This document shows positions 1 through 64,000 of a DNA stretch of 64,000 nt, in pieces (positions within the stretch are counted from its first letter, which is position 1; every line of letters begins with the position of its first letter). Under the pieces are notes generated by a model that was given only the letters and a program-made list of their open reading frames with translations, was not told where the DNA came from and did no database searches. Made by a program: the position numbers and the translations under genes. The stretch is from Gekko japonicus (taxonomy: Eukaryota), in the NCBI RefSeq assembly GCF_001447785.1, contig NW_015161518.1, positions 4,408 through 68,407 on the forward strand. The letters run 5' to 3'.

Positions 1-296
1 GATGGGCCACTGGCCTGATCCAACATGGCTTCTCATGTTCTTATCTCTGGGGCAGGGATGCTCTGTATTCTTGGTGCTTGGGGGGCAAGAGTGGGAGGGC
101 ACCTGGTATTTTTGGCTGATGTGTGACACAGAGTGTTGGTCTGGATGGGCCACTGGCCTGATCCAACATGGCTTCTCATGTTCTTATGTCTGGCGCAGTG
201 ATGCTCTGCATTCTTGGTGCTTGGGGGGCAAGAGTGGGAGGGCTCCTGGAGTTTTGGCCCTGCTGATGGACCTCCTGAGGGCACCTGGGTTTTGTC
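1..296 (+). repeat. Tandem copies (~143-bp period) of the CR1 LINE 3'UTR/terminus
   Basis: GATGGGCCACTGGCCTGATCCAACATGGCTTCTCATGTTCTTAT occurs at 1 and 144. It matches the 3' ends of the CR1 copies at ~36600-36650 and ~55170-55226. Confidence 0.85.
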
Positions 297-683
297 CAGT
301 GTTTCCTCTAAGTGCAAGGTAGCTAACAGTTTTTTAGCCTCCGGCTTATACATTTTTGTCTTAATTCAGGAAAGATGCCTCCAGAGCAAACTAATTTATG
401 CAGTAGCCAAATTGCTCACTCATAGCTTTAATGCCAGTCGCTCACAAAGGAGCATCCCGGGATGTGATATCAGAGTCATGTGACAGGAAGAGGGGGAGCT
501 GGATCATAACCAACAGACCGAAAGGGCCAAGGACAAGAAACAAAAAACAGTCATCAAGAGGTTCCGGTGATGTCAGGGGATGTGGTCTTATGACACACTT
601 CTGGTGATGTCACGGGGTGTGGCATATGCTAATGAGTTATGCTAATGAGCTCTGGCAGCTCTTTTTCTACAAAAAGACCCCTG
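297..683. mobile_element. Composite of non-autonomous hAT MITE pieces
   Basis: 297-~450 matches the MITE at 14467-14672 (CAGTGTTTCCTCTAAG...). ~560-683 is the reverse complement of the terminus of the 13464/61651 family (...TTTTTCTACAAAAAGACCCCTG). Confidence 0.7.
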
Positions 684-2716
684 CTTCCAAGCTTTTAAAA
701 GTGCAGTCCGTCTCACTCATGTACCCACCAAACTAGCTGCTTTGATTGACGGGACAGTCAGGAAGCCTCTGATCAAAAACTCAGCCCAGATCTTAAACAG
801 TTGGCAGCCAACTCAAATTCAAACAGAAATGGGTTTGGCTTTATTTGTTCAATGTGAAACACCTTCAGCTTAATATGTAGATTTGAATGGCTATATGGTA
901 TCTTCTAGAATAATACAGAAGCACCAAGTTGTGCCTTCCTGGAGCAGACCAGTCTGACGAACTTTGTGGACTCAGTGCAAACTGTATTTGTTTGCATCTA
1001 CTTCTGGACAAAGGAAGCCGATGCTCTAGATGACACAGGACAGCATTACTGAAGCACAGTGTCTTTGCACCACCTTGTGGTGACACAGTATGGATTCAGG
1101 CAACTCTTTCTCCTTGTTCTAACATTCAAGGGGCTGTAAAAATCTGGTAGAAATATGTTCTCTGACAAACTCAATTCACAGAAGAAGATCTGTCAGATGA
1201 CCTAGTGCAGGTTAATTCCCATTTAATGCTTATGACAGTATCTGGCTATTAGTAACTGCCTGCATGCATGCACATTGTGGAATTTTTTTATGATAAGGGA
1301 AAAGCTAGAATTTAGAGAAAATGAATAAGGCAGCTAGTTCAGGTTCTGGTTTGGAAAAAAAGTGATTGAAGGTTCTGTTCAGCTTGTGTTTCTCCAAGAA
1401 ATCACCTGAACTACATTATCTTAAAATGGTGTTACTGCATTTCCCAGAGCCCACACAGCTAATATTTTCATTACAGAAAAAAAGCCAGAAGCTAAACTTA
1501 AATCTTGGCATCAAAATGAATGTAAGTGATACTGTAGGTTTCAAGTGACACTGATATGCAATGGATGTGGATCTTAACCAATGCGTACTGTTTCCTCTTT
1601 TCCATAGGTGATTTTGCCCTTGGTGATAGATGTTACTTCCATGGTAGATCTTTCCCCCCCTCCTGCCCTAATAACTTGTTACTTCAGTCTTTAATTCAGA
1701 GCGAGTGGATACAGGAAAAAGCATTGAGGCATAATATCTCATTCTGCCATCACAATGCAAGGAGAGCTTTGAAACAAGGTTAACGTTTTATTGCAAAGAA
1801 CAAGTGTATAATTCCTCCCAAACTACAATGATGTAGGATTCTTTTAATGAAAAGAAAAGGTTATTACTTACAGAATCAACATCCATCCCCTTTGAGAACT
1901 GGGCACTGGAGACCAGTCTTTTGCCCAGGCTAGAGATACGCATGTTTCATGGGAGAAGTGGAAGACACTTCAGTGGAATTGGGAGTCATGTATCAGAGAT
2001 GTTCTTGAAGCAGATAACCTCATAATAAGACAGTAAAGCAATACTGAGTGTCTCCAAAGGTGTATCCATCTTCTCTGTAATAGGCTTCTGGTACCTTTTG
2101 ACTATGAGGGGTATCAAAGCTTGAATGGATTCTCAAAGTCAAAAAGTTCTGGTACATTTTCCCAACTACCCTCAGGAGGTTCAAGTCAAACAGAGTTCGC
2201 TATAGAATACGATCTCCACAGGATAATATTCTTCCCTCACGGTGAATAGATTTTGTATTAGTCTTTGTTCACAGAAACTTTGAAGCTATAGCTTTTGGTT
2301 AAATCTTATTAATGGTCAGAATGTCCTTGTCACTTCCAGTGGATTCCCAATCAAGATAACACACAAATAGACAAAGCCATTTTCACTTTATGAATGCCTA
2401 GTTTGCCCTGTCCTTCCCCTACAGAAATAGCACAGAATGAAAAATGCTGCAGCCATACTTTCCATCAATAATCCGTAAATATATAAAGCTCATGGTGTTA
2501 ATAAGCTAGGGTGTGTGTTGGAAAATAAAATCTGCAGTTGAGCTTGAATGTCTGTGTGTTTGGACAGCCAATCCATCAAATGTTGGGTGTAGCCTTTAAA
2601 TTAAAGATGGCATTATTAAGCATAGGAAAAGAAGAAGAAGAACCTTACCATTTTGTCTGACTGGGTATTGCATCTCTAACAATGACTGCAATTTATGCAT
2701 AATACATGGTGGTGCA

Positions 2717-3590
2717 GAGCACTTTTCAACGTCCCTAATGGTACTGCAAATTCGAGCTTAAGACAAGAAGTAGGTTTATCTACTGTAACATTGAATATTT
2801 GGATACAGAGGAGTAATTATTGGGTTAAGTCCCATCTGAATCCGGTGGGACTTATTCCTGATCTTTTGTCATCAATACCATATCCCCAATGGGCTCTTAG
2901 AGTAGTAGATAAATTGAAACTAATTGGATTAGATCCTGAAAATTTGTTAGAAGGAGGTCTGCAGTATGCAAAGAACCTAATACACCAAAGATTTAAGGAT
3001 ATTGAAGCACAAAACGACTATGCAGCCCTGCCTTCCTATTATAAGAGATTAAAGATGGGACCAGGTTTAAATGCTGCATCTTACCTTGGGCTCATAAAAA
3101 ACCCTAACTATAGATGGGCATTTACTAGAGCACGGCTCGATGTTTTACCCTCAGCAGTACTTTATGGTAGATATACCCGGACCCCCATGCATCAGAGAAT
3201 TTGCTCCTGTTTGTTAGAACAGGTGGAGTCTGCCTCCCATATAATACTTCATTGCCCCTTGTATGATGAAGAGAGACAGCAGTTGCTGACACCCCTTCTC
3301 TCACGTTTTAACCCCCTGGCTCATTATCTTACATATGATGAGGATTGTTTGATGAAGTTTTTATTGGCCGATACTTATGATTCTGTCACACGCAATGTTG
3401 CTAAATATTGTCATTTGGTAATCAAAAAGTACAGAATGTATTTTAACTGGAGCCATTAATGATGGAATTGACTGGTTTGGTATTTTAGTAATTAAGGCTG
3501 TAAGGATCCTATGTTGTAGATTCTGTGCTGTACTATTTTGGTCTATTTTGCTGGTCTTATGACTGTTCTTAATAAACTAACTTACTTACT
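2717..3590 (+). mobile_element. 5'-truncated non-LTR retrotransposon (RTE-X-like), ORF2 C-terminus plus 3'UTR
   Basis: ORF 2695-3459 has a C-terminal CCHC-type motif (RICSC...ESASHIILHCPLY). AATAAA is followed by a (CTTA)n tail. 14-bp TSD TACATGGTGGTGCA at 2703-2716 and 3591-3604. The clade assignment is from motif resemblance only. Confidence 0.75.
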
Positions 3591-3604
3591 TACATGGTGG
3601 TGCA

Positions 3605-3845
3605 AGAGAATCCCAGCCTCCAGGTGGGACCTCAGATCCCTGGAATTGCAGCTCATCTCCAGACTACTGAAATCAGTTCCTCTGGAGAAAATGGATGCTT
3701 TAGAGGGTGGACTCTGTGGCATTCTACCCCACTGGGGTCTCTCTCCTCCCCAGGTTCCACCCTCACATCTCCAGGAGTTTCCCAACCCAGAGATAGGAAC
3801 CCTATCCCCCAACCACCAATGGCCAGGAAGGACCTGGCCACCCTA
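3605..3845. mobile_element. TAGGGTTGCC-terminus non-autonomous DNA transposon (hAT-like MITE) fragment
   Basis: Core CAGCTCATCTCCAGACTAC...CCTGGAGAAAATGGATGCTTT is shared with 26155-26622 and 48509-48633. Ends GGCCACCCTA. Confidence 0.6.
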
Positions 3846-3989
3846 ATTAAGAGGAAGACCACTCCATCTGCTTTGATCCCCATGGGGAGGGGGACATTAT
3901 GGGCTTGCAACAGCAGCAGGTGTGATTTCCAGGGAGGCAATGATTAAGTGCCTCCTTCTCTTCAGTCTCTCTACAGGGCTATTGCTTTG

Positions 3990-4190
3990 AGGCCCAGTGT
4001 GCTATAGAGGTTAAACTGCTGGACTAGGGTCTGGGAGACCTAGAGTCAAATCTCCATTTTGCCACAGAAAATCATTGTGTGACATCGGGCCAGTCTCTGT
4101 CAGCCTAACTTACCTCCCACAGTTGTTATGAGAATAAAACGGAGGAGGGGGGAACAGCTTTGGGTCCCAGCTGGGGAGAAAGTCAGGTTG
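3990..4190 (+). mobile_element. Old tRNA-derived SINE (Squam3/CORE-like)
   Basis: A-box-like head followed by GTGACATCGGGCCAGTC...CAGCCTAACTTACCTCCCAC core. Divergent relative of 18190-18522. Confidence 0.6.
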
Positions 4191-4340
4191 GGCCTGCCTT
4201 CCTGCCTTCCTGCCTATCTGTCTGTTTGTCTGTCTGTCTGTCTGTAATGTATCAGTCATCTATCTGCCTGCCTGTCAACTGTCTGTCTGTCTGTCTATGA
4301 TCTATCATCTATCTGTCTGTCAACTCTCTCTCCCTCTCCA
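4190..4340 (+). repeat. Compound (CTGT/CTAT)n microsatellite
   Basis: Imperfect tetranucleotide repeats seen directly. Confidence 0.85.
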
Positions 4341-4764
4341 TAAAATAGCATTCTAGTTGTTAAGTTGGTTACTTAACAAAGAGTCAGAGAGTGATTTCAG
4401 CAAAAGATCAGCTTTATTCAGCAACTCATAACTCAACTCCAAACAGATCAACATGAATAGCCAGAACAGCTTTTACATTGCAGCTGTTCTGCTTTTAAAC
4501 TCTCCCGGCTAATGTAGCCTACTATAATGTATGCCTACTATACAAATACCAACCAATTAGGTTGTCTACATAAGGACCAATCACGGACGTTCCCGCTCAG
4601 GGAGCTTGCTGGTACTTGATTGGCTAGTTCTTCCTGGGCTACCAATATGATTGGAGGGATTTGGATTCTAGCCCAGGATGAAGCTTCACCTGGTGTTTCA
4701 ATTCACATACAGTTTTGTCGGATTGAATACACCACAAATTCCTCCCCCCTAAGTAAAGACCATA

Positions 4765-6348
4765 TCAGCACTCGTAGTCACTTAGATATGTTGGTGCTCG
4801 GCGCACCCGCTGAGACCTACGTAGCTGTGCAGGCTCAGGACACAATTCAGCTTGGGGGGCCCTGCTTGACTCATGGTTGTCAGAGTCAGGTATGTCGCCT
4901 TCTGGGTCTGGGGTTGCAGCCCCGAAGGTAGGGGTCTGCCCTACTTCGGGGACAGTACTGGACAACGCAGTACTCACCTCCCTGGTTGGAGGTTGGGGTC
5001 GGTCCTCTGGTTTGGGAGATGCAGCTGGCTGGGAGTCTAGGCTTTCCTTCTCCCACTGCTGCCTAAGCTGGTCTACGTGGCGTCGCCACTTGCGTCCATT
5101 TACAAGCTCAACCACATACATGCGTGAACCAATCACCTCCCCCACTATGGCTGGAAGCCATGAATGACCCTCTGCATAGTCCCTTGCAAACACGTTGTTT
5201 CCTTTTTCGTAAGTGTGAACTTTTTCAAGTGCAATCTGCTGCTGGGGCCTCAGATCGTTAAGATCCAGGTGCAGGCGATCTAAGAGCGTGGTAAGGCAAC
5301 GCCCCATCAGAAGCTTGGCCGGGCTACGGCCTGTGGAAGAGCAAGGGGTAATGTGCTGGCGCAAGAGGAACGAGGCCAGTTTTACCCCCCAATCGCCCTG
5401 CATTAGTTTTCCTAGGGCTTCTTTGGTCGTGCTGACCATTGTCTCAACTTGACTGTTAGAGGCCGGGTGAAAAGGAGCCGACGTCAGGTGCCTAATCCCG
5501 TTGTCGGTTAGGAACTGAGCGAACTCCCTAGAGGTGAACTGCGTGTCGTTGTCACTCACCAACACGTCCGGTAGCCCATGGATGGAGAACAACCGGCATA
5601 GGACATTGATGACAGCGATCGAAGAAGTAGTGTGCATGTGAGCAACCTCATGCCACTTCGAATGCGCATCAACAACTAAGAGAAACATTTGTCCCTGAAC
5701 AGGCCCCGCAAAACCCATGTGAAGCCTGGACCATGGCTTCCCTGCAGATTCCCATTTCTGAGGCATAGTGGTAGGAGGCTCAGGCCTGTCCTGTTGACAG
5801 GGCATACACACTCTCACCCACTCTTCGATATCGGCGTCTAAGCCGGGCCACCAAACATATACCCGTGCCAGCGCCTTCATATGAACCATCCTGGGATGGC
5901 CTTCGTGGAGGGATTCCAGGACCTTCTTTCTGAGTTTCCCTGGCATGACTACCCGGTTCCCCCAAAGTACGCAACCCTTTGAGACGGATAACTCATTTTG
6001 GCGCGCACGGAACGGTTTGAACTCCGGCTCCACAGTCCCTGCCGGCCACCCCCTCCACACCCAGTTTAAAACGCAGGCAAGTACATTGTCCTTAGCTGTC
6101 GCAGCAGCAATGTCCATGGAGGAGACTGGGACTTGAGATAGTTCATTGATGGCTAGCACCATGCTAGCTGGAGCAGGGTCCAAGTCCTGGCCAGGTAGAG
6201 GGCAGCAGCTGAGGGCATCCGTGTGTCCATTCGCCTTGCCCGGCCGGTGTTCAAAGTCATAATCATATGCAGTGAGGAAAATCGCCCACCGCAACATTTG
6301 AGGGGACAGGATATTTGGGGTTTGCTGGTCAGGGGCAAAGATTCCCAA
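4765..6348 (-). pseudogene. Gypsy pol: RNase H end plus integrase (HHCC, degenerate DDE)
   Basis: HEGHP...YVWWPG...CMPC zinc finger, PWSRLHMGFAGP (first catalytic D lost), VSDND, GPY/F-like C-terminus. Confidence 0.9.
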
Positions 6349-7564
6349 TAGTCACTAAAAGAAACTTCCACCCATACAAGAAATCATGGAATTTCTTTAC
6401 CGCTGATACCAGTGCTAACCCCTCCTTATCAATTTGAGCATAGTTCTTTTCCGCTGCAGATAACGATTTGGAGTAGAATGCAATTGGGGCTTCACTGCCG
6501 TCTGGCATTAAGTGGCTAAGGACCGCCTCCACCCCAAACAGAGAAGCATCAGCTGCGAGCACTAGCAGCTTCTGCTCGTCATAATGCGTCAACACTGCAT
6601 TAGACAACAGCAAAGCTTTAACGCCGTTAAACGCCCACTCGTGTTCAGGGCCCCATTTCCATTTTGTGTCCTTGTGAAGGAGCGCATGTAAAGGTGCTGC
6701 CACTGACACTTTGTGTGGCAGAAAAGCATGGTAGAAATGTAATAGTCCCAAAAAGGACTGGAGCTCTTTTTTGTTGAGGGGTCATGGGGCACTCTTAATA
6801 GCCGCCACTTTGTCCTCTGTGGGGTGGACACCACTTTCATCGATTCGGAACCCCAAAAACTCCACACTCAGGACCCCCACAAGGCACTTTGACTGCTTTA
6901 CCTTCAGGTGTTCAGACTTAAATCGCTCCAGCATTGTCCTTACTTGTTCCATCAGCTCTTTTTCTGATCTCGCTGCAATCAGTACATCATCAAAGTACAG
7001 AACAGTGTCTTTGGACAAACATTGATTGCGAGTGTGGTTCCCGCCACAACCGGCGCATGCTGGGCTGGTTGTAGGCTTCACTCTGGTCCGTTTGTTGGCT
7101 CCCGCCTTCACGGCGTAGACGTCCTCATAAGCGTCATGGGCCTCGTTGCCGGAAGCTTGGTGGTGCACGCGCTGCTCTGTGGACGCCAACCACTGTCGGA
7201 CCTCTTTGGTGGACTTGTCGGCTGCCTCCATGGCGCCGGCCTGGGTGTAGGTGACAGCCCAAGTCAAGGTGGTTCGGGCGAACAAACGCTGTTGTAGCCG
7301 TTTGTCCCTCATGCCGCATACCAGCCAATCTCGGAGGGCCTCCTCGATGTATGCGAAGTTGCAGGGTCGGGCAGCCTTGTGCAATGCTGCCACATACTCG
7401 GCCACCGACTTATTGGCTGCCTGACTTATTTTATAAAAAGCGTGCCGGCAGGCAATCTCGGAAGGCTGAGGTGAGAAGTGAGTTTTCAGCTTCTCGATCA
7501 AGTCCTTGAATGGCACCATCTTGATGTCCACTGGCACAACCAGCGACCGGGCAATGTCGAACAC
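6329..7564 (-). pseudogene. Gypsy gag fused in frame to RT C-half/RNase H (protease and RT N-half missing)
   Basis: Gag (ALRDWLVCG, CAGCGGNH knuckle) runs directly into LYFDDVLI. One stop at 6782-6784, then the same frame continues into LAADAS...NYAQIDKEGLA. Confidence 0.9.
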
Positions 7565-9544
7565 GCTCTTGCCACAAGAGCTCAGGAGGGTTGCCCGCTT
7601 CTTAGCTTCGGTTGTGATGTCGTTCGCCTCGAGGTGAACTCAAACCGCGTCAGGTAAGTGTCCCAGTTCTCGGTTGTGGGTTCGAATGCCTCGAACTTCT
7701 GGCTATTGCAGGCGCTTCCACCTTATCGGGTGGTGCATGCGGCTGATCAGCCATGGCGCAATGCTCGCTGTTGTCCGTCGTAGGATTGTTTTAAGCGGGG
7801 CTGCCTACCCGCCTTAATATTCCATTCTCGTTGCCAATTGTTAAGTCGGTTACTTAACAAAGAGTCAGAGAGTGATTTCAGCAAAAGATCAGCTTTATTC
7901 AGCAACTCGTAACTCAACTCCAAACAGATCAACTCGAACAGCCAGAACAGCTTTTACATTGCAGCTGTTCTGCTTTTAAACTCTCCTGGCTAATGTAGCC
8001 ACGCCTACTATAGCTTCACATGGTGTTTCAATAGGGTGATTCACATACAGTTTTGTCAGATTGAATACACCACACTAGTAGCTGCCTTCTGTTTAAAAAA
8101 AGTCCAGAAAAAAGATGATGGAACTCCAGGTAATGTGCAGTTCCAGCCACATTTAGTAGATCCACGTTGTGAACCCCTAATATGATTCAAAAGCTTAAAA
8201 ATAGATAAGAATTTTTCTCTTTATTGGAGAGGTTAATTATTATAGAAACAAAGTCTTAATTTATCTTTCCTATAATGTCTGTGCACCTGGGGGGGGGGAA
8301 GGCTGTTTTGATTTACTTGGAAAGTCAGTCCTTTCTCTCAGTAAATGCCTCATAAGCTGAAATAAATTTTAATTGCAGATTTAAGATATGTAAAAAAGAA
8401 GAAGAAAAGAGAACATCCAGACAATTTAATGATACCCATCTGGAATAAATAAGTCTTATTTGACTGCTTACTTCAGTAGTATGGATAATCTAAAAAAAGG
8501 GGGGGGAGCGTAAAAAAGAAAGTAGGAATTCTAGCTGGTTTCCAGCCCAGTGACTTTGAGACCAAGGACTTAACAGCTGTAGCAACATTAATACACATCA
8601 TGGTTATGAAGGTGACTTATCTGAAACAGATATAGCTCTGCCCAGAATGGCTATGCCTGATGAGCCTGTTCACTAATGATCAGTGAGTTACAGCACTGAA
8701 GCTGATGAGTCTGGGACTGATTTTGGGAAGGATCCATGAATGCACAAACTCAGCGGAATCCGTCTTACATAAATTGATGATGAAAACTGAACTTGCTGGG
8801 GTTTTTTAGGGCAACTTTTTATTTGGGCAACCGTGCTTCCCTTTGTTAGTTTGGGCCTGCTTAAAAGATCTACCATGGTGATCACAGTCAACCAAGCAAG
8901 TAGTGTTGCCCGGCAGAAGCCATACAGCAAATAGATTTTTAACTTTGCCTCACAGCAGACAATAGATGGAGATAAGTTTCAGAGACCCAGTAAGAAAAGG
9001 GATGGGAAATAACATTTAATGGCTTTAAATTGGTTTTTTTTAAAAAAGATCTTATGTTTTAAGATAATTAATTGTGGTTACACTTTGTATACCATATAAT
9101 AAAACTGTATCAATTCACAGCAAACAGAATGTGTAACTTTGCTATTTATACTTAGTACATGGGGCCATGTGACTGGAACAATAACTCAGTTTGTGGAACC
9201 AAGGTGTTGGTCAAACAGAGCGATCAGCAGTCCTGAGTAAATAGTAACATGCAATCTGAAACAAAATTCGAAGGTACCAGTCGCAAATATTGTAAGGCCT
9301 TTAACTCTTAGTCCTAGTCTCACCAATCTCTTACTCCAGTTATTGATCTGGCCTTCTGGATCTCTCAGGATAAATGGCTATTTCTGTTTGTGGTCACAGT
9401 CTTAGAAGGCTTTCAAAGTGGATTGGACAAATTCATGATTATATGCCAAATAGCTAAATTATACCTCCATGTACAGAGGTAGTGTATATATGAACACAAG
9501 TTGCTGGAGAGCTAATGTTGGACAAAGGTTACTTTAAAACCCTG

Positions 9545-9750
9545 CTTTCTGTTCTGGCTCGAGATTATCAGGGACTGAGAGCTAAACAGGGTTGGTCACA
9601 GTTCTTGGATGAGAGACCACCAAGGAAGACTGGGGTTGCTATGCAGAGGAAGGCAATGGCAAACCACCTCTGCTGTTCATCTCTTACCTTGAACACTCTA
9701 TGGGGTTTTTTTCCCCATGAGTTGGTTGTGACTCAATGGCACATTCTTCT
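9545..9750 (+). mobile_element. 5S rRNA-derived SINE with RTE/Sauria-like tail (degenerate)
   Basis: GAGCTAAACAGGGTTGGTCACAGTTCTTGGATGAGAGACC resembles the 5S internal control region. Tail AGGCAATGGCAAACCACCTCT. Confidence 0.6.
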
Positions 9751-9987
9751 TCTTTCTGTCCTATCTAAAAACATCCAACTAGCCACTGTTGGAAGAGGAT
9801 GCTGGATTACATTGATCCTATGTCTGATTTCTGAGGGTTCCATTTATGTATAACACAACGATAAGCAGTACTGAAGACATGATCATTAAAAAGTATATTC
9901 ATATTTGATCCTTATTACAGCAGACATCACTGATCTTCAAAAACCTTTCCAGCTCTCCAACACCAACTCTCATTGTAAAACAAAATT

Positions 9988-10492
9988 AAACAGGAGTCCA
10001 GTAGCAGTTTAAAGACTTAACAACATTTATTCCAGTTTAAGGTTTTGTGAGTCACTGCTCATTTCATCAGATGCATTGGAGTGTCCATCCAAACTAAAGT
10101 TATGCTTAGAATTCAAGCAATAGAAAAGGGAATGGGGAGAAGTTGCAAGGAGGGGCTGTGTTCAACAAGAACAAATCAAAGAGCAATTAGCCAAATTCAG
10201 AGTGGCTGACGACAACTCTCAACTGCTGATAGGCATGTAATGTCTAATTATGGAAAACAAGGTGTAAAATATGTTAAATGGATTCAGCAAGTCAGTACAG
10301 AGATCATGTAAAGATACAGCTCATTTAAGATTGGGGTCATGCTGAGACATTGGCACCATAGTGAGTGAGTAAACCAAAATCCTTACTCAAACTGGCGCAG
10401 CAGATAGTATTAAAGTTCTTGGCTCACAAAAACCTATGCTGGAATACATTTTATTAGTCCTCAAGGCGCTATTGGACTCCTGTCTGCTGCAA
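9988..10492. mobile_element. Penelope-like element remnant with inverted pLTR ends
   Basis: Minus-strand pLTR at 9988-10074 with a degenerate hammerhead (CTGATGA...CTCACAAAA). Plus-strand pLTR end at ~10420-10492 (AAGGCGCTATTGGACTCCTG). Homologous to 40604-40700 and 58474-58637. Confidence 0.6.
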
Positions 10493-11272
10493 CAGAGTGA
10501 CATGGCTAGCCCCATGGAAATATTATAATGGAAGGCATTGTAAAGCACTGGATGATCGAAATGCTTCCTTCCTTCTGCCTTCCAATACGACCACCAATCA
10601 GTTTAAAAACTCTGTACAAGCATACATGAAAAACCACCTTTCTGTCTGATCATATATCAGAAATCTGATATTTGTGCAGTCGCTGGGTTGGATCTGGGCA
10701 ACTTGGCATTCAGTCTCACCTAACTTTCCTCTTTATTACACTCCCCATCCCAGGTGGCTTTTATCCACACAGTGTTCCCGCTTTTTCCACCAGTGGAAAC
10801 CTGGTTGGATCTAACTGCTGGCCTTTCTGTGCTTCATGTATGCAAACCAAAAGCCTTACTCAAACTGGCGCAGCAGATAGTATTAAAGTTCTTGGCTCAC
10901 AAAAACCTATGCTGGAATACATTTTATTAGTCCTCAAGGCGCTATTGGACTCCTGTCTGCTGCAACAGAGTGACATGGCTAGCCCCATGGAAATATTATA
11001 ATGGAAGGCATTGTGAAGCACTGGATGATCGAAATGCTTCAACATGAAAAACCACCTTTCTGTCTGATCATATATCAGAAATCTGATATTTGTGCAGTCG
11101 CTGGGTTGGATCTGGGCAACTTGGCATTCAGTCTCACCTAACTTTCCTCTTTATTACACTCCCCATCCCAGGTGGCTTTTATCCACACAGTGTTCCCGCT
11201 TTTTCCACCAGTGGAAACCTGGTTGGATCTAACTGCTGGCCTTTCTGTGCTTCATGTATGCAAACCAAAAGC
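10371..11272 (+). repeat. Near-identical tandem duplication (473-bp and 418-bp units)
   Basis: Units start at 10371 and 10844 and are joined at AAACCAAAA. The second unit lacks 55 bp. Duplicate ORFs at 10672 and 11090. Confidence 0.95.
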
Positions 11273-13463
11273 AGTACAAAGGCTGAAAAGTGCTTTAAAT
11301 GGTATGGGTAAATGGTAGGGGATTCCAAATAGTAGCTGTGGTGATGGTAAAAGAAAGCCCCTTCCCACTAATGGGGTAGAAGCATTCAAGCAAAATGTCC
11401 ACCCTTTGTGAAATCCACGTATCCTCATGGCCGTTCTGCAGTGCCCTCCGCAGAGGAAGAACACCATTTCTAGCACCTTGCACAGGAAGGAGCTCATTAC
11501 TCCTTATTAATTAGGCTTTCAGTCCCTAATCTGTTTGTGTGTCTCCAACAACTGTTTACAGATAAATGTTGTAGGGTCTAATTGATGGGAGATAATTAGC
11601 TCCTCCCTAATTAGAGTGAAGTATGTTTCTTTCACTCTGTGGATTATCACTTACGGATGAAGAGCCACAGAGGGAAAGCCAAGGATGCACAATATGGCTG
11701 ATCTTAATTTGTTTAACCTATTTTCAAAGGCATATTAAATGACTAGTGAAATATCATGCTTGGACATGGATTGGGTTTCCCCCCTCACTGAGCCAAATCA
11801 GACAATTTTGGGGCAATGATTTCCATAATGGAATGTTGTGTAATGACCTAGTGTTGAACAAGGCACATGTTTAAACCCTCCAACTTGAAGTAGACATTAA
11901 AAATTTGGGTTACTAAGTCAAACATGCGAAGACTGCAGAGCTGAGATATTTTCGCTATTCATGTGTGCACAGCATCGGTTGGACATGCATTAGACTATCC
12001 AAATCCCCACTCTTGTCCCTGTTCGACCCAAGAATCCCCAGTGCCCTTCCACTGATCTCGGTATATTTGCATTCATGACTTCTACTCATTTGGCCTTGAG
12101 CAATATCTCACTAGTAGTTAATAACAATCCCAGTAACCTGACTCCAGTCTTGGACTCATTTATTTATTGATTGATATTATTATATCTTGATTTGCATTTA
12201 TTTAAAAACAAGCTGCTGGGTTTCTGAGGAATTGAGGAAGGGAAGAATTTAGAAATTTGAATCCTCCAACCCACCCCCTCCAGGTTTCTATATATTCTCA
12301 GGGGCTTAAGCAGGCTAATTTTCCAGCCCTACCCCTATTTTCTTTTAATGGGCTCTCAACATTCCATTCTCTTGGAATACATTTAGTTTTTAACTGTAGT
12401 TTTCTGGCTTTCCCCCCCTTTTAGTTAATTTATGCATCATTATTATTATTTTTTTGCATACCAAGGAGAGTTCCCAAAGTATGCGGAGATTCCTACCTTG
12501 TTGGTGGATGACCTGGTTTAGCTGTTTTCATGGCCGCCCAGGGGCCATCCCCTTTTTGAGGGATCAAAGCTTCCATTCCACTAATGATGGAACCTTCCTC
12601 CAATGCAAGGAACTTGGCACCAGCATGCTTGCTCCTGCAAGAAAGGCATGTCCTACCAGCAGAATGCTCCTTCCGTGGAAGGATATCTTAATGATACACG
12701 CATCATGGTTTTCGAAATGGTTAATGTACACCAACTATTATGGCGCCTTTTCAAATTGCCAGCTTTCAAATTCTTGTGGCACAGAAGCTAGAATCAAAAG
12801 GGCACATACTGTACAGGGCAAGGGCATGTTACCTACTGTACAGTGGTCATATAAAACATGTGCGACATGCTTAAGATGTGCATGATAATGATTCCACTGA
12901 GATCTGCTAAGAGAGCTGTGGCTTGCTAGGAGGAGGACCCTAAGAGGATTGAATAGTTTCTCAACAGTCGATGCCATCAGTATTTGAATCCTTTGTAGCC
13001 TAGACCTCTTAGTAGAGAGCCAGAGGTTGCAAAGTACAATGGATCCCAGTAAAGTGATGTATGCTGTTACTTGATCCCCACCCCCAGCCATCTCTTGCAT
13101 GTATCTTAGTTTCCCCAAGAAGTGAAGGTTTATGTAAACTATGACTACATTCAGTTGTCACAAGCAAACATTGGGAGAACAAGCCAGGAAGTCCTTGAGT
13201 TTGCATACAGGTAGTCTGGAGACTGAAGTGTTTCACAATTTATCATGTTGCATGAACTGTGGAGTTAATCCAGTCCCCAAAACCAATCTTTGAACCCCAA
13301 AGAAATCCAGTGGGATTACTATGAAGAACACTGAATTTTGGTTCGTTACAAGCCTAGCTACGATGGACAAAAAGAACTGTAAATCAAAGTCGCTTAACCA
13401 GGAGATCTCATGAGCTCACATAAAGGCCAAGTGAAGATGATAATTCAACAGTTTGCTTATATG

Positions 13464-13807
13464 CAGGGCTCTTTTTGTAGAAAAAGCCCAGCAGGAACTC
13501 ATTAGCATAACAGGCCACACCCAACAGCAGGAACTCATTAGCATATTGGGCCACACCCCTGACAGCACAGCTCATTAGCACATTAGGCCGCACCCACATG
13601 TTACCAGAAGTGTGGTTATCCATCCACACCCACCTTTCGCTTGTTATTCTGTTTACCTTGTTTGTTGTCAAAACCCAGGGCCTTTTTTTGTAGCAGGAAC
13701 TCCTTTGCATGTTAGGCCACACACCCCTAATGTAGCCAATCCTAATGAGTTTCTGCTGTTGGGTGTGGCCTATTATACTAATACATTCCTGCCCAAAAAT
13801 AGCCCTG
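13464..13807. mobile_element. hAT-family MITE
   Basis: TIRs CAGGGCT.TTTT / AAAATAGCCCTG. Perfect 8-bp TSD CTTATATG at 13456-13463 and 13808-13815. Confidence 0.9.
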
Positions 13808-14466
13808 CTTATATGAGAAAATAGAGGTGGTGTGTCTTAGCGGTATAATTGCTCACATCAAATGGAAGAGCTGCAGAGTTGCTTGGATAATCAGCCAACA
13901 ACCTTGCGCACACCTGACAAATTAAAAGGGCTCCTTTGATGAAAACAATGGACAACAGGAGTTTTCTTGGAAAATATCAGTTGCATTGAACCTAAATAAA
14001 ATAACTGGATTATAAATTTGGATAATTGGATAAGCAGGAAAATGTTGCTATTTCGAAGAATGGGAGGAGCTGCCTCTGATAAATGAAAAAGTGTATAAAA
14101 ATCCTCTCTCCCTCCTTTCTTTTCTTGCTGCTTGTACTTCCTTATTCCTTTGCTTCTCACTTATTTCATTATCTTTTAAAATATAATTGTAATTTTCTTT
14201 ATCTCCTTGGTCTTTCCTTGTTGTAATATTTTTGGAGGTTCCCTGCTGGAAGGATTCTATATAGGAACTCTAGAGGAAGAAAACTGGTTTAGACTAAGGT
14301 AGAAGCATAGGGTAACTTCAAAGGGTTTAGGTTAGCCTTTAGCTCAGGGCAACCATTTTTTCACTGGGTTGGGGGAATTCCCCCACCTTGGTGTACATTC
14401 CTCCCCTGTTGGAGCAGTAGCTGAAGAAAAGCAAGCAAACAAAAGCACCACTGTCGGACCCATGTC

Positions 14467-14672
14467 CAGTGTTCCCTCTAAGCTGAGTTAGTGTGAGCTA
14501 AATCAAAGGTTTTTTGCCTCCTGCTCACACATCTTTGTCTTAGCTCAGGAAGGATGGCTCCAGAGCAAATTAATTTATGCAGTAGCCAAATCGCTCACTC
14601 GCAACTTTAATGCCAGTAGCTCACACAGTAGAATTTTTGCTCACAAGACCCCACAGCTTAGAGGGAGCATTG
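14467..14672. mobile_element. hAT-family MITE nested in an older TAGGG-type MITE (~14340-14872)
   Basis: TIRs CAGTGTTCCCTCTAAGCTG / CAGCTTAGAGGGAGCATTG. Perfect 8-bp TSD CCCATGTC at 14459-14466 and 14673-14680. Confidence 0.9.
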
Positions 14673-15170
14673 CCCATGTCATGACTTCACTTCTGTGGGG
14701 AAACCTGGAAGTGACATCACACTTCTCTAGGATTTGCTGGATTTACCATAGTTTCCAGCAATTCCTAGAGAGGCTTGATGTTTCCCCCAGAACTGCTGTT
14801 ATGCCATTACCAATGGCACTCCCCATGGCCCCCAGACTCCCTGTGATTGCTTGGCCATGCCTGGCAACCTTACTTCAACTAGATGAGCTGGAGGTGGTTT
14901 GGAAGTTAAGGCTATTTATTGCATATTTTGCTTTTATACAATCATTGGTCTTTTTAGTATCCATACTTGTGGATTTTAATTGCTTTGCCTGAAATGAATT
15001 ACATTTTCCCATTGTCTGTGGTTTTGTATTTTGTCTTGGTTTGAAGGGTTTATAGTTTTGGTGTCACTTTATTTGATGGGTTGTACGTGGATCAAAATAA
15101 ATGGAAATGATTTATTAAGCATAACTAATGAGTCTGCATATTTTTCCTCTTTGGTCAGTGTTGACCTCTG

Positions 15171-15330
15171 NNNNNNNNNNNNNNNNNNNNNNNNNNNNNN
15201 NNNNNNNNNNNNNNNNNNNNNNNNNNNNNNNNNNNNNNNNNNNNNNNNNNNNNNNNNNNNNNNNNNNNNNNNNNNNNNNNNNNNNNNNNNNNNNNNNNNN
15301 NNNNNNNNNNNNNNNNNNNNNNNNNNNNNN
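15171..15330. other. Assembly gap
   Basis: Run of N. Confidence 1.
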
Positions 15331-15580
15331 TTATACTTCACTACCTGAAGGAGTCTCAGAGTGGTTTACGATCTCCTTCCCCTTCCCCTCACCACAACAG
15401 ACACCCTGTGAGGTAGGTGGGGCTGAGAGAGCTCTCTCAAAAACTGTCCTTGAGAGAACAGCTCTGAGAGAACTTGTAACTGAACCAAGGTCACACCAGC
15501 AGCTGCATGTGGAGGAGTGGGGAATCAAACCCAATTCTTCCAGATTAGCATCTGTGCTCCTAACCACTACACCAAACTGA
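15331..15580 (-). mobile_element. tRNA-derived SINE (Squam3-like)
   Basis: Reverse complement of 18190-18460. Head CAGTTTGGTGTAGTGGTTAG. Confidence 0.85.
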
Positions 15581-15795
15581 ACCACTAAACCAGGATCTGA
15601 TTCTTAAACCAGAATTAAACTGTGGCTTAGAAGGGGAGCATATGAGCTTTGTCATGAACAAAGTAAAGGTCTTATTTTAAAATGGTGGGAGGATCTGATC
15701 CCAGATGAATGAGCTTCTTATCTAGCATGACAGTTGTTGAGAGGGAACGGGACAGCCCCTCCCCCTGCATAGTGCTGATTTGGCTCTCTGCACTA

Positions 15796-16276
15796 TGTAG
15801 GGGTGATGCACAAATCAGTGCCCCCGGGGCCAAATAAGGAACACATGGTTGGAGTTCAGGGAGTGGATAAATATCTCTTTATTGCAGTAGTCAGGAGGAT
15901 ACAGGACTGGATACCTTAGCACCCAGTACCACCAAGCTGTATTCTGCCCCAACCAGGAAGGGCAATAGGTCTTACACCCCAAATGACATCATTACAGTTT
16001 ATACATTAAGAAATCTTCTTTGGTGTCCAACAGGTCTCATCATCAAAGCATCACTTGAGCTTCTCTATTGGCAAGCTCCTATCTGGATCAGAATTACAAG
16101 CCTTCAAATTTTCTTATCTGGTCACAGATGACAGAGGGGCTTTTGGGAACAATGAGGTCTTCTTTTGGCATCATTCCTGGTTTATTTGCTTCAGCCTGAA
16201 TCTAGGGAGTTTTCTGATAAGATGCATGAAACTTAGCTCTTGGCCAACTTAGTGGGGCCAGATACTCTATTCTACA
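15796..16276 (-). mobile_element. Possible solo LTR
   Basis: TGTAG...CTACA termini and a minus-strand AATAAA near 15880. No convincing TSD. Confidence 0.3.
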
Positions 16277-16764
16277 CAGAAAGTTATTTGTTTTGAAAAC
16301 ACTATCTTCTCTTCAGAAGTGTCCTTCAGTTGAGGAACTTGTAATTTCAAAACATACATACCATTCCACTATTTTCTGAATCTATCTAAAAGAACCTTTG
16401 ACAATTAAAAATACTCTATAAATGTAATAAAATAAATAAATAATAATAAATAATTACTTCTATTCTAAGTCTCTTCTGCTTGGGCTAAATACTAAAAATC
16501 AGACTCTTAATAAAACACAATGACAGCTGTTAAGAGAAATGTCAGAAATCACAATCATAAATCACATTCACTGGTTCCTTGTCCTACAGGGGGAGGGGGC
16601 TGTACCAGCTATTCCTTCTTACGTTGACTCTGTTAAGGTGTTATGCATGTTTATTCAGAGGTAAGTCAGTGTCATAACAAAGAGGGAATAGGATTGTGGA
16701 CTAAAATATCAAAAAGCCCATTAGTGATTTATCAGGCCAAACTGAAGTTCTACTTTGTTATGAC

Positions 16765-16933
16765 CTATTTATCTACTTGCAATTTCTTGCTTTCGAACTG
16801 CTAGGTTGGCAGGAGCTGGAACTAGGGACAGGAGCTCACCCCGTCTTGCGGCACCCGGGTCTTGAACTGCTGAACTACTGACCTTCCACAGCCTGAAGTT
16901 CAGCGTCTTAACCACTTGAGCCACCGCAGCTCC
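16765..16933 (-). mobile_element. Sauria SINE (5' portion)
   Basis: Homologous to 58914-59255 (GGAGCTGCGGTGGCTCAAGTGGTTAAG...CCTAGCAGTTCGAAAGC...GTAGATAAATAGG). Confidence 0.85.
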
Positions 16934-17612
16934 AAGTATGCCTTTAAATCAATGCTAAATATTCTTTCTGAAAATAGACTCCTTGTATATTTCCTTTTTG
17001 AACACGCTCTTAGAAATGAGAGAGGCAAACATTTTGATTGCATCCTAGGGGGGCTGGAAAGGTCTTGGCTTTTACTTCTGACCTAAAGTTTCCTCTTACT
17101 TCACCCCCTGCCTTGCAACATACAGTTCAGCCATCAGTAAGTTATGGGAAGTAGCTTTCCAAAAACAAGATACACCGCATGGATGATAAAATAAATTTCC
17201 CATCTCTCTCATGCCATTAAAAAGAGAAAACACCTTTTTCCCTCACAGGTTTCTCTTGGCTCCTGAACACAAATCATGCCATAAACAAGAGAAAAGCCCA
17301 TGTGGGGGTTCCTCTTTTTTGTATTAAAAGGTTCTTCAGAGAACCTTTGGGAGTCTCTGAAGTGAAAGGTAACACCTTCCTATACTTTATTCATCCCCTG
17401 TTGCCCTGGAAAAAGCTATTTCCTTAGCCTGCTGACTTCTTGATGTCAGTGTAACCATACTAATTGGAAAAGGTTGTGAACTTGGCTACTGTAGTCAGAT
17501 TTCTTGTTTCTCCCCTCTACCAGAACTGGAAAACTTTATTTGTGTGCCTGGGCTGACATTACCACACCAGTGGAAAATCAACGTTTTGTTTATTTGCTTT
17601 GAAGCCTACTGA

Positions 17613-17653
17613 TCTTCCTTCCTTCCTTCCTTCCTTCCTTCCTTCCTTCCTTC
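17613..17653 (+). repeat. (CTTC)n microsatellite
   Basis: Seen directly. Confidence 0.95.
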
Positions 17654-17722
17654 CACACAGCACATAGGCTTTTAGACAAAATAATATTACAATAATAGAA
17701 ATATACAAAAAAAGAGACAACT

Positions 17723-18010
17723 GGGCCAGATATCACGGGGGGGAGGCGTGGCTAATTGCACAGGCGGCACACCACGGGTCCTTCCCTTGGTGCCGGTGGG
17801 TAAACGAGGGACCGGAGGGAAATGCCGTGATCACACCACGGGCATCTGGAGGCAGCCCATGGCAAACGTTTACTAGTACCTTGTCACCGGGAAGCCACGG
17901 GTTAGCCATGGGAGCACTACGCTTCCCAGATGTTGTGGTGTGATCGCACCTGGAAAATCCGTCTATCATCCGTTTCTTTAGCGCAGCAAATGCTCCGTGT
18001 GAACGGGGCC
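17723..18010. mobile_element. PIF/Harbinger-like MITE remnant (CpG-rich)
   Basis: Right end CCGTGTGAACGGGGCC matches the TIR of 59885-60244. Left TIR is degenerate. Confidence 0.5.
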
Positions 18011-18064
18011 AAAGCTAACAAAAAAGAGGCTTGTCTAAGACAATGGAGGCTTCAGGCTTATAAC

Positions 18065-18578
18065 TAGGGTGGCCAACAGGCCTGGAGAAAAATGTATTAT
18101 ACTTTTAAAACAGAGGCTTAAGTTGTAGAAATAGGCAATTGAAGCATTGCATGCCATGGAGCTAAATTAACATCACTTGTTAAATAATATCCAGTTTGGT
18201 GTAGTGGTTAAGTGTGTGGACTCTAATCTGGAAGAACCGGGTTTGATTCCCCACTCCTCCACTTGCACCTGCTGATGTGACCTTGGGTCAGTCACAAGCT
18301 CTGGCACAGCTGTCCTTGAAAAAGAGCAGTTTGTGTCAGAGTTCTCTCAGCCCCACCTACCTCACAGGGTGTCTGTTGTGGGGAGGGGAAGGGAAAGGAG
18401 TTTGTAAGCCGCTCTGAGACACCTTTGGGTAGTGAAGGGCGGGGTATAAATCCAATCTCTTATCTTCTTCTTCTTCTTCTTCTTCTTCTTCTTCTTCTTC
18501 TTCTTCTTCTTCTTCTTCTTCTTTAAAGCTTTGTTAAAGAGACAGGACCTTTTTTCTCCAGGCCTGCTTGCAATCCTA
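18065..18578. mobile_element. hAT-like MITE interrupted by a SINE
   Basis: TIRs TAGGGTGGCCAACAGGCCTGGAGAAAAA / TTTTTCTCCAGGCCTGCTTGCAATCCTA. Imperfect 8-bp TSD CTTATAAC/CTTACAGC. Confidence 0.7.
18190..18522 (+). mobile_element. tRNA-derived SINE (Squam3-like) with (TTC)n tail
   Basis: Pol III A box TGGTGTAGTGG, B box GGTTTGATTCC, L2-like 3' end GTAAGCCGC...GGGCGGGGTATAAAT, then a (TTC)n tail. Confidence 0.9.
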
Positions 18579-19920
18579 CTTACAGCTCTCTAGTCGAAGT
18601 TGCCAAATTTTTGTTCAAGGGATCCTGTGTCTGCTTGACTATTATAAATTCAGCAGGGGATTTTCTCCTAATCTGCACATGCACTGAATTTGTCCATCTG
18701 AATGTTCTCATGGCATACAGGTTTTAAAGGCACAGGAGTTGCATCAGAAGAAAAAATTATATTCCAAATAAAACATGAATAGGATCAGGATGGAAATTCA
18801 AGGAAACTCTCACTTGTTAAGATTTAAATATGTGTTTGCTAGAAGTTCTACTAAACTCTGCTTTATTCAGAAAATATTCTGGTGGCAAAACAAATGAATG
18901 ATCAGAAATGCAGTGACTTTTCACAAGAACATCCTTTCAAGATTCCATGAAGTCAGATGGCCCTCTTTGGTCTTACCAACCTAATTGCCTTCCATTTATT
19001 TGTCTCTGAAGCTTTGCTTTTAAAGATGCAGGCTGCAAAACTGAAGGCAAAGAGTGTGGTCAGGTGTTGTAATCCTGGATAATTAACAGCTGGAAGTCAT
19101 TACATGCTACTGGCAAGGACCAGCTGCTCTGGACCTGGAGGACTTTTTTTGGCTGACTGGAAGGTAGTGTAACTAGAATGGGGAGCTGTATCTAGGATCT
19201 TCTCTCTGTGCTGGGTGTGCAGTTGTGTTGGATGTGACTGGGAGCTAAAATTGTTTTGCATTGGGTAAGTCTAGAGATCAGCTTTGTTTACAGTAGTAAT
19301 GCTTGTTTGTGCACAGTTTCTGTGCTTCATCTTAAAAGACAAAAATTGACTAGCTGCTGGAGAACAAAACTGGTTCTCTTGCAGAATGCAAGAAACTTCT
19401 GTTAATATGTTAGTTTCACAGAGAAACTAGAAACTGAGATGGCTTATTTAATTGGACCCTATATGTGTTTGAAGATGTGATTGGTGCAGTATTTGTTTTT
19501 AATAGTGACAAAGCATATTCAGTGGAAAACTGGATTGTTTGGTTTGGGCCATGCAAAGTGTAGGTATAAACAGCCTGTGAGACTGTTGGAATGCAGAGAT
19601 GGATGCCCCTTAATCTAGGAGATTCCAGGTTCAAGACTATGGGCTCTGTTTCTTGGTAGCTTTTTTAAAAAAATGTTTTATTAAGAAGAGTAAAACAACA
19701 TAACAGCATAATCAAACATGTCAAAATAACTAACCAGTACAGTAAGTGGTTAACAAAAGAAAAACTTAAAGACATAGCCAAACCCAAACAATCTACAGAA
19801 CAATAAACCTTAATCGCTATCCTTTAGCCTATATACTGATGAGTGAAGCGACTAAAACCGACTTCTCAAATGGTGATCGAGCTAATGTAACGTGTTCTAT
19901 GAGCTTGAACAGAGATAAAA

Positions 19921-22900
19921 TTAAAAACGTATCCAGGGGATATAAGCAGCCTTAGATGGAATTATGTCCTTCTCTGACATATATTGTAGCACAGAAAACC
20001 ACACTGCAACAAATCGCTCATAAGCCTTTGTTGTATCTACTAATGTAGCCTGAGTGACCTGTGTCAGCTTCTCTAAAATAAATAGATCCCAAATTTTATC
20101 ATGCCATGTTTGTATCAGGGGAGGAGAACTGGCTTTCCATCCAGCCGCTATGGTTAAACGAGCTGCAGCCAGAAGTTTAGATATAAGATCTTTCTGAGCC
20201 CTAGTAGCCATTACTTCCTCCATCATATCAAAAAGCACTAATTTTGGACAAACAGGTAAGTTTAATGATTTAATATCACTTATTTTCCCTAGAACCTCTT
20301 CCCAAAATGAATGAATGACAGGACATTCCCACCAACAGTGAAAATACAAGCCTGTGTGCACATTTTTTCCAACACTGTGAGCTTAAAGCCGGACTTATCT
20401 TGTGCAATTTCTCTGGTGTGAAGTACCATCGGGTAATCAATTTAAAAGACTGCAAGTGGACATTAAAATTCCTTGAACGATTAGCAGACGAGTTCCTGAT
20501 GTCAGTCCACATTTGTTCAGAGATCTCCACCTGTAAGTCCTCTTGCCACCTGAATTGATGTTTCAGCATCGTTCGGTTCTCCATTTCAAGTAGCACCTTA
20601 CATAAAGCCGCCATTAATCCTTTAGATGAGTTTGTAAATGTACGCAGAATGACTTCGAACCCTGAGTAGCGTCTCTCAAAGGTGCGATTAGATGCCAAAA
20701 GTTCAGTTAAATTTTTTAGCTGTAAATAACTATGCCAAGAGAAGCACACCCCGGCTTGTTCCTCAAAGGACACTTTGTCTCGGATTTTTCCATGTGACAC
20801 CAGATCAGACAAACGAGAAAAACCTGCTCGCTTCCAGTCACCAAAGTCTTCTGGCCCATGTGCTGCCGGAAACCACGGCTGATTTATGAAAGTAGAAAGT
20901 GGCGAGATGTCTTGTATCTGCTGTTTCTTTCTGTGATCCCATACCTTCAACATTAAAGACAACCAAGGATTCTCCCGACAGGTTTTCAGTCGACGAGCTA
21001 GTAACATCCAACAAACTTACTGCAGGTTATAAGGGGCGGCATAGCACTGCTCCATGCGACACCATAAGGGTGGTGTTTCCCTTTGGGCTTGTACCACTGC
21101 CGTGAGGATGGCAGCTTGATAATAGATCCGAAGGAGAGAAAAGTCCAATCCTCCCAGATGGGCTGGTTTCGTCAATATGTTCACATTAATCCGAGATTTT
21201 TTCCCTTCCCATAGGAAGGATTGCAGAAACCTTTACCACTGCTGAAGTGCCTTATTCAGAATAAATATCGCACGTATTCAGAAGAGGAACAAAAACTTGG
21301 GCAAAATAAAGCTCTTTATCAGATGGAGCCTGTCAGGCAACGAGAAATTAAGAGCATCCCAGTCCTTAACTTGCACCTTAATGGAATCATAAAGCTTGTC
21401 ATAATTATGGTGCATTAGATCTTTGAGGTCTATTGGGAATTTGACTCCTAAATGTCGCCATGACCCTGTAATCCACTTGTAAGGAGAGAGTTCCATTATT
21501 TGCCTCTTCAGCTGGTCAGGCACCAATACCGGGTATAGTTCCAATTTTGTTGGATTGATTCGCAGACCAGATGCTTTCCCAAACAAGGACAAGATATGTT
21601 CTATATGAGGCAAAGAATGAGTTGGATTGGAAATGTAAAGGGTTAGGTCATCCACGTATAGGTTGACCTTATGCTCATGTCCTCCCATGTTGATCCCCGA
21701 AAAGTTTATGCAATGCCGCAGTTGTTCTGCCAGCGGCTCTATCACCAGTGCAAAAAGTAGGGGAGACAACGGACAACCTTGTCGTGTTCCTCTTGTGGGG
21801 TAGAAAGGATAAGAGAAACAACCATTCACACGCACCTTTGAGGTAGGCTTCGCATATAATGCCTCCATGGCTTTTAAGAAGTTGCCCCGAAAGCCCAAAT
21901 CCCATTTGTGTCAAAGTCGCGCTCATAAAGGGTATTTCCACTGAGTCAAAAGCTTTGGTGAAATCCAACGCCAGGATTACCAATTCAATCTTTCTTTTCC
22001 GGCCAAATAAAATGATATTAAAAGTCCTCCTAACATTTTCTGGTAATTGTCGTTTCGGGATAAAACCAGTTTCATCTTCCTTGACATAACTGGCAATGAA
22101 AGATTTAAGTCTATTGGCTAAGATTGAGGTAAAAAGTTTTGCATCTTGATTAAGTAATGCAATAGGCCGGTAAGACGAGGGATCTGTGGTGTCCTTGTTG
22201 TCTTTTTGCAGCACCAAAATATTGGATTCTGTCCACGATGGAGGGATTTTGCCCAAGACCATCGCCTCATTACATGTATCTAACAGATGTTTTGCTATTG
22301 AAGAATGGAAAGTTTTATAGAATTTTGACAGTATCCCATTCGGGTCAGTAGATATATTTGTCTTTGATGCTTTAACAGCATCCATAAGTTCCTGCAGAGA
22401 GATTGGCTGCTCCATGAGAGATGCGTGTTCTTCTGAAAGACACTTGGAAAATTGTGAAGTGGCCAGGAACGAGTTGATGTCTTCCACCTTCGGTTTCTCT
22501 GATAGATAGACATTATCAAAAAAATCTGCAAGGGAGTCAGCTATTTCCTTCGATGCAAATCGTGAAGAACCATCAGATCCTGTCAGAGAACCTATGAAGG
22601 AGGCCTTTCTTCTGTTGTTCACCCTCCATTTAAGTAGTCGGATATTTTTAGAAGATTTGATCCACATCCATCGTTTAAGGAATAAACGGTTCTTCTGAAT
22701 TATATTAACATCTAACACCTCTAAGGCCTTACGTTCTGCCAACAGCTTTTGAAAAATCTTCTTCCCACCTGATCTTTTATGTTCCATTTCTAAGCTCTTT
22801 ATCTGCAGTAATAAATCAGATCTAACCCTTTCTTTTTCGTTCCTTAGATGCGCCGTTATTGCGATTATGGAGCCTCTCATTACAGCTTTCATTGAGTCCC

Positions 22901-23766
22901 AGAGGACCAAGGTAGAAATTTCTGGGGTAGCGTTCTCCTTAAAGACGTTTTCAATATCCTTTGTCAATGAATCACGCACCGTTTCTTTCAATAAAATGTT
23001 TCTATCCATCGTCCAGCTTCTGTCCTTCTTGAACTAACCTCTGTATTCATTGAGCAATCAAGCCACGCATGATCTGTTAAATAACGTGGGTTGATACTCA
23101 TGGAAGAGATACACGGAAGAAGATTTTGTGACATCAGTATATAATCTATCCTTGAAAAGACATTATGTCTCACCGAAAAATAAGTATAATCCATTGTCGT
23201 AGGATTGAACAACCTCCAAGTGTCACAGAGCTCATATCTATCAAACAGCTTCGATAACTTTGTGATCGGCGAGCCCGTACTATGAGCACGTGTGGTATGC
23301 CATGATTGATCTAACCTACTATTAGCAATGAAGTTTAAATCAGCACCAATAATAATTTCCCCAGCAGAGAATCTCTTTAGAGCTGCGAATGTTTTATTTA
23401 AAAAATCGATTTGATTCTTGTTCGGAGCGTATATACTGGCCAAGGTCACCTGGTTCCCCTCCATCAGCCCATTGGTTCTATCTGCTTGGCTTGTAAAACA
23501 AAATTAATATTTTCCCCAAAAAATATCGCCACCCCTCTGCTTTTGGAATTTCCTAGGGCTTGAAATTGCAGAGGGTACAAAGCAGTTTTTAAAATTGGAT
23601 TAGAATCATCTTTAGCATGGGTTTCCTGGAAAAAAAGAACTCCTGGCCTTATTTTTTTAACGTGTTGTTGAACTTTTTTGCGTTTGATAGGATTGTTCAA
23701 TCCTCTAATATTAACAGAATTAATTTTTAGATCGATCACCATTGCGACTATCGGCTGTCCACCCAA
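19921..23766 (-). pseudogene. L1 ORF2 (APE endonuclease, RT, CCHC), frameshifted
   Basis: SVNIRGLN, QETH, IYAPN, SRIDY, TDHA, YRPIALLNQD, LDFTKAFDSV, GTRQGCPLSP, YVDD and CW..C...H.WWEC across six ORF pieces. Confidence 0.95.
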
Positions 23767-24697
23767 CTATATCTCTACAAATAAATAAGAGCTAATTTTG
23801 CACCAAAATCAGGTAGCAAAAATTGTGTTTCTAACCGTAACTTTTTAATTATTATTTTTTTTTTAAAGGAAACACTACACCAGAATCAGTAAAGATGAGT
23901 GAGTCAATTATTCTAAGTCAAAGCTGAGTCACACCACTGCCAGTTATAATGATATTCACAAACCATAAGGTTATATATGTTGTAATCTTAACCCCCCCCA
24001 ATGATAAATACCCCGCTCTGCCCTTAGCTAATCAGTTAGTCAGAATTAATTAAAACACAAAAATCAATTAACTAAATTAAACCCCTCCCCCCATCACCTC
24101 TCTCACTTCAAACAATTAATTAGTGGGCTAAAAGTTTGATTACCCCTCCTCCCCGCACCTAATACCTATATTCGAGGTTAACTTATTGCATAAAAATTTT
24201 TAATTCCCCCCCTTCCCTTTTGATACCCCCCCTGCCACCCCCTAAAAGAACCTTAAGGACAAGAAAAAATAGAAAAGAAAAAAGAAAACCAGAAACAAAT
24301 AATTAAATAGTAGAAGTGAAATAGAGAAAACACCCCAAAATCACCTTAAACACTAGTCAACAAAGCAACACACCTGATTTTGGATCAGCAGCAATAGCAA
24401 CAATTATGTAAAAAACGCATAAAAACTTTAGATCCTTTGAATCCCCCTAAGAGCTTTTACAGGAGATTACTTTTACTTGCCTGAATTTAAAACCGTCCGC
24501 CTTGGTCCGCTGAAACCGTGGATCTCACAGGAGGACGTCCGCGCAACTATCAATCTAAATTGAGACTAGAGGCTTCCGTATCCCCCCCCCCCAGGTTAAG
24601 CTTTAATACCTTAATAAAACTAGATTAAGAAACACCCTCTTAACATTAAAACACATATCCTAGGCAAGAGAAGGCAGCTAATGCAGAGCCGGCTGAG

Positions 24698-25674
24698 TTA
24701 ATCAGCGATATCTTCAGACTCTGAGTCCTCTGGTATGCGCACTGACAGCTTGTTATTCACCGCAGAGGGTTCTGGGGATTGTAGTTTTCTCTTTTGCGAG
24801 CGCCGATAGTCTGCCTCATCTGATAAACGGAGCGCATACAACAAGTCCAATCCCAAATCTTCATCTCCGGCCAGGTACGTTGAACTGTTGAACGCCACAA
24901 AAAGTCTACCATTGGGGAGCCATTTGTATTTGATGTTGGCCTCCCTTAGTTTCGCTGTCACCCCTTTCAAAGTATATCTAATGCGCAAAGCCTCTTGAGG
25001 CACATCCAGAAATACAGAGACACTGACATTTTTAAATAATAAATGCTCATTAAGCCTAGCCATTTCTTGGATCTTCTTCTTCACATTCCAGTTAATAAAT
25101 TGAACTATAATGTCTCTAGAGCCCTCACATTTTAGTCTTTTGAGTGGACCAACCCTAAAAGCTTTTAGTATGATCGGAGCCATGTCGTGGGTAGCAGACA
25201 GAAGGGAGTTCAGCCATGAAGTCATAAACATAATTACGTCTATACCTTCCTCCGCTCCCTCAGAGATCCCATGAAATTTCAGGTTTAACGCCTTCACCTG
25301 AGTTTCAAGCGAGAGGATCCGCTCTTTAGATTGGTCCTCAGAGACATGCAAGGCTCTAACCTCCTCTCAAAGTGCTGTCCCTATCTTTAGTGCTGAGTCT
25401 GCTGTTTTTGCTGTTTTTTGCCAAGAGGCTTGAATCACATTTAGTTGTTCTTTTATCGACTGGATCACCTCTGTCATTTGGGCACGAAGCCTCGTCTCAA
25501 GGTTATCCAACCTTGCCTCAAGTAATTCCGATAGCGCAGTATCATCTGCCATTGCACCTTTCCCGATCGTTGCGCTTCTCGGGTCTGTTTCAGCTCTTTA
25601 AACGCACACGCTTTAGCAGGAGATTTGGACATGGTCTTCGAAGAATTAGCGGGTGTTCCGCCATTTCCCCCCAT
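24698..25674 (-). pseudogene. L1 ORF1 (coiled coil, RRM, CTD), frameshifted
   Basis: NLKFHGISEGAE, RDIIVQF and KLREANIKYKW are L1 ORF1p-like motifs. Heptad-rich N-terminal piece at 25367-25552. Confidence 0.85.
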
Positions 25675-26154
25675 AGCCTAAAGGTTTTTTTTAATGATGT
25701 AACACGTTAGAGGCACCTGAGGTGAGGAGGGAGACGGAGCAAAAGACTCAGGCAACCGCCATTGACCCTGGTGTAGCCACGCCCCCTTCTTGGTAGCTTT
25801 TAAAGGGCCATTTGTTCTTTTTTCCACTGGGGCTATTTTTCCCCTTGCACTGTGATCATGTGGTGAATTTGATGACATTATAGTGCAAAATATACATTGA
25901 GGTGTAGCAATATTAAAGCCAGCAGAAACAGAGAAGCCCTCAAACAAAGATAACCCCAGAACTGATAACACCCTTCAACATTACCTAATCTTTACAAAAA
26001 ATCCAAAGCAGAAAGAAAAATAAATAAATAAAACTAAACCAGGAAAAAAGCCTGTGTGTGGGGGGGGAAGCAGAAAAATATTCTAAACAAACAAAAACAA
26101 AGAGAGATTTTCCCTGTGTTGGACAAGAGGCTGAAGGGAAAAACAGCTACTCAG

Positions 26155-26622
26155 CTAGTGTTGCCAGATCCTGACTGGGAAATACCTGGAGATTTGGTGT
26201 GTGTGTGTGATTAGACAGGGTGGGGTTTGGGAGGTGAGGGATTTCAGTAAGGTATATTACCATAGAATAGGGCTGCTGGTCTCCGTGGGATCTGGGGAAT
26301 CCCCTGGGATTACAGCTCATCTCCAGACTATGGGGATCAATTCCCCTGGAGAAAATGGATGCTTTGGAGGGTAGACCCTGTGACATTGTGCCCCACTGAC
26401 GTCCCTGTCTTCCTCAGGCTTCATTCCAAATCTCTAGGAGCTTCCCAACCTGGATCTCGCAACCATACCCCACCATCCCTTGCTGATGACTGGGGGGACC
26501 TGGCAACCCTAGAGAGTCCCCCTTCCAAAGTGGTCATTTTCTCCAGGTGAACTGATCTCTATCACCTGGAGTTTGGTAATACCAGGAGATCTCCAGCCAT
26601 CACCTGGAGGATGGCAACCCTA
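26155..26622. mobile_element. Cluster of TAGGGTTGCC-type MITE units in both orientations
   Basis: TAGTGTTGCCAG start, repeated GGCAACCCTA ends, shared core with 3605-3845. Confidence 0.65.
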
Positions 26623-26934
26623 CATTCAGCTGTTCTGTCCCTGTTTGTGGGGAGTGCTGCTTCAGCATCCAATCACCTTTCAGAGAGGGGATGGAAAGTT
26701 GGAGGGAAGTATTCAGGTCTGCCTCCGGGAGAGTGAAGTGATGACATGGGTCTCCCTCAGCAAGAGATCAGTTTGAAGGGTAGCTCTGCCTGGTGGCGTG
26801 GCAGAGAGGTTTAACTCGACCTCTGGGAGAGGACACTGTAGTTCTGAGGCCTGGTACAAGCAGACTTTGCCCCATTTAGTCTGACTCTTGGGAAAGGGCA
26901 GGCTGGTGTGGGTTGGAATCCTGGGTGTCCTGGG

Positions 26935-27580
26935 TATCTTCACTCTTGTCTTCCCAACACGCTGTTTCAGTTGGAGTCTTACTAATGAAACACCATCCCT
27001 CTCGCGATCGTTCGCTACTGTTTCGAGATCTTAGGTCACCATTTATTTATCACTGGCCACAGGAATGTTAAACAAAGTTATTTTTCTCAGTTTTAAAGCG
27101 CTCAAAGAAAGTTCTATTTTCCGAAAATGGTTCGAAGAGTTTTAAAAGTCTTGCCTGCGCTCAACCGCTTACTTCAAAAAAAAATTTCAACTTGATTCCG
27201 GTGAGCTAAACGATTTTGTTACCTTGCATGTTTATCGTGGGTTCTGCATTGCTTCTTCGAACATCAAATTTTCCCCTTTGTTTCAAGAAATCGGGTAACG
27301 GCGAGTTTATGCTGGTAATCCAGCTAGATCGGCTTCTGAAGTGCTGGTTCGCATACACCCGCTACACGGAAGGAGATCAAAGCGTGACACAAGCCTCTTC
27401 CGAGGCTTGATCACGCCGATCTCAACTCCCCCTTGGGCATTTCTGCTTGCTTGTCAGACCCCCTGCCTGGGGGTTGCTGTGTTGGGCTGAAATAAGCCCA
27501 AACTGTCAGAAGAAGCCGTCACCCACCACCCGCGCTTGCAGGATGTGTTAATCCACCATTTCGCCCGACCGGAAGCCCAC
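26935..27580 (-). mobile_element. Probable isolated L1-type 5'UTR (CpG-rich)
   Basis: Minus strand starts GTGGGCTTCCGGTCGGGCGAAATGGTGG, an ETS/YY1-like L1 leader. CpG-rich. No ORF1 or ORF2 follows. Confidence 0.45.
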
Positions 27581-27644
27581 CAATTCAAATCACACTCTGA
27601 AGACACAGCTAGCCTAAATGAACGTGCCTCAGCCAGGCTTCTCC

Positions 27645-27950
27645 TTTATTTATTTATTTATTTATAAATTAAATTTAAGAATCGCCCAATCTATGAGTTC
27701 ACAGGGCTCTGGGTGATGTACAATGGTAAATAAAATACAATATAGAAATCATTAAGTTACAATAATAGACCATTCAGTACAATCTTAAAAACAGTTCCAG
27801 ATGGCGTCCATAGATCAAATTTTTAGCCAGTTCTGGACTCTGTTGTCGCCTTGCAGGCTAGGTAGGGAGGAAGTTGAAGAAAGATGGAATAAAAGAGGGG
27901 GGTGCCAGCCATGACAGAGCCTGTCGTTGTCCTCAACCAAAATCCTGTGC
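27645..27950 (-). mobile_element. L2 LINE 3' end fragment
   Basis: (TTTA)n tail with the adjacent AATCGCCC...GGGCTCTGGGTG stem typical of lizard L2 ends. Confidence 0.55.
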
Positions 27951-28705
27951 TGATGATCTGTAAATAAATAAATCTTTAAAAATATTTACATACAACTCCT
28001 GCCTCAGTGGTCTCTGTGTTCTTCTTGATCACTACGAAATTTACCTCATAGCAGCATAGCCAAAGTGTTTACACTGGCTACCCTAAGAACATCTTGTAAC
28101 TGAGGGGAAGGTGTACAGTTCAAAACAAATCTGGTTTCCCAAAATCATCAGGCTGTGTGGGTCCCCTCAGATGACAGAAAGGGCCTATTGCACCCCCTAA
28201 CACAGAAACTTTATCAAGGAAATAAAACACTAAATGCCAAACCAGTAATTTAAAAATCCCTCCCACAACTCGAAATCCCCAGGACTAAAACATAATAAAT
28301 AAATTTTAAAAGTCTTTCCACAGTAAAACAGCCCTGAAGAGGCTCCCATGTTGTCTCAGGACAGTGCAGCAGTAAGAGGCAGGCATATTCTTCTCCCATT
28401 ATACAGAAGTTCCAGCAAGGCTGGAAGAAAGGAAAATGGCTGGCTCTGGCTTAGCCAGGCATGGCCTGACAGGCAGCGGCAGATGGGGGAGGCAAGGAAT
28501 TCCATTTGGTGGGAGTGCAGTTGATGTCCATGGCATGATGACATCACTTCCAGTGTAACTAGGAAGTGATGTCATTGCACCCCAGGGGGTAATGCTCTAG
28601 CATTCTTTCAAAACTCTAGCTTCCTGTGGGAAGCTGGCAATCCTAGGCCTTATTCTGACATAAAGTATGTCCATTACAGCCAATGTATTTGAGGTGTTCT
28701 AGAAA

Positions 28706-29902
28706 GAGGAGGAGGAGGAGATTGGACTCGTACCCCACCCTTCACTACCTGAAGGAGTCTCAACAGCTTACAATCCCTTTTCCTTCCTTTCCTCACAACA
28801 GACACCCTGTGAGGTAGGTGGTTTGAGAGAACTCACTCGATGTTGATGAGGATGAGCTGACAGAGCCTGCAGAAACCACAGCTGGCCCCTCTGAAGCAGT
28901 AGAGGAGGATAGCTGGCAAGTGCCTGCAAGAGCAGTCATCACACCTGGCTCAGATAAGAAGGAAGAACTGCAAGCTGAAAGTCCTCCTGACTCACCCCCA
29001 CATGTGACTCGTTTAAGGGAGTGACTGTGGCAAAACTTAGCAACCAGGCGGAGAGAGGCCAGGCTACAGGGGAGACGCTCTGTTAGCCCAGAGTTCTAGC
29101 AGGAGCCTGGGCGATCATGCAGCTGGCTAATTGGTAGCAGCATTTAAGTCCACACTCTGGGTAGTACTCTTCGTGGAAGCAGCAAGTCAGCTTTGTGCAG
29201 CTAGCATCCACACCGGCTCAGCTCTTGTACCTAGACCTTCAGACCCCCTGGCTTTGGACTACGCTTCTGGTTAGTGATTTTGGACATGGCTCTGTGTTTC
29301 TGGCTCCTGACCCTGGCTTGGCTTTGGACCTTGCACTGTTTTTTGGCTCCTGACCTTGGCCTGTTCTGGACTCCCTTGTTGCACAGTGCATCTGGGACAC
29401 CCTTTCAGCAACTCCAGCCACCAGGACTTTTCCAGACACTTCAGCACTCCAGCGCTCATCAGCATTCACTGCAGTGGAGGTTCTATATAGCACCACACTA
29501 ACGCAGTCCAGTGGTATACTATATACAGATTTATTTCTAATATTTACACTCCACCAACAAAGCGCTCCGCCATACACCATGAGATTAAGAAGAAGGATAC
29601 AGAGCTATAACATATCCACATATATACAGATTACAACCAATCAACTTCATGCTGAGTCATGATGACTGAACTTCAGTTCCAGTCAGAACTGGTTGGTACT
29701 TGTTACTACAGCTTATCAGCTGTCACTTTGATGAGCTGAGTGCTGAAGATTAACTGTCAACATCCCTCAGCCCTTGAGAGAACAGCTCTGAAAGAATTTA
29801 TGACTGACCCAAGGTCACACCAGCAGCTGCATGCGAAGGAGTGCGGAATCAAACCCTGTTCTCCCAAATTAGAGTCCACATTTAGCCACTACATCAAACT
29901 GG
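28706..29902 (-). mobile_element. Squam3-like SINE split by an LTR-like insertion (SINE parts 28706-28840 and 29763-29902)
   Basis: The two halves are collinear with 15331-15580. Confidence 0.8.
28841..29762. mobile_element. Solo or composite LTR insertion
   Basis: Inverted termini TGTTGA...TCAACA. The first ~560 bp resemble lizard Gypsy LTRs (repeated TGACCCTGGCTTGGCTTTGGAC, ending GGGACA at 29399). No clear TSD. Confidence 0.6.
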
Positions 29903-29974
29903 ACATTCTTTAAAGTAAGTGACTATTCTTTTCTTTTTCTTTTTACTATTTTCGTGAGTATTTTGTGTGTGTAT

Positions 29975-30178
29975 GTGCTTGTGAGCCTGGAAGTCATGGT
30001 GACTTCTGGCAACCCATAATGGGGCTAGGATGTTTCAGAGGTGGCTTAATAATCTGGCTCTGCTTCCTGGCCCTGGTATTCCTTTGAAGTCTTCCTTCCA
30101 AGTACTTGCCAAAGTTGGCCCTGCTTAGCTTCCGAGATATGATGAGATTGGGCTTGCCTTGGCTACCCAGGGTAGGGC
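29975..30178 (-). mobile_element. 5S rRNA-derived SINE
   Basis: Minus strand CCCAATCTCATCATATCTCGGAAGCTAAGCAGGG...AGTACTTGGAAGGAAGAC matches the 5S rRNA A/IE/C region, followed by a non-5S tail. Confidence 0.75.
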
Positions 30179-30910
30179 AGGACTATTGTCTTCTTAAAAG
30201 GATGTCCATTCTGTCACCATCCCCATTCAACATTCACTTGCCAGCTTTGCTCTCCAGAGCATTCCTGTGCATAACAGCTGCATAAGAGGTGAAAATCAGC
30301 TGGGGAGAGCCCCCCTCCTTTCTGAATGTTCATGCCATGAATAACCTATCTGTCATTAAAAGCAAAATAGCCTGTCAGGTATGAAACCAGTAACTCTCAC
30401 ACCGTGTTACCAAGCTGGATTTTTCTAAAATGAAGTAGTAAGTAAAGCTGGTATGATCTGAAATATGGGATAGTCCCTCAAAATATGGCATTCTCCATAT
30501 ATTAAAGGATTTCTGTCAGCCTACTAGTCTCCTTTTCCTTCACTGGGGTAGCCATCTTTAGAACCAGTCCTGGCTTCATTTGCTTAGCTCCCTGCTGTGG
30601 CAAACTTCCCTTGCTGATTGCTGGTCACTTGGCATTCCAACAGTTACTAGTGCAAAAGTTTTTAAGTCCAGCCAAGTTTCAGAGCACATGTTCTAAGCTA
30701 CTCCATCTCTCCCCTCCCCATAACTATTTCCTGAAAAGGAATGTAGGAGGAGAAAAAAGGGATTGCGTGAGTTCACCAAAACACACAGGAATTTCCCTAA
30801 CTAGGCAGCCAGTGATGATCCCAGGAAACGGTTCCCCTTAAATAGTTAAATGGCTGCCTCTCAGCTCACACAATGTCACATTGAATTTGAAACAGGGAAC
30901 TTTTTATATC

Positions 30911-31042
30911 NNNNNNNNNNNNNNNNNNNNNNNNNNNNNNNNNNNNNNNNNNNNNNNNNNNNNNNNNNNNNNNNNNNNNNNNNNNNNNNNNNNNNNNNNN
31001 NNNNNNNNNNNNNNNNNNNNNNNNNNNNNNNNNNNNNNNNNN
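30911..31042. other. Assembly gap
   Basis: Run of N. Confidence 1.
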
Positions 31043-31476
31043 GCACAGCTCTGCACCCAACTTTGAAATAACTAATACGAGTATTTCAGAGCACAAGGGT
31101 TACCGCGGGGCACATCTGAACATGAGAGGCGGGAAACAATTGCTTTGCTTGTCTCTCAAGATCGCGCCCCCCCCCCTTTCTCAAAAAAGCATTTCGGTTC
31201 GTTCTCTATTGTGGGGTTGCCAGATCAACTTTTCAGAAATAAGGGCACTGTGGAGCTGGTATGGATCTGGTCTTTGGTGTTCTAAATACAGAAGCCCTAG
31301 AAATCAGTCAGTCAAGTTGCCTGGTGAATTCTGGATAGGCTGGTCAAATGACAACCCTCTGGAAAGGCATTAACAAGTAAGCGTTCCCAGGCACCTGCAT
31401 TCATCTCCCTAGTAACTTGCAAGGCTTCTCCCAGGGGCTCGTGAATTTCCTCTACACCTGCTGAAAACTTTGTGAA

Positions 31477-32190
31477 GAGTACTGTGTTCAGTTTTGGGTA
31501 CCACAATTTAAGAAGGGTATAGGCAACCTGGAACATGTGCGGAGGAGGGCAACGAAGATGGTGAGGGGTCTGGAGACCAAGTCCTATGAGGAAAGGTTGC
31601 AGGAGCTGGGTATGTTTAGCTTAGAGAGGAGACAACTGAAAGGTGATATAACCATCTTCAAGTGCTTGAAGGGCTGTCATGGATGGTGTGGATTTGCTTT
31701 CTGTTGCCCCAGAAGGTCGGACCAGAACCAATGGGTTGAAATTAAGTTGAAAGAGTTTCCAGCTAAACATTAGGAAGAGTCCTGACAGTTGGAGTGGTTT
31801 CTCAGTGAAACAGGCTTCCTTGGGAGGTGGTGGGCTCTCCTTCTTTGGAGGTTTTTAAACAGAGGCTAGATGGCCATCTGACAGCAATGCTGATTTTTCG
31901 AACTTAGGTAGATCATGAGAGGGAGGGCAGGAAGGGTTGCCTCAGTGCTTAGTTCTTGTGGGCCTTTCTTACATGGCCAGGGAAATACTGATCTCCACTT
32001 TGGGATAAGGAAGCAATTCTTCTCCAGGCCAGTCTGGCTGGAGATCCTGGAGGGTTTTTGTGATCTTCTGGGTGGGGAACAGGGGTCACTGGGTGTGTGT
32101 GGGGAGGTATTTATGAATGTCCTGCATTGTGCAGGGGGTTGGACTAGATGACCCTGGAGATCCCTTCCAACTCTATGACTCTGTGATTCT
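31477..32190 (+). mobile_element. 5'-truncated CR1 LINE (second family)
   Basis: [30 protein letters not shown] and a terminal CCCTTCCAACTCTATGACTCTGTGATTCT octamer tail. Confidence 0.9.
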
Positions 32191-32670
32191 AAGAAAAGAT
32201 GATGAGGCTTCTTGGTTCAACTAGGTTCAGTGCAAGATTGTGATAAATTTTGGTTCTAAATCCCTTCCATCTATTCACAGAAGTTGAAACCCAGAGATAT
32301 TCTGGGTCCTTTTAAAACTACCCATTGGACAGGACTCGAGAACACCCTTGGACCAGTCCTTTTGGAGCCATCCCCCTCTACCTCTTGGGTAGTTAGATTC
32401 TTAGTTGTGACTTACGAAGCTGGTCAGGCTTGGCTTTGCTTCTTTGGGGATACCAGTGGTCCCCCAGGACAGCAGCCCACCAGGAGATTTCCTGGTAAGT
32501 TAAATGGCCAGTCCTTCCCTGGGTGTAGAATGGTGATACTTGCAAAAAGTCCTGGTAATTGTATGGGAATATGAACTTCTATTTTTATGAGAATAGTTTG
32601 ATATTGATAAGGCAGAGATCAAGAGGTCATCCTCAACAACTGACATTCAAAAGTTACAGCAGGGTTTGAG

Positions 32671-32980
32671 AGGTAAAGGTTTCCCTTGCTCGAGACCCAG
32701 TAGAATCCATTTCCAAGCCAAAGAGCCAGTGCTGTCCGAAGACGCTTCCGTGGTCATGTGGCTGGCATGACTGAACACCAAGGCACATGGAATGCTGTTA
32801 CCTTCCCACCAAAGCGGTATCTATTTATCTACTTGCAATTTCTTGCTTTTGAACTGCCAGGTTGGCAGGAGTTCAGGCCAGAGACAGGAGTTCACTCCAA
32901 TGTGTGGCACTAGTGTCTCGAACTGCTGAACTACTGACCTTCTGGTCTGCAGCTTAGCGCCTTAACCTCTGAGCCACCAC
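32671..32980 (-). mobile_element. Sauria SINE
   Basis: Reverse complement of 58914-59255, including the ACCTTT tail. Confidence 0.85.
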
Positions 32981-33399
32981 TATTTAGACAAAAGCTAAAA
33001 TTCGAACACTGAACCTTTGCTGTGGACTACAAATGAAGCAAGCATACCCAGTCAGCTACGAGTTGCATGCATGCATCCATACTGTCAATGACCGTGGGTT
33101 TTTTTAGGACAAGGAGCCATCTACTGACACAAGAGCTCTTCCCTGTTTTCAGGTAGACTCCTTGCAAGGGTGGAAAGAAATGCTGTAAATGGGATGGATC
33201 CATTTATGCATTGCACAAATAGAAGTGTGTTAAATTGCTTGCTACTCAAGTCACCCACCAAATCTAGGTCATCCGATGAATGAAAAATTGCAAAAAGTGT
33301 TATTTTATAGAAAGTATGACCCTTACAGAATAGTGGTCTGTTCATATGAACTGGAAAAGTATAAAAACCTTTAAGGTTTGAACAAATAAAACAAAAATA

Positions 33400-33593
33400 T
33401 TGGTGTGACCTTGGGTCAGTTACAAGTTCTTTCAGAGCTGTTCTCTCAAGGGCAGTTCTCAAGAGAGCTCTCTCAGCCCCACCTACCTCACAGGGTGTCT
33501 GTTGTGGGGAGGGGAAGGGAAAAGGATTGTAAGCCGCTCTGAGACTCCTTCGGGTAGTGAAAGGCGGGGTATAAATCCAGTCTCCTCCTCCTT
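33400..33593 (+). mobile_element. Squam3-like SINE, 3' part
   Basis: Matches 18275-18460. Confidence 0.85.
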
Positions 33594-35694
33594 CGGGGAC
33601 GTAGCTTACTCCCAGCCATCAGCGGCATGGGAGAGGACTAGGATCCCCTCCTGGCACAGCAGTGCTGCTGCCCTGGTCCAAGCCTGGGATTAAATGTGAT
33701 TGCTGGCAGGATGGGCCCAAGAGAGGACACCTATTCATTGCTTGATGAAACAACATTCCTTGAACTGGCTCTGGTCATACCACACATATCGCAAAGATTA
33801 GTATTGCAACTAAATGAAGCATGTGCATGTGGTGCAGTAGTGTGTTAGAGTAATTTAAACTTGATTTAATTGTTTTTTTACACTGTTAACAGCCATGCTG
33901 CTTTGATACCCTCTTCCTGCTCCCTTCCCACCAGGGACTACGCTTTACATGGTGGCCGTATTTGGCAGTGGTGGCTGTTCTCATTGGTACTGCTGGCTTG
34001 TGATAATTATTTACTAAAATGAGGTTTCCTAGTCACCTTTCACCTGAACAAAGTTTGAGTCCAGGGGCACCTTTCAGACCAGCAAAGTTTTATTCAAAAC
34101 TTTTTTATTCAAAAATTGTGAGGCTTTTGTGTGCTAAGCACGCTTCTTCACGTGTAGAATTATTTAGAACAATTCGGTCTTTGACAGCTCTGCCCCATGG
34201 CAGACAAAACAGTAGGGAATTGGATATTGGATGTGAGGCTTTTGCGAGCTATTTCGCAGATAAAGTCTTGATGCTCCGCCGTGGCCTCCCTGCCACAATT
34301 GAAACAGTGAGCGAACTTGAGGCCCCTTGCGCGCCTTTGCAGGGTTTAGAATGTTTTGACCCACTCAGTCTGGAGGAAGTTGACAGACTGCTCATATCTG
34401 TGTGCCCAACCACGTGCCGTCTTGATCTGTGCCCCTTCCTGGCTCATTAAAGCGGGTCATGAGGGGTTTCGAGGTGCCGTAAGGGACCAACAAGTCCCTC
34501 CTGGAGGGACGGTTCCCTGAGGCACTCAAGGAGGCAATGGTCTGTCCTCTCCTGAAAAAACCAACTCTGGCTGGAGTCCAATTTGCCCTATTTGGGCAAA
34601 TTGATTGAGAGGGCGGTGGTGACACAGCTTCAGAGCTTTCTGGATGACGCTTCTGTCCTGGATCCATTCCAGTCCGGCTTTCGTCCAGGTCATGGGACGG
34701 AGACAGTGCTGGTCGCCCTGACTGATGACCTTCAGAGGCGTCTGGATCGAGGCGGTGTGGCGGCACTGTTATTGTTAGATTTGTTGGCCGCGTTTGACAC
34801 AGTCGACCACCAGTTGCTGACCCACCGCCTCGCCAACGTGGGGATACAGGGGCTCGCTCTTCAATGGCTTGCCTCTTTTCTCCAAGGTTGGGGACAGAGG
34901 GTGGCAATAGGGGAACAGCAGTCCCGGAGGCACGCACTTGAATGTGGTGTGCCTCAGGGGGCAGTGCTTTCCCCAATGTTGTTTAACATCTAAATGCGCC
35001 CCCTCGCCCAGATTGCCAGGAGGTTTGGGCTGGGTTGCCATCAATATGCTGATGACACCCAGCTCTATCTGATGTTGGGCGGCCGGTCGGGCTCCAACCC
35101 AGAAGACCTGAACCGGGCACTACAGGCCGTGGCTGGGTGGCTCAGGCTGAGCCGGCTGAAACTAAACCCAGCGAAGATGGAGGTCCTGTGCCTGAGTCGG
35201 AGTGGACCGGGGTTGGGGCTCTCTCTCCCGACCTTCGATGGGGCGCCGTTGGTGCCAGCATCGGAGGTTAGGAGTTTGGGAGGGCTCCTGGACCCCCCTC
35301 CTTAACTATGGAGGCCCAGGTGGCAGCCACTGCTGGATCGACATTTTATCATCTTAGGCTGATTTGGTGGTTGGTTCCCTTCCTCGGCTGCGATGACCTG
35401 GCTACAGTGATCCATGCGATGGTCACCTCAAGGTTAGACTACTGTAACGCTCTCTACATGGGGCTGCCTTGGGGGCAGATCCAGAAGCTGCAGCTAGTGC
35501 AGAATGCGGCGGCCAGGCTGATGATGGGCCTTCCCAAGTGGGAGCACATCCAGCCTGGATTGAAAGCACTGCACTGCCTGCCAATAGCATACCGAATCCA
35601 CTTCAAAGTGCTGGTACTTACCTTTAAAGCCCTACATGGCCAGGGTCCGACTTACCTGAGGGACCGCCTTTCCCCACATATACCCCCAAGAGTC

Positions 35695-36652
35695 AAAGAT
35701 GGGCAAGTGGGCGTCAACATGGCAAATGGGGTTCAATGTGGCCAAGTGCAAGGTGATGCACATTGGAGCCAAAAATCCTAACTATAAATACACGTTGATG
35801 GGGTCTGAACTGGCAGAGACAGATCAAGAGAGAGATCTTGGAGTTGTAGTAGATAACTCACTGAAAATGTCGAGACAGTGTGTGACTGCAATAAAGAAGG
35901 CCAATGCTATGCTGGGGATTATTAGGAAGGGTATTGTAAACAGATCAGCCAATATCATAATGCCGCTATATAAATCAATGGTGCGACCTCATCTGGAATA
36001 CTGTGTGCAATTCTGGTCACCACACCTTAAAAAGGATATTATAGCTTTGGAAAAAGTGCAGAAAAGAGCAACTTGAATGATAAAAGGGTTGGAACACTTT
36101 CCATATGAGGAACGGTTAAGGCGCTTAGGGCTCTTTAGCTTGGAGAAACGACGACTGAGGGGTGACATGATTGAGGTTTATAAGATTATGCATGGGAAAG
36201 AGCAGGTAGAGAAAGAGGTACTTTTCTCCCTTTCTCACAATACAAGAACCCGTGGGCACTCCATGAAATTGCTGAGCGGTCGGGTTAGAACAGATAAAAG
36301 GAAGTACTTCTTCACCCAAAGAGGGATTAACACTTGGAATTCACTGCCACAGGAAATAGTGGCAGCTACAAGCATGGACGGCTTCAAAAGGGAATTAGAT
36401 AAGCATATGGAGCAGAGGTCCATCAGTGGCTATTAGCCACAAGGTATAGATAGGGACTCTGGGGCAAGTGATGCTCTGTCATCTTGGTGCTTGGGGGGGG
36501 GTCAACAGTGGGAGGGCTTCTAATGTCCTGGCCCCACTGGTGGACCTCCTGATGGCACTGGTATTTCTGGCCACTGTGGGATACAGAGTGTTGGACTGGA
36601 TGGCCCTTTGGCCTGATCCAACATTGGCATCTCTTATGTTCTTATGTTCTTA
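35695..36652 (+). mobile_element. 5'-truncated CR1 LINE inserted in L2
   Basis: WQMGFNVAKCKVMH...VRPHLEYCVQFW and a (TTCTTATG)n tail. Short GAGT duplication. Very similar to ~54270-55226. Confidence 0.95.
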
Positions 36653-36658
36653 TGAGTA

Positions 36659-36756
36659 CTTCTGTCCGGGGCACAACATTGCCTGGTGGTTCCAGGCCCC
36701 CGGGAGGTTCTGTACGGGGCACAACATTGCCTGGTGGTTCCAGGCCCCCGGGAGGT
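36659..36756 (+). repeat. ~48-bp tandem duplication within L2
   Basis: TTCTGT(C/A)CGGGGCACAACATTGCCTGGTGGTTCCAGGCCCCCGGGAGG occurs twice. Confidence 0.9.
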
Positions 36757-36784
36757 AAGTCTCGCTGTGACTAAGGCCAGATCC

Positions 36785-39120
36785 CTTTCTTTTTCTTTCT
36801 TTTTTTAATTTAATGTCAGATTAATACAAATACATAATCAAAGCTTCATTGGTAAGGAAACAAGCATTTAAAACAAAGCTCATCATGGTTTGGCCAACAT
36901 TTAAACAAACAGCAAAAACAGGTGTGGTGCACTCGAGACACAGAATGGCCACTTCAGCAGGGTTCTTAAAAAAAAAAAAAAAGGTGATCATGATTGGGAA
37001 ATGGACTTAGAAACACAGCAACAGAAACATCAGATTTCTCATTTGATTCATAAAAAATGGTAGGGGAGGGAATGGGGGCGGGGAAGGAAACCCCTTATCG
37101 GGTTTGAAATCTTTTGTTTTACAAAGAGTCCATATCTTTATAAGTCTCCCTTTAAGTCTCCCACATTCACAAACTGGCACAGTGGGTTGAAGCAAACAGG
37201 AAAAGAAATCAACGCAGGTTTTTATCACCGTAGAAAAAATAAATCCCCCTCGCCTTCGAAACGACTCGTGGCGCACAAGGAAGGGGACCGGGAACGCCTA
37301 TCAAAGCACTTGTGTATCCAGGCAGCGCACTTCTTTAACCACAAGGTCGATATTTATAATGGGGTTGAAGTATAAAGTCCAGTTTTTTAAGAGAAAAACC
37401 TAAGTATAACAGGATTGACTAGTCAATTGTGTCCTGGCTCCAGAGATCCCTCTGGGATGGTATTTCCCGGCATGGCATCCTCTGGAATTGAGCAGGCCAT
37501 CTCGATTTCTTCCACAAACTGTTCCTCCAAAACACATCCATTTACCCTCTTGAGGGAGCTCGTCACAGACGGAGTTTTGGCCTTTATTTGTCCATTTAAT
37601 TCTAATTGTATAGTTTTTGTTTGCTTCGCTGCGTCAGCTAATTCCTCCGCTAGGGATTTGGAATCCGCTATGGATGAAAGATGTTTATTAGGTGGGGAGT
37701 CTAATTCATAATCATCCTGTAGTAACTCTAGAGGGTCAGCTGACCTGTTTTTATTTTGATACAGTTTTCCCAAGTTGCCTGGGGAAGATGGACAAAGTAC
37801 ACAGTTGGTGCTGTGATTGATAGCCTGGGTTGATAGAGCCACTAAGTTCTCTATGGGCTCCTCTGTTTCCATGTCCTTGGAAAGTTCATGTGGAATGGTT
37901 GTTGTTTGCAGTTCACTTGGCTGGCTCTGTCTGATCTTAAATTGTTCCTGTGCCCCCAAAGAATGAGGGAACGTTTCAGGCTTTTTGTTTTGCAGAGGTG
38001 CCTGTTTCACAGTCCAAGGGGCTGGTAGCTTGGTGGTAGATTGTATAGATGTTTGGAGCTGAGAACACCTGGTTGAAGGATCAAGGTAAGCTGGCATAAC
38101 ATTTCCCAAGCTTGGTAAATCATTGCTGTTAAATGGAAGTGAACTCATTCTTTTTCTGCATAATGGGCGCATCATGTGATCTTTAAACACCCTTGTAACA
38201 TAAATTTGAAACCTTTGGAGATGCTCCCGCCTATTTAGAAGTTGAAGATAGAGTTCTCTCTGATTCAATGTTACAACCACCCTCCTATAAAACTGGTTGC
38301 TTGGGAGCCAGAAGCATTGTTTCAAATTCACCCTTGCAGAGTCTCTTGGCAGTAGCTGATTAAGTGAACTTTCCACTGCTCTCTTATTACCCCAATGGCC
38401 AAAGTTGATTCTTGAGTATCCTATGTTAAAAGCCAGCTAATTTTTTTGTAATACCCAGCAGTTCTTGCCGTGAGGGAAGAGAGGTTGAGAGTCTTCTGAT
38501 TCCTTAGTGTCTGTATTGTTTGTGGATTTCGCCAAGGTTAAATTTGTTAAACTAGAATGGGTGCACATCTCCTTCTTAAGATTTATCTCGTCTATTTTAA
38601 TATATAAATTAACCAGCGTTTCAGTAATAAGGGAGGTTTGTTTGAAGAGAATATTATCTTTACTTGCCTTTGCTGGGAGCTCATTTATACTCAGCTGTTC
38701 CTCAGAAGCCGCAGATGAAGTCTGCTGCTCTGCAGTGCTGTCTTGGATAGAAGTAAGAGTAGTTTATATCAGATGAGCATATCTGCTAGTAGGCAGCTGC
38801 TGGTTTAAATCCTTGTCATCCTTGTTTAAGGTAATCCCTTCCTCCTTGTCCTCCAGAAAATGTTCCATTCTCATTTGCTTACCGGCCTTGTGGGCTGAAT
38901 ATTCTGGGGAGGGTCGGCGTCTTCGGTTCTTTGCTCCCATTATAAAACTTCCTGATGTGAAGAGTTTCTCAAAGCTGCCTCCCACGGAAGCTCAAGGTGA
39001 AAGTGCCAACCCGTAACTATAAAAATAAAAGCTACTTAAAAAGTCAATAAAATAAAATCAGCCGGGAGCCTCATGTAACACATCTTACTCCTCTGCCGCC
39101 ATATTGGGTCTCCTTCTCCG
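36785..39120 (-). mobile_element. Retrocopy: LINE-like leader + ORF1-like frame + mRNA-like 3'UTR + poly(A)
   Basis: TSD GGCCAGATCC(C/T)TTTC at 36775 and 39121. A-rich tail preceded by ATTAAA on the minus strand. Interrupts collinear L2 sequence. Confidence 0.85.
37423..38940 (-). pseudogene. ~505-codon LINE ORF1-like reading frame with two in-frame stops
   Basis: ORF-track pieces 38764-38985 and 37423-38376 are in one frame. Manual translation from MGAKNRRRRPSP shows stops only at 38764-38766 and 38437-38439. Basic N-terminus, short coiled-coil-like segment, central RRVVVTL...IYVTRVFKD domain, low-complexity tail. ORF1 identity is an inference. Confidence 0.6.
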
Positions 39121-40603
39121 GGCCAGATCCTTTTCAGTGGTGGCCCCTACCTGGTAGAATGAGCTCCCGGAGGAGATCAGGGCCCTGTAGGACCTTTTGC
39201 AGTTCCGCAGGGCCTGTAAGACGGAGCTCTTCCACCAGGCATTCACATAGGGGCCGCCACTACCACCGCCACCAATGCGGTGGACAACATCGGGGTTAAG
39301 GATGGCCCGGGAAAATCCGCCACAATTTCTGCGTGACTGATACCACTGGATTTACCTGGTTAGGATAGGCTATAGGTTAACATCATCCCTGGAGAACTGT
39401 CTGTTTACCATCTGGCACGTATCCAGAGACCATCTTGTTTTTAAATTGAGTACAACTGTTATTAATGTCATTAATGTTTTTATTGTTTTTATCTGTTTTA
39501 TATGAGCTTTGCCCCTTGTAAGCCGCCCTGAGCCCGCTCTGCAGGGAGGGCGGGGTAAAAATATCAATCAATCAATAAATGGGGTAAGATCTCCTCAAGG
39601 CCTACTTACAGGAGAAAAGAGGGTGGGGAGGGCAGCTGTTAGGAGGGGCCACTCAGAGCCAAGATGCAGATGCAGAGCCGAAATTGCATCAGGTGACCAG
39701 TAAGATCAATGGATGGCAGCAAATTAGCATGTAAATGCAGGAATTAACAAAAAGATATGAGAATTAAGCCAGAGTCCAGCAGTCCCCCCCAAGACTGCTA
39801 AATTACAGATACCATCAATGATGCCCTAGCATTTAGGTGCATAGCTGAACATTGTCAATGCAGATCAGTTGTTCCTAACAGCTTTTACCATATCATTCTC
39901 ATAATCAAAGTGTGTGCTCAAAATGTGGGTCTTCTCTTTGTCTTTTAGTGCGTGCTTATAGATGAAGCTGAGAGTCTACTCCACATTGGTGGTTATTAAA
40001 CACACCAGGCGGTACACTAAACCAAAAAGTGTGATCTCGTGTATGTGCTCTTATTTGTAGACAAACATTATTTTCTATGTTTGAGGCTGTTGGTTCTGAT
40101 GCAGGGCTTGTGTGCATATGCCATTAGAATGAGGCTATATTTCTGGCGGCCCTAGAGGCCTCATTAAATTGTGCTGTGTGGTGTCACATTTCAAGCCTTG
40201 GCAATTTCTGTTGTCCCTTGTTTAGAATTAGATGTGCAGTTGCCTTAACTATGACCCAGAAGCAGTTTTGATATTACACGAAAACAATGCCCCAAATTAC
40301 TATCAAATTTCAAATAATTATAGGTCCACAGCACATTTTGTCCAAATATTTAGACAGGCCAAATAATCCTTTCCCCCATCATTTTATCTATTTATTTGGT
40401 TTAGTTCTTAAGCTGAAAAATGTGAGGATGCCTACCTATTCAGTCACTATATATAAAATTTCATCAGTGAACAAATGGTACCAACCAGTAGAGAATATAA
40501 TCCCATATAATCAACACTATCTATATTTGTGCCAGCCACCAAGCAGGAGGAGTATCATGTCTGTATAGTTTTAATTTAATGTCTGGCTAAAACACACACA
40601 CAA

Positions 40604-40721
40604 CAGTAAAACAAAGTTAGAGTCCAGTGGCACCTTTAAGACCAACAAAGTTTTATTCAGGGTGTGAGCTTTCATGTGCATTGACACTTCATCAGACGAT
40701 GAAATGGAATTACATATCATA
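40604..40721 (-). mobile_element. Penelope-like element 3' pLTR (probably continuing beyond the Gypsy insertion, ~44498-44680)
   Basis: AATAAAACTTTGTTGGTCTTAAAGGTGCCACTGGACTCT on the minus strand. Same family as 58474-58660. Confidence 0.75.
40661..40699 (-). ncRNA. Minimal type-I hammerhead ribozyme motif (Penelope-associated)
   Basis: GU-CUGAUGA-AGUGUCAAUGCACAU-GAAA-GCUC-AC. Conserved core boxes are intact, stem III is the palindromic AGCU, and stems I and II are weakened. Confidence 0.6.
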
Positions 40722-41117
40722 GTTGTTGAAAAGTACGCAGATGGAGAGTGATTTCAGCAAAGTGTACTTTATTCCATCAGGAACAAGACAACTTTGGCCG
40801 GCTTGCAGGCCGGCTTATATTCCCCGAGAAACCGACACCCAAAACACCCCCTCCACTTCCCAATAGGTGGCCGAGAGTCCCATAGGCTCTCAGCCGGGAA
40901 CCTAGCCCCCTGATTGGAGCAGGCTAGGATCTGCATAGTCCATTGTCTCTTGGAGCGAAGCTCGACGTTTGTGCCTGACCGCGTGGCGCCCAAGCCGGCC
41001 ACGCGGTCTGAACTGGATACATTACACACCCCAGGTCCGCAATGCACCCGCAGACAAAGTCCTTCAGGTGGGCAGGAAACTTCCTGGTGCAGGTACAGCG
41101 GCAAAGTTCGGGAACTG

Positions 41118-43160
41118 CTACGGCCTCCCCCCTGAAGCCCTTGGAGGCGAGATGGCCAGAAGAGGCATTGGGGGCAGCAGTGCCGGCGTTCCCGGTGTCT
41201 CTGGAGGAGGTGACTTGGGTTCGACCAAGGAAAGAGGCCGGGGCTTGGCCGCCGGTGGTTGGGTCTGGGGTGAGGTCTCCGGGGCCTCGGCCATGTCCCA
41301 GTCCTCGGGATCCAATGGCATAGTCTGGCGGTGTAGCTGGTCAATGTGCCGGTGTAGAATGTGCCCATCTTCACACGAGACCTCATACGATCTTGGGCCC
41401 TTAACTTGTATGACTTGTGTCTGGATCCAGGCTGGTCCCTGGGTGTAGTTCTGTGCATACCCGGGATCCTCCGGGAAGAAACCCCTGGCTGCCTCATGCG
41501 TCTCCATGCCTGGTGCCTCTGCCAAGGCCCGGTCGGGGTGCAAGCGATCCAACCGGGTTGCCAGGCAGCGACCTAGAAGTAGCTCTGCGGGACTGCGCCC
41601 CGTAGTGGTGTGGGGCGTCGTTCGCTGGCCGAAAAGGAAAGCCACCAGTTTATAATCCCAGTCCGGTGAGTCCAAGCGGCGGAGAGCGTCCTTTGTGGTT
41701 CTGACCATGCGCTCGGCCTGGCCGTTGGTGGCAAGGTGGAACGTGGCGGATACCATAGTAACTCGTGAATTCCTGGAACTCCGCGGACGTGAATGCCGTC
41801 CCGTTGTCTGTGACCAGCATGTCTCAGATTCCTTGGGCGCTGAAGATCTGCCACATTGCCCAGATGGCTGCCTTAGAGGAGGTGGAGGGCACAGGAACTA
41901 CCTCCAGCCACTTGCTGAAGGAATCCACCAGGATAAAGAAAAGTTGCCCCTGGAACGGTCCCACAAAGTCCAAGTGTAACTGGGACCAGGGGCAGTGGGA
42001 AGATTCCCAGGCCCATTCTGGGGCTTGGGGAGGCTCGGGCCGGGACGCTTGGCAAGGTTGACACCACTTCACCATGTCCTCTATGTCCCGGTCCATCCCT
42101 GGCCACCAGACGTAGCTCCGGGCTAAGGCTTTCATGTGCACCACCCCGGGGTGCGCTTCGTGAAGGGCGGTGAGGACCCGCTCCCGTAGGGGCTTTGGAA
42201 TGACCACCCTACTTCCCCACATGACACAGCCCCTGTGGACAGACAGCTCATCCTTCCAAGACGCAAAGGGCATTACGTCAGGGTCTCCTTTGGCTGCGGG
42301 CCACCCCCTCACCACCCAGTCCAAGACCCAGCAAAGTACCTTGTCCTTGGAGGTGCCACGAGCCACCTCTGCGACGTAGACTGGCCGATCCGGAAGGGAC
42401 TCCAGGAGAGCCATCTGGTGGGTGGGAGCAGGATCCGGGGCACAGACTGGCAGCGGCAGGTGGCTCAGGGCATCCGCATGGCCCATCGCCTTGCCAGGGT
42501 GATGGACAAGAGCATAGAGTACCCCGAAAGGAAAATCCCGGGTGCGACCGAGACTCCAAACTGGAGGCGGTGAACCTTGAACGCCCCCCTATGAGTTCTG
42601 ATTGTTTGGGCTTCGGCCATGGCAGCATCAACCGGCAGTTGTTGATATGCCTGGGCCAAGTCCAATTTGCTGAAGACTCGGCCCCCCGCCAAAGCCGGCA
42701 ACACATGGCTCACCACTGGCACCGGATAAGCGTGTGCCTGCAGAGCCTTGTTTAGCGTGCATTTATAATCTGCACAAATGCGCACATCCCTGTTGGGCTT
42801 CACTGGGGTGACTATGGGGGTCTCCCACCGTGCCGACGCAACTGGTCCCAGAATCCCTTTTTCCACTAAGTGATCTAGCTTGGCCTCGATTTCAGGTTTC
42901 TTCCTAGTGGCGGCAGCCTGGCCTTGACGCGAATGGGCCACACCGCCGGGTCGAGATTCAGAGAGATGGGGGGCCCAGAGAAGCGTCCCAGGGTGCCATC
43001 AAAAATGCAGGGAAATTCTGCACACACCGCACCAAAATACCGTGACCTGGTGGATTCCATTGAGAAAGAGTCCCAGGGCCTCAAACCAAGAGAGTCCCCG
43101 CAGGCTGGAAAGAGGCCTATTCACCACCAGCAGGTCTAGGGTGCCATTAAAGTCTTGGAA
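41118..43160 (-). pseudogene. Gypsy pol: RT N-half joined to integrase (RT C-half and RNase H deleted), frameshifted
   Basis: WETPIV, RICADYK, FSKLDLAQAYQQ, RLQFGVSVAPGIF, then directly LSGY...HADALS, HEAHPG...WWPG...CQPC, HLDFVGP, NGQAERMV. Confidence 0.9.
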
Positions 43161-44240
43161 TTAAACCCGGAACTTGCCCCAGCCCAGCACCACCACGGGG
43201 TTCTTATTGAAGTCCCTTAATCGGAAACCCCGTGGCTTCTGAAGGGGCAGGCCCCCCTTCGGACACAGCATGCGGAGCGTATCCATGGAGATAATGGAGT
43301 AGGTCGACCCTGTGTCGATCTCCATGCTGCAGGGGTATCCCTCTATAAGAACCGTGATATGCATCTTGTTGGGGCCATCGGGGGGCAAGTTACAGACCTG
43401 GTGTTGCGGGAAGTAGGCCAATATGGTGTGGAGGTCGATGGGCGACTCTGGCATGGTCTGGTGGGCGGACGACTTCTGGCATTGTCCCTTGGAGCGGCAA
43501 ATCCGGGAAATGTGCCCCGATTTTTTGTAGGTCCGGCAGACTGCATTTTTGAAACAGCATGACCGGCGCTCGTGACCCTCTTCGCAGCTGGCGCATGGGG
43601 CAGAGGCGGTCGAAGAGGCTTTGTCTGCGTTGGCGGACGGCTGAGACGATGGATGACAGACCTGGTGCACCTCGTCCGAGGCATCGGAGCCAGCTGTCAC
43701 TTGTGTGTGGTGGACTGCCTTGGTGTGGCGGTCTTGGTGGGCCTTGTCGTATGTAGTGGCTTCCCGGATTACCTTCTCCAGGTCCAGGTTGTCCTGGTTT
43801 ACCAGCTTCCTCTGAAGCTTCAGCTCTCTTAGTCCCACAAGGAACTGGTTGAAGAGAGTTTCAGCTAGGTTTGAGAAGGAGCACCTGGTCATGCCCTGCC
43901 GCAGAGCTGCCAGGAAATCTGAGGCGGTCTCGTCGGGGCCCTGGACCTTCGTGAAAAAGTCCAGGTGCTCCATAAACTTTGTTGGTTTGGGAGCCAGGTG
44001 ATTGGTCAGCACCTTGACCAAAGAGCTGTATGACTCGTCTTTGGTCAGCTTGGGCGCTATTAAGTCCTTAAGCAGGAGATGGGTCTCCATCCCACAGTGG
44101 CGCAGCAGGTACGCCTTTTTTATACCTGGATCCACCACTCCGTGGATGGTGAAGTGGCTCTTGAGAGTTTCCAGCCAGGTTTCCCACTGCAAGGGTTGGG
44201 AGATGTCGAAAACTGGGAGGCTCTCTGATGCGGCAGCCAT
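43161..44240 (-). pseudogene. Gypsy gag-protease
   Basis: MAAASESLPVFD..., two Cys/His knuckles (CASCEEGH; CRTYKKSGHISRIC), aspartic protease motif MEIDTGSTYS. Confidence 0.9.
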
Positions 44241-45205
44241 CTTGCGGGTGCCACGTGGAAGCGAGCAGCATAGATGGTGGAGCGGTGCGGTGCTGCTCTC
44301 GGGGTCAGCGGCATGATGCTTGGAGCTCGGGAGCGGTGCGGTGAGCTGGCGGCGTGGCAAATTCGGTGCGGCAGCTCACTGCGATGTCCAGAACGTGGTC
44401 TCTGTTCAGAGGGAGATTAATCCCACCTTCGTCGCCAGTGAAAAGTATGCAGACGGAGAGTGATTTCAGCAAAGCGTACTGGATACATTACAATTGTATA
44501 TATAGGAGTGGTTTGTTAACTTAGCATGCAAAATAGTGAGGACACATTTTCTTTTTTTAACAGTTCCTGGTTGTCATCTGTTTTGGTTCAACTGGGGGGA
44601 AAAACAACATAGGTAATAAATATGTTAGAACTGGAGACTGATGTGCCCTAATTTGTGAGAATCCTGTCCTTAAACCCCATCCATCTCCTTTCAAGCATGG
44701 AGCTGAATTTTACAGCATCTTGGGTGTGTAAGTTAAGTAACAGTAAGTTAGGATCATTTTTAGATCCAAGCACATTTTCTTTCTTTCTTTCTTTCTTTTT
44801 TTTTTGAAGCCCCCAAAGGGGGATTTTTTTTTTTTAACAACTACAAAAACTACTACTGTTGTTGATCTGTTGTTTATCTAAATGCTTGTCTTGCTTGGAT
44901 TGGTATAGCGGGGAAGTGATGAACCTCTAAAGATGGGGAGGGGAACAAATGAGCACACACGTTTGCAATAAAGCATATCTGGTGCAGGCAATATACCTCA
45001 GAAGAGCAGAAGCAAGAGGCAAAATTTACAGTCACTGCACATTTTCAAGTTCCAGATAAATTGGCAGAAATGGGCGTTTTTTTGATAAGCTCTGCCGAGA
45101 AGAAAATAGCATAGCTTTTGCAGATAGAAAGTTTTGCCTCACCAGTGATTCAAAGTGTTTTCAAAAGGTGGACAAGAGTGACCCTGTAAACAAAATATAC
45201 TTGGG

Positions 45206-48200
45206 CAGGGGTGGACTCTGAAGTTAAAATGACTCAGGAGCCAGCCAAGCTGTGTTGCTCCTTCATAGGGTTGCCAGGTCCCCCCGCCCCCCGCCAGGGG
45301 AAGGGGTATAGGGTTACCAGGTCCAGGTTGGCAAACTCCTGGAGATCTTAGGATAGGGCTTGGGTAAAAAACCAGATTGATCTCTGTTTATTGTTTCCAC
45401 TAATACTTTTTTTCAGTCTCTGTGCCAAAATTGATGCATAAATCTTATAATCCACATTTAAAAGTGAAATCGGTCTATAATTTTTCATTTCTTTCTCATC
45501 CGAGTTATGTTTATGAATCAAAGAGATAATTGCTTCTTTCCATGTCTCTGGGATTATACCCTGTTCTCTCGCCATATTGCACATCTCCTTAAAAGTCAGT
45601 GCAATTTGTTCTTCAAACACGAGATAAAATTCTATCGGTAGACCATCCGGTCCCGGAGCTTTCCCTCTATTTTGTCTCTTTAATGCTTTAACCACTTCCA
45701 TCATTGAAATTGGTTGATTTAAAATTTCTCTTTGCCCTTCTGTGAATTTCCACAATTGATATTTTTCCAAATAGCCTTTGATTTTTTTCGATGCTCACTG
45801 ATGCTTTCCCATATAAAGTTTTGTAATATTCCTCCATTGCTTTTTAAATTTCCTCATTCCTATACATTTCTTTCCCTTCTTTTCTCAATACTTTAATAAA
45901 AGTTATTTCCTTCTGTTGTCTAATTTTATATGCCAACCATCTTGAAGGTTTGTTTGCATTTTCAACAAAATTTTGTTTTACAAAGAATAGTTTCTTTGCT
46001 ACCTCCTCTTTCAATAGGCAATTCATTTGATGTTGTAACATTTTGAGTCTTCTTTTCATTCATCATTATTCACTTTAGTCATCATAATATTCTCTTGAAG
46101 ACTTATCTGTGTTTTTAGGCTTTCATACCTTTGTTTCCTTTGCCTATTTACTTTTGGTACTTCTTGTATTAACATTCCTCTGGAAAATGCTTTCATTGCA
46201 TCCCATACCATCTTTAGAGATGTTTCTTGGTTTTTATTTTCTTTAAAGAAAGCTGTCAAATGAGGCATAACCTGAGAACTTTGTTGAATGTACTTGAATA
46301 TTATGAAATACATCATGAGACTCAGATGGCGATAATCTTTCTAGACGCAGAGAAAGCATTTGACAATGTTAACTGGATTTTTATGGTGGAAATGCTACAT
46401 ATGCTAGAAGCAGGAGAAAGCTTTACTACAATGATTCAAACAATATATAAGGAACAATGATTCAAACAATATATAATGGGGAGCTCTCAAATAGCTTCGA
46501 GAACCAGAAAGGTACAAGACAAGGTTGCCCTTTATCCCCACTCTTGTTTATTATGGTATTGGAAGTTATGAATGAAGCCATAAGAAGGGAAAGTAAAATA
46601 ACTGGACTTCAATTAAAGAAAGAACATTTTAAAATCTTAGCCTTTGCAGATGATGTGGCACTAATATTGGAAAATCCGACGGAAACAGCAGGGGCTTTGA
46701 TGGAAAAGATTGAAGAGTATGGGGCAATGTCAGGCTTCAAAATAAATGCAGAAAAAACAAAAATCATAACTAAGAATATGGAGGATAAACAAAAAGAAAA
46801 ACTACAAGAAATTACGGGATGTTAGATAGTAAAGAAAGCAAAGTACCTAGGAATCACGGTTACAAATAAATGCAGTACACTCTATGAAGACAATTATAAA
46901 GCCTTACTACAAGCAACTAAACAAGATTTGGAGAAATGGAAAAATCTGCAACTTTCTATGATGGGAAGAATAGCTACAATAAAAATGAACATTTTACCAA
47001 GATGGATGTTTTTATTTCAAACTATCCCGATATTGCAGAACCAAAACTTGTTCAAAGACTTAAACCAATTAACATCTAAATTTATATGGCAAGGGAAAAG
47101 GGCAAGAATAAGATTGAAATTACTACAGGATACAAAGGAAAGGGGAGGATTCGGTGTTCCAAACTGGCTGCTGTATTATAGAGCAGCAGCCCTGGTATGG
47201 ATCAAAGAATGGATTACACTAGAAGATAAGAGGCTTTTGAAAATTGAAGGCCATGACCTACTGTTATGATGGAATGCCTTTTTGTGGTATGAAAAAGCAG
47301 GCTCACAAAAATACTTCAAGCAGCATTGGCTGAGAGCAGCACTACTAAAGGTCTGGGACTCTATACACAAAAACTTTTACACTAAAAGATCGAGATTAAT
47401 AATACCTTTAGAGGCATTTACTTTACCAAATGTTTATATGGGAGAAGAATCATTAAGATACCAGGGCATTTTGGACAAAAAAGATAATCTTAAATTACTA
47501 GAACAGTTTTCCTGGTGGAAGAAAGCACAATTGGAATCAATATACTTAAAGGACAAGAGGCTAGGATTTAATGATAAAATGACTGAGTTGGAAGAAACTA
47601 ACTGATAAAATATCTGAGTTGGAAGAAACTATGTTAACAGCAGAAAATAAAGTGATAAAGAAATTATATAAGATTTTATTAGATGATGTGATGATAGACG
47701 AAATGGTGAAAAAAATATGATTGCATGGGCCCAGAATCTTGGGCGTAATATTAACTTTGAGGAGTGGGAGCAGATTTGGTTGAAAAACATTAAATTGACT
47801 AATGCTGTATCACATAAAGAGAATATGTATAAAATGTTTTATAGATGGTATATTACACCAGATAGACTAGCTAAACAAAACGTTACTTGCTCAGATTAAT
47901 GTTGGAAATGTAAGAATAAGACTGGTTCATTTTATCAAATGTGGTGGCTGTGTGATGTTACAAAAAGGTTTTGGAGATGGGTACATGAAATAATGCAAAA
48001 AATAATAAGAACTAAGGTCCCATTTACTCCAGAGATATTGTTATTGAATATATTTCCGAAATACTTTGATAAAGCAGATAGGTATTTGATTCTTCATTTG
48101 TCAACAGCTGCAAGGATTTTATATGCTAAATATTGGAAAACAATGGAGATTCCAACGAAACAAGAATATGTGAACAAGCTGTTTGAAACGGCTGAGAATG

Positions 48201-48860
48201 ATAAATTGTCGGTGGAGATGAGAGCTGGAACAGAATGGACTTTTCAAAAAACTTGGAAGAGATTTTATGACTGGTATAATATAAGCGTAATAACCTGATG
48301 GTAATTTGAGTATGCAGAAAAGATAAGCTAGTAAAATAGATAATGAGATTAGAAATGTAACAAATAGATAATTGAAGGATAGGAGATGGAATAAGCCTCC
48401 TGTTATATGTTTAATGTTTGTTAGTGTTTATGTTTGTTTTCATTTATGTCTGTAGTGTATAAAGGAAAAATAATAATAAAAGTGTACCTTTGGGTACTTA
48501 AAAAAAAAGGATGGGGCTTGGGGACAGTGGGATACAATGCTACAGAAGCATCCATTTTCTCCAGGGGAACTGATCTCTGTAGTCTGCAGATGAGCTGTCA
48601 TTCTGGGGGATCCCCTGGAGGCTGGCATCCCTATTCATTCTTTGCTTTAATCCCTGCACCTTCAGCAGCACCAGCGATGGATGTTGGCTCACCCATTGTC
48701 TCCTCCTGCAAACCGGTTACAATATGGGAGGAAATAGTTGATGACAGTGCTTGAAGGGCTACTAGGGCTTGGCTGTGCTTGCTCTTGGCTGTTAATGGTC
48801 CTCCACCACTGTAGCCTGCCAGGAACTTTCCTGGTAAATTAAATGGCCACTCCACCCCTG
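45206..48860. mobile_element. hAT-family MITE carrying a nested TAGGG-MITE (45266-48633) and an L1
   Basis: TIRs CAGGGGTGGA / TCCACCCCTG. Perfect 8-bp TSD TACTTGGG at 45198-45205 and 48861-48868. Confidence 0.9.
45365..48508 (+). mobile_element. 5'-truncated L1-clade LINE with 5' inversion (45365-~46250 minus, ~46251-48508 plus)
   Basis: Minus part: VWDAMKA...GKAPGPDG...YRPISLLNVD...GFL. Plus part: CQMRHN...LDAEKAFD...GTRQGCPLSP...FADD...CCHC. AATAAA and poly(A). TSD GGAT(A/G)GGGCTTGGG at 45351-45364 and 48509-48522. Confidence 0.93.
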
Positions 48861-51800
48861 TACTTGGGCTTCCAAAAAGCTTCCAACACAGGCTCTCATA
48901 AAGAGTACTTGAGTAAACATACAGTCAGGAGATAGGAGGATGGGGCTTCTAGTAGATTAATATGTGCTTAAAACAGCAGGAGGAAGAGTGGGAATAAATG
49001 GATGATTCTCACGATAGAAGGAAGTAAGCAGTTGAGTAATTGAAGTTTCTATATTAAGGCTAGTGCTACTTAATCTGTTTGTAAAGGATCTGAAGTTGGG
49101 GGTGAGCAGAGAAGTGGTGTAGTTTGCCGGTGATATCAGATTGTTGAGATGGTGACAACCATAGTTGATTGTGGAAAGATCCAAGTGAATCTCTCCAAAC
49201 TGGGTGAAGGAGCAACAGTATGGCAAACAAGGGTCAGGTTTTTTAGTGGCTTGTTTGATTGATTTAGCTGTGATCAGCCTTCAACAGGTCTTTGGAAAGG
49301 TATATAAATTTTCTAAAGAGATATGTAATGCAAGTAAGAATAAAATGAAAACCCAACACCTAACTTTACACACTCACCGGTTGGGCCTGAACTGCTGCTT
49401 ATTGAACAGGAGAGAGACCTTGGGGTCACGGTAGGTAGCTCATTAAAAGTATTGGCTCACTGTACAACAAGGTGAAGGGGGGGGGATCTGTGCTTCATTA
49501 TTAAGAAGTACCGTCTGAAGAATTATCCTAATCTTTGTAAAGTCTTTGTAAAAGACCTAAGTTTCCTTAAAAGGAATTGGATCAATTATAAATGATGCAA
49601 GAGGCCTTTTGATGTCTCTCTTTTTTTTAAATCTAGGTTTTATTGGGTAGTGAATATGTTTTCTCCGGAACAATCTTTATGTGGAGAGACTGCCAAAGGA
49701 TGGGATATGCCTTTTCTCATTAGCCCACTCTCTTCCGAGCTCTTGAGAATCACTGCTAATTGATACTTTTCCATTTTAATTACATCTAATTTTTCTGTTT
49801 TTGCTATTCAGGGAACAAGGAGAAGAAAACAATACTCTGCATGCAAATATTCCAATCAACAGTTTAAAACCTTTTTGCTCTTGAATTTGCTCTTTATATT
49901 TTTGAAATGAAAATGAAGTGTTTATGCATGCCCTTTACACGTTTTCAGCGTTTGGGAAATCTTTACAGTTAAATGCATAGAATTATTTCAAAATGTAAAG
50001 TCTCCCTTTCCTCTCTGCTTAATAGGAAAACACAACACCAACAGGAGTATCTTCTGTTAAAAATATATATGCTACCTTCCTCAATATTAAAGAGAGAAAA
50101 GAATACCTAGACACTCACAGCTATATTTCTTGGTGTACGAACTAGTTTTTCCTGACCCTTCTCCTTTCTGCTTAAGCTTTAGTTCCATTGACAGGGGAAC
50201 ATGGCAAATGTCAAAGATGGGCTTCAGGCAGAAATGTAGGTTCTGAATGAGTGAAACAGGTAGGGTGATTTGGTCACTTACAATGAGTTGTTCCTCATTT
50301 CTTAGGTTTGCTCATTGTTCCATATTATCCTAGGATGTTTCTACATGGATTATCTGCCCCATGTTCAACAGCTGTTGGGAATAAATAGAATAAAATAAAT
50401 AATAAATACTGATATTTTGGGAAATATCTCAATCCAGCCAGAATTACTGTTTTGGTGGAAAGTTTGGATTTCTCCACCCACATGGCAGCCATTTCCCTTA
50501 CGCTGCTCCTCTACCACCTGCAGGTCTTACTTGTTTTTTTTTTGTTGTCAATTTCATCTTGTTATATCAATAGATCACTTTACCAACAGGCATAACAGGC
50601 TCTGTGGATTCCCAGCTTTCATTTTTTAAGAAAATAAGTCCCTAGCCCCTTCTCTCTTATATCTTTGTAATGGAAGAACCTAGAAACTCCCCCCCCCCAG
50701 ATGAAAGCTGGAAATTCATAGGATCTGCTATGCATTATTATAATGGTATAACGATAGACAAAAAAATTCAAGAAGTCCTAGTGGCTCAGGGGAGGGAGGA
50801 TGGTTGCTGCCAGGGAACTGGGAAACTGTTGGGAAGCCTGCCATGTAGAATCTCTGTATGTTGCTGTACTCCATTGGCAGCCACAATAGGGGGGGGAAAC
50901 CCTACAAGCATGTTCCTATGTGGAAACCACCCTTAAGTCTACTTCCTTGTGTCGCTTCGCACACTATAAATATGCAAGATTCCTAAATTTTTTACTCTCA
51001 CCAAGCTACCCTAGCTGAGTGTGATGTTGCTTCTGCTTGGAGCCCTTGCTCCATGTTCTTCACCAGACCTTGCTGGTTTTGGTTTTGGCTTCACTGTCGT
51101 GCTTCCCCCACCATTCTAGATCTTCCCTAATTCGGCTACAGTTTTCCCCAGTTCTGTTTCGGTATGGTCTTTTCTGGAGTACAGAGTCCAAAGCTGGCTT
51201 GGGATGGGAAAGTGTGGAAAGTAAGTTGTGGGTTTCCACCCTTTCCCACCAACATCTGGTGGGATTTCCTACCCCTTCCCACCAGCAGGCTTTTTGCCAT
51301 TTAAAAAAATTATGTGTACTAGATATATTGCTATAAGAGTTGATCCTGCCAACTGTGTTGTTCAATATCATCCAATTCCCTTCCTTAATAAACCACCATC
51401 CCATGTGGCCTTTGTCCATGCAGTTCCTATGATCCCTGGCATAGTTTTTTGGTGACCAAAGAGGATCCCTCACCCCTTTTTCACCACTGGAAAAGTGGAT
51501 CCTAGTGTTAAAATACTATTGCAATATACTGGCTACCAATAATAAAGGCAAAAAGTTCATTGGTGATGTGTGTCTGTGTGTGTGGGGGTGGAGTGGTGGC
51601 AGCCATAGGAAAGCACAGAGCAAATGTTCTTGCATTTGCAACAGGAATCAGAGTAATATGGGGAAATCGCCTCCATGCCGAAGCAACCTACCTTTAATAG
51701 GCTACGTGGCAACATGTCCTTGATCTTCTAAAGTACAGTTCATCTGTCAAGAAAAAGCTTTGTTTCAGTCAGTACAGGCTGTACCTGCAGCCAGTTTCTT

Positions 51801-52424
51801 TAGGAAAGTCAAATCATCCCCGCAGTTATAATTATCAACTGACTTCCTTTCAGACAGACATTCCAGTTAGACTTCTATATACTAGAGGAGGGTTGTGTCT
51901 TTGTTTCTCATATTCATTCCATTAGCCATCTATTAAGTAGCATATAGCACAGCACATTGGATTTATATTCAAAGGTACATAAATGCAATAGATAAAAGCA
52001 GGTTCTTTAGGAAATCAGAACACCTGGAATTTAAAACCTTCAAAAGAAATCTAAAGCTGGCTAAAAGCTGGCTTTATTCGGGGATGCAATAAAAGGTTGA
52101 GGCTTTATTTAACCGATTTCTAAAACTCATTTTGAGCTATCTCATCATTTCAGTGTAGATCTTTCTAGATTTTTTCTTTCTTTCCACTGTCAAGCACTTG
52201 TCATGAACACATTTTCTAATCAAACTGGAGTTAATTAATGGCCCAAGTCACGTTAGGCTGGTCCCGGGCCGGTAGACAACTTTTGCACACTGTCCTCTTT
52301 GAAGACAAGGTTTTGGTCACCAGCTGGACAGTGCAAAATGAAAACACACTTGACACTGAGGGAAAAAATAATTACTGTTAATGGTTTAAGCTGCTCAGCA
52401 GTGGGAAAAGTAGATTGGAGCAGT

Positions 52425-52625
52425 TTTTATCCTACTCTTCCTCTAAGAAGTACAGGGTGGCAAATGTGTCTCTCTCTTTCTATGCCTCATCTTCACAATG
52501 ATCCTGTGAGCTAGGTTAGGCTAAGAGAGAGAGGTCAACCAGCAAACTTAACAGAAAGTGGGGATTTGAACCCAGGTCTCTGGGTCCTAGTCTGACATTC
52601 AAACCAGTTCACCACAGTAGCTCTT
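52425..52625 (-). mobile_element. Old tRNA-derived CORE/MIR-like SINE
   Basis: CTTCACAATGATCCTGTGAGCTAGGTTAGGCT...GGGATTTGAACCCAGGTCTC (B box). Confidence 0.6.
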
Positions 52626-52783
52626 CAAATTGGCAAAAAAACCCTTCCAAGAGTACCTAACAAACCTTATAATAATAGAGAGGCACCTGTGAAATCAGTT
52701 ATACAGCAGTATTCAAATGGATTTCTGAAGTCCAGGGGCCGCCAAGTATAAGGGTTCTGAGCAGAGTGACGTTAGCATTATTT

Positions 52784-55226
52784 GACCTGGTGAGAGATGT
52801 AAAAGTGATTGCACCGCTTGGAAACAGCGATCATAATGTTGTTGAGTTCATCATTTGTACAAATAGAGAATTGGCCAAAAAGACTCACACAGCCATTTTT
52901 AACTTTAAAAGGGGTAATTTCTCTGATATGAGGGGACACGTGGGGAGGAAACTGAAAGGAAAAGTAGAAAGGGTCAAAACAATTGGGGAAGCTTGGGATC
53001 TATTTAAAACTACGATCCTAGAAGCTCAAAAAATATATATTCCGCAGATTAGGAAAGGCACAAAAAGGTATAGGAAAAAGCCTGCATGGTTAACAAACAG
53101 AGTAATGGAGGCTGTAAAAAGTAAAAAGAATTCCTTTAAGCAGTGGAAAGCTAGTCACAGTGAGGCTGATAAAACGGAACACAGGTTATGGCAAATAAAA
53201 TGCAAGTTTGAGGTCAGGCAGGCAAAAAGGGAATATGAGGAGCATATAGCAAAAAACGTAAAAACCAACAATAAAACTTTCTTCAAATACATTAGAAACA
53301 GGAAACCAGCCAGGGAGGCAGTGGGGCCCTTGGACGACCAAGGGGTAAAAGGAGTATTGAAGGATGATAGGGAAATGGCTGAGAAGCTAAATGCATTTTT
53401 TGCCTCCGTCTTCACTGTGGAAGATGAGAAGTGCTTGCCCACTCCAGAACCACTGATTTCAGGAGGGGTGTTGAAAGACCTGAGTCAGATTGAGGTGACG
53501 AGAGAGGAGGTCCTAAAACTGATAGACAACTTAAAAACTGAAAAATCACCAGGCCCAGATGGCATACATCCGAGAGTTCTGAAAGAACTCAAATGTGAAC
53601 TTGTAGATCTCCTGACAAAGATATGTAATCTTTCCTTAAAATCTGCCTCCATTCCTGAGGATTGGAAGGTAGCTAATGTCACTCCCATCTTTAAAAAGGG
53701 TTCCAGAGGAGATCCGGGAAATTACAGGCCAGTCAGTCTGACGTCGATACCGGGTAAATTGGTGGAAACCATTATTAAGGAAAGAATTAGTAGGCACATA
53801 GATGAACAAAACCTATTGAGGCAGACTCAGCACGGTTTCTGTAAGGGAAGATCTTGTCTCACTAACCTGTTAGTGTTCTTTGAGGGGGTGAACAAACATG
53901 TGGACAAGGGGGATCCAATAGATATTATTTACCTTGACTTCCAGAAAGCTTTTGATAAAGTTCCTCATCAAAGGCTCCTAAGTAAGCTCAAAAATCATGG
54001 GATAGAAGGACAAGTCCTTTTATGGATCAAAAACTGGCTAGTTCATAGAAAACAGAGAGTGAGTGTAGGTGGGCAATTTTCTCAGTGGAGGGTGGTAAGC
54101 AGTGGGGTACCGCAGGGATCAGTACTTGGTCCACTGCTTTTTAACTTGTTCATTAATGATTTGGAGATGGGAGTAAGCAGTGAAGTGGCTAAATTTGCGG
54201 ATGATACAAAGTTGTTCAGGGTGGTGAAAACCAGTGAGGATTGTGAGGCACTCCAAGGGGATCTGTCAAGGATGGGCGAGTGGGCGTCAACATGGCAAAT
54301 GGGGTTCAATGTGGCCAAGTGCAAGGTGATGCACATTGGAGCCAAAAATCCTAAATATAAATACACATTGATGGGGTCTGAACTGGCAGAGACTGAGCAA
54401 GAGAGAGATCTTGGAGTTGTAGTGGATAACTCACTGAAAATGTCGAGACAGTGTGTGACTGCAATAAAGAAGGCCAATGCTATGCTGGGGATTATTAGGA
54501 AGGGTATTGAAAACAGATCAGCCAATATAATAATGCCCCTATATAAATCAATGGTGAGACCTCATTTGGAATACTGTGTGCAGTTCTGGGCACCACACCT
54601 TAAAAAGGATATTATAGCTTTGGAAAAAGTGCAGAAAAGGGCAACTCGAATGATAAAAGGGTTGGAACACTTTCCCTATGAGGAAAGGTTAAAGCGCTTA
54701 GGGCTCTTTAGCTTGGAGAAAAGACGACTGAGGGGTGACATGATCGAGGTTTATAAGATTATGCATGGGAAAGAGCAGGTAAAGAAAGAGGTACTTTTCT
54801 CCCTTTCTCACAATACAAGAACTCGTGGGCACTCCATGAAACTGCAGAGCGGTCGGGTTAGAACGGATAAAAGGAAGTACTTCTTCACCCAAAGAGTGAT
54901 TAACACATGAAATTCACTGCCACAGGAAGTGGTGGGTGCTACAAGCATGGACGGCTTCAAAAGGGAATTAGATAAGCATATGGAGCAGAGGTCCATCAGT
55001 GGCTATTAGCCACAAGGTATAGCTAGGGGCTCTGGGGCAAGTTATGCTCTGTCTTCTTGGTGCTTGGGGGGGGGTCAACAGTGGGAGGGCTTCTAATGTC
55101 CTGGCCCCACTGCTGGACCTCCTGATGGCACTGGTATTTCTGGCCACTGTGTGACACAGAGTGTTGGACTGGATGGGCCTTTGGCCTGATCCAACATTGG
55201 CGTCTCTTATGTTCTTATGTTCTTAT
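52784..55226 (+). mobile_element. Young 5'-truncated CR1 LINE with long open ORF2 remnant
   Basis: ~710 open codons: GNSDH (EN end), KSPGPDG, NYRPVSLTS, QHGF, YLDFQKAFD, GVPQGSVLGP, FADD. Premature TGA at 54908-54910, where the sister copy has TGG. (TTCTTATG)n tail. Confidence 0.97.
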
Positions 55227-56120
55227 TTATACCCTGCCTTTCTCAGTGAAACTCTAGGGAGATGACGAAATATGAAAAGCCATTTAATCAGACAGCAAAG
55301 ATCTCCAGTAAACAATGCAGTAGAACTAGGATTACAGAACTGGGAAACCATGTGAACAAGAGCTGGTTAAGGCAACAAAAATGATCTAAGGATGAAAGGA
55401 TGAAAGGGAGTTTCAAAGGTAGGGGATGTTGCAGTAAAGAAAGGAAAGTGATACGTACAGTATCAGTTGCAATAGTCCACAATCACATCCCTAATAGAAG
55501 CGACCCCCTGAGCTGTTCCATTACCCTAACCTATTCTAATCCCTTTATAAAAATGGCCTCCTGAACATTTCTGTTTTGCGCATTCAGTAGAGCAGTAGGA
55601 GTGTGGGGCCTTCCTGACTACCTCAGACAGGCCATTCCACAAGGGGGGGCACCACAGAGTATGTGTGTGAATGGCCTGTTACTGACCTTACTCATTGGCA
55701 GGGTGGCACCCCAAGGAGGCTTTGTTCAGAAAAATGTCATGGTGGGGCATAGTTGGAAAGGTGGTCTGCAGCTATTTTGGTCCAAGGCCATGAAGGGTTT
55801 TGAATTGAACCTGGTATCTGAGCAGTAACCAAGGGAGTGTCTGCTGAATGGGCGTAGCATGCACAACCTACTGATAGTAGCTGGGCTGTGGGATTCACTA
55901 ACAACTGAAGTTTCTGCATTATTGCTAAAGGTAGACCTGTATAGAATGCATTACAGTAGTCTGTCCTCAAGGTAACCATGGCATGGATCCATGTGGCAGG
56001 ACCAGCCAAATCAAGGTAGGGGGGCATCTTCTTCTGAGCTAAGTTAAGCTGAAAGAATTCCCTTTTTTAGCAGTTAAATTAACATGCTCCTTCAGCAATA
56101 ATGATGGTTCCAGTATTAAC
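55227..56120 (-). mobile_element. Degraded L2 LINE 3' portion
   Basis: IHAMVTLRTDYCNAFYTGLP...KLQL in ORF 55737-56027. Confidence 0.75.
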
Positions 56121-57134
56121 ATGTAGATCCTTAACAGTTGTACTCTCCCTTGACTATTTGTACAAAGTAGAGGCTACTTTGTTGTGCAAAGGGCCCTCTC
56201 TCTAGAGTTCCTCTATGTTTGTTCTAAATTTGTTCAATGTGAGAGACCTTTTAACATGTATCCATGTGGACATGGATGTTCTGGCTGAAAATTTCATTGG
56301 TATCCGAAGCTGTGCTGTGGCAGTGAGGCATGGTGGAACATCCACGGAAGTGTTTATATTTGCTCGAGAGGTTTTGCAGGCGTAACATTCTGCGAGCCAA
56401 TGGGGTGGGTTGTGTGCTGAGGAGGCTTGGGGCTAAACCCCATTCCTTCCCTGGCATGGGCCTGGCTCTGCTCACTTCTGGCCTGTGTGCCAGTCCAGTT
56501 CCACCAGCATTGGCAGGGCACTACAGCATTGTACCTCCATAAGATGTCATTGCGGGGCTCGGTGGCCATCCTAGTTAACAGATTGGCTTTAGGATTGCGC
56601 TGTCAAAAGTGTAACCCATTCCCCCTTTTTGGAAAGATGTATTTCTGATGGGGGTGTTGTGAAATGCATAACCATAAACTACCCCGCTTATGATTTCCCT
56701 GTATGAAAGAGATTAATAGACCAGCCTTCTGCTGAGCATCTGGAATGTACACTAAGTGAGATACGCAACAATGGTCACAGAGCCTGGCTCTTTTTTTAAA
56801 AAAATGAATCTTCAGGAATGATCTCAGTCTCCTTGCATTTTCAGGATTTCCAGTAGGCCGGACTGGCCCGTCATATCTTTCTTTTTGAGAATCACAACAG
56901 CTGGAGCCATTGAACAATTGTATGGAAGCTCTTTCTTCTTTTTGGTCTCTATGAAGAACAAAACATTCCCATTCTATTCAGTGCAGCTGTCCAGCTGGCT
57001 CAAGCTGAAATGTTAATGTCACTGCAAGGATGAATCACTCTATGGAACTTATTTGGGACTTTCCCTTCCCTCTCAGGCCTCATCCAACCTCGTGGATTTT
57101 TGCCTGCTGTTCTCAACCTGCACACAAAGCCAGT

Positions 57135-57298
57135 CAGGCCTGTAGCTACGGTGGGGCATTTTGGGGCTCTGCCCCCTCAGATGTGAGGCACGCCCCACAA
57201 CAGCTGCTGCCCCTCTCCCCCTCTCTCCTCCCCCTCCCCTGCTGCCCCACAAAATTTCCCCATGCCCCACCAACCCAAAATTTCTGGCTATGGGGCTG
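57135..57298. mobile_element. Small hAT-like MITE
   Basis: Imperfect TIRs CAGGCCTGTAGCTA / TGGCTATGGGGCTG. 8-bp flanks AAGCCAGT/AAGCCTTT. Confidence 0.5.
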
Positions 57299-57720
57299 AA
57301 GCCTTTCTTTTGGAAAGGAGGGGGAGGTTGTGGACACCAGATGTACTGCCTCTTCTGATCTTTCTTTGTCAGTGTTGAGAAGATTTTGCACACCTCAATG
57401 GCATGTGTGGTGTTGCTTTGGTCCTTAGAGTTTTTTTTAAAACACTTCAGTTTAGCTTCAAAGGATATACATACAGGATGATAAATTACAAAAGCAACGT
57501 ACCATATTCCTAGAATGTCATTTTTGTAATATGTCATGTAGTTGACGTCCATTTTAATGTGTTATATACATACAATCTTATTTAGCAGTTAGTGGATTGA
57601 TTTTTTTTTGCTGAAGTCGGATGAGAGTTGGCAAAGAAGAAAAGAAAGGATCTAGAATTTAAGCAGCATGAAACAATTTCTCTTTGGGGGTCTGGCTTAC
57701 TGGCTGCTCATCTATTAAAG

Positions 57721-58053
57721 CAGGGCCCCCAAAAAAGGTGCCTATGGGTGCCATGCTGCCTGCCAACACCCTTTCTGGTACTTGCCAAGAGATGCAGTGC
57801 AGCTGTCCAGCATGTCTTCTGATTGACTCTTGGAGCCTTGTTTGGCTGTGCAGGGTTTTTTTAAAAAACAACAACAAAAACATTGCCTTGGCAACAGCTA
57901 GCACAAGGATCTGCACTGTGTTACTGAAGTTAAACGGTGGCAATCATTTTGTGGCTGGCTCCACCTCCCGGGGTGGCCATTTTGTTGCTGCATCCACTAT
58001 GCCATGTCAGAATTCCCGATGTGCCTGCAGGGTCAAAAGGTCAGGGACCCCTG
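57721..58053. mobile_element. hAT (Charlie-like) MITE
   Basis: CAGGG...CCCTG termini. Perfect 8-bp TSD TATTAAAG at 57713-57720 and 58054-58061. Confidence 0.85.
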
Positions 58054-58473
58054 TATTAAAGTAGCATTTGTTAAGGCTATTCATCTGGGTGTCGGTGAAG
58101 ATACTTCTGTGTTTAATCTGTTTTTGTACAAAGTCAGACCAAGACAGGATTGTAATTTTCATTGCTGGAGTTAGGGATGATACTAATATCTTCTATACAT
58201 GGGTATATGTCTTCTGTATATGAAAATCTGCATGTACACAGTCATGTGCGATGTACATATGTGTTTCTTTTGCCCATTTTTCAATGTGTTTGGGTACACT
58301 CTCCCAAGCAAGATCCTGTGGGACTTAGTGCAATTCTACTGGGCCTGTACAGTGGAGATGTTTCGCCAAGCCTATGGCTGAGGCTGCAGTAAACCATCTA
58401 CACTGGCTTCCCCTGCCCTGTTCCACCTACTGTGGCCGACTCCACTGCATGTGTTATTCCATCTATAGCAAAC

Positions 58474-58670
58474 GTAGAACAAATTTAGAGTCCAGTGACA
58501 CCTTTAAGACCAACAAAGGCTTATTCAAGGTATGGGCTTTCGTGTGCATGCACACTTCATCAAATACATGAAAGCTCATACCTTGAATAAGCCTTTGTTG
58601 GTCTTAAAGGTGCCGCTGGATTCTGAATTTGTTTTACTGCCTCAGACCAACATGGCTGCCCACCTGGATA
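58474..58670. mobile_element. Penelope-like inverted pLTR pair (fold-back) with degenerate hammerhead
   Basis: Arms 58474-58545 and 58566-58637 are near reverse complements. Minus strand reads GTAT-TTGATGA-AGTGTGCATGCACAC-GAAA-GCCC-ATAC. Confidence 0.85.
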
Positions 58671-58913
58671 GTGGGACTCTGTGCTACAGATTGACATCTA
58701 CTGGCAATATTAATCAATTATCTCATGCTGTAGGTTTTGGTTATTGCATTAGGGTTTTAGAGTTTAAAAGTTATTAAAAATAAAAACCTTAAAATCCTCA
58801 GAGCTCCAGGACTGAGTCTGTAGCGGCCGCCACTCGACCAAAAGTTGACTCCAATTATAGTTCTATATTTTACTTATGGAAAATTAATTGTTGATGTTTA
58901 TGGATGTTGAGTA

Positions 58914-59255
58914 GGAGCTGCGGTGGCTCAAGTGGTTAAGACGCTGAACTGCAAGCTGTGGAAGGTCGGTAGTTCAGCAGTTCAAGACCTGGGTGCCGCA
59001 TGACGGAGTGAGCTCCCGTCTCTAGTTCTAGCTCCTGCCAACCTAGCAGTTCGAAAGCAAGAAATTGCAAGTAGATAAATAGGTACCACTTTGGTGGGAA
59101 GGTAACAGCGTTCCGTGCACCTTGGTGTTTAGTCAGGCTGGCCACATGACCAAGGAAACGTCTTCGGACAGCGCTGGCTCTTCGGCTTTGAAACGGAGAT
59201 GAGCACCGCAACCCTAGAGTCGGATTCGACTGGCTTTCGAGCAAGGGAACCTTTA
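58914..59255 (+). mobile_element. Full-length Sauria SINE
   Basis: A box TGGCTCAAGTGG, B-box-like GTTCAAGACC, Sauria core CCTAGCAGTTCGAAAGC...GGGAAGGTAACAGCGTTCC...GGCCACATGACC, ACCTTT tail. Confidence 0.9.
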
Positions 59256-59884
59256 GTTTATTAATGTTGTACCCTGCTCTGAGTCTGCTATGAAGGGAGA
59301 GTGGGAAAGGAATTGGATAAAATAAATAAATAACCAAGTAAATAAAATGCCGTACATATGCATAGTCATCATGTGAATGTAAATAAGTCCTGGTACATTC
59401 TGTGATGTATGGGGCCATTCCAGCTTCCCAGTTTTCTGGGCTTTGAGAATGCGAGCGGGTGGTTCCTCTTCTTTTTGATTTTGATCAGTCTCCAGATGAA
59501 ATTAGCTGAAACCCTACGAACTTGGTATGCATCCGGTTTGACAGATATTATTCTTTAGAGATAGTCTATAAGATCATAGCCCTAGTGGGGTAAAATAAAA
59601 GGCTGGGTTTCTAGTGCCCCTGCAGGGCTACCTCAAGAAGTGGGCTTTGGTGTTGAGACAGGAGGAGGCCCATCAAAGGAGCAGGAGAGAAAAACCTTTG
59701 GCTTTGGCTCCAGGACGCTATCCAGTTGAGTTCTCCTCTCTGTTCTTTGTTCAGTAGTATGGAGCTCCCAATTTTCTCACTGTAGCTTCACCAGCATGAA
59801 GTTCTCAGATCTTCCCATTCTGAAATCTCACTGCCAACAGAGAAGTGACAGTGTAACTGAAACCTTAAACTTCAGGGAGACATT

Positions 59885-60244
59885 GGCCCTGGTCACATGG
59901 TGGGAAAAGGCACAGCCAAAGCGCGGCTTTTCTGAGCCGCATCAAAATAGCAAAATAGACGCGCGGCAGTTGTTTCCCGGCACAATCAGATGCCGGGGGC
60001 GGAGCCAAGGAACAAAGAGCGAGGCAGCTGGCGGCACATGTGTGCGCATGCACAGTTTGGCCAGAAGCCTCAAATGCTGTGGAAGACAGGTGCACCAGCG
60101 ATCCCATGGCAGCCCTTGCTGCGGAGTTTCAGGACGGATCAGGGACGGGTGCGGTATGCTTCCCAGATGTTGCAGTGTGATTGCACCCTTTTGATGCACT
60201 CCCGATCCGACTTGCAGGACAAAACCTCCCGTGTGACCGGGGCC
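59885..60244. mobile_element. PIF/Harbinger-like MITE
   Basis: TIRs GGCCCTGGTCACATGG / CCGTGTGACCGGGGCC. 3-bp TSD ATT. Confidence 0.75.
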
Positions 60245-61650
60245 ATTAGTAATCTCTTGCCTGGAGCAAGAGCCCTCAAATACCTAGACTGGCCCTGGGT
60301 CACTCCTCTCCCTCTTTTAGGACCTGTTCACCAGTGGATACTGAAAGGAGACAGCTCAGCAGAATTCCATGTGTTCCCCCCCTTCATGTTTATTTTAAGC
60401 CAAATTAAGCTTTGTTAAAGTACAGTAAGAGTGGATGGAGAGAGGCTGTTCAAATTTTTCTCCCAGATTATTTTTTCAGATCAAAATAACCCTTCCACAG
60501 CGGCTTTTTCATCTGTGAGTGGAAATATACTGAGTCCCTTTGGGTTTTTTGTTTTTTTAATCTGTGAGGAGGAAATGTTGTTTGGGGAAGGTGATTTTTT
60601 TGAACTGAAAAATAAATGGAATGAAAATGGTTTAGCAGCTTCTCTCCATTTCGTCCTCCACCCCCCCCATCACCATTACAGGCTAGTTTTGACTTTGCAG
60701 GAAATCTGGAAACAGAAAGAGAAAGAGAACTCCGTGTACCTTGTCATTTCAGCCACATTCACTCCATGATTCTGGTTATTTACTTCCAGTCTATGCCCCA
60801 TCTGTGTGCTCCACAGCAGCAGGTATAGAGTGTAAATCAAGGATATTTGTGACAAGGCTTGAAGCTTCATGAAGGGCAAATCATGTGCACATTTGAAATT
60901 ACTCAACACAGAAGCAATTCCTGATTTACTAGAAATCCCAGTCACTAGTGAGTGGTTGGACTAGGTGCCTTTCATACATAAGGCTTTTACACCTCTTTTC
61001 TACTGTTTTCTACTTTACACCTCTTTTCTACTGTTCCTGACACATGTTAATACAGGATACAATGAGAAGCACGATTTAAAATGTCAAAAAATAAGCACAA
61101 TATGGTCTCGTCTGTACACATTATAGAAGTAGCTTAAGTTAAAGCCTCATGTGTGGAAATGCCATACGAGAAATTCCATAAGAAATAAAAGATTAAAATT
61201 GGTGCACAAAATTGGTGTTCAGAGGCAGTAGATGAGCACCAGATGTTGGGAACCTACCACATGTTCTCCATAAGAGTTATCTGGCTCTGTTGAAAACAGA
61301 ATGCTGGACTTTGCTGACCCAACAAGGTATTTTTATGGCCCATGCCATGGGGACAATGGTTGTACTGGATGGTAGTAATACCACAGGCACTGTACAGTAC
61401 ATTTTTATGGAATGTGTACCACTAGCCACATAGTAAATATCATAGTTTGAAAAGGGGAGAAATTAGCATTTTCTTTGCAAAGTTTTGCAGCTTAAGAGCT
61501 GGAAAAACACATTCTTTCTCTTAGTGATTCCAATGTTATTAAACAGCCAAGTAAGAGATTTGCGCCATCAAAAACACACCCTTTGTAATAACTGTCTTAT
61601 TGTTACCCAGTTATGAAACTTATTTTTGCTCCTATGTTATTTGCCAGAAC

Positions 61651-61987
61651 CAGGGGTCATTTCATAGAAAAAGAGCTAGGGGAACTCATTAGCATAACTC
61701 ATTAGCATATGCCACACCCCCTGACATCAGGGGCACGGCGGTGGACCTGCAAGGCCGGCGGGAGTGCGAGGAAGCCCCACCAAGGCCCTCCCTGGCCCCA
61801 GGCAGGCAGGGGTAGGGAGAAGTGGGGAGGAAGCAACTCACCCTCCCTCTTCTCCTGCCTCCTCCTGGCTGAATGAGGGCCGGAAGCGGGGCGGCTGGAA
61901 GCAGGGGGCGGGGCTTCATTGTGTGCCCCCCCGCACCTCACCCGGGGGAACTGCGTTCCCCCGCGTTCCCCCCCGAAATGACCTCTG
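61651..61987. mobile_element. hAT-family MITE with GC-rich interior
   Basis: TIRs CAGGGGTCATTTC / GAAATGACCTCTG. Perfect 8-bp TSD GCCAGAAC at 61643-61650 and 61988-61995. Confidence 0.9.
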
Positions 61988-62019
61988 GCCAGAACTAAGA
62001 ACTGAACATGTGTTTCCCC

Positions 62020-62195
62020 ACTAAGGGCTGAGCTGTGGCTTGCAGGACATTTGCTTTGTATGCAGAAGGTTCTAGGTTCATTCGTGGACATGTCTGTTTA
62101 AACAGATCTGGTAGTAGGTGATTGAAGGACTTCTACTGAGACTGTAAAAAGAGCAGCTGGTCAGAGGAGACAAACTTACCTTGATAGACCAGTAG
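62020..62195 (+). mobile_element. Old tRNA-derived SINE (Squam2-like)
   Basis: GCTTTGTATGCAGAAGGTTCTAGGTTCATTC is a tRNA-like head, followed by an AGAGCAGCTGGTCAGAGGAGACAA tail. Confidence 0.5.
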
Positions 62196-64000
62196 TTATT
62201 TATTTATTTATTTACAGTATTTATAATCCACTTTCTCCACTGAGTGTTACAAAGTGTAAGTCAATGCACTCAACAGGATGGGACATCCATTAAGCAATGT
62301 AATAGGATTAGGATGTGGAAAGTGAAAATCTGAAAGCATAAGTGTTAACATAATACATACAGCGACAATTGTATAGTCCTCAGTCTTTCCCCCTTTTATT
62401 AAAGCATTCTTCCTATGCCATTCTGTAATAATAATAAAGCTCTATTACCTTTGCAAAATTGCCTTCCTGAATAATTCAATTTTGCATAGTTTGAGAGAGT
62501 GGGAGCCTTCCTGACCTTATCAGGCAGGACATTCCATAAGGTAAGGCCACATCACAGAATCCACATGTACAGGCTGTTGTTGATCTTGCCGATTTGCAGG
62601 GTGGCGTGTTCAGAAGGGGCTACTTGGATGAGTGGGGCTGTTGTGGCAGAGCATAGAGGGAGAAGTAGTCCTGCAGATATGAAGGTCCAAGGCAATGAAG
62701 AGCTTTGTAATCTTTGCAACGGTGATCCATGCAGTGGTCCCCTCCAGGCTAGACTACTGTAATTTGCTCTATGCAGGCTTGCCCTTGCTCCTGACCCGGA
62801 AGCTCCAACTGGTCCAAAATGCAGCTGCGCGGGTCCTTATTGGGACTCCCCAGACAGCACGCATTCAACCAGTGCTGTGTGAGCTGCATTGGCTTCCAGT
62901 GGAACACCAGATCAGGTTTTGACCTTCAAGGCCCTTAGTGGTCAGGAACCTACATACCTTCGGGACCACCTCTCCCAGTATGCCCCTGGAAGAGCATTAT
63001 GCTCGGGGAATAAGAACTTCCTGGTGGTTCCTGGCCTGAGAGAAGTCTGACTGTCTTTGACTAGGGCTGAGAAAGCCCTGGCTTCCACCTGGTGGAACAC
63101 TCTGCCGGAAGACATCCGTGCTCTGTGGGAGTTGTTACCTTTCCGCAGGACATGTAAGGCAGAGAGGACAGCAATGGGGATACTTTTTGGCACTCTCATA
63201 TATTTTCCCATCTGCCGTAACCCCTTCCCCAGGGAGGCTAGAGAGCTGGAATTTTCCCGCCATTTTGCATATTGTATGTATACTTTTTAAATTCTAAATT
63301 GAGGTTTTGTATACTATTTTGTTGTAAGCTGCCCTGAGCCTTACTTGAGCTGCCTAGTAAATCCAATCCAGTTAAGAGCGGCCTAGTAAATCCAATTTAA
63401 TAAATAAGTAATAAAATAAATAAATAGCCAGTACCTTGAATTGAACCCGGTAACTGATGGACAGCCAGTGGAATGACTGCAGAATGGGAATGATATGCAT
63501 ACTCTGCCTAGCCCCTGATAGTAACTGAACTGCAGCATTCTGCTTCAGCTGGAGTCTCCAGGTTGATTTTGAGGAAGATCTGTGTAGAGTGCATTACAGT
63601 AGTCTAGTCTTTATGTTTCCATGGCATGGATCAAGTTGATCAGCTTGGTCAAGTCAATGTTGAGGGCCATTTTCCAGGCTAAACTAAGTTGGTAGAAAGT
63701 GTGTGTGTGTGTGTGTGTGTTTTTTGCAGCTGCATTAACTTGCTTCTTCACCACTGACATTGGATCCAGTACAACCTCTAGACTCTTGACCAAGTCAATG
63801 GGGGTCAGATGAACCCCATAGAAGATGGGATGCACCATGTCCTTCAACAGCTGTGCCTTCCCAACCAGCATTACCTGTGTATTGTCAGTATTTAGTTTCA
63901 CTTTGCTCACTCAGCCAGACAGGCATGGATTCAGAACCTCTACCACATCACCAGGAGATTTGGTCATGGAGTTATAGAGCTGGATATCATCAATATATTG
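62196..64000 (-). mobile_element. Degraded L2 LINE (62196-~62710 and 63426-64000), running off the window
   Basis: (TTTA)n tail at ~62196. VKLNTDNTQVMLV...VKSLEVVLD...IHAMET in ORF 63611-63910. Confidence 0.75.
62711..63425 (+). mobile_element. 5'-truncated L2 inserted antisense into the older L2
   Basis: FATVIHAVVPSRLDYCNLLYAGLP...LQLVQNAAAR. GTAAGCTGCCCTGAGCC 3' end and (AATA)n tail. Confidence 0.88.

Follow-up and report, generated by a model that had tools for sequence, protein, structure and literature searches.

A minus-strand insertion in the window, the whole stretch of 64,000 nucleotides of Gekko japonicus DNA analysed here, was found to be a chimera in which the head of a non-L1 LINE is joined to the tail of a BFAR mRNA. 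The element is a chimera that became a multi-copy, ORF1-only family, and the insertion is the sole full-length copy of this family that was found and is dead. We regard it as probable that the insertion is a dead copy of a family which was born once by template switching of a reverse transcriptase (RT) and was then re-copied in trans by L1. An earlier reading of the same DNA from its letters (the sequence-only reading) had set an ORF1-only non-autonomous family against a chimera of a LINE and a host mRNA as alternatives. Both hold, where the chimera describes the origin and the family describes the later history. The parts of the insertion are listed in Table 1.

Table 1. Parts of the chimeric insertion, in window coordinates
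Feature	Position	Strand	Basis
5' copy of the target site duplication (TSD), 15 bp	39121..39135	(-)	sequence reading
LINE 5' leader, with 14 extra nt ahead of the start motif common to relatives	38941..39120	(-)	
LINE ORF1, 505 codons, 2 stops, 3 in-frame deletions	37423..38940	(-)	
First ~10 codons of LINE ORF2, stopping just short of the WNVNG endonuclease motif of relatives	37391..37422	(-)	
Junction linker TTAAAAA	37384..37390	(-)	8 junction-spanning copies compared
BFAR last-exon remnant: 26 C-terminal codons and stop, joined mid-exon	37301..37383	(-)	
BFAR 3'UTR, with family-wide gaps against the gene, up to ATTAAA	36809..37300	(-)	
A-rich tail	36790..36808	(-)	
3' copy of the TSD	36775..36789	(-)	sequence reading

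The boundaries of the insertion agree with those proposed from the letters. The two TSD copies (39135-39121 and 36789-36775) are identical at 14 of 15 positions and the ATTAAA signal at 36814-36809 is followed directly by the A-rich tail. The insertion does lie within a repeat, which we take to be an L2, as its two flanks form a single frame that the insertion splits, and the empty-site joints (36758/36765 to 39120) were spanned by RNA reads from other copies of this target repeat. The insertion is not unique in the genome, since related sequence was observed elsewhere and its tail was found at 25 contigs among the best candidates scored. A 47-bp tandem duplication is present in the target repeat just outside the 3' TSD (36701-36760) and a LINE 3' end, presumably CR1-like, adjoins the insertion (36077-36436, plus strand). 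Other remnants in the window include two of LTR retrotransposon gag/pol, presumably Gypsy-like (4765-7639 on the minus strand, and 41118-44375), ORF1/ORF2 remnants that we take to be L1-like (20276-25366, minus strand) and a 743-codon ORF2 frame that is presumably CR1-like (52679-54910, plus strand).

The long frame is a LINE ORF1 as had been proposed. It consists of 505 codons and a stop, is interrupted at codons 59 and 168 and has no frameshift, and a relative at C10594 carries the same ORF upstream of an endonuclease (EN) and RT. With 37423-39120 as the query, 33 matches from 23 candidates were found in the genome among the best candidates scored. The C10594 match extends from the leader to 37407, with 85% identity over 39106-38575. 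Its ORF1 is a stop-free frame of 537 codons that is 91% identical to the insertion ORF1 over 1518 aligned nucleotides, where the insertion shows deletions of 15, 63 and 18 nt, all in frame. Downstream of this ORF1, C10594 encodes an EN (PF03372, E 4e-9) and the C-terminal half of an RT (PF00078, E 9e-17), and it ends in an (ATT)n tail with an 11-bp TSD. The matches of C10107 and C5581 to the window end at 37391, and the similarity of C5581 to C10594 carries on into ORF2. At 39106-39095 the leader has a variant of CAAGATGGCGG, the motif with which C10594, C4476, C61 and C5581 begin; this start motif in common with four relatives bears out the LINE-like leader, which is presumed to be an internal promoter.

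The donor LINE is not an L1. A related ORF2 piece reached 62 bits with human L1 ORF2p and 71 bits with an R2 protein, compared with 213 bits for an in-genome L1 piece, which covers a different part of ORF2, and the donor ends in (ATT)n. The donor may be an RTE-X element, judging by its motifs, its two ORFs and its (ATT)n tail; the names of its homologues indicated no clade. The donor family is young, since eight more copies match C10594 at 99-100% identity across the RT half, and TSDs of 11-15 bp were found in seven of eleven donor copies. At least 110 genome matches to the RRM region of ORF1 (25-100% identity, L067-L096) show that the donor clade holds many ORF1 lineages. An ORF2 C-terminal frame at 2686-3459 of the window (plus strand) resembles this clade by eye.

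Several additional rearrangements were noticed around related ORF1 sequences. In C10594 (L041:4651-5346), a foreign insert of ~696 nt, repetitive in part, takes the place of the middle of ORF2, and the stop-free ORF1 and the (ATT)n tail are retained. The same replacement occurs in C1978 and C1704 at 99% identity, and the three copies form a second ORF2-dead derivative of the donor LINE. C6152 (L152:4667-4868) is a lone internal ORF1 fragment of 202 nt, 95% identical, with a ~46-nt direct repeat on its flanks. A gag-like frame, presumably retroviral, lies 3' of a related ORF1 at L113:4263-5318 (plus strand), and an element that we take to be DIRS-like lies 3' of another at L043:3720-8845. Sequencing run X7 contains a 1587-nt contig with ORF1 indels of the C10594 type.

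The ~620 nt downstream of ORF1 had been read as an mRNA 3'UTR. They do derive from the end of a cellular mRNA, that of BFAR, but the first 32 nt are the start of the LINE ORF2, followed by a 7-nt linker and 26 BFAR codons. The UTR match at C5526 has a splice acceptor upstream, no A tail and more BFAR exons further upstream, and a 453-aa Gekko japonicus protein, named BFAR by its source, is matched by the last exon at 100% identity; C5526 is therefore the intron-containing BFAR gene. In the insertion, 24 of the 26 C-terminal residues are identical to this gene, and the nucleotide identity is 90% over 533 aligned columns. The 3' part of the insertion is thus the last BFAR codons, stop and 3'UTR in sense orientation. 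The LINE/BFAR junction is located 110 nt inside a query that begins at the last-exon acceptor and is not a splice site. RNA reads on the BFAR gene cover the segments missing from the copies and end just past the ATTAAA of the gene, which indicates that the family tail ends, after a 30-nt gap, at what is likely BFAR's own signal. The possibility that the UTR is the LINE's own 3' end was ruled out as the donor 3'UTR is unrelated, and introns were ruled out for the gaps by the missing GT-AG ends and by the gene reads that cover them. An old BFAR processed pseudogene with four exons joined (C12845:82197-82850, L066; 73-81% identical to the gene) is independent of the chimera.

A search of the genome with the UTR gave 39 matches on 27 contigs among the best candidates scored. 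Excluding the BFAR gene (C5526) and the old pseudogene (C12845), the family is found at 25 dispersed loci with variable 5' truncation, where C2784 contains two near-identical places with the same flanks. All eight copies that cross the junction have LINE sequence upstream and the same LINE/BFAR join, with the linker TTAAAAA identical or one letter off. In all eight, ORF2 stops after ~10 codons and neither EN nor RT is encoded. The ORF1-only non-autonomous family is borne out by this common junction; the chimeric origin also stands, but the unique junction expected of it does not. A BFAR last-exon query gave 11 matches, namely the gene, the old pseudogene (77%), eight that begin at the exact junction and one that begins 16 nt inside. 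Among these matches, the only ones to reach upstream of the junction point were the gene and the old pseudogene; a young direct retrocopy of BFAR was not found. The shorter copies were placed in the family not through the junction but through the gaps and the 3' end that they have in common.

TSDs of ~10-20 bp were observed at 16 of the 25 loci, where 14 have A-rich tails and two are tailless; no TSD was found at the other nine. The TSDs of the tailless copies (C6773 and C16294) begin with TA, like those of the donor LINE, and neither 3' end nor TSD was recovered for C2311 and C1751. Compared with the BFAR gene, gaps of 21, 64, 17 and 30 nt are common to all aligned copies that cover these sites; the first three come from a comparison of 19 of the 25 loci with the gene, and the 30-nt gap from a separate comparison of the 3' ends. 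In addition, the copies agree with one another but differ from the gene in 20 of 555 columns. A tree of 15 copies and the gene, with four short rows omitted, supports subfamily A (100), a three-copy clade (86) and the pairing of the window copy with C10132 (98), while the deep nodes of the main subfamily have supports of 18-67. Internal tandem duplications of 90-180 nt were seen within the copies at C6736 (L030), C508 (L031) and C16267 (L102). No description of a BFAR-LINE chimera family was found in the literature searched, and repeat libraries may list the family under an uninformative name.

Subfamily A differs from the main subfamily at its 3' end. C16764 retains a 119-nt segment of the BFAR UTR that is absent from the main subfamily and C14642 retains its last few bases, so that the source of subfamily A keeps more BFAR gene sequence than the other copies. 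In C14642, C14580 and C16267, ~320 nt follow directly after the ATTAAA, with a poly(A) at the end where the copy is complete. This extension matches a common repeat at 78-86% identity, and a repeat of this type sits 3' of an L1 ORF2 at C1198 (E 3e-29). Of ten loci checked, four matched L1 ORF2, two of which also matched the extension. Compared directly with an in-genome L1 ORF2, the L1 C-terminal stub showed no link, which is instead made via C1198. In C16764 one 18-bp TSD surrounds the whole series from the end of ORF1 and the BFAR segment, through an assembly gap and a second L1, to the extension's last 89 nt and a poly(A); the link across the gap is given by the TSD and the scaffold order. 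Subfamily A is therefore a tripartite arrangement of LINE ORF1, BFAR and ~320 nt of an L1 3'UTR, and there is no A tract between its BFAR and L1 parts. C16764, C14642 and C14580 are identical in their shared columns, which marks the subfamily as young and its source as recently active. ATTAAATAA is common to the main subfamily and the subfamily A junction, which hints that the founder may have carried the L1 tail, though A/T-rich tails weaken this inference.

We propose that an RT would have entered a BFAR mRNA close to the poly(A) signal, copied it and then jumped to a LINE RNA at the start of ORF2. It probably began on an L1 RNA first, which would yield the tripartite form, and the founding template switches would number one, or two if the L1 tail is original. 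The founder would have been transcribed from the LINE promoter in its leader since this was retained. With ORF2 and the donor (ATT)n tail lost, the chimera would need an RT able to use poly(A) RNAs. Later source copies would have shed further pieces, which in the main subfamily are the L1 tail and a UTR segment of 119 nt. The chimera RNA may perhaps be aided in cis by ORF1p. L1 is the likely agent in trans, because the copies lack the donor tail and mostly finish in A tracts; we infer this L1-type mobilisation rather than observe it, as the TSDs of the donor LINE are of similar length, and the A or G with which TSDs start is partly forced by the A tail. The co-oriented LINE and BFAR copies lie inside one TSD pair, and the available text of a lizard study describes template switches with L1, L2 and RTEX LINEs (PMC4476161). 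Against a firm origin, the best candidates scored in the 191,500 contigs included no source locus and no full-length copy whose ORF1 is unbroken, and the gaps relative to the BFAR gene are not polarisable.

A genomic origin, which we consider unlikely, would instead place a 5'-truncated BFAR retrocopy at the start of a LINE ORF2, or join a LINE and a BFAR pseudogene by deletion, with the LINE promoter reading into the BFAR poly(A) signal and the L1 tail of subfamily A arising by 3' transduction from a copy in L1. The linker fits such a nested insertion as it resembles an L1 target site, TT/AAAAA being the motif of the L1 endonuclease. One older processed pseudogene of BFAR exists, at C12845, and the four family-wide gaps suggest that the founder was long resident in the genome. 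However, ORF2 follows the tail at none of the 25 loci, the LINE sequence before the junction is not repeated at the 3' ends, and the BFAR and L1 parts of subfamily A adjoin with no A tract between them.

The same family might also be mobilised mainly by the ORF2 of the donor LINE, recruited with the help of the chimera ORF1p. The youth of the donor family, its similar TSDs and the two tailless copies primed at TA would agree with this, but the donor 3'UTR and (ATT)n tail are absent, A-rich tails end 14 of the 16 TSD-bearing copies and one subfamily bears an L1 3'UTR. Furthermore, LINEs are divided by stringent or relaxed 3' recognition, and in the accessible text of PMC3747384 and PMC4476161 non-L1 clades are described as needing their own tail. 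We judge this route to be quite improbable.

The ORF1 protein is predicted to combine a coiled coil with an RRM, a statement of fold class only. Pfam gave no match at the curated cut-off for three ORF pieces of the window and just a sub-threshold coiled-coil match for the stop-free C10594 ORF1; an L1-like ORF1 control also gave no ORF1 family match, and Pfam is therefore uninformative here. A structure model of C10594 ORF1 residues 90-310, built from a 16-row alignment and leaving the C-terminal part of ORF1 outside, has a helix at 8-64 followed by a beta-alpha-beta-beta-alpha-beta order (mean pLDDT 76.9), in agreement with the coiled-coil/RRM fold that was expected of a LINE ORF1. The top structural matches are nearly all RRMs, the best at Z 7.7 (rmsd 2.8, 76 aligned), with the human L1 ORF1p RRM at Z 6.8 (rmsd 3.1, 83 aligned) and a best Foldseek E of 2.7e-3; Z below 8 and this E value restrict the matches to fold class. 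The ESM Atlas gave unnamed clusters at 0.88-0.90, which is a lead only.

Substitutions in ORF1 were compared with a null that kept substitution type and CpG context; several tests were made and the p values are uncorrected. Changes private to one chimeric copy appear neutral (18 of 54 synonymous, 15.0 expected, p 0.18), whereas synonymous changes are in excess among those that every chimeric copy carries (16 of 30, 10.1 expected, p 0.01), though these may predate the fusion. For changes common to a subset of copies the result is borderline (5 of 9, 2.8 expected, p 0.055). Each of the three ORF1 deletions of the insertion is derived and keeps the frame, and one arose post-fusion. No stop interrupts 173 codons in C6773 and 113 codons in C16764, while C7908 has a 74-nt frameshifting deletion. 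These patterns faintly hint that source elements may have kept ORF1 open or under selection.

Three RNA runs, of which 3-12% of each was read, gave 2 of 2226, 12 of 1022 and 2 of 1016 reads at least 99% alike to the stretch, and no transcript of the insertion copy was demonstrated among them. The UTR reads carry the alleles of the BFAR gene and the ORF1 contig carries indels of the C10594 type. A search of sequencing runs listed no RNA run as carrying the sequence. Two further signals, a 368-nt contig of X7 that spans the junction with 29 differences and four reads with the family-type gap in X21 and X23, were rejected as proof of expression, X7 being only presumed to be RNA.

A domesticated host gene had also been suggested, and this is unsupported given the two stops, the neutral private changes, the lack of a demonstrated transcript and the fact that no intact ORF1-BFAR parent or source locus was found in the 191,500-contig assembly among the best candidates scored. 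That the copies are processed pseudogenes of a domesticated ORF1 gene with a BFAR-derived last exon is highly improbable, since the in-frame deletions, the two stop-free partial copies and the synonymous excess on shared branches are outweighed by the missing parent locus, the several subfamilies in place of one source, the scarcity of near-identical reads with UTR reads of BFAR type and, weakly, a search with a 337-aa ORF1 piece that found no homologues among proteins of 591-2000 aa.

Several known systems resemble the gecko family in part. HAL1 (half-L1) of mammals is a non-autonomous element with ORF1p only, according to the available text of PMC5753468, which cites Smit 1999 and Bao and Jurka 2010. 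The gecko family is likewise ORF1-only, multi-copy and retrotransposed, but HAL1 derives from L1 whereas the gecko ORF1 donor is not an L1, the 3' part is traced to a host mRNA and one subfamily has an L1 3'UTR. Template-switch chimeras also consist of co-oriented RNA copies within one TSD pair and include tripartite forms (PMC2104539, in part); examples are the tripartite Magnaporthe chimera, the lizard U6 chimeras with L1, L2 and RTEX (PMC4476161, in part) and the mRNA-L1 chimeras. The last are, according to PMC13174262, nearly all separate events from 17 mRNAs, two of them with one common sequence. In what these sources describe the cellular RNA lies 5' of the LINE, whereas the gecko family has the opposite order, LINE first and mRNA last, and its subfamilies stem from the amplification of a single junction.

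SVA_F/MAST2, gibbon PVA and LAVA are composite non-autonomous families, some with a host-gene piece, and L1 dependence has been shown for SVA (PMC5753468, in part). The gecko family shares the composite structure, the lack of autonomy and the host-gene capture; it differs in that it carries the leader and ORF1 of a LINE and none of the VNTR, Alu or HERV parts, its host piece is a 3' end, and 25 loci were found. The coding sequence of L1TD1 is also derived from a LINE ORF1 (PMC4161310, in part), but the gecko copies are retro-insertions scattered over the genome, their private changes are neutral and no intact expressed parent was found. The gecko family works like HAL1 and resembles the gene captures of SVA and PVA, and it belongs to neither.

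More tentatively, and with some doubt, the family may be a cross-clade parasite, in which a non-L1 leader and ORF1 became independent of their own RT on gaining the end of a host mRNA together with an L1 3'UTR. It would use the L1 machinery, have several sources, keep ORF1 under purifying selection and include a tripartite source that was recently active. If this is true, the ORF1p of one clade would aid retrotransposition by the ORF2p of another.

The reach of these findings is limited by the low copy number, and a host function is not shown. The chimeric family explains an excess of apparent BFAR retrocopies in this genome. It records the birth of a non-autonomous retroelement family for which all donors, the LINE head, the BFAR mRNA and the L1 tail, are identifiable in one genome. 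The family therefore offers a test case for why ORF1-only elements retain ORF1 and for whether a LINE can change its RT partner by a swap of its 3' end.
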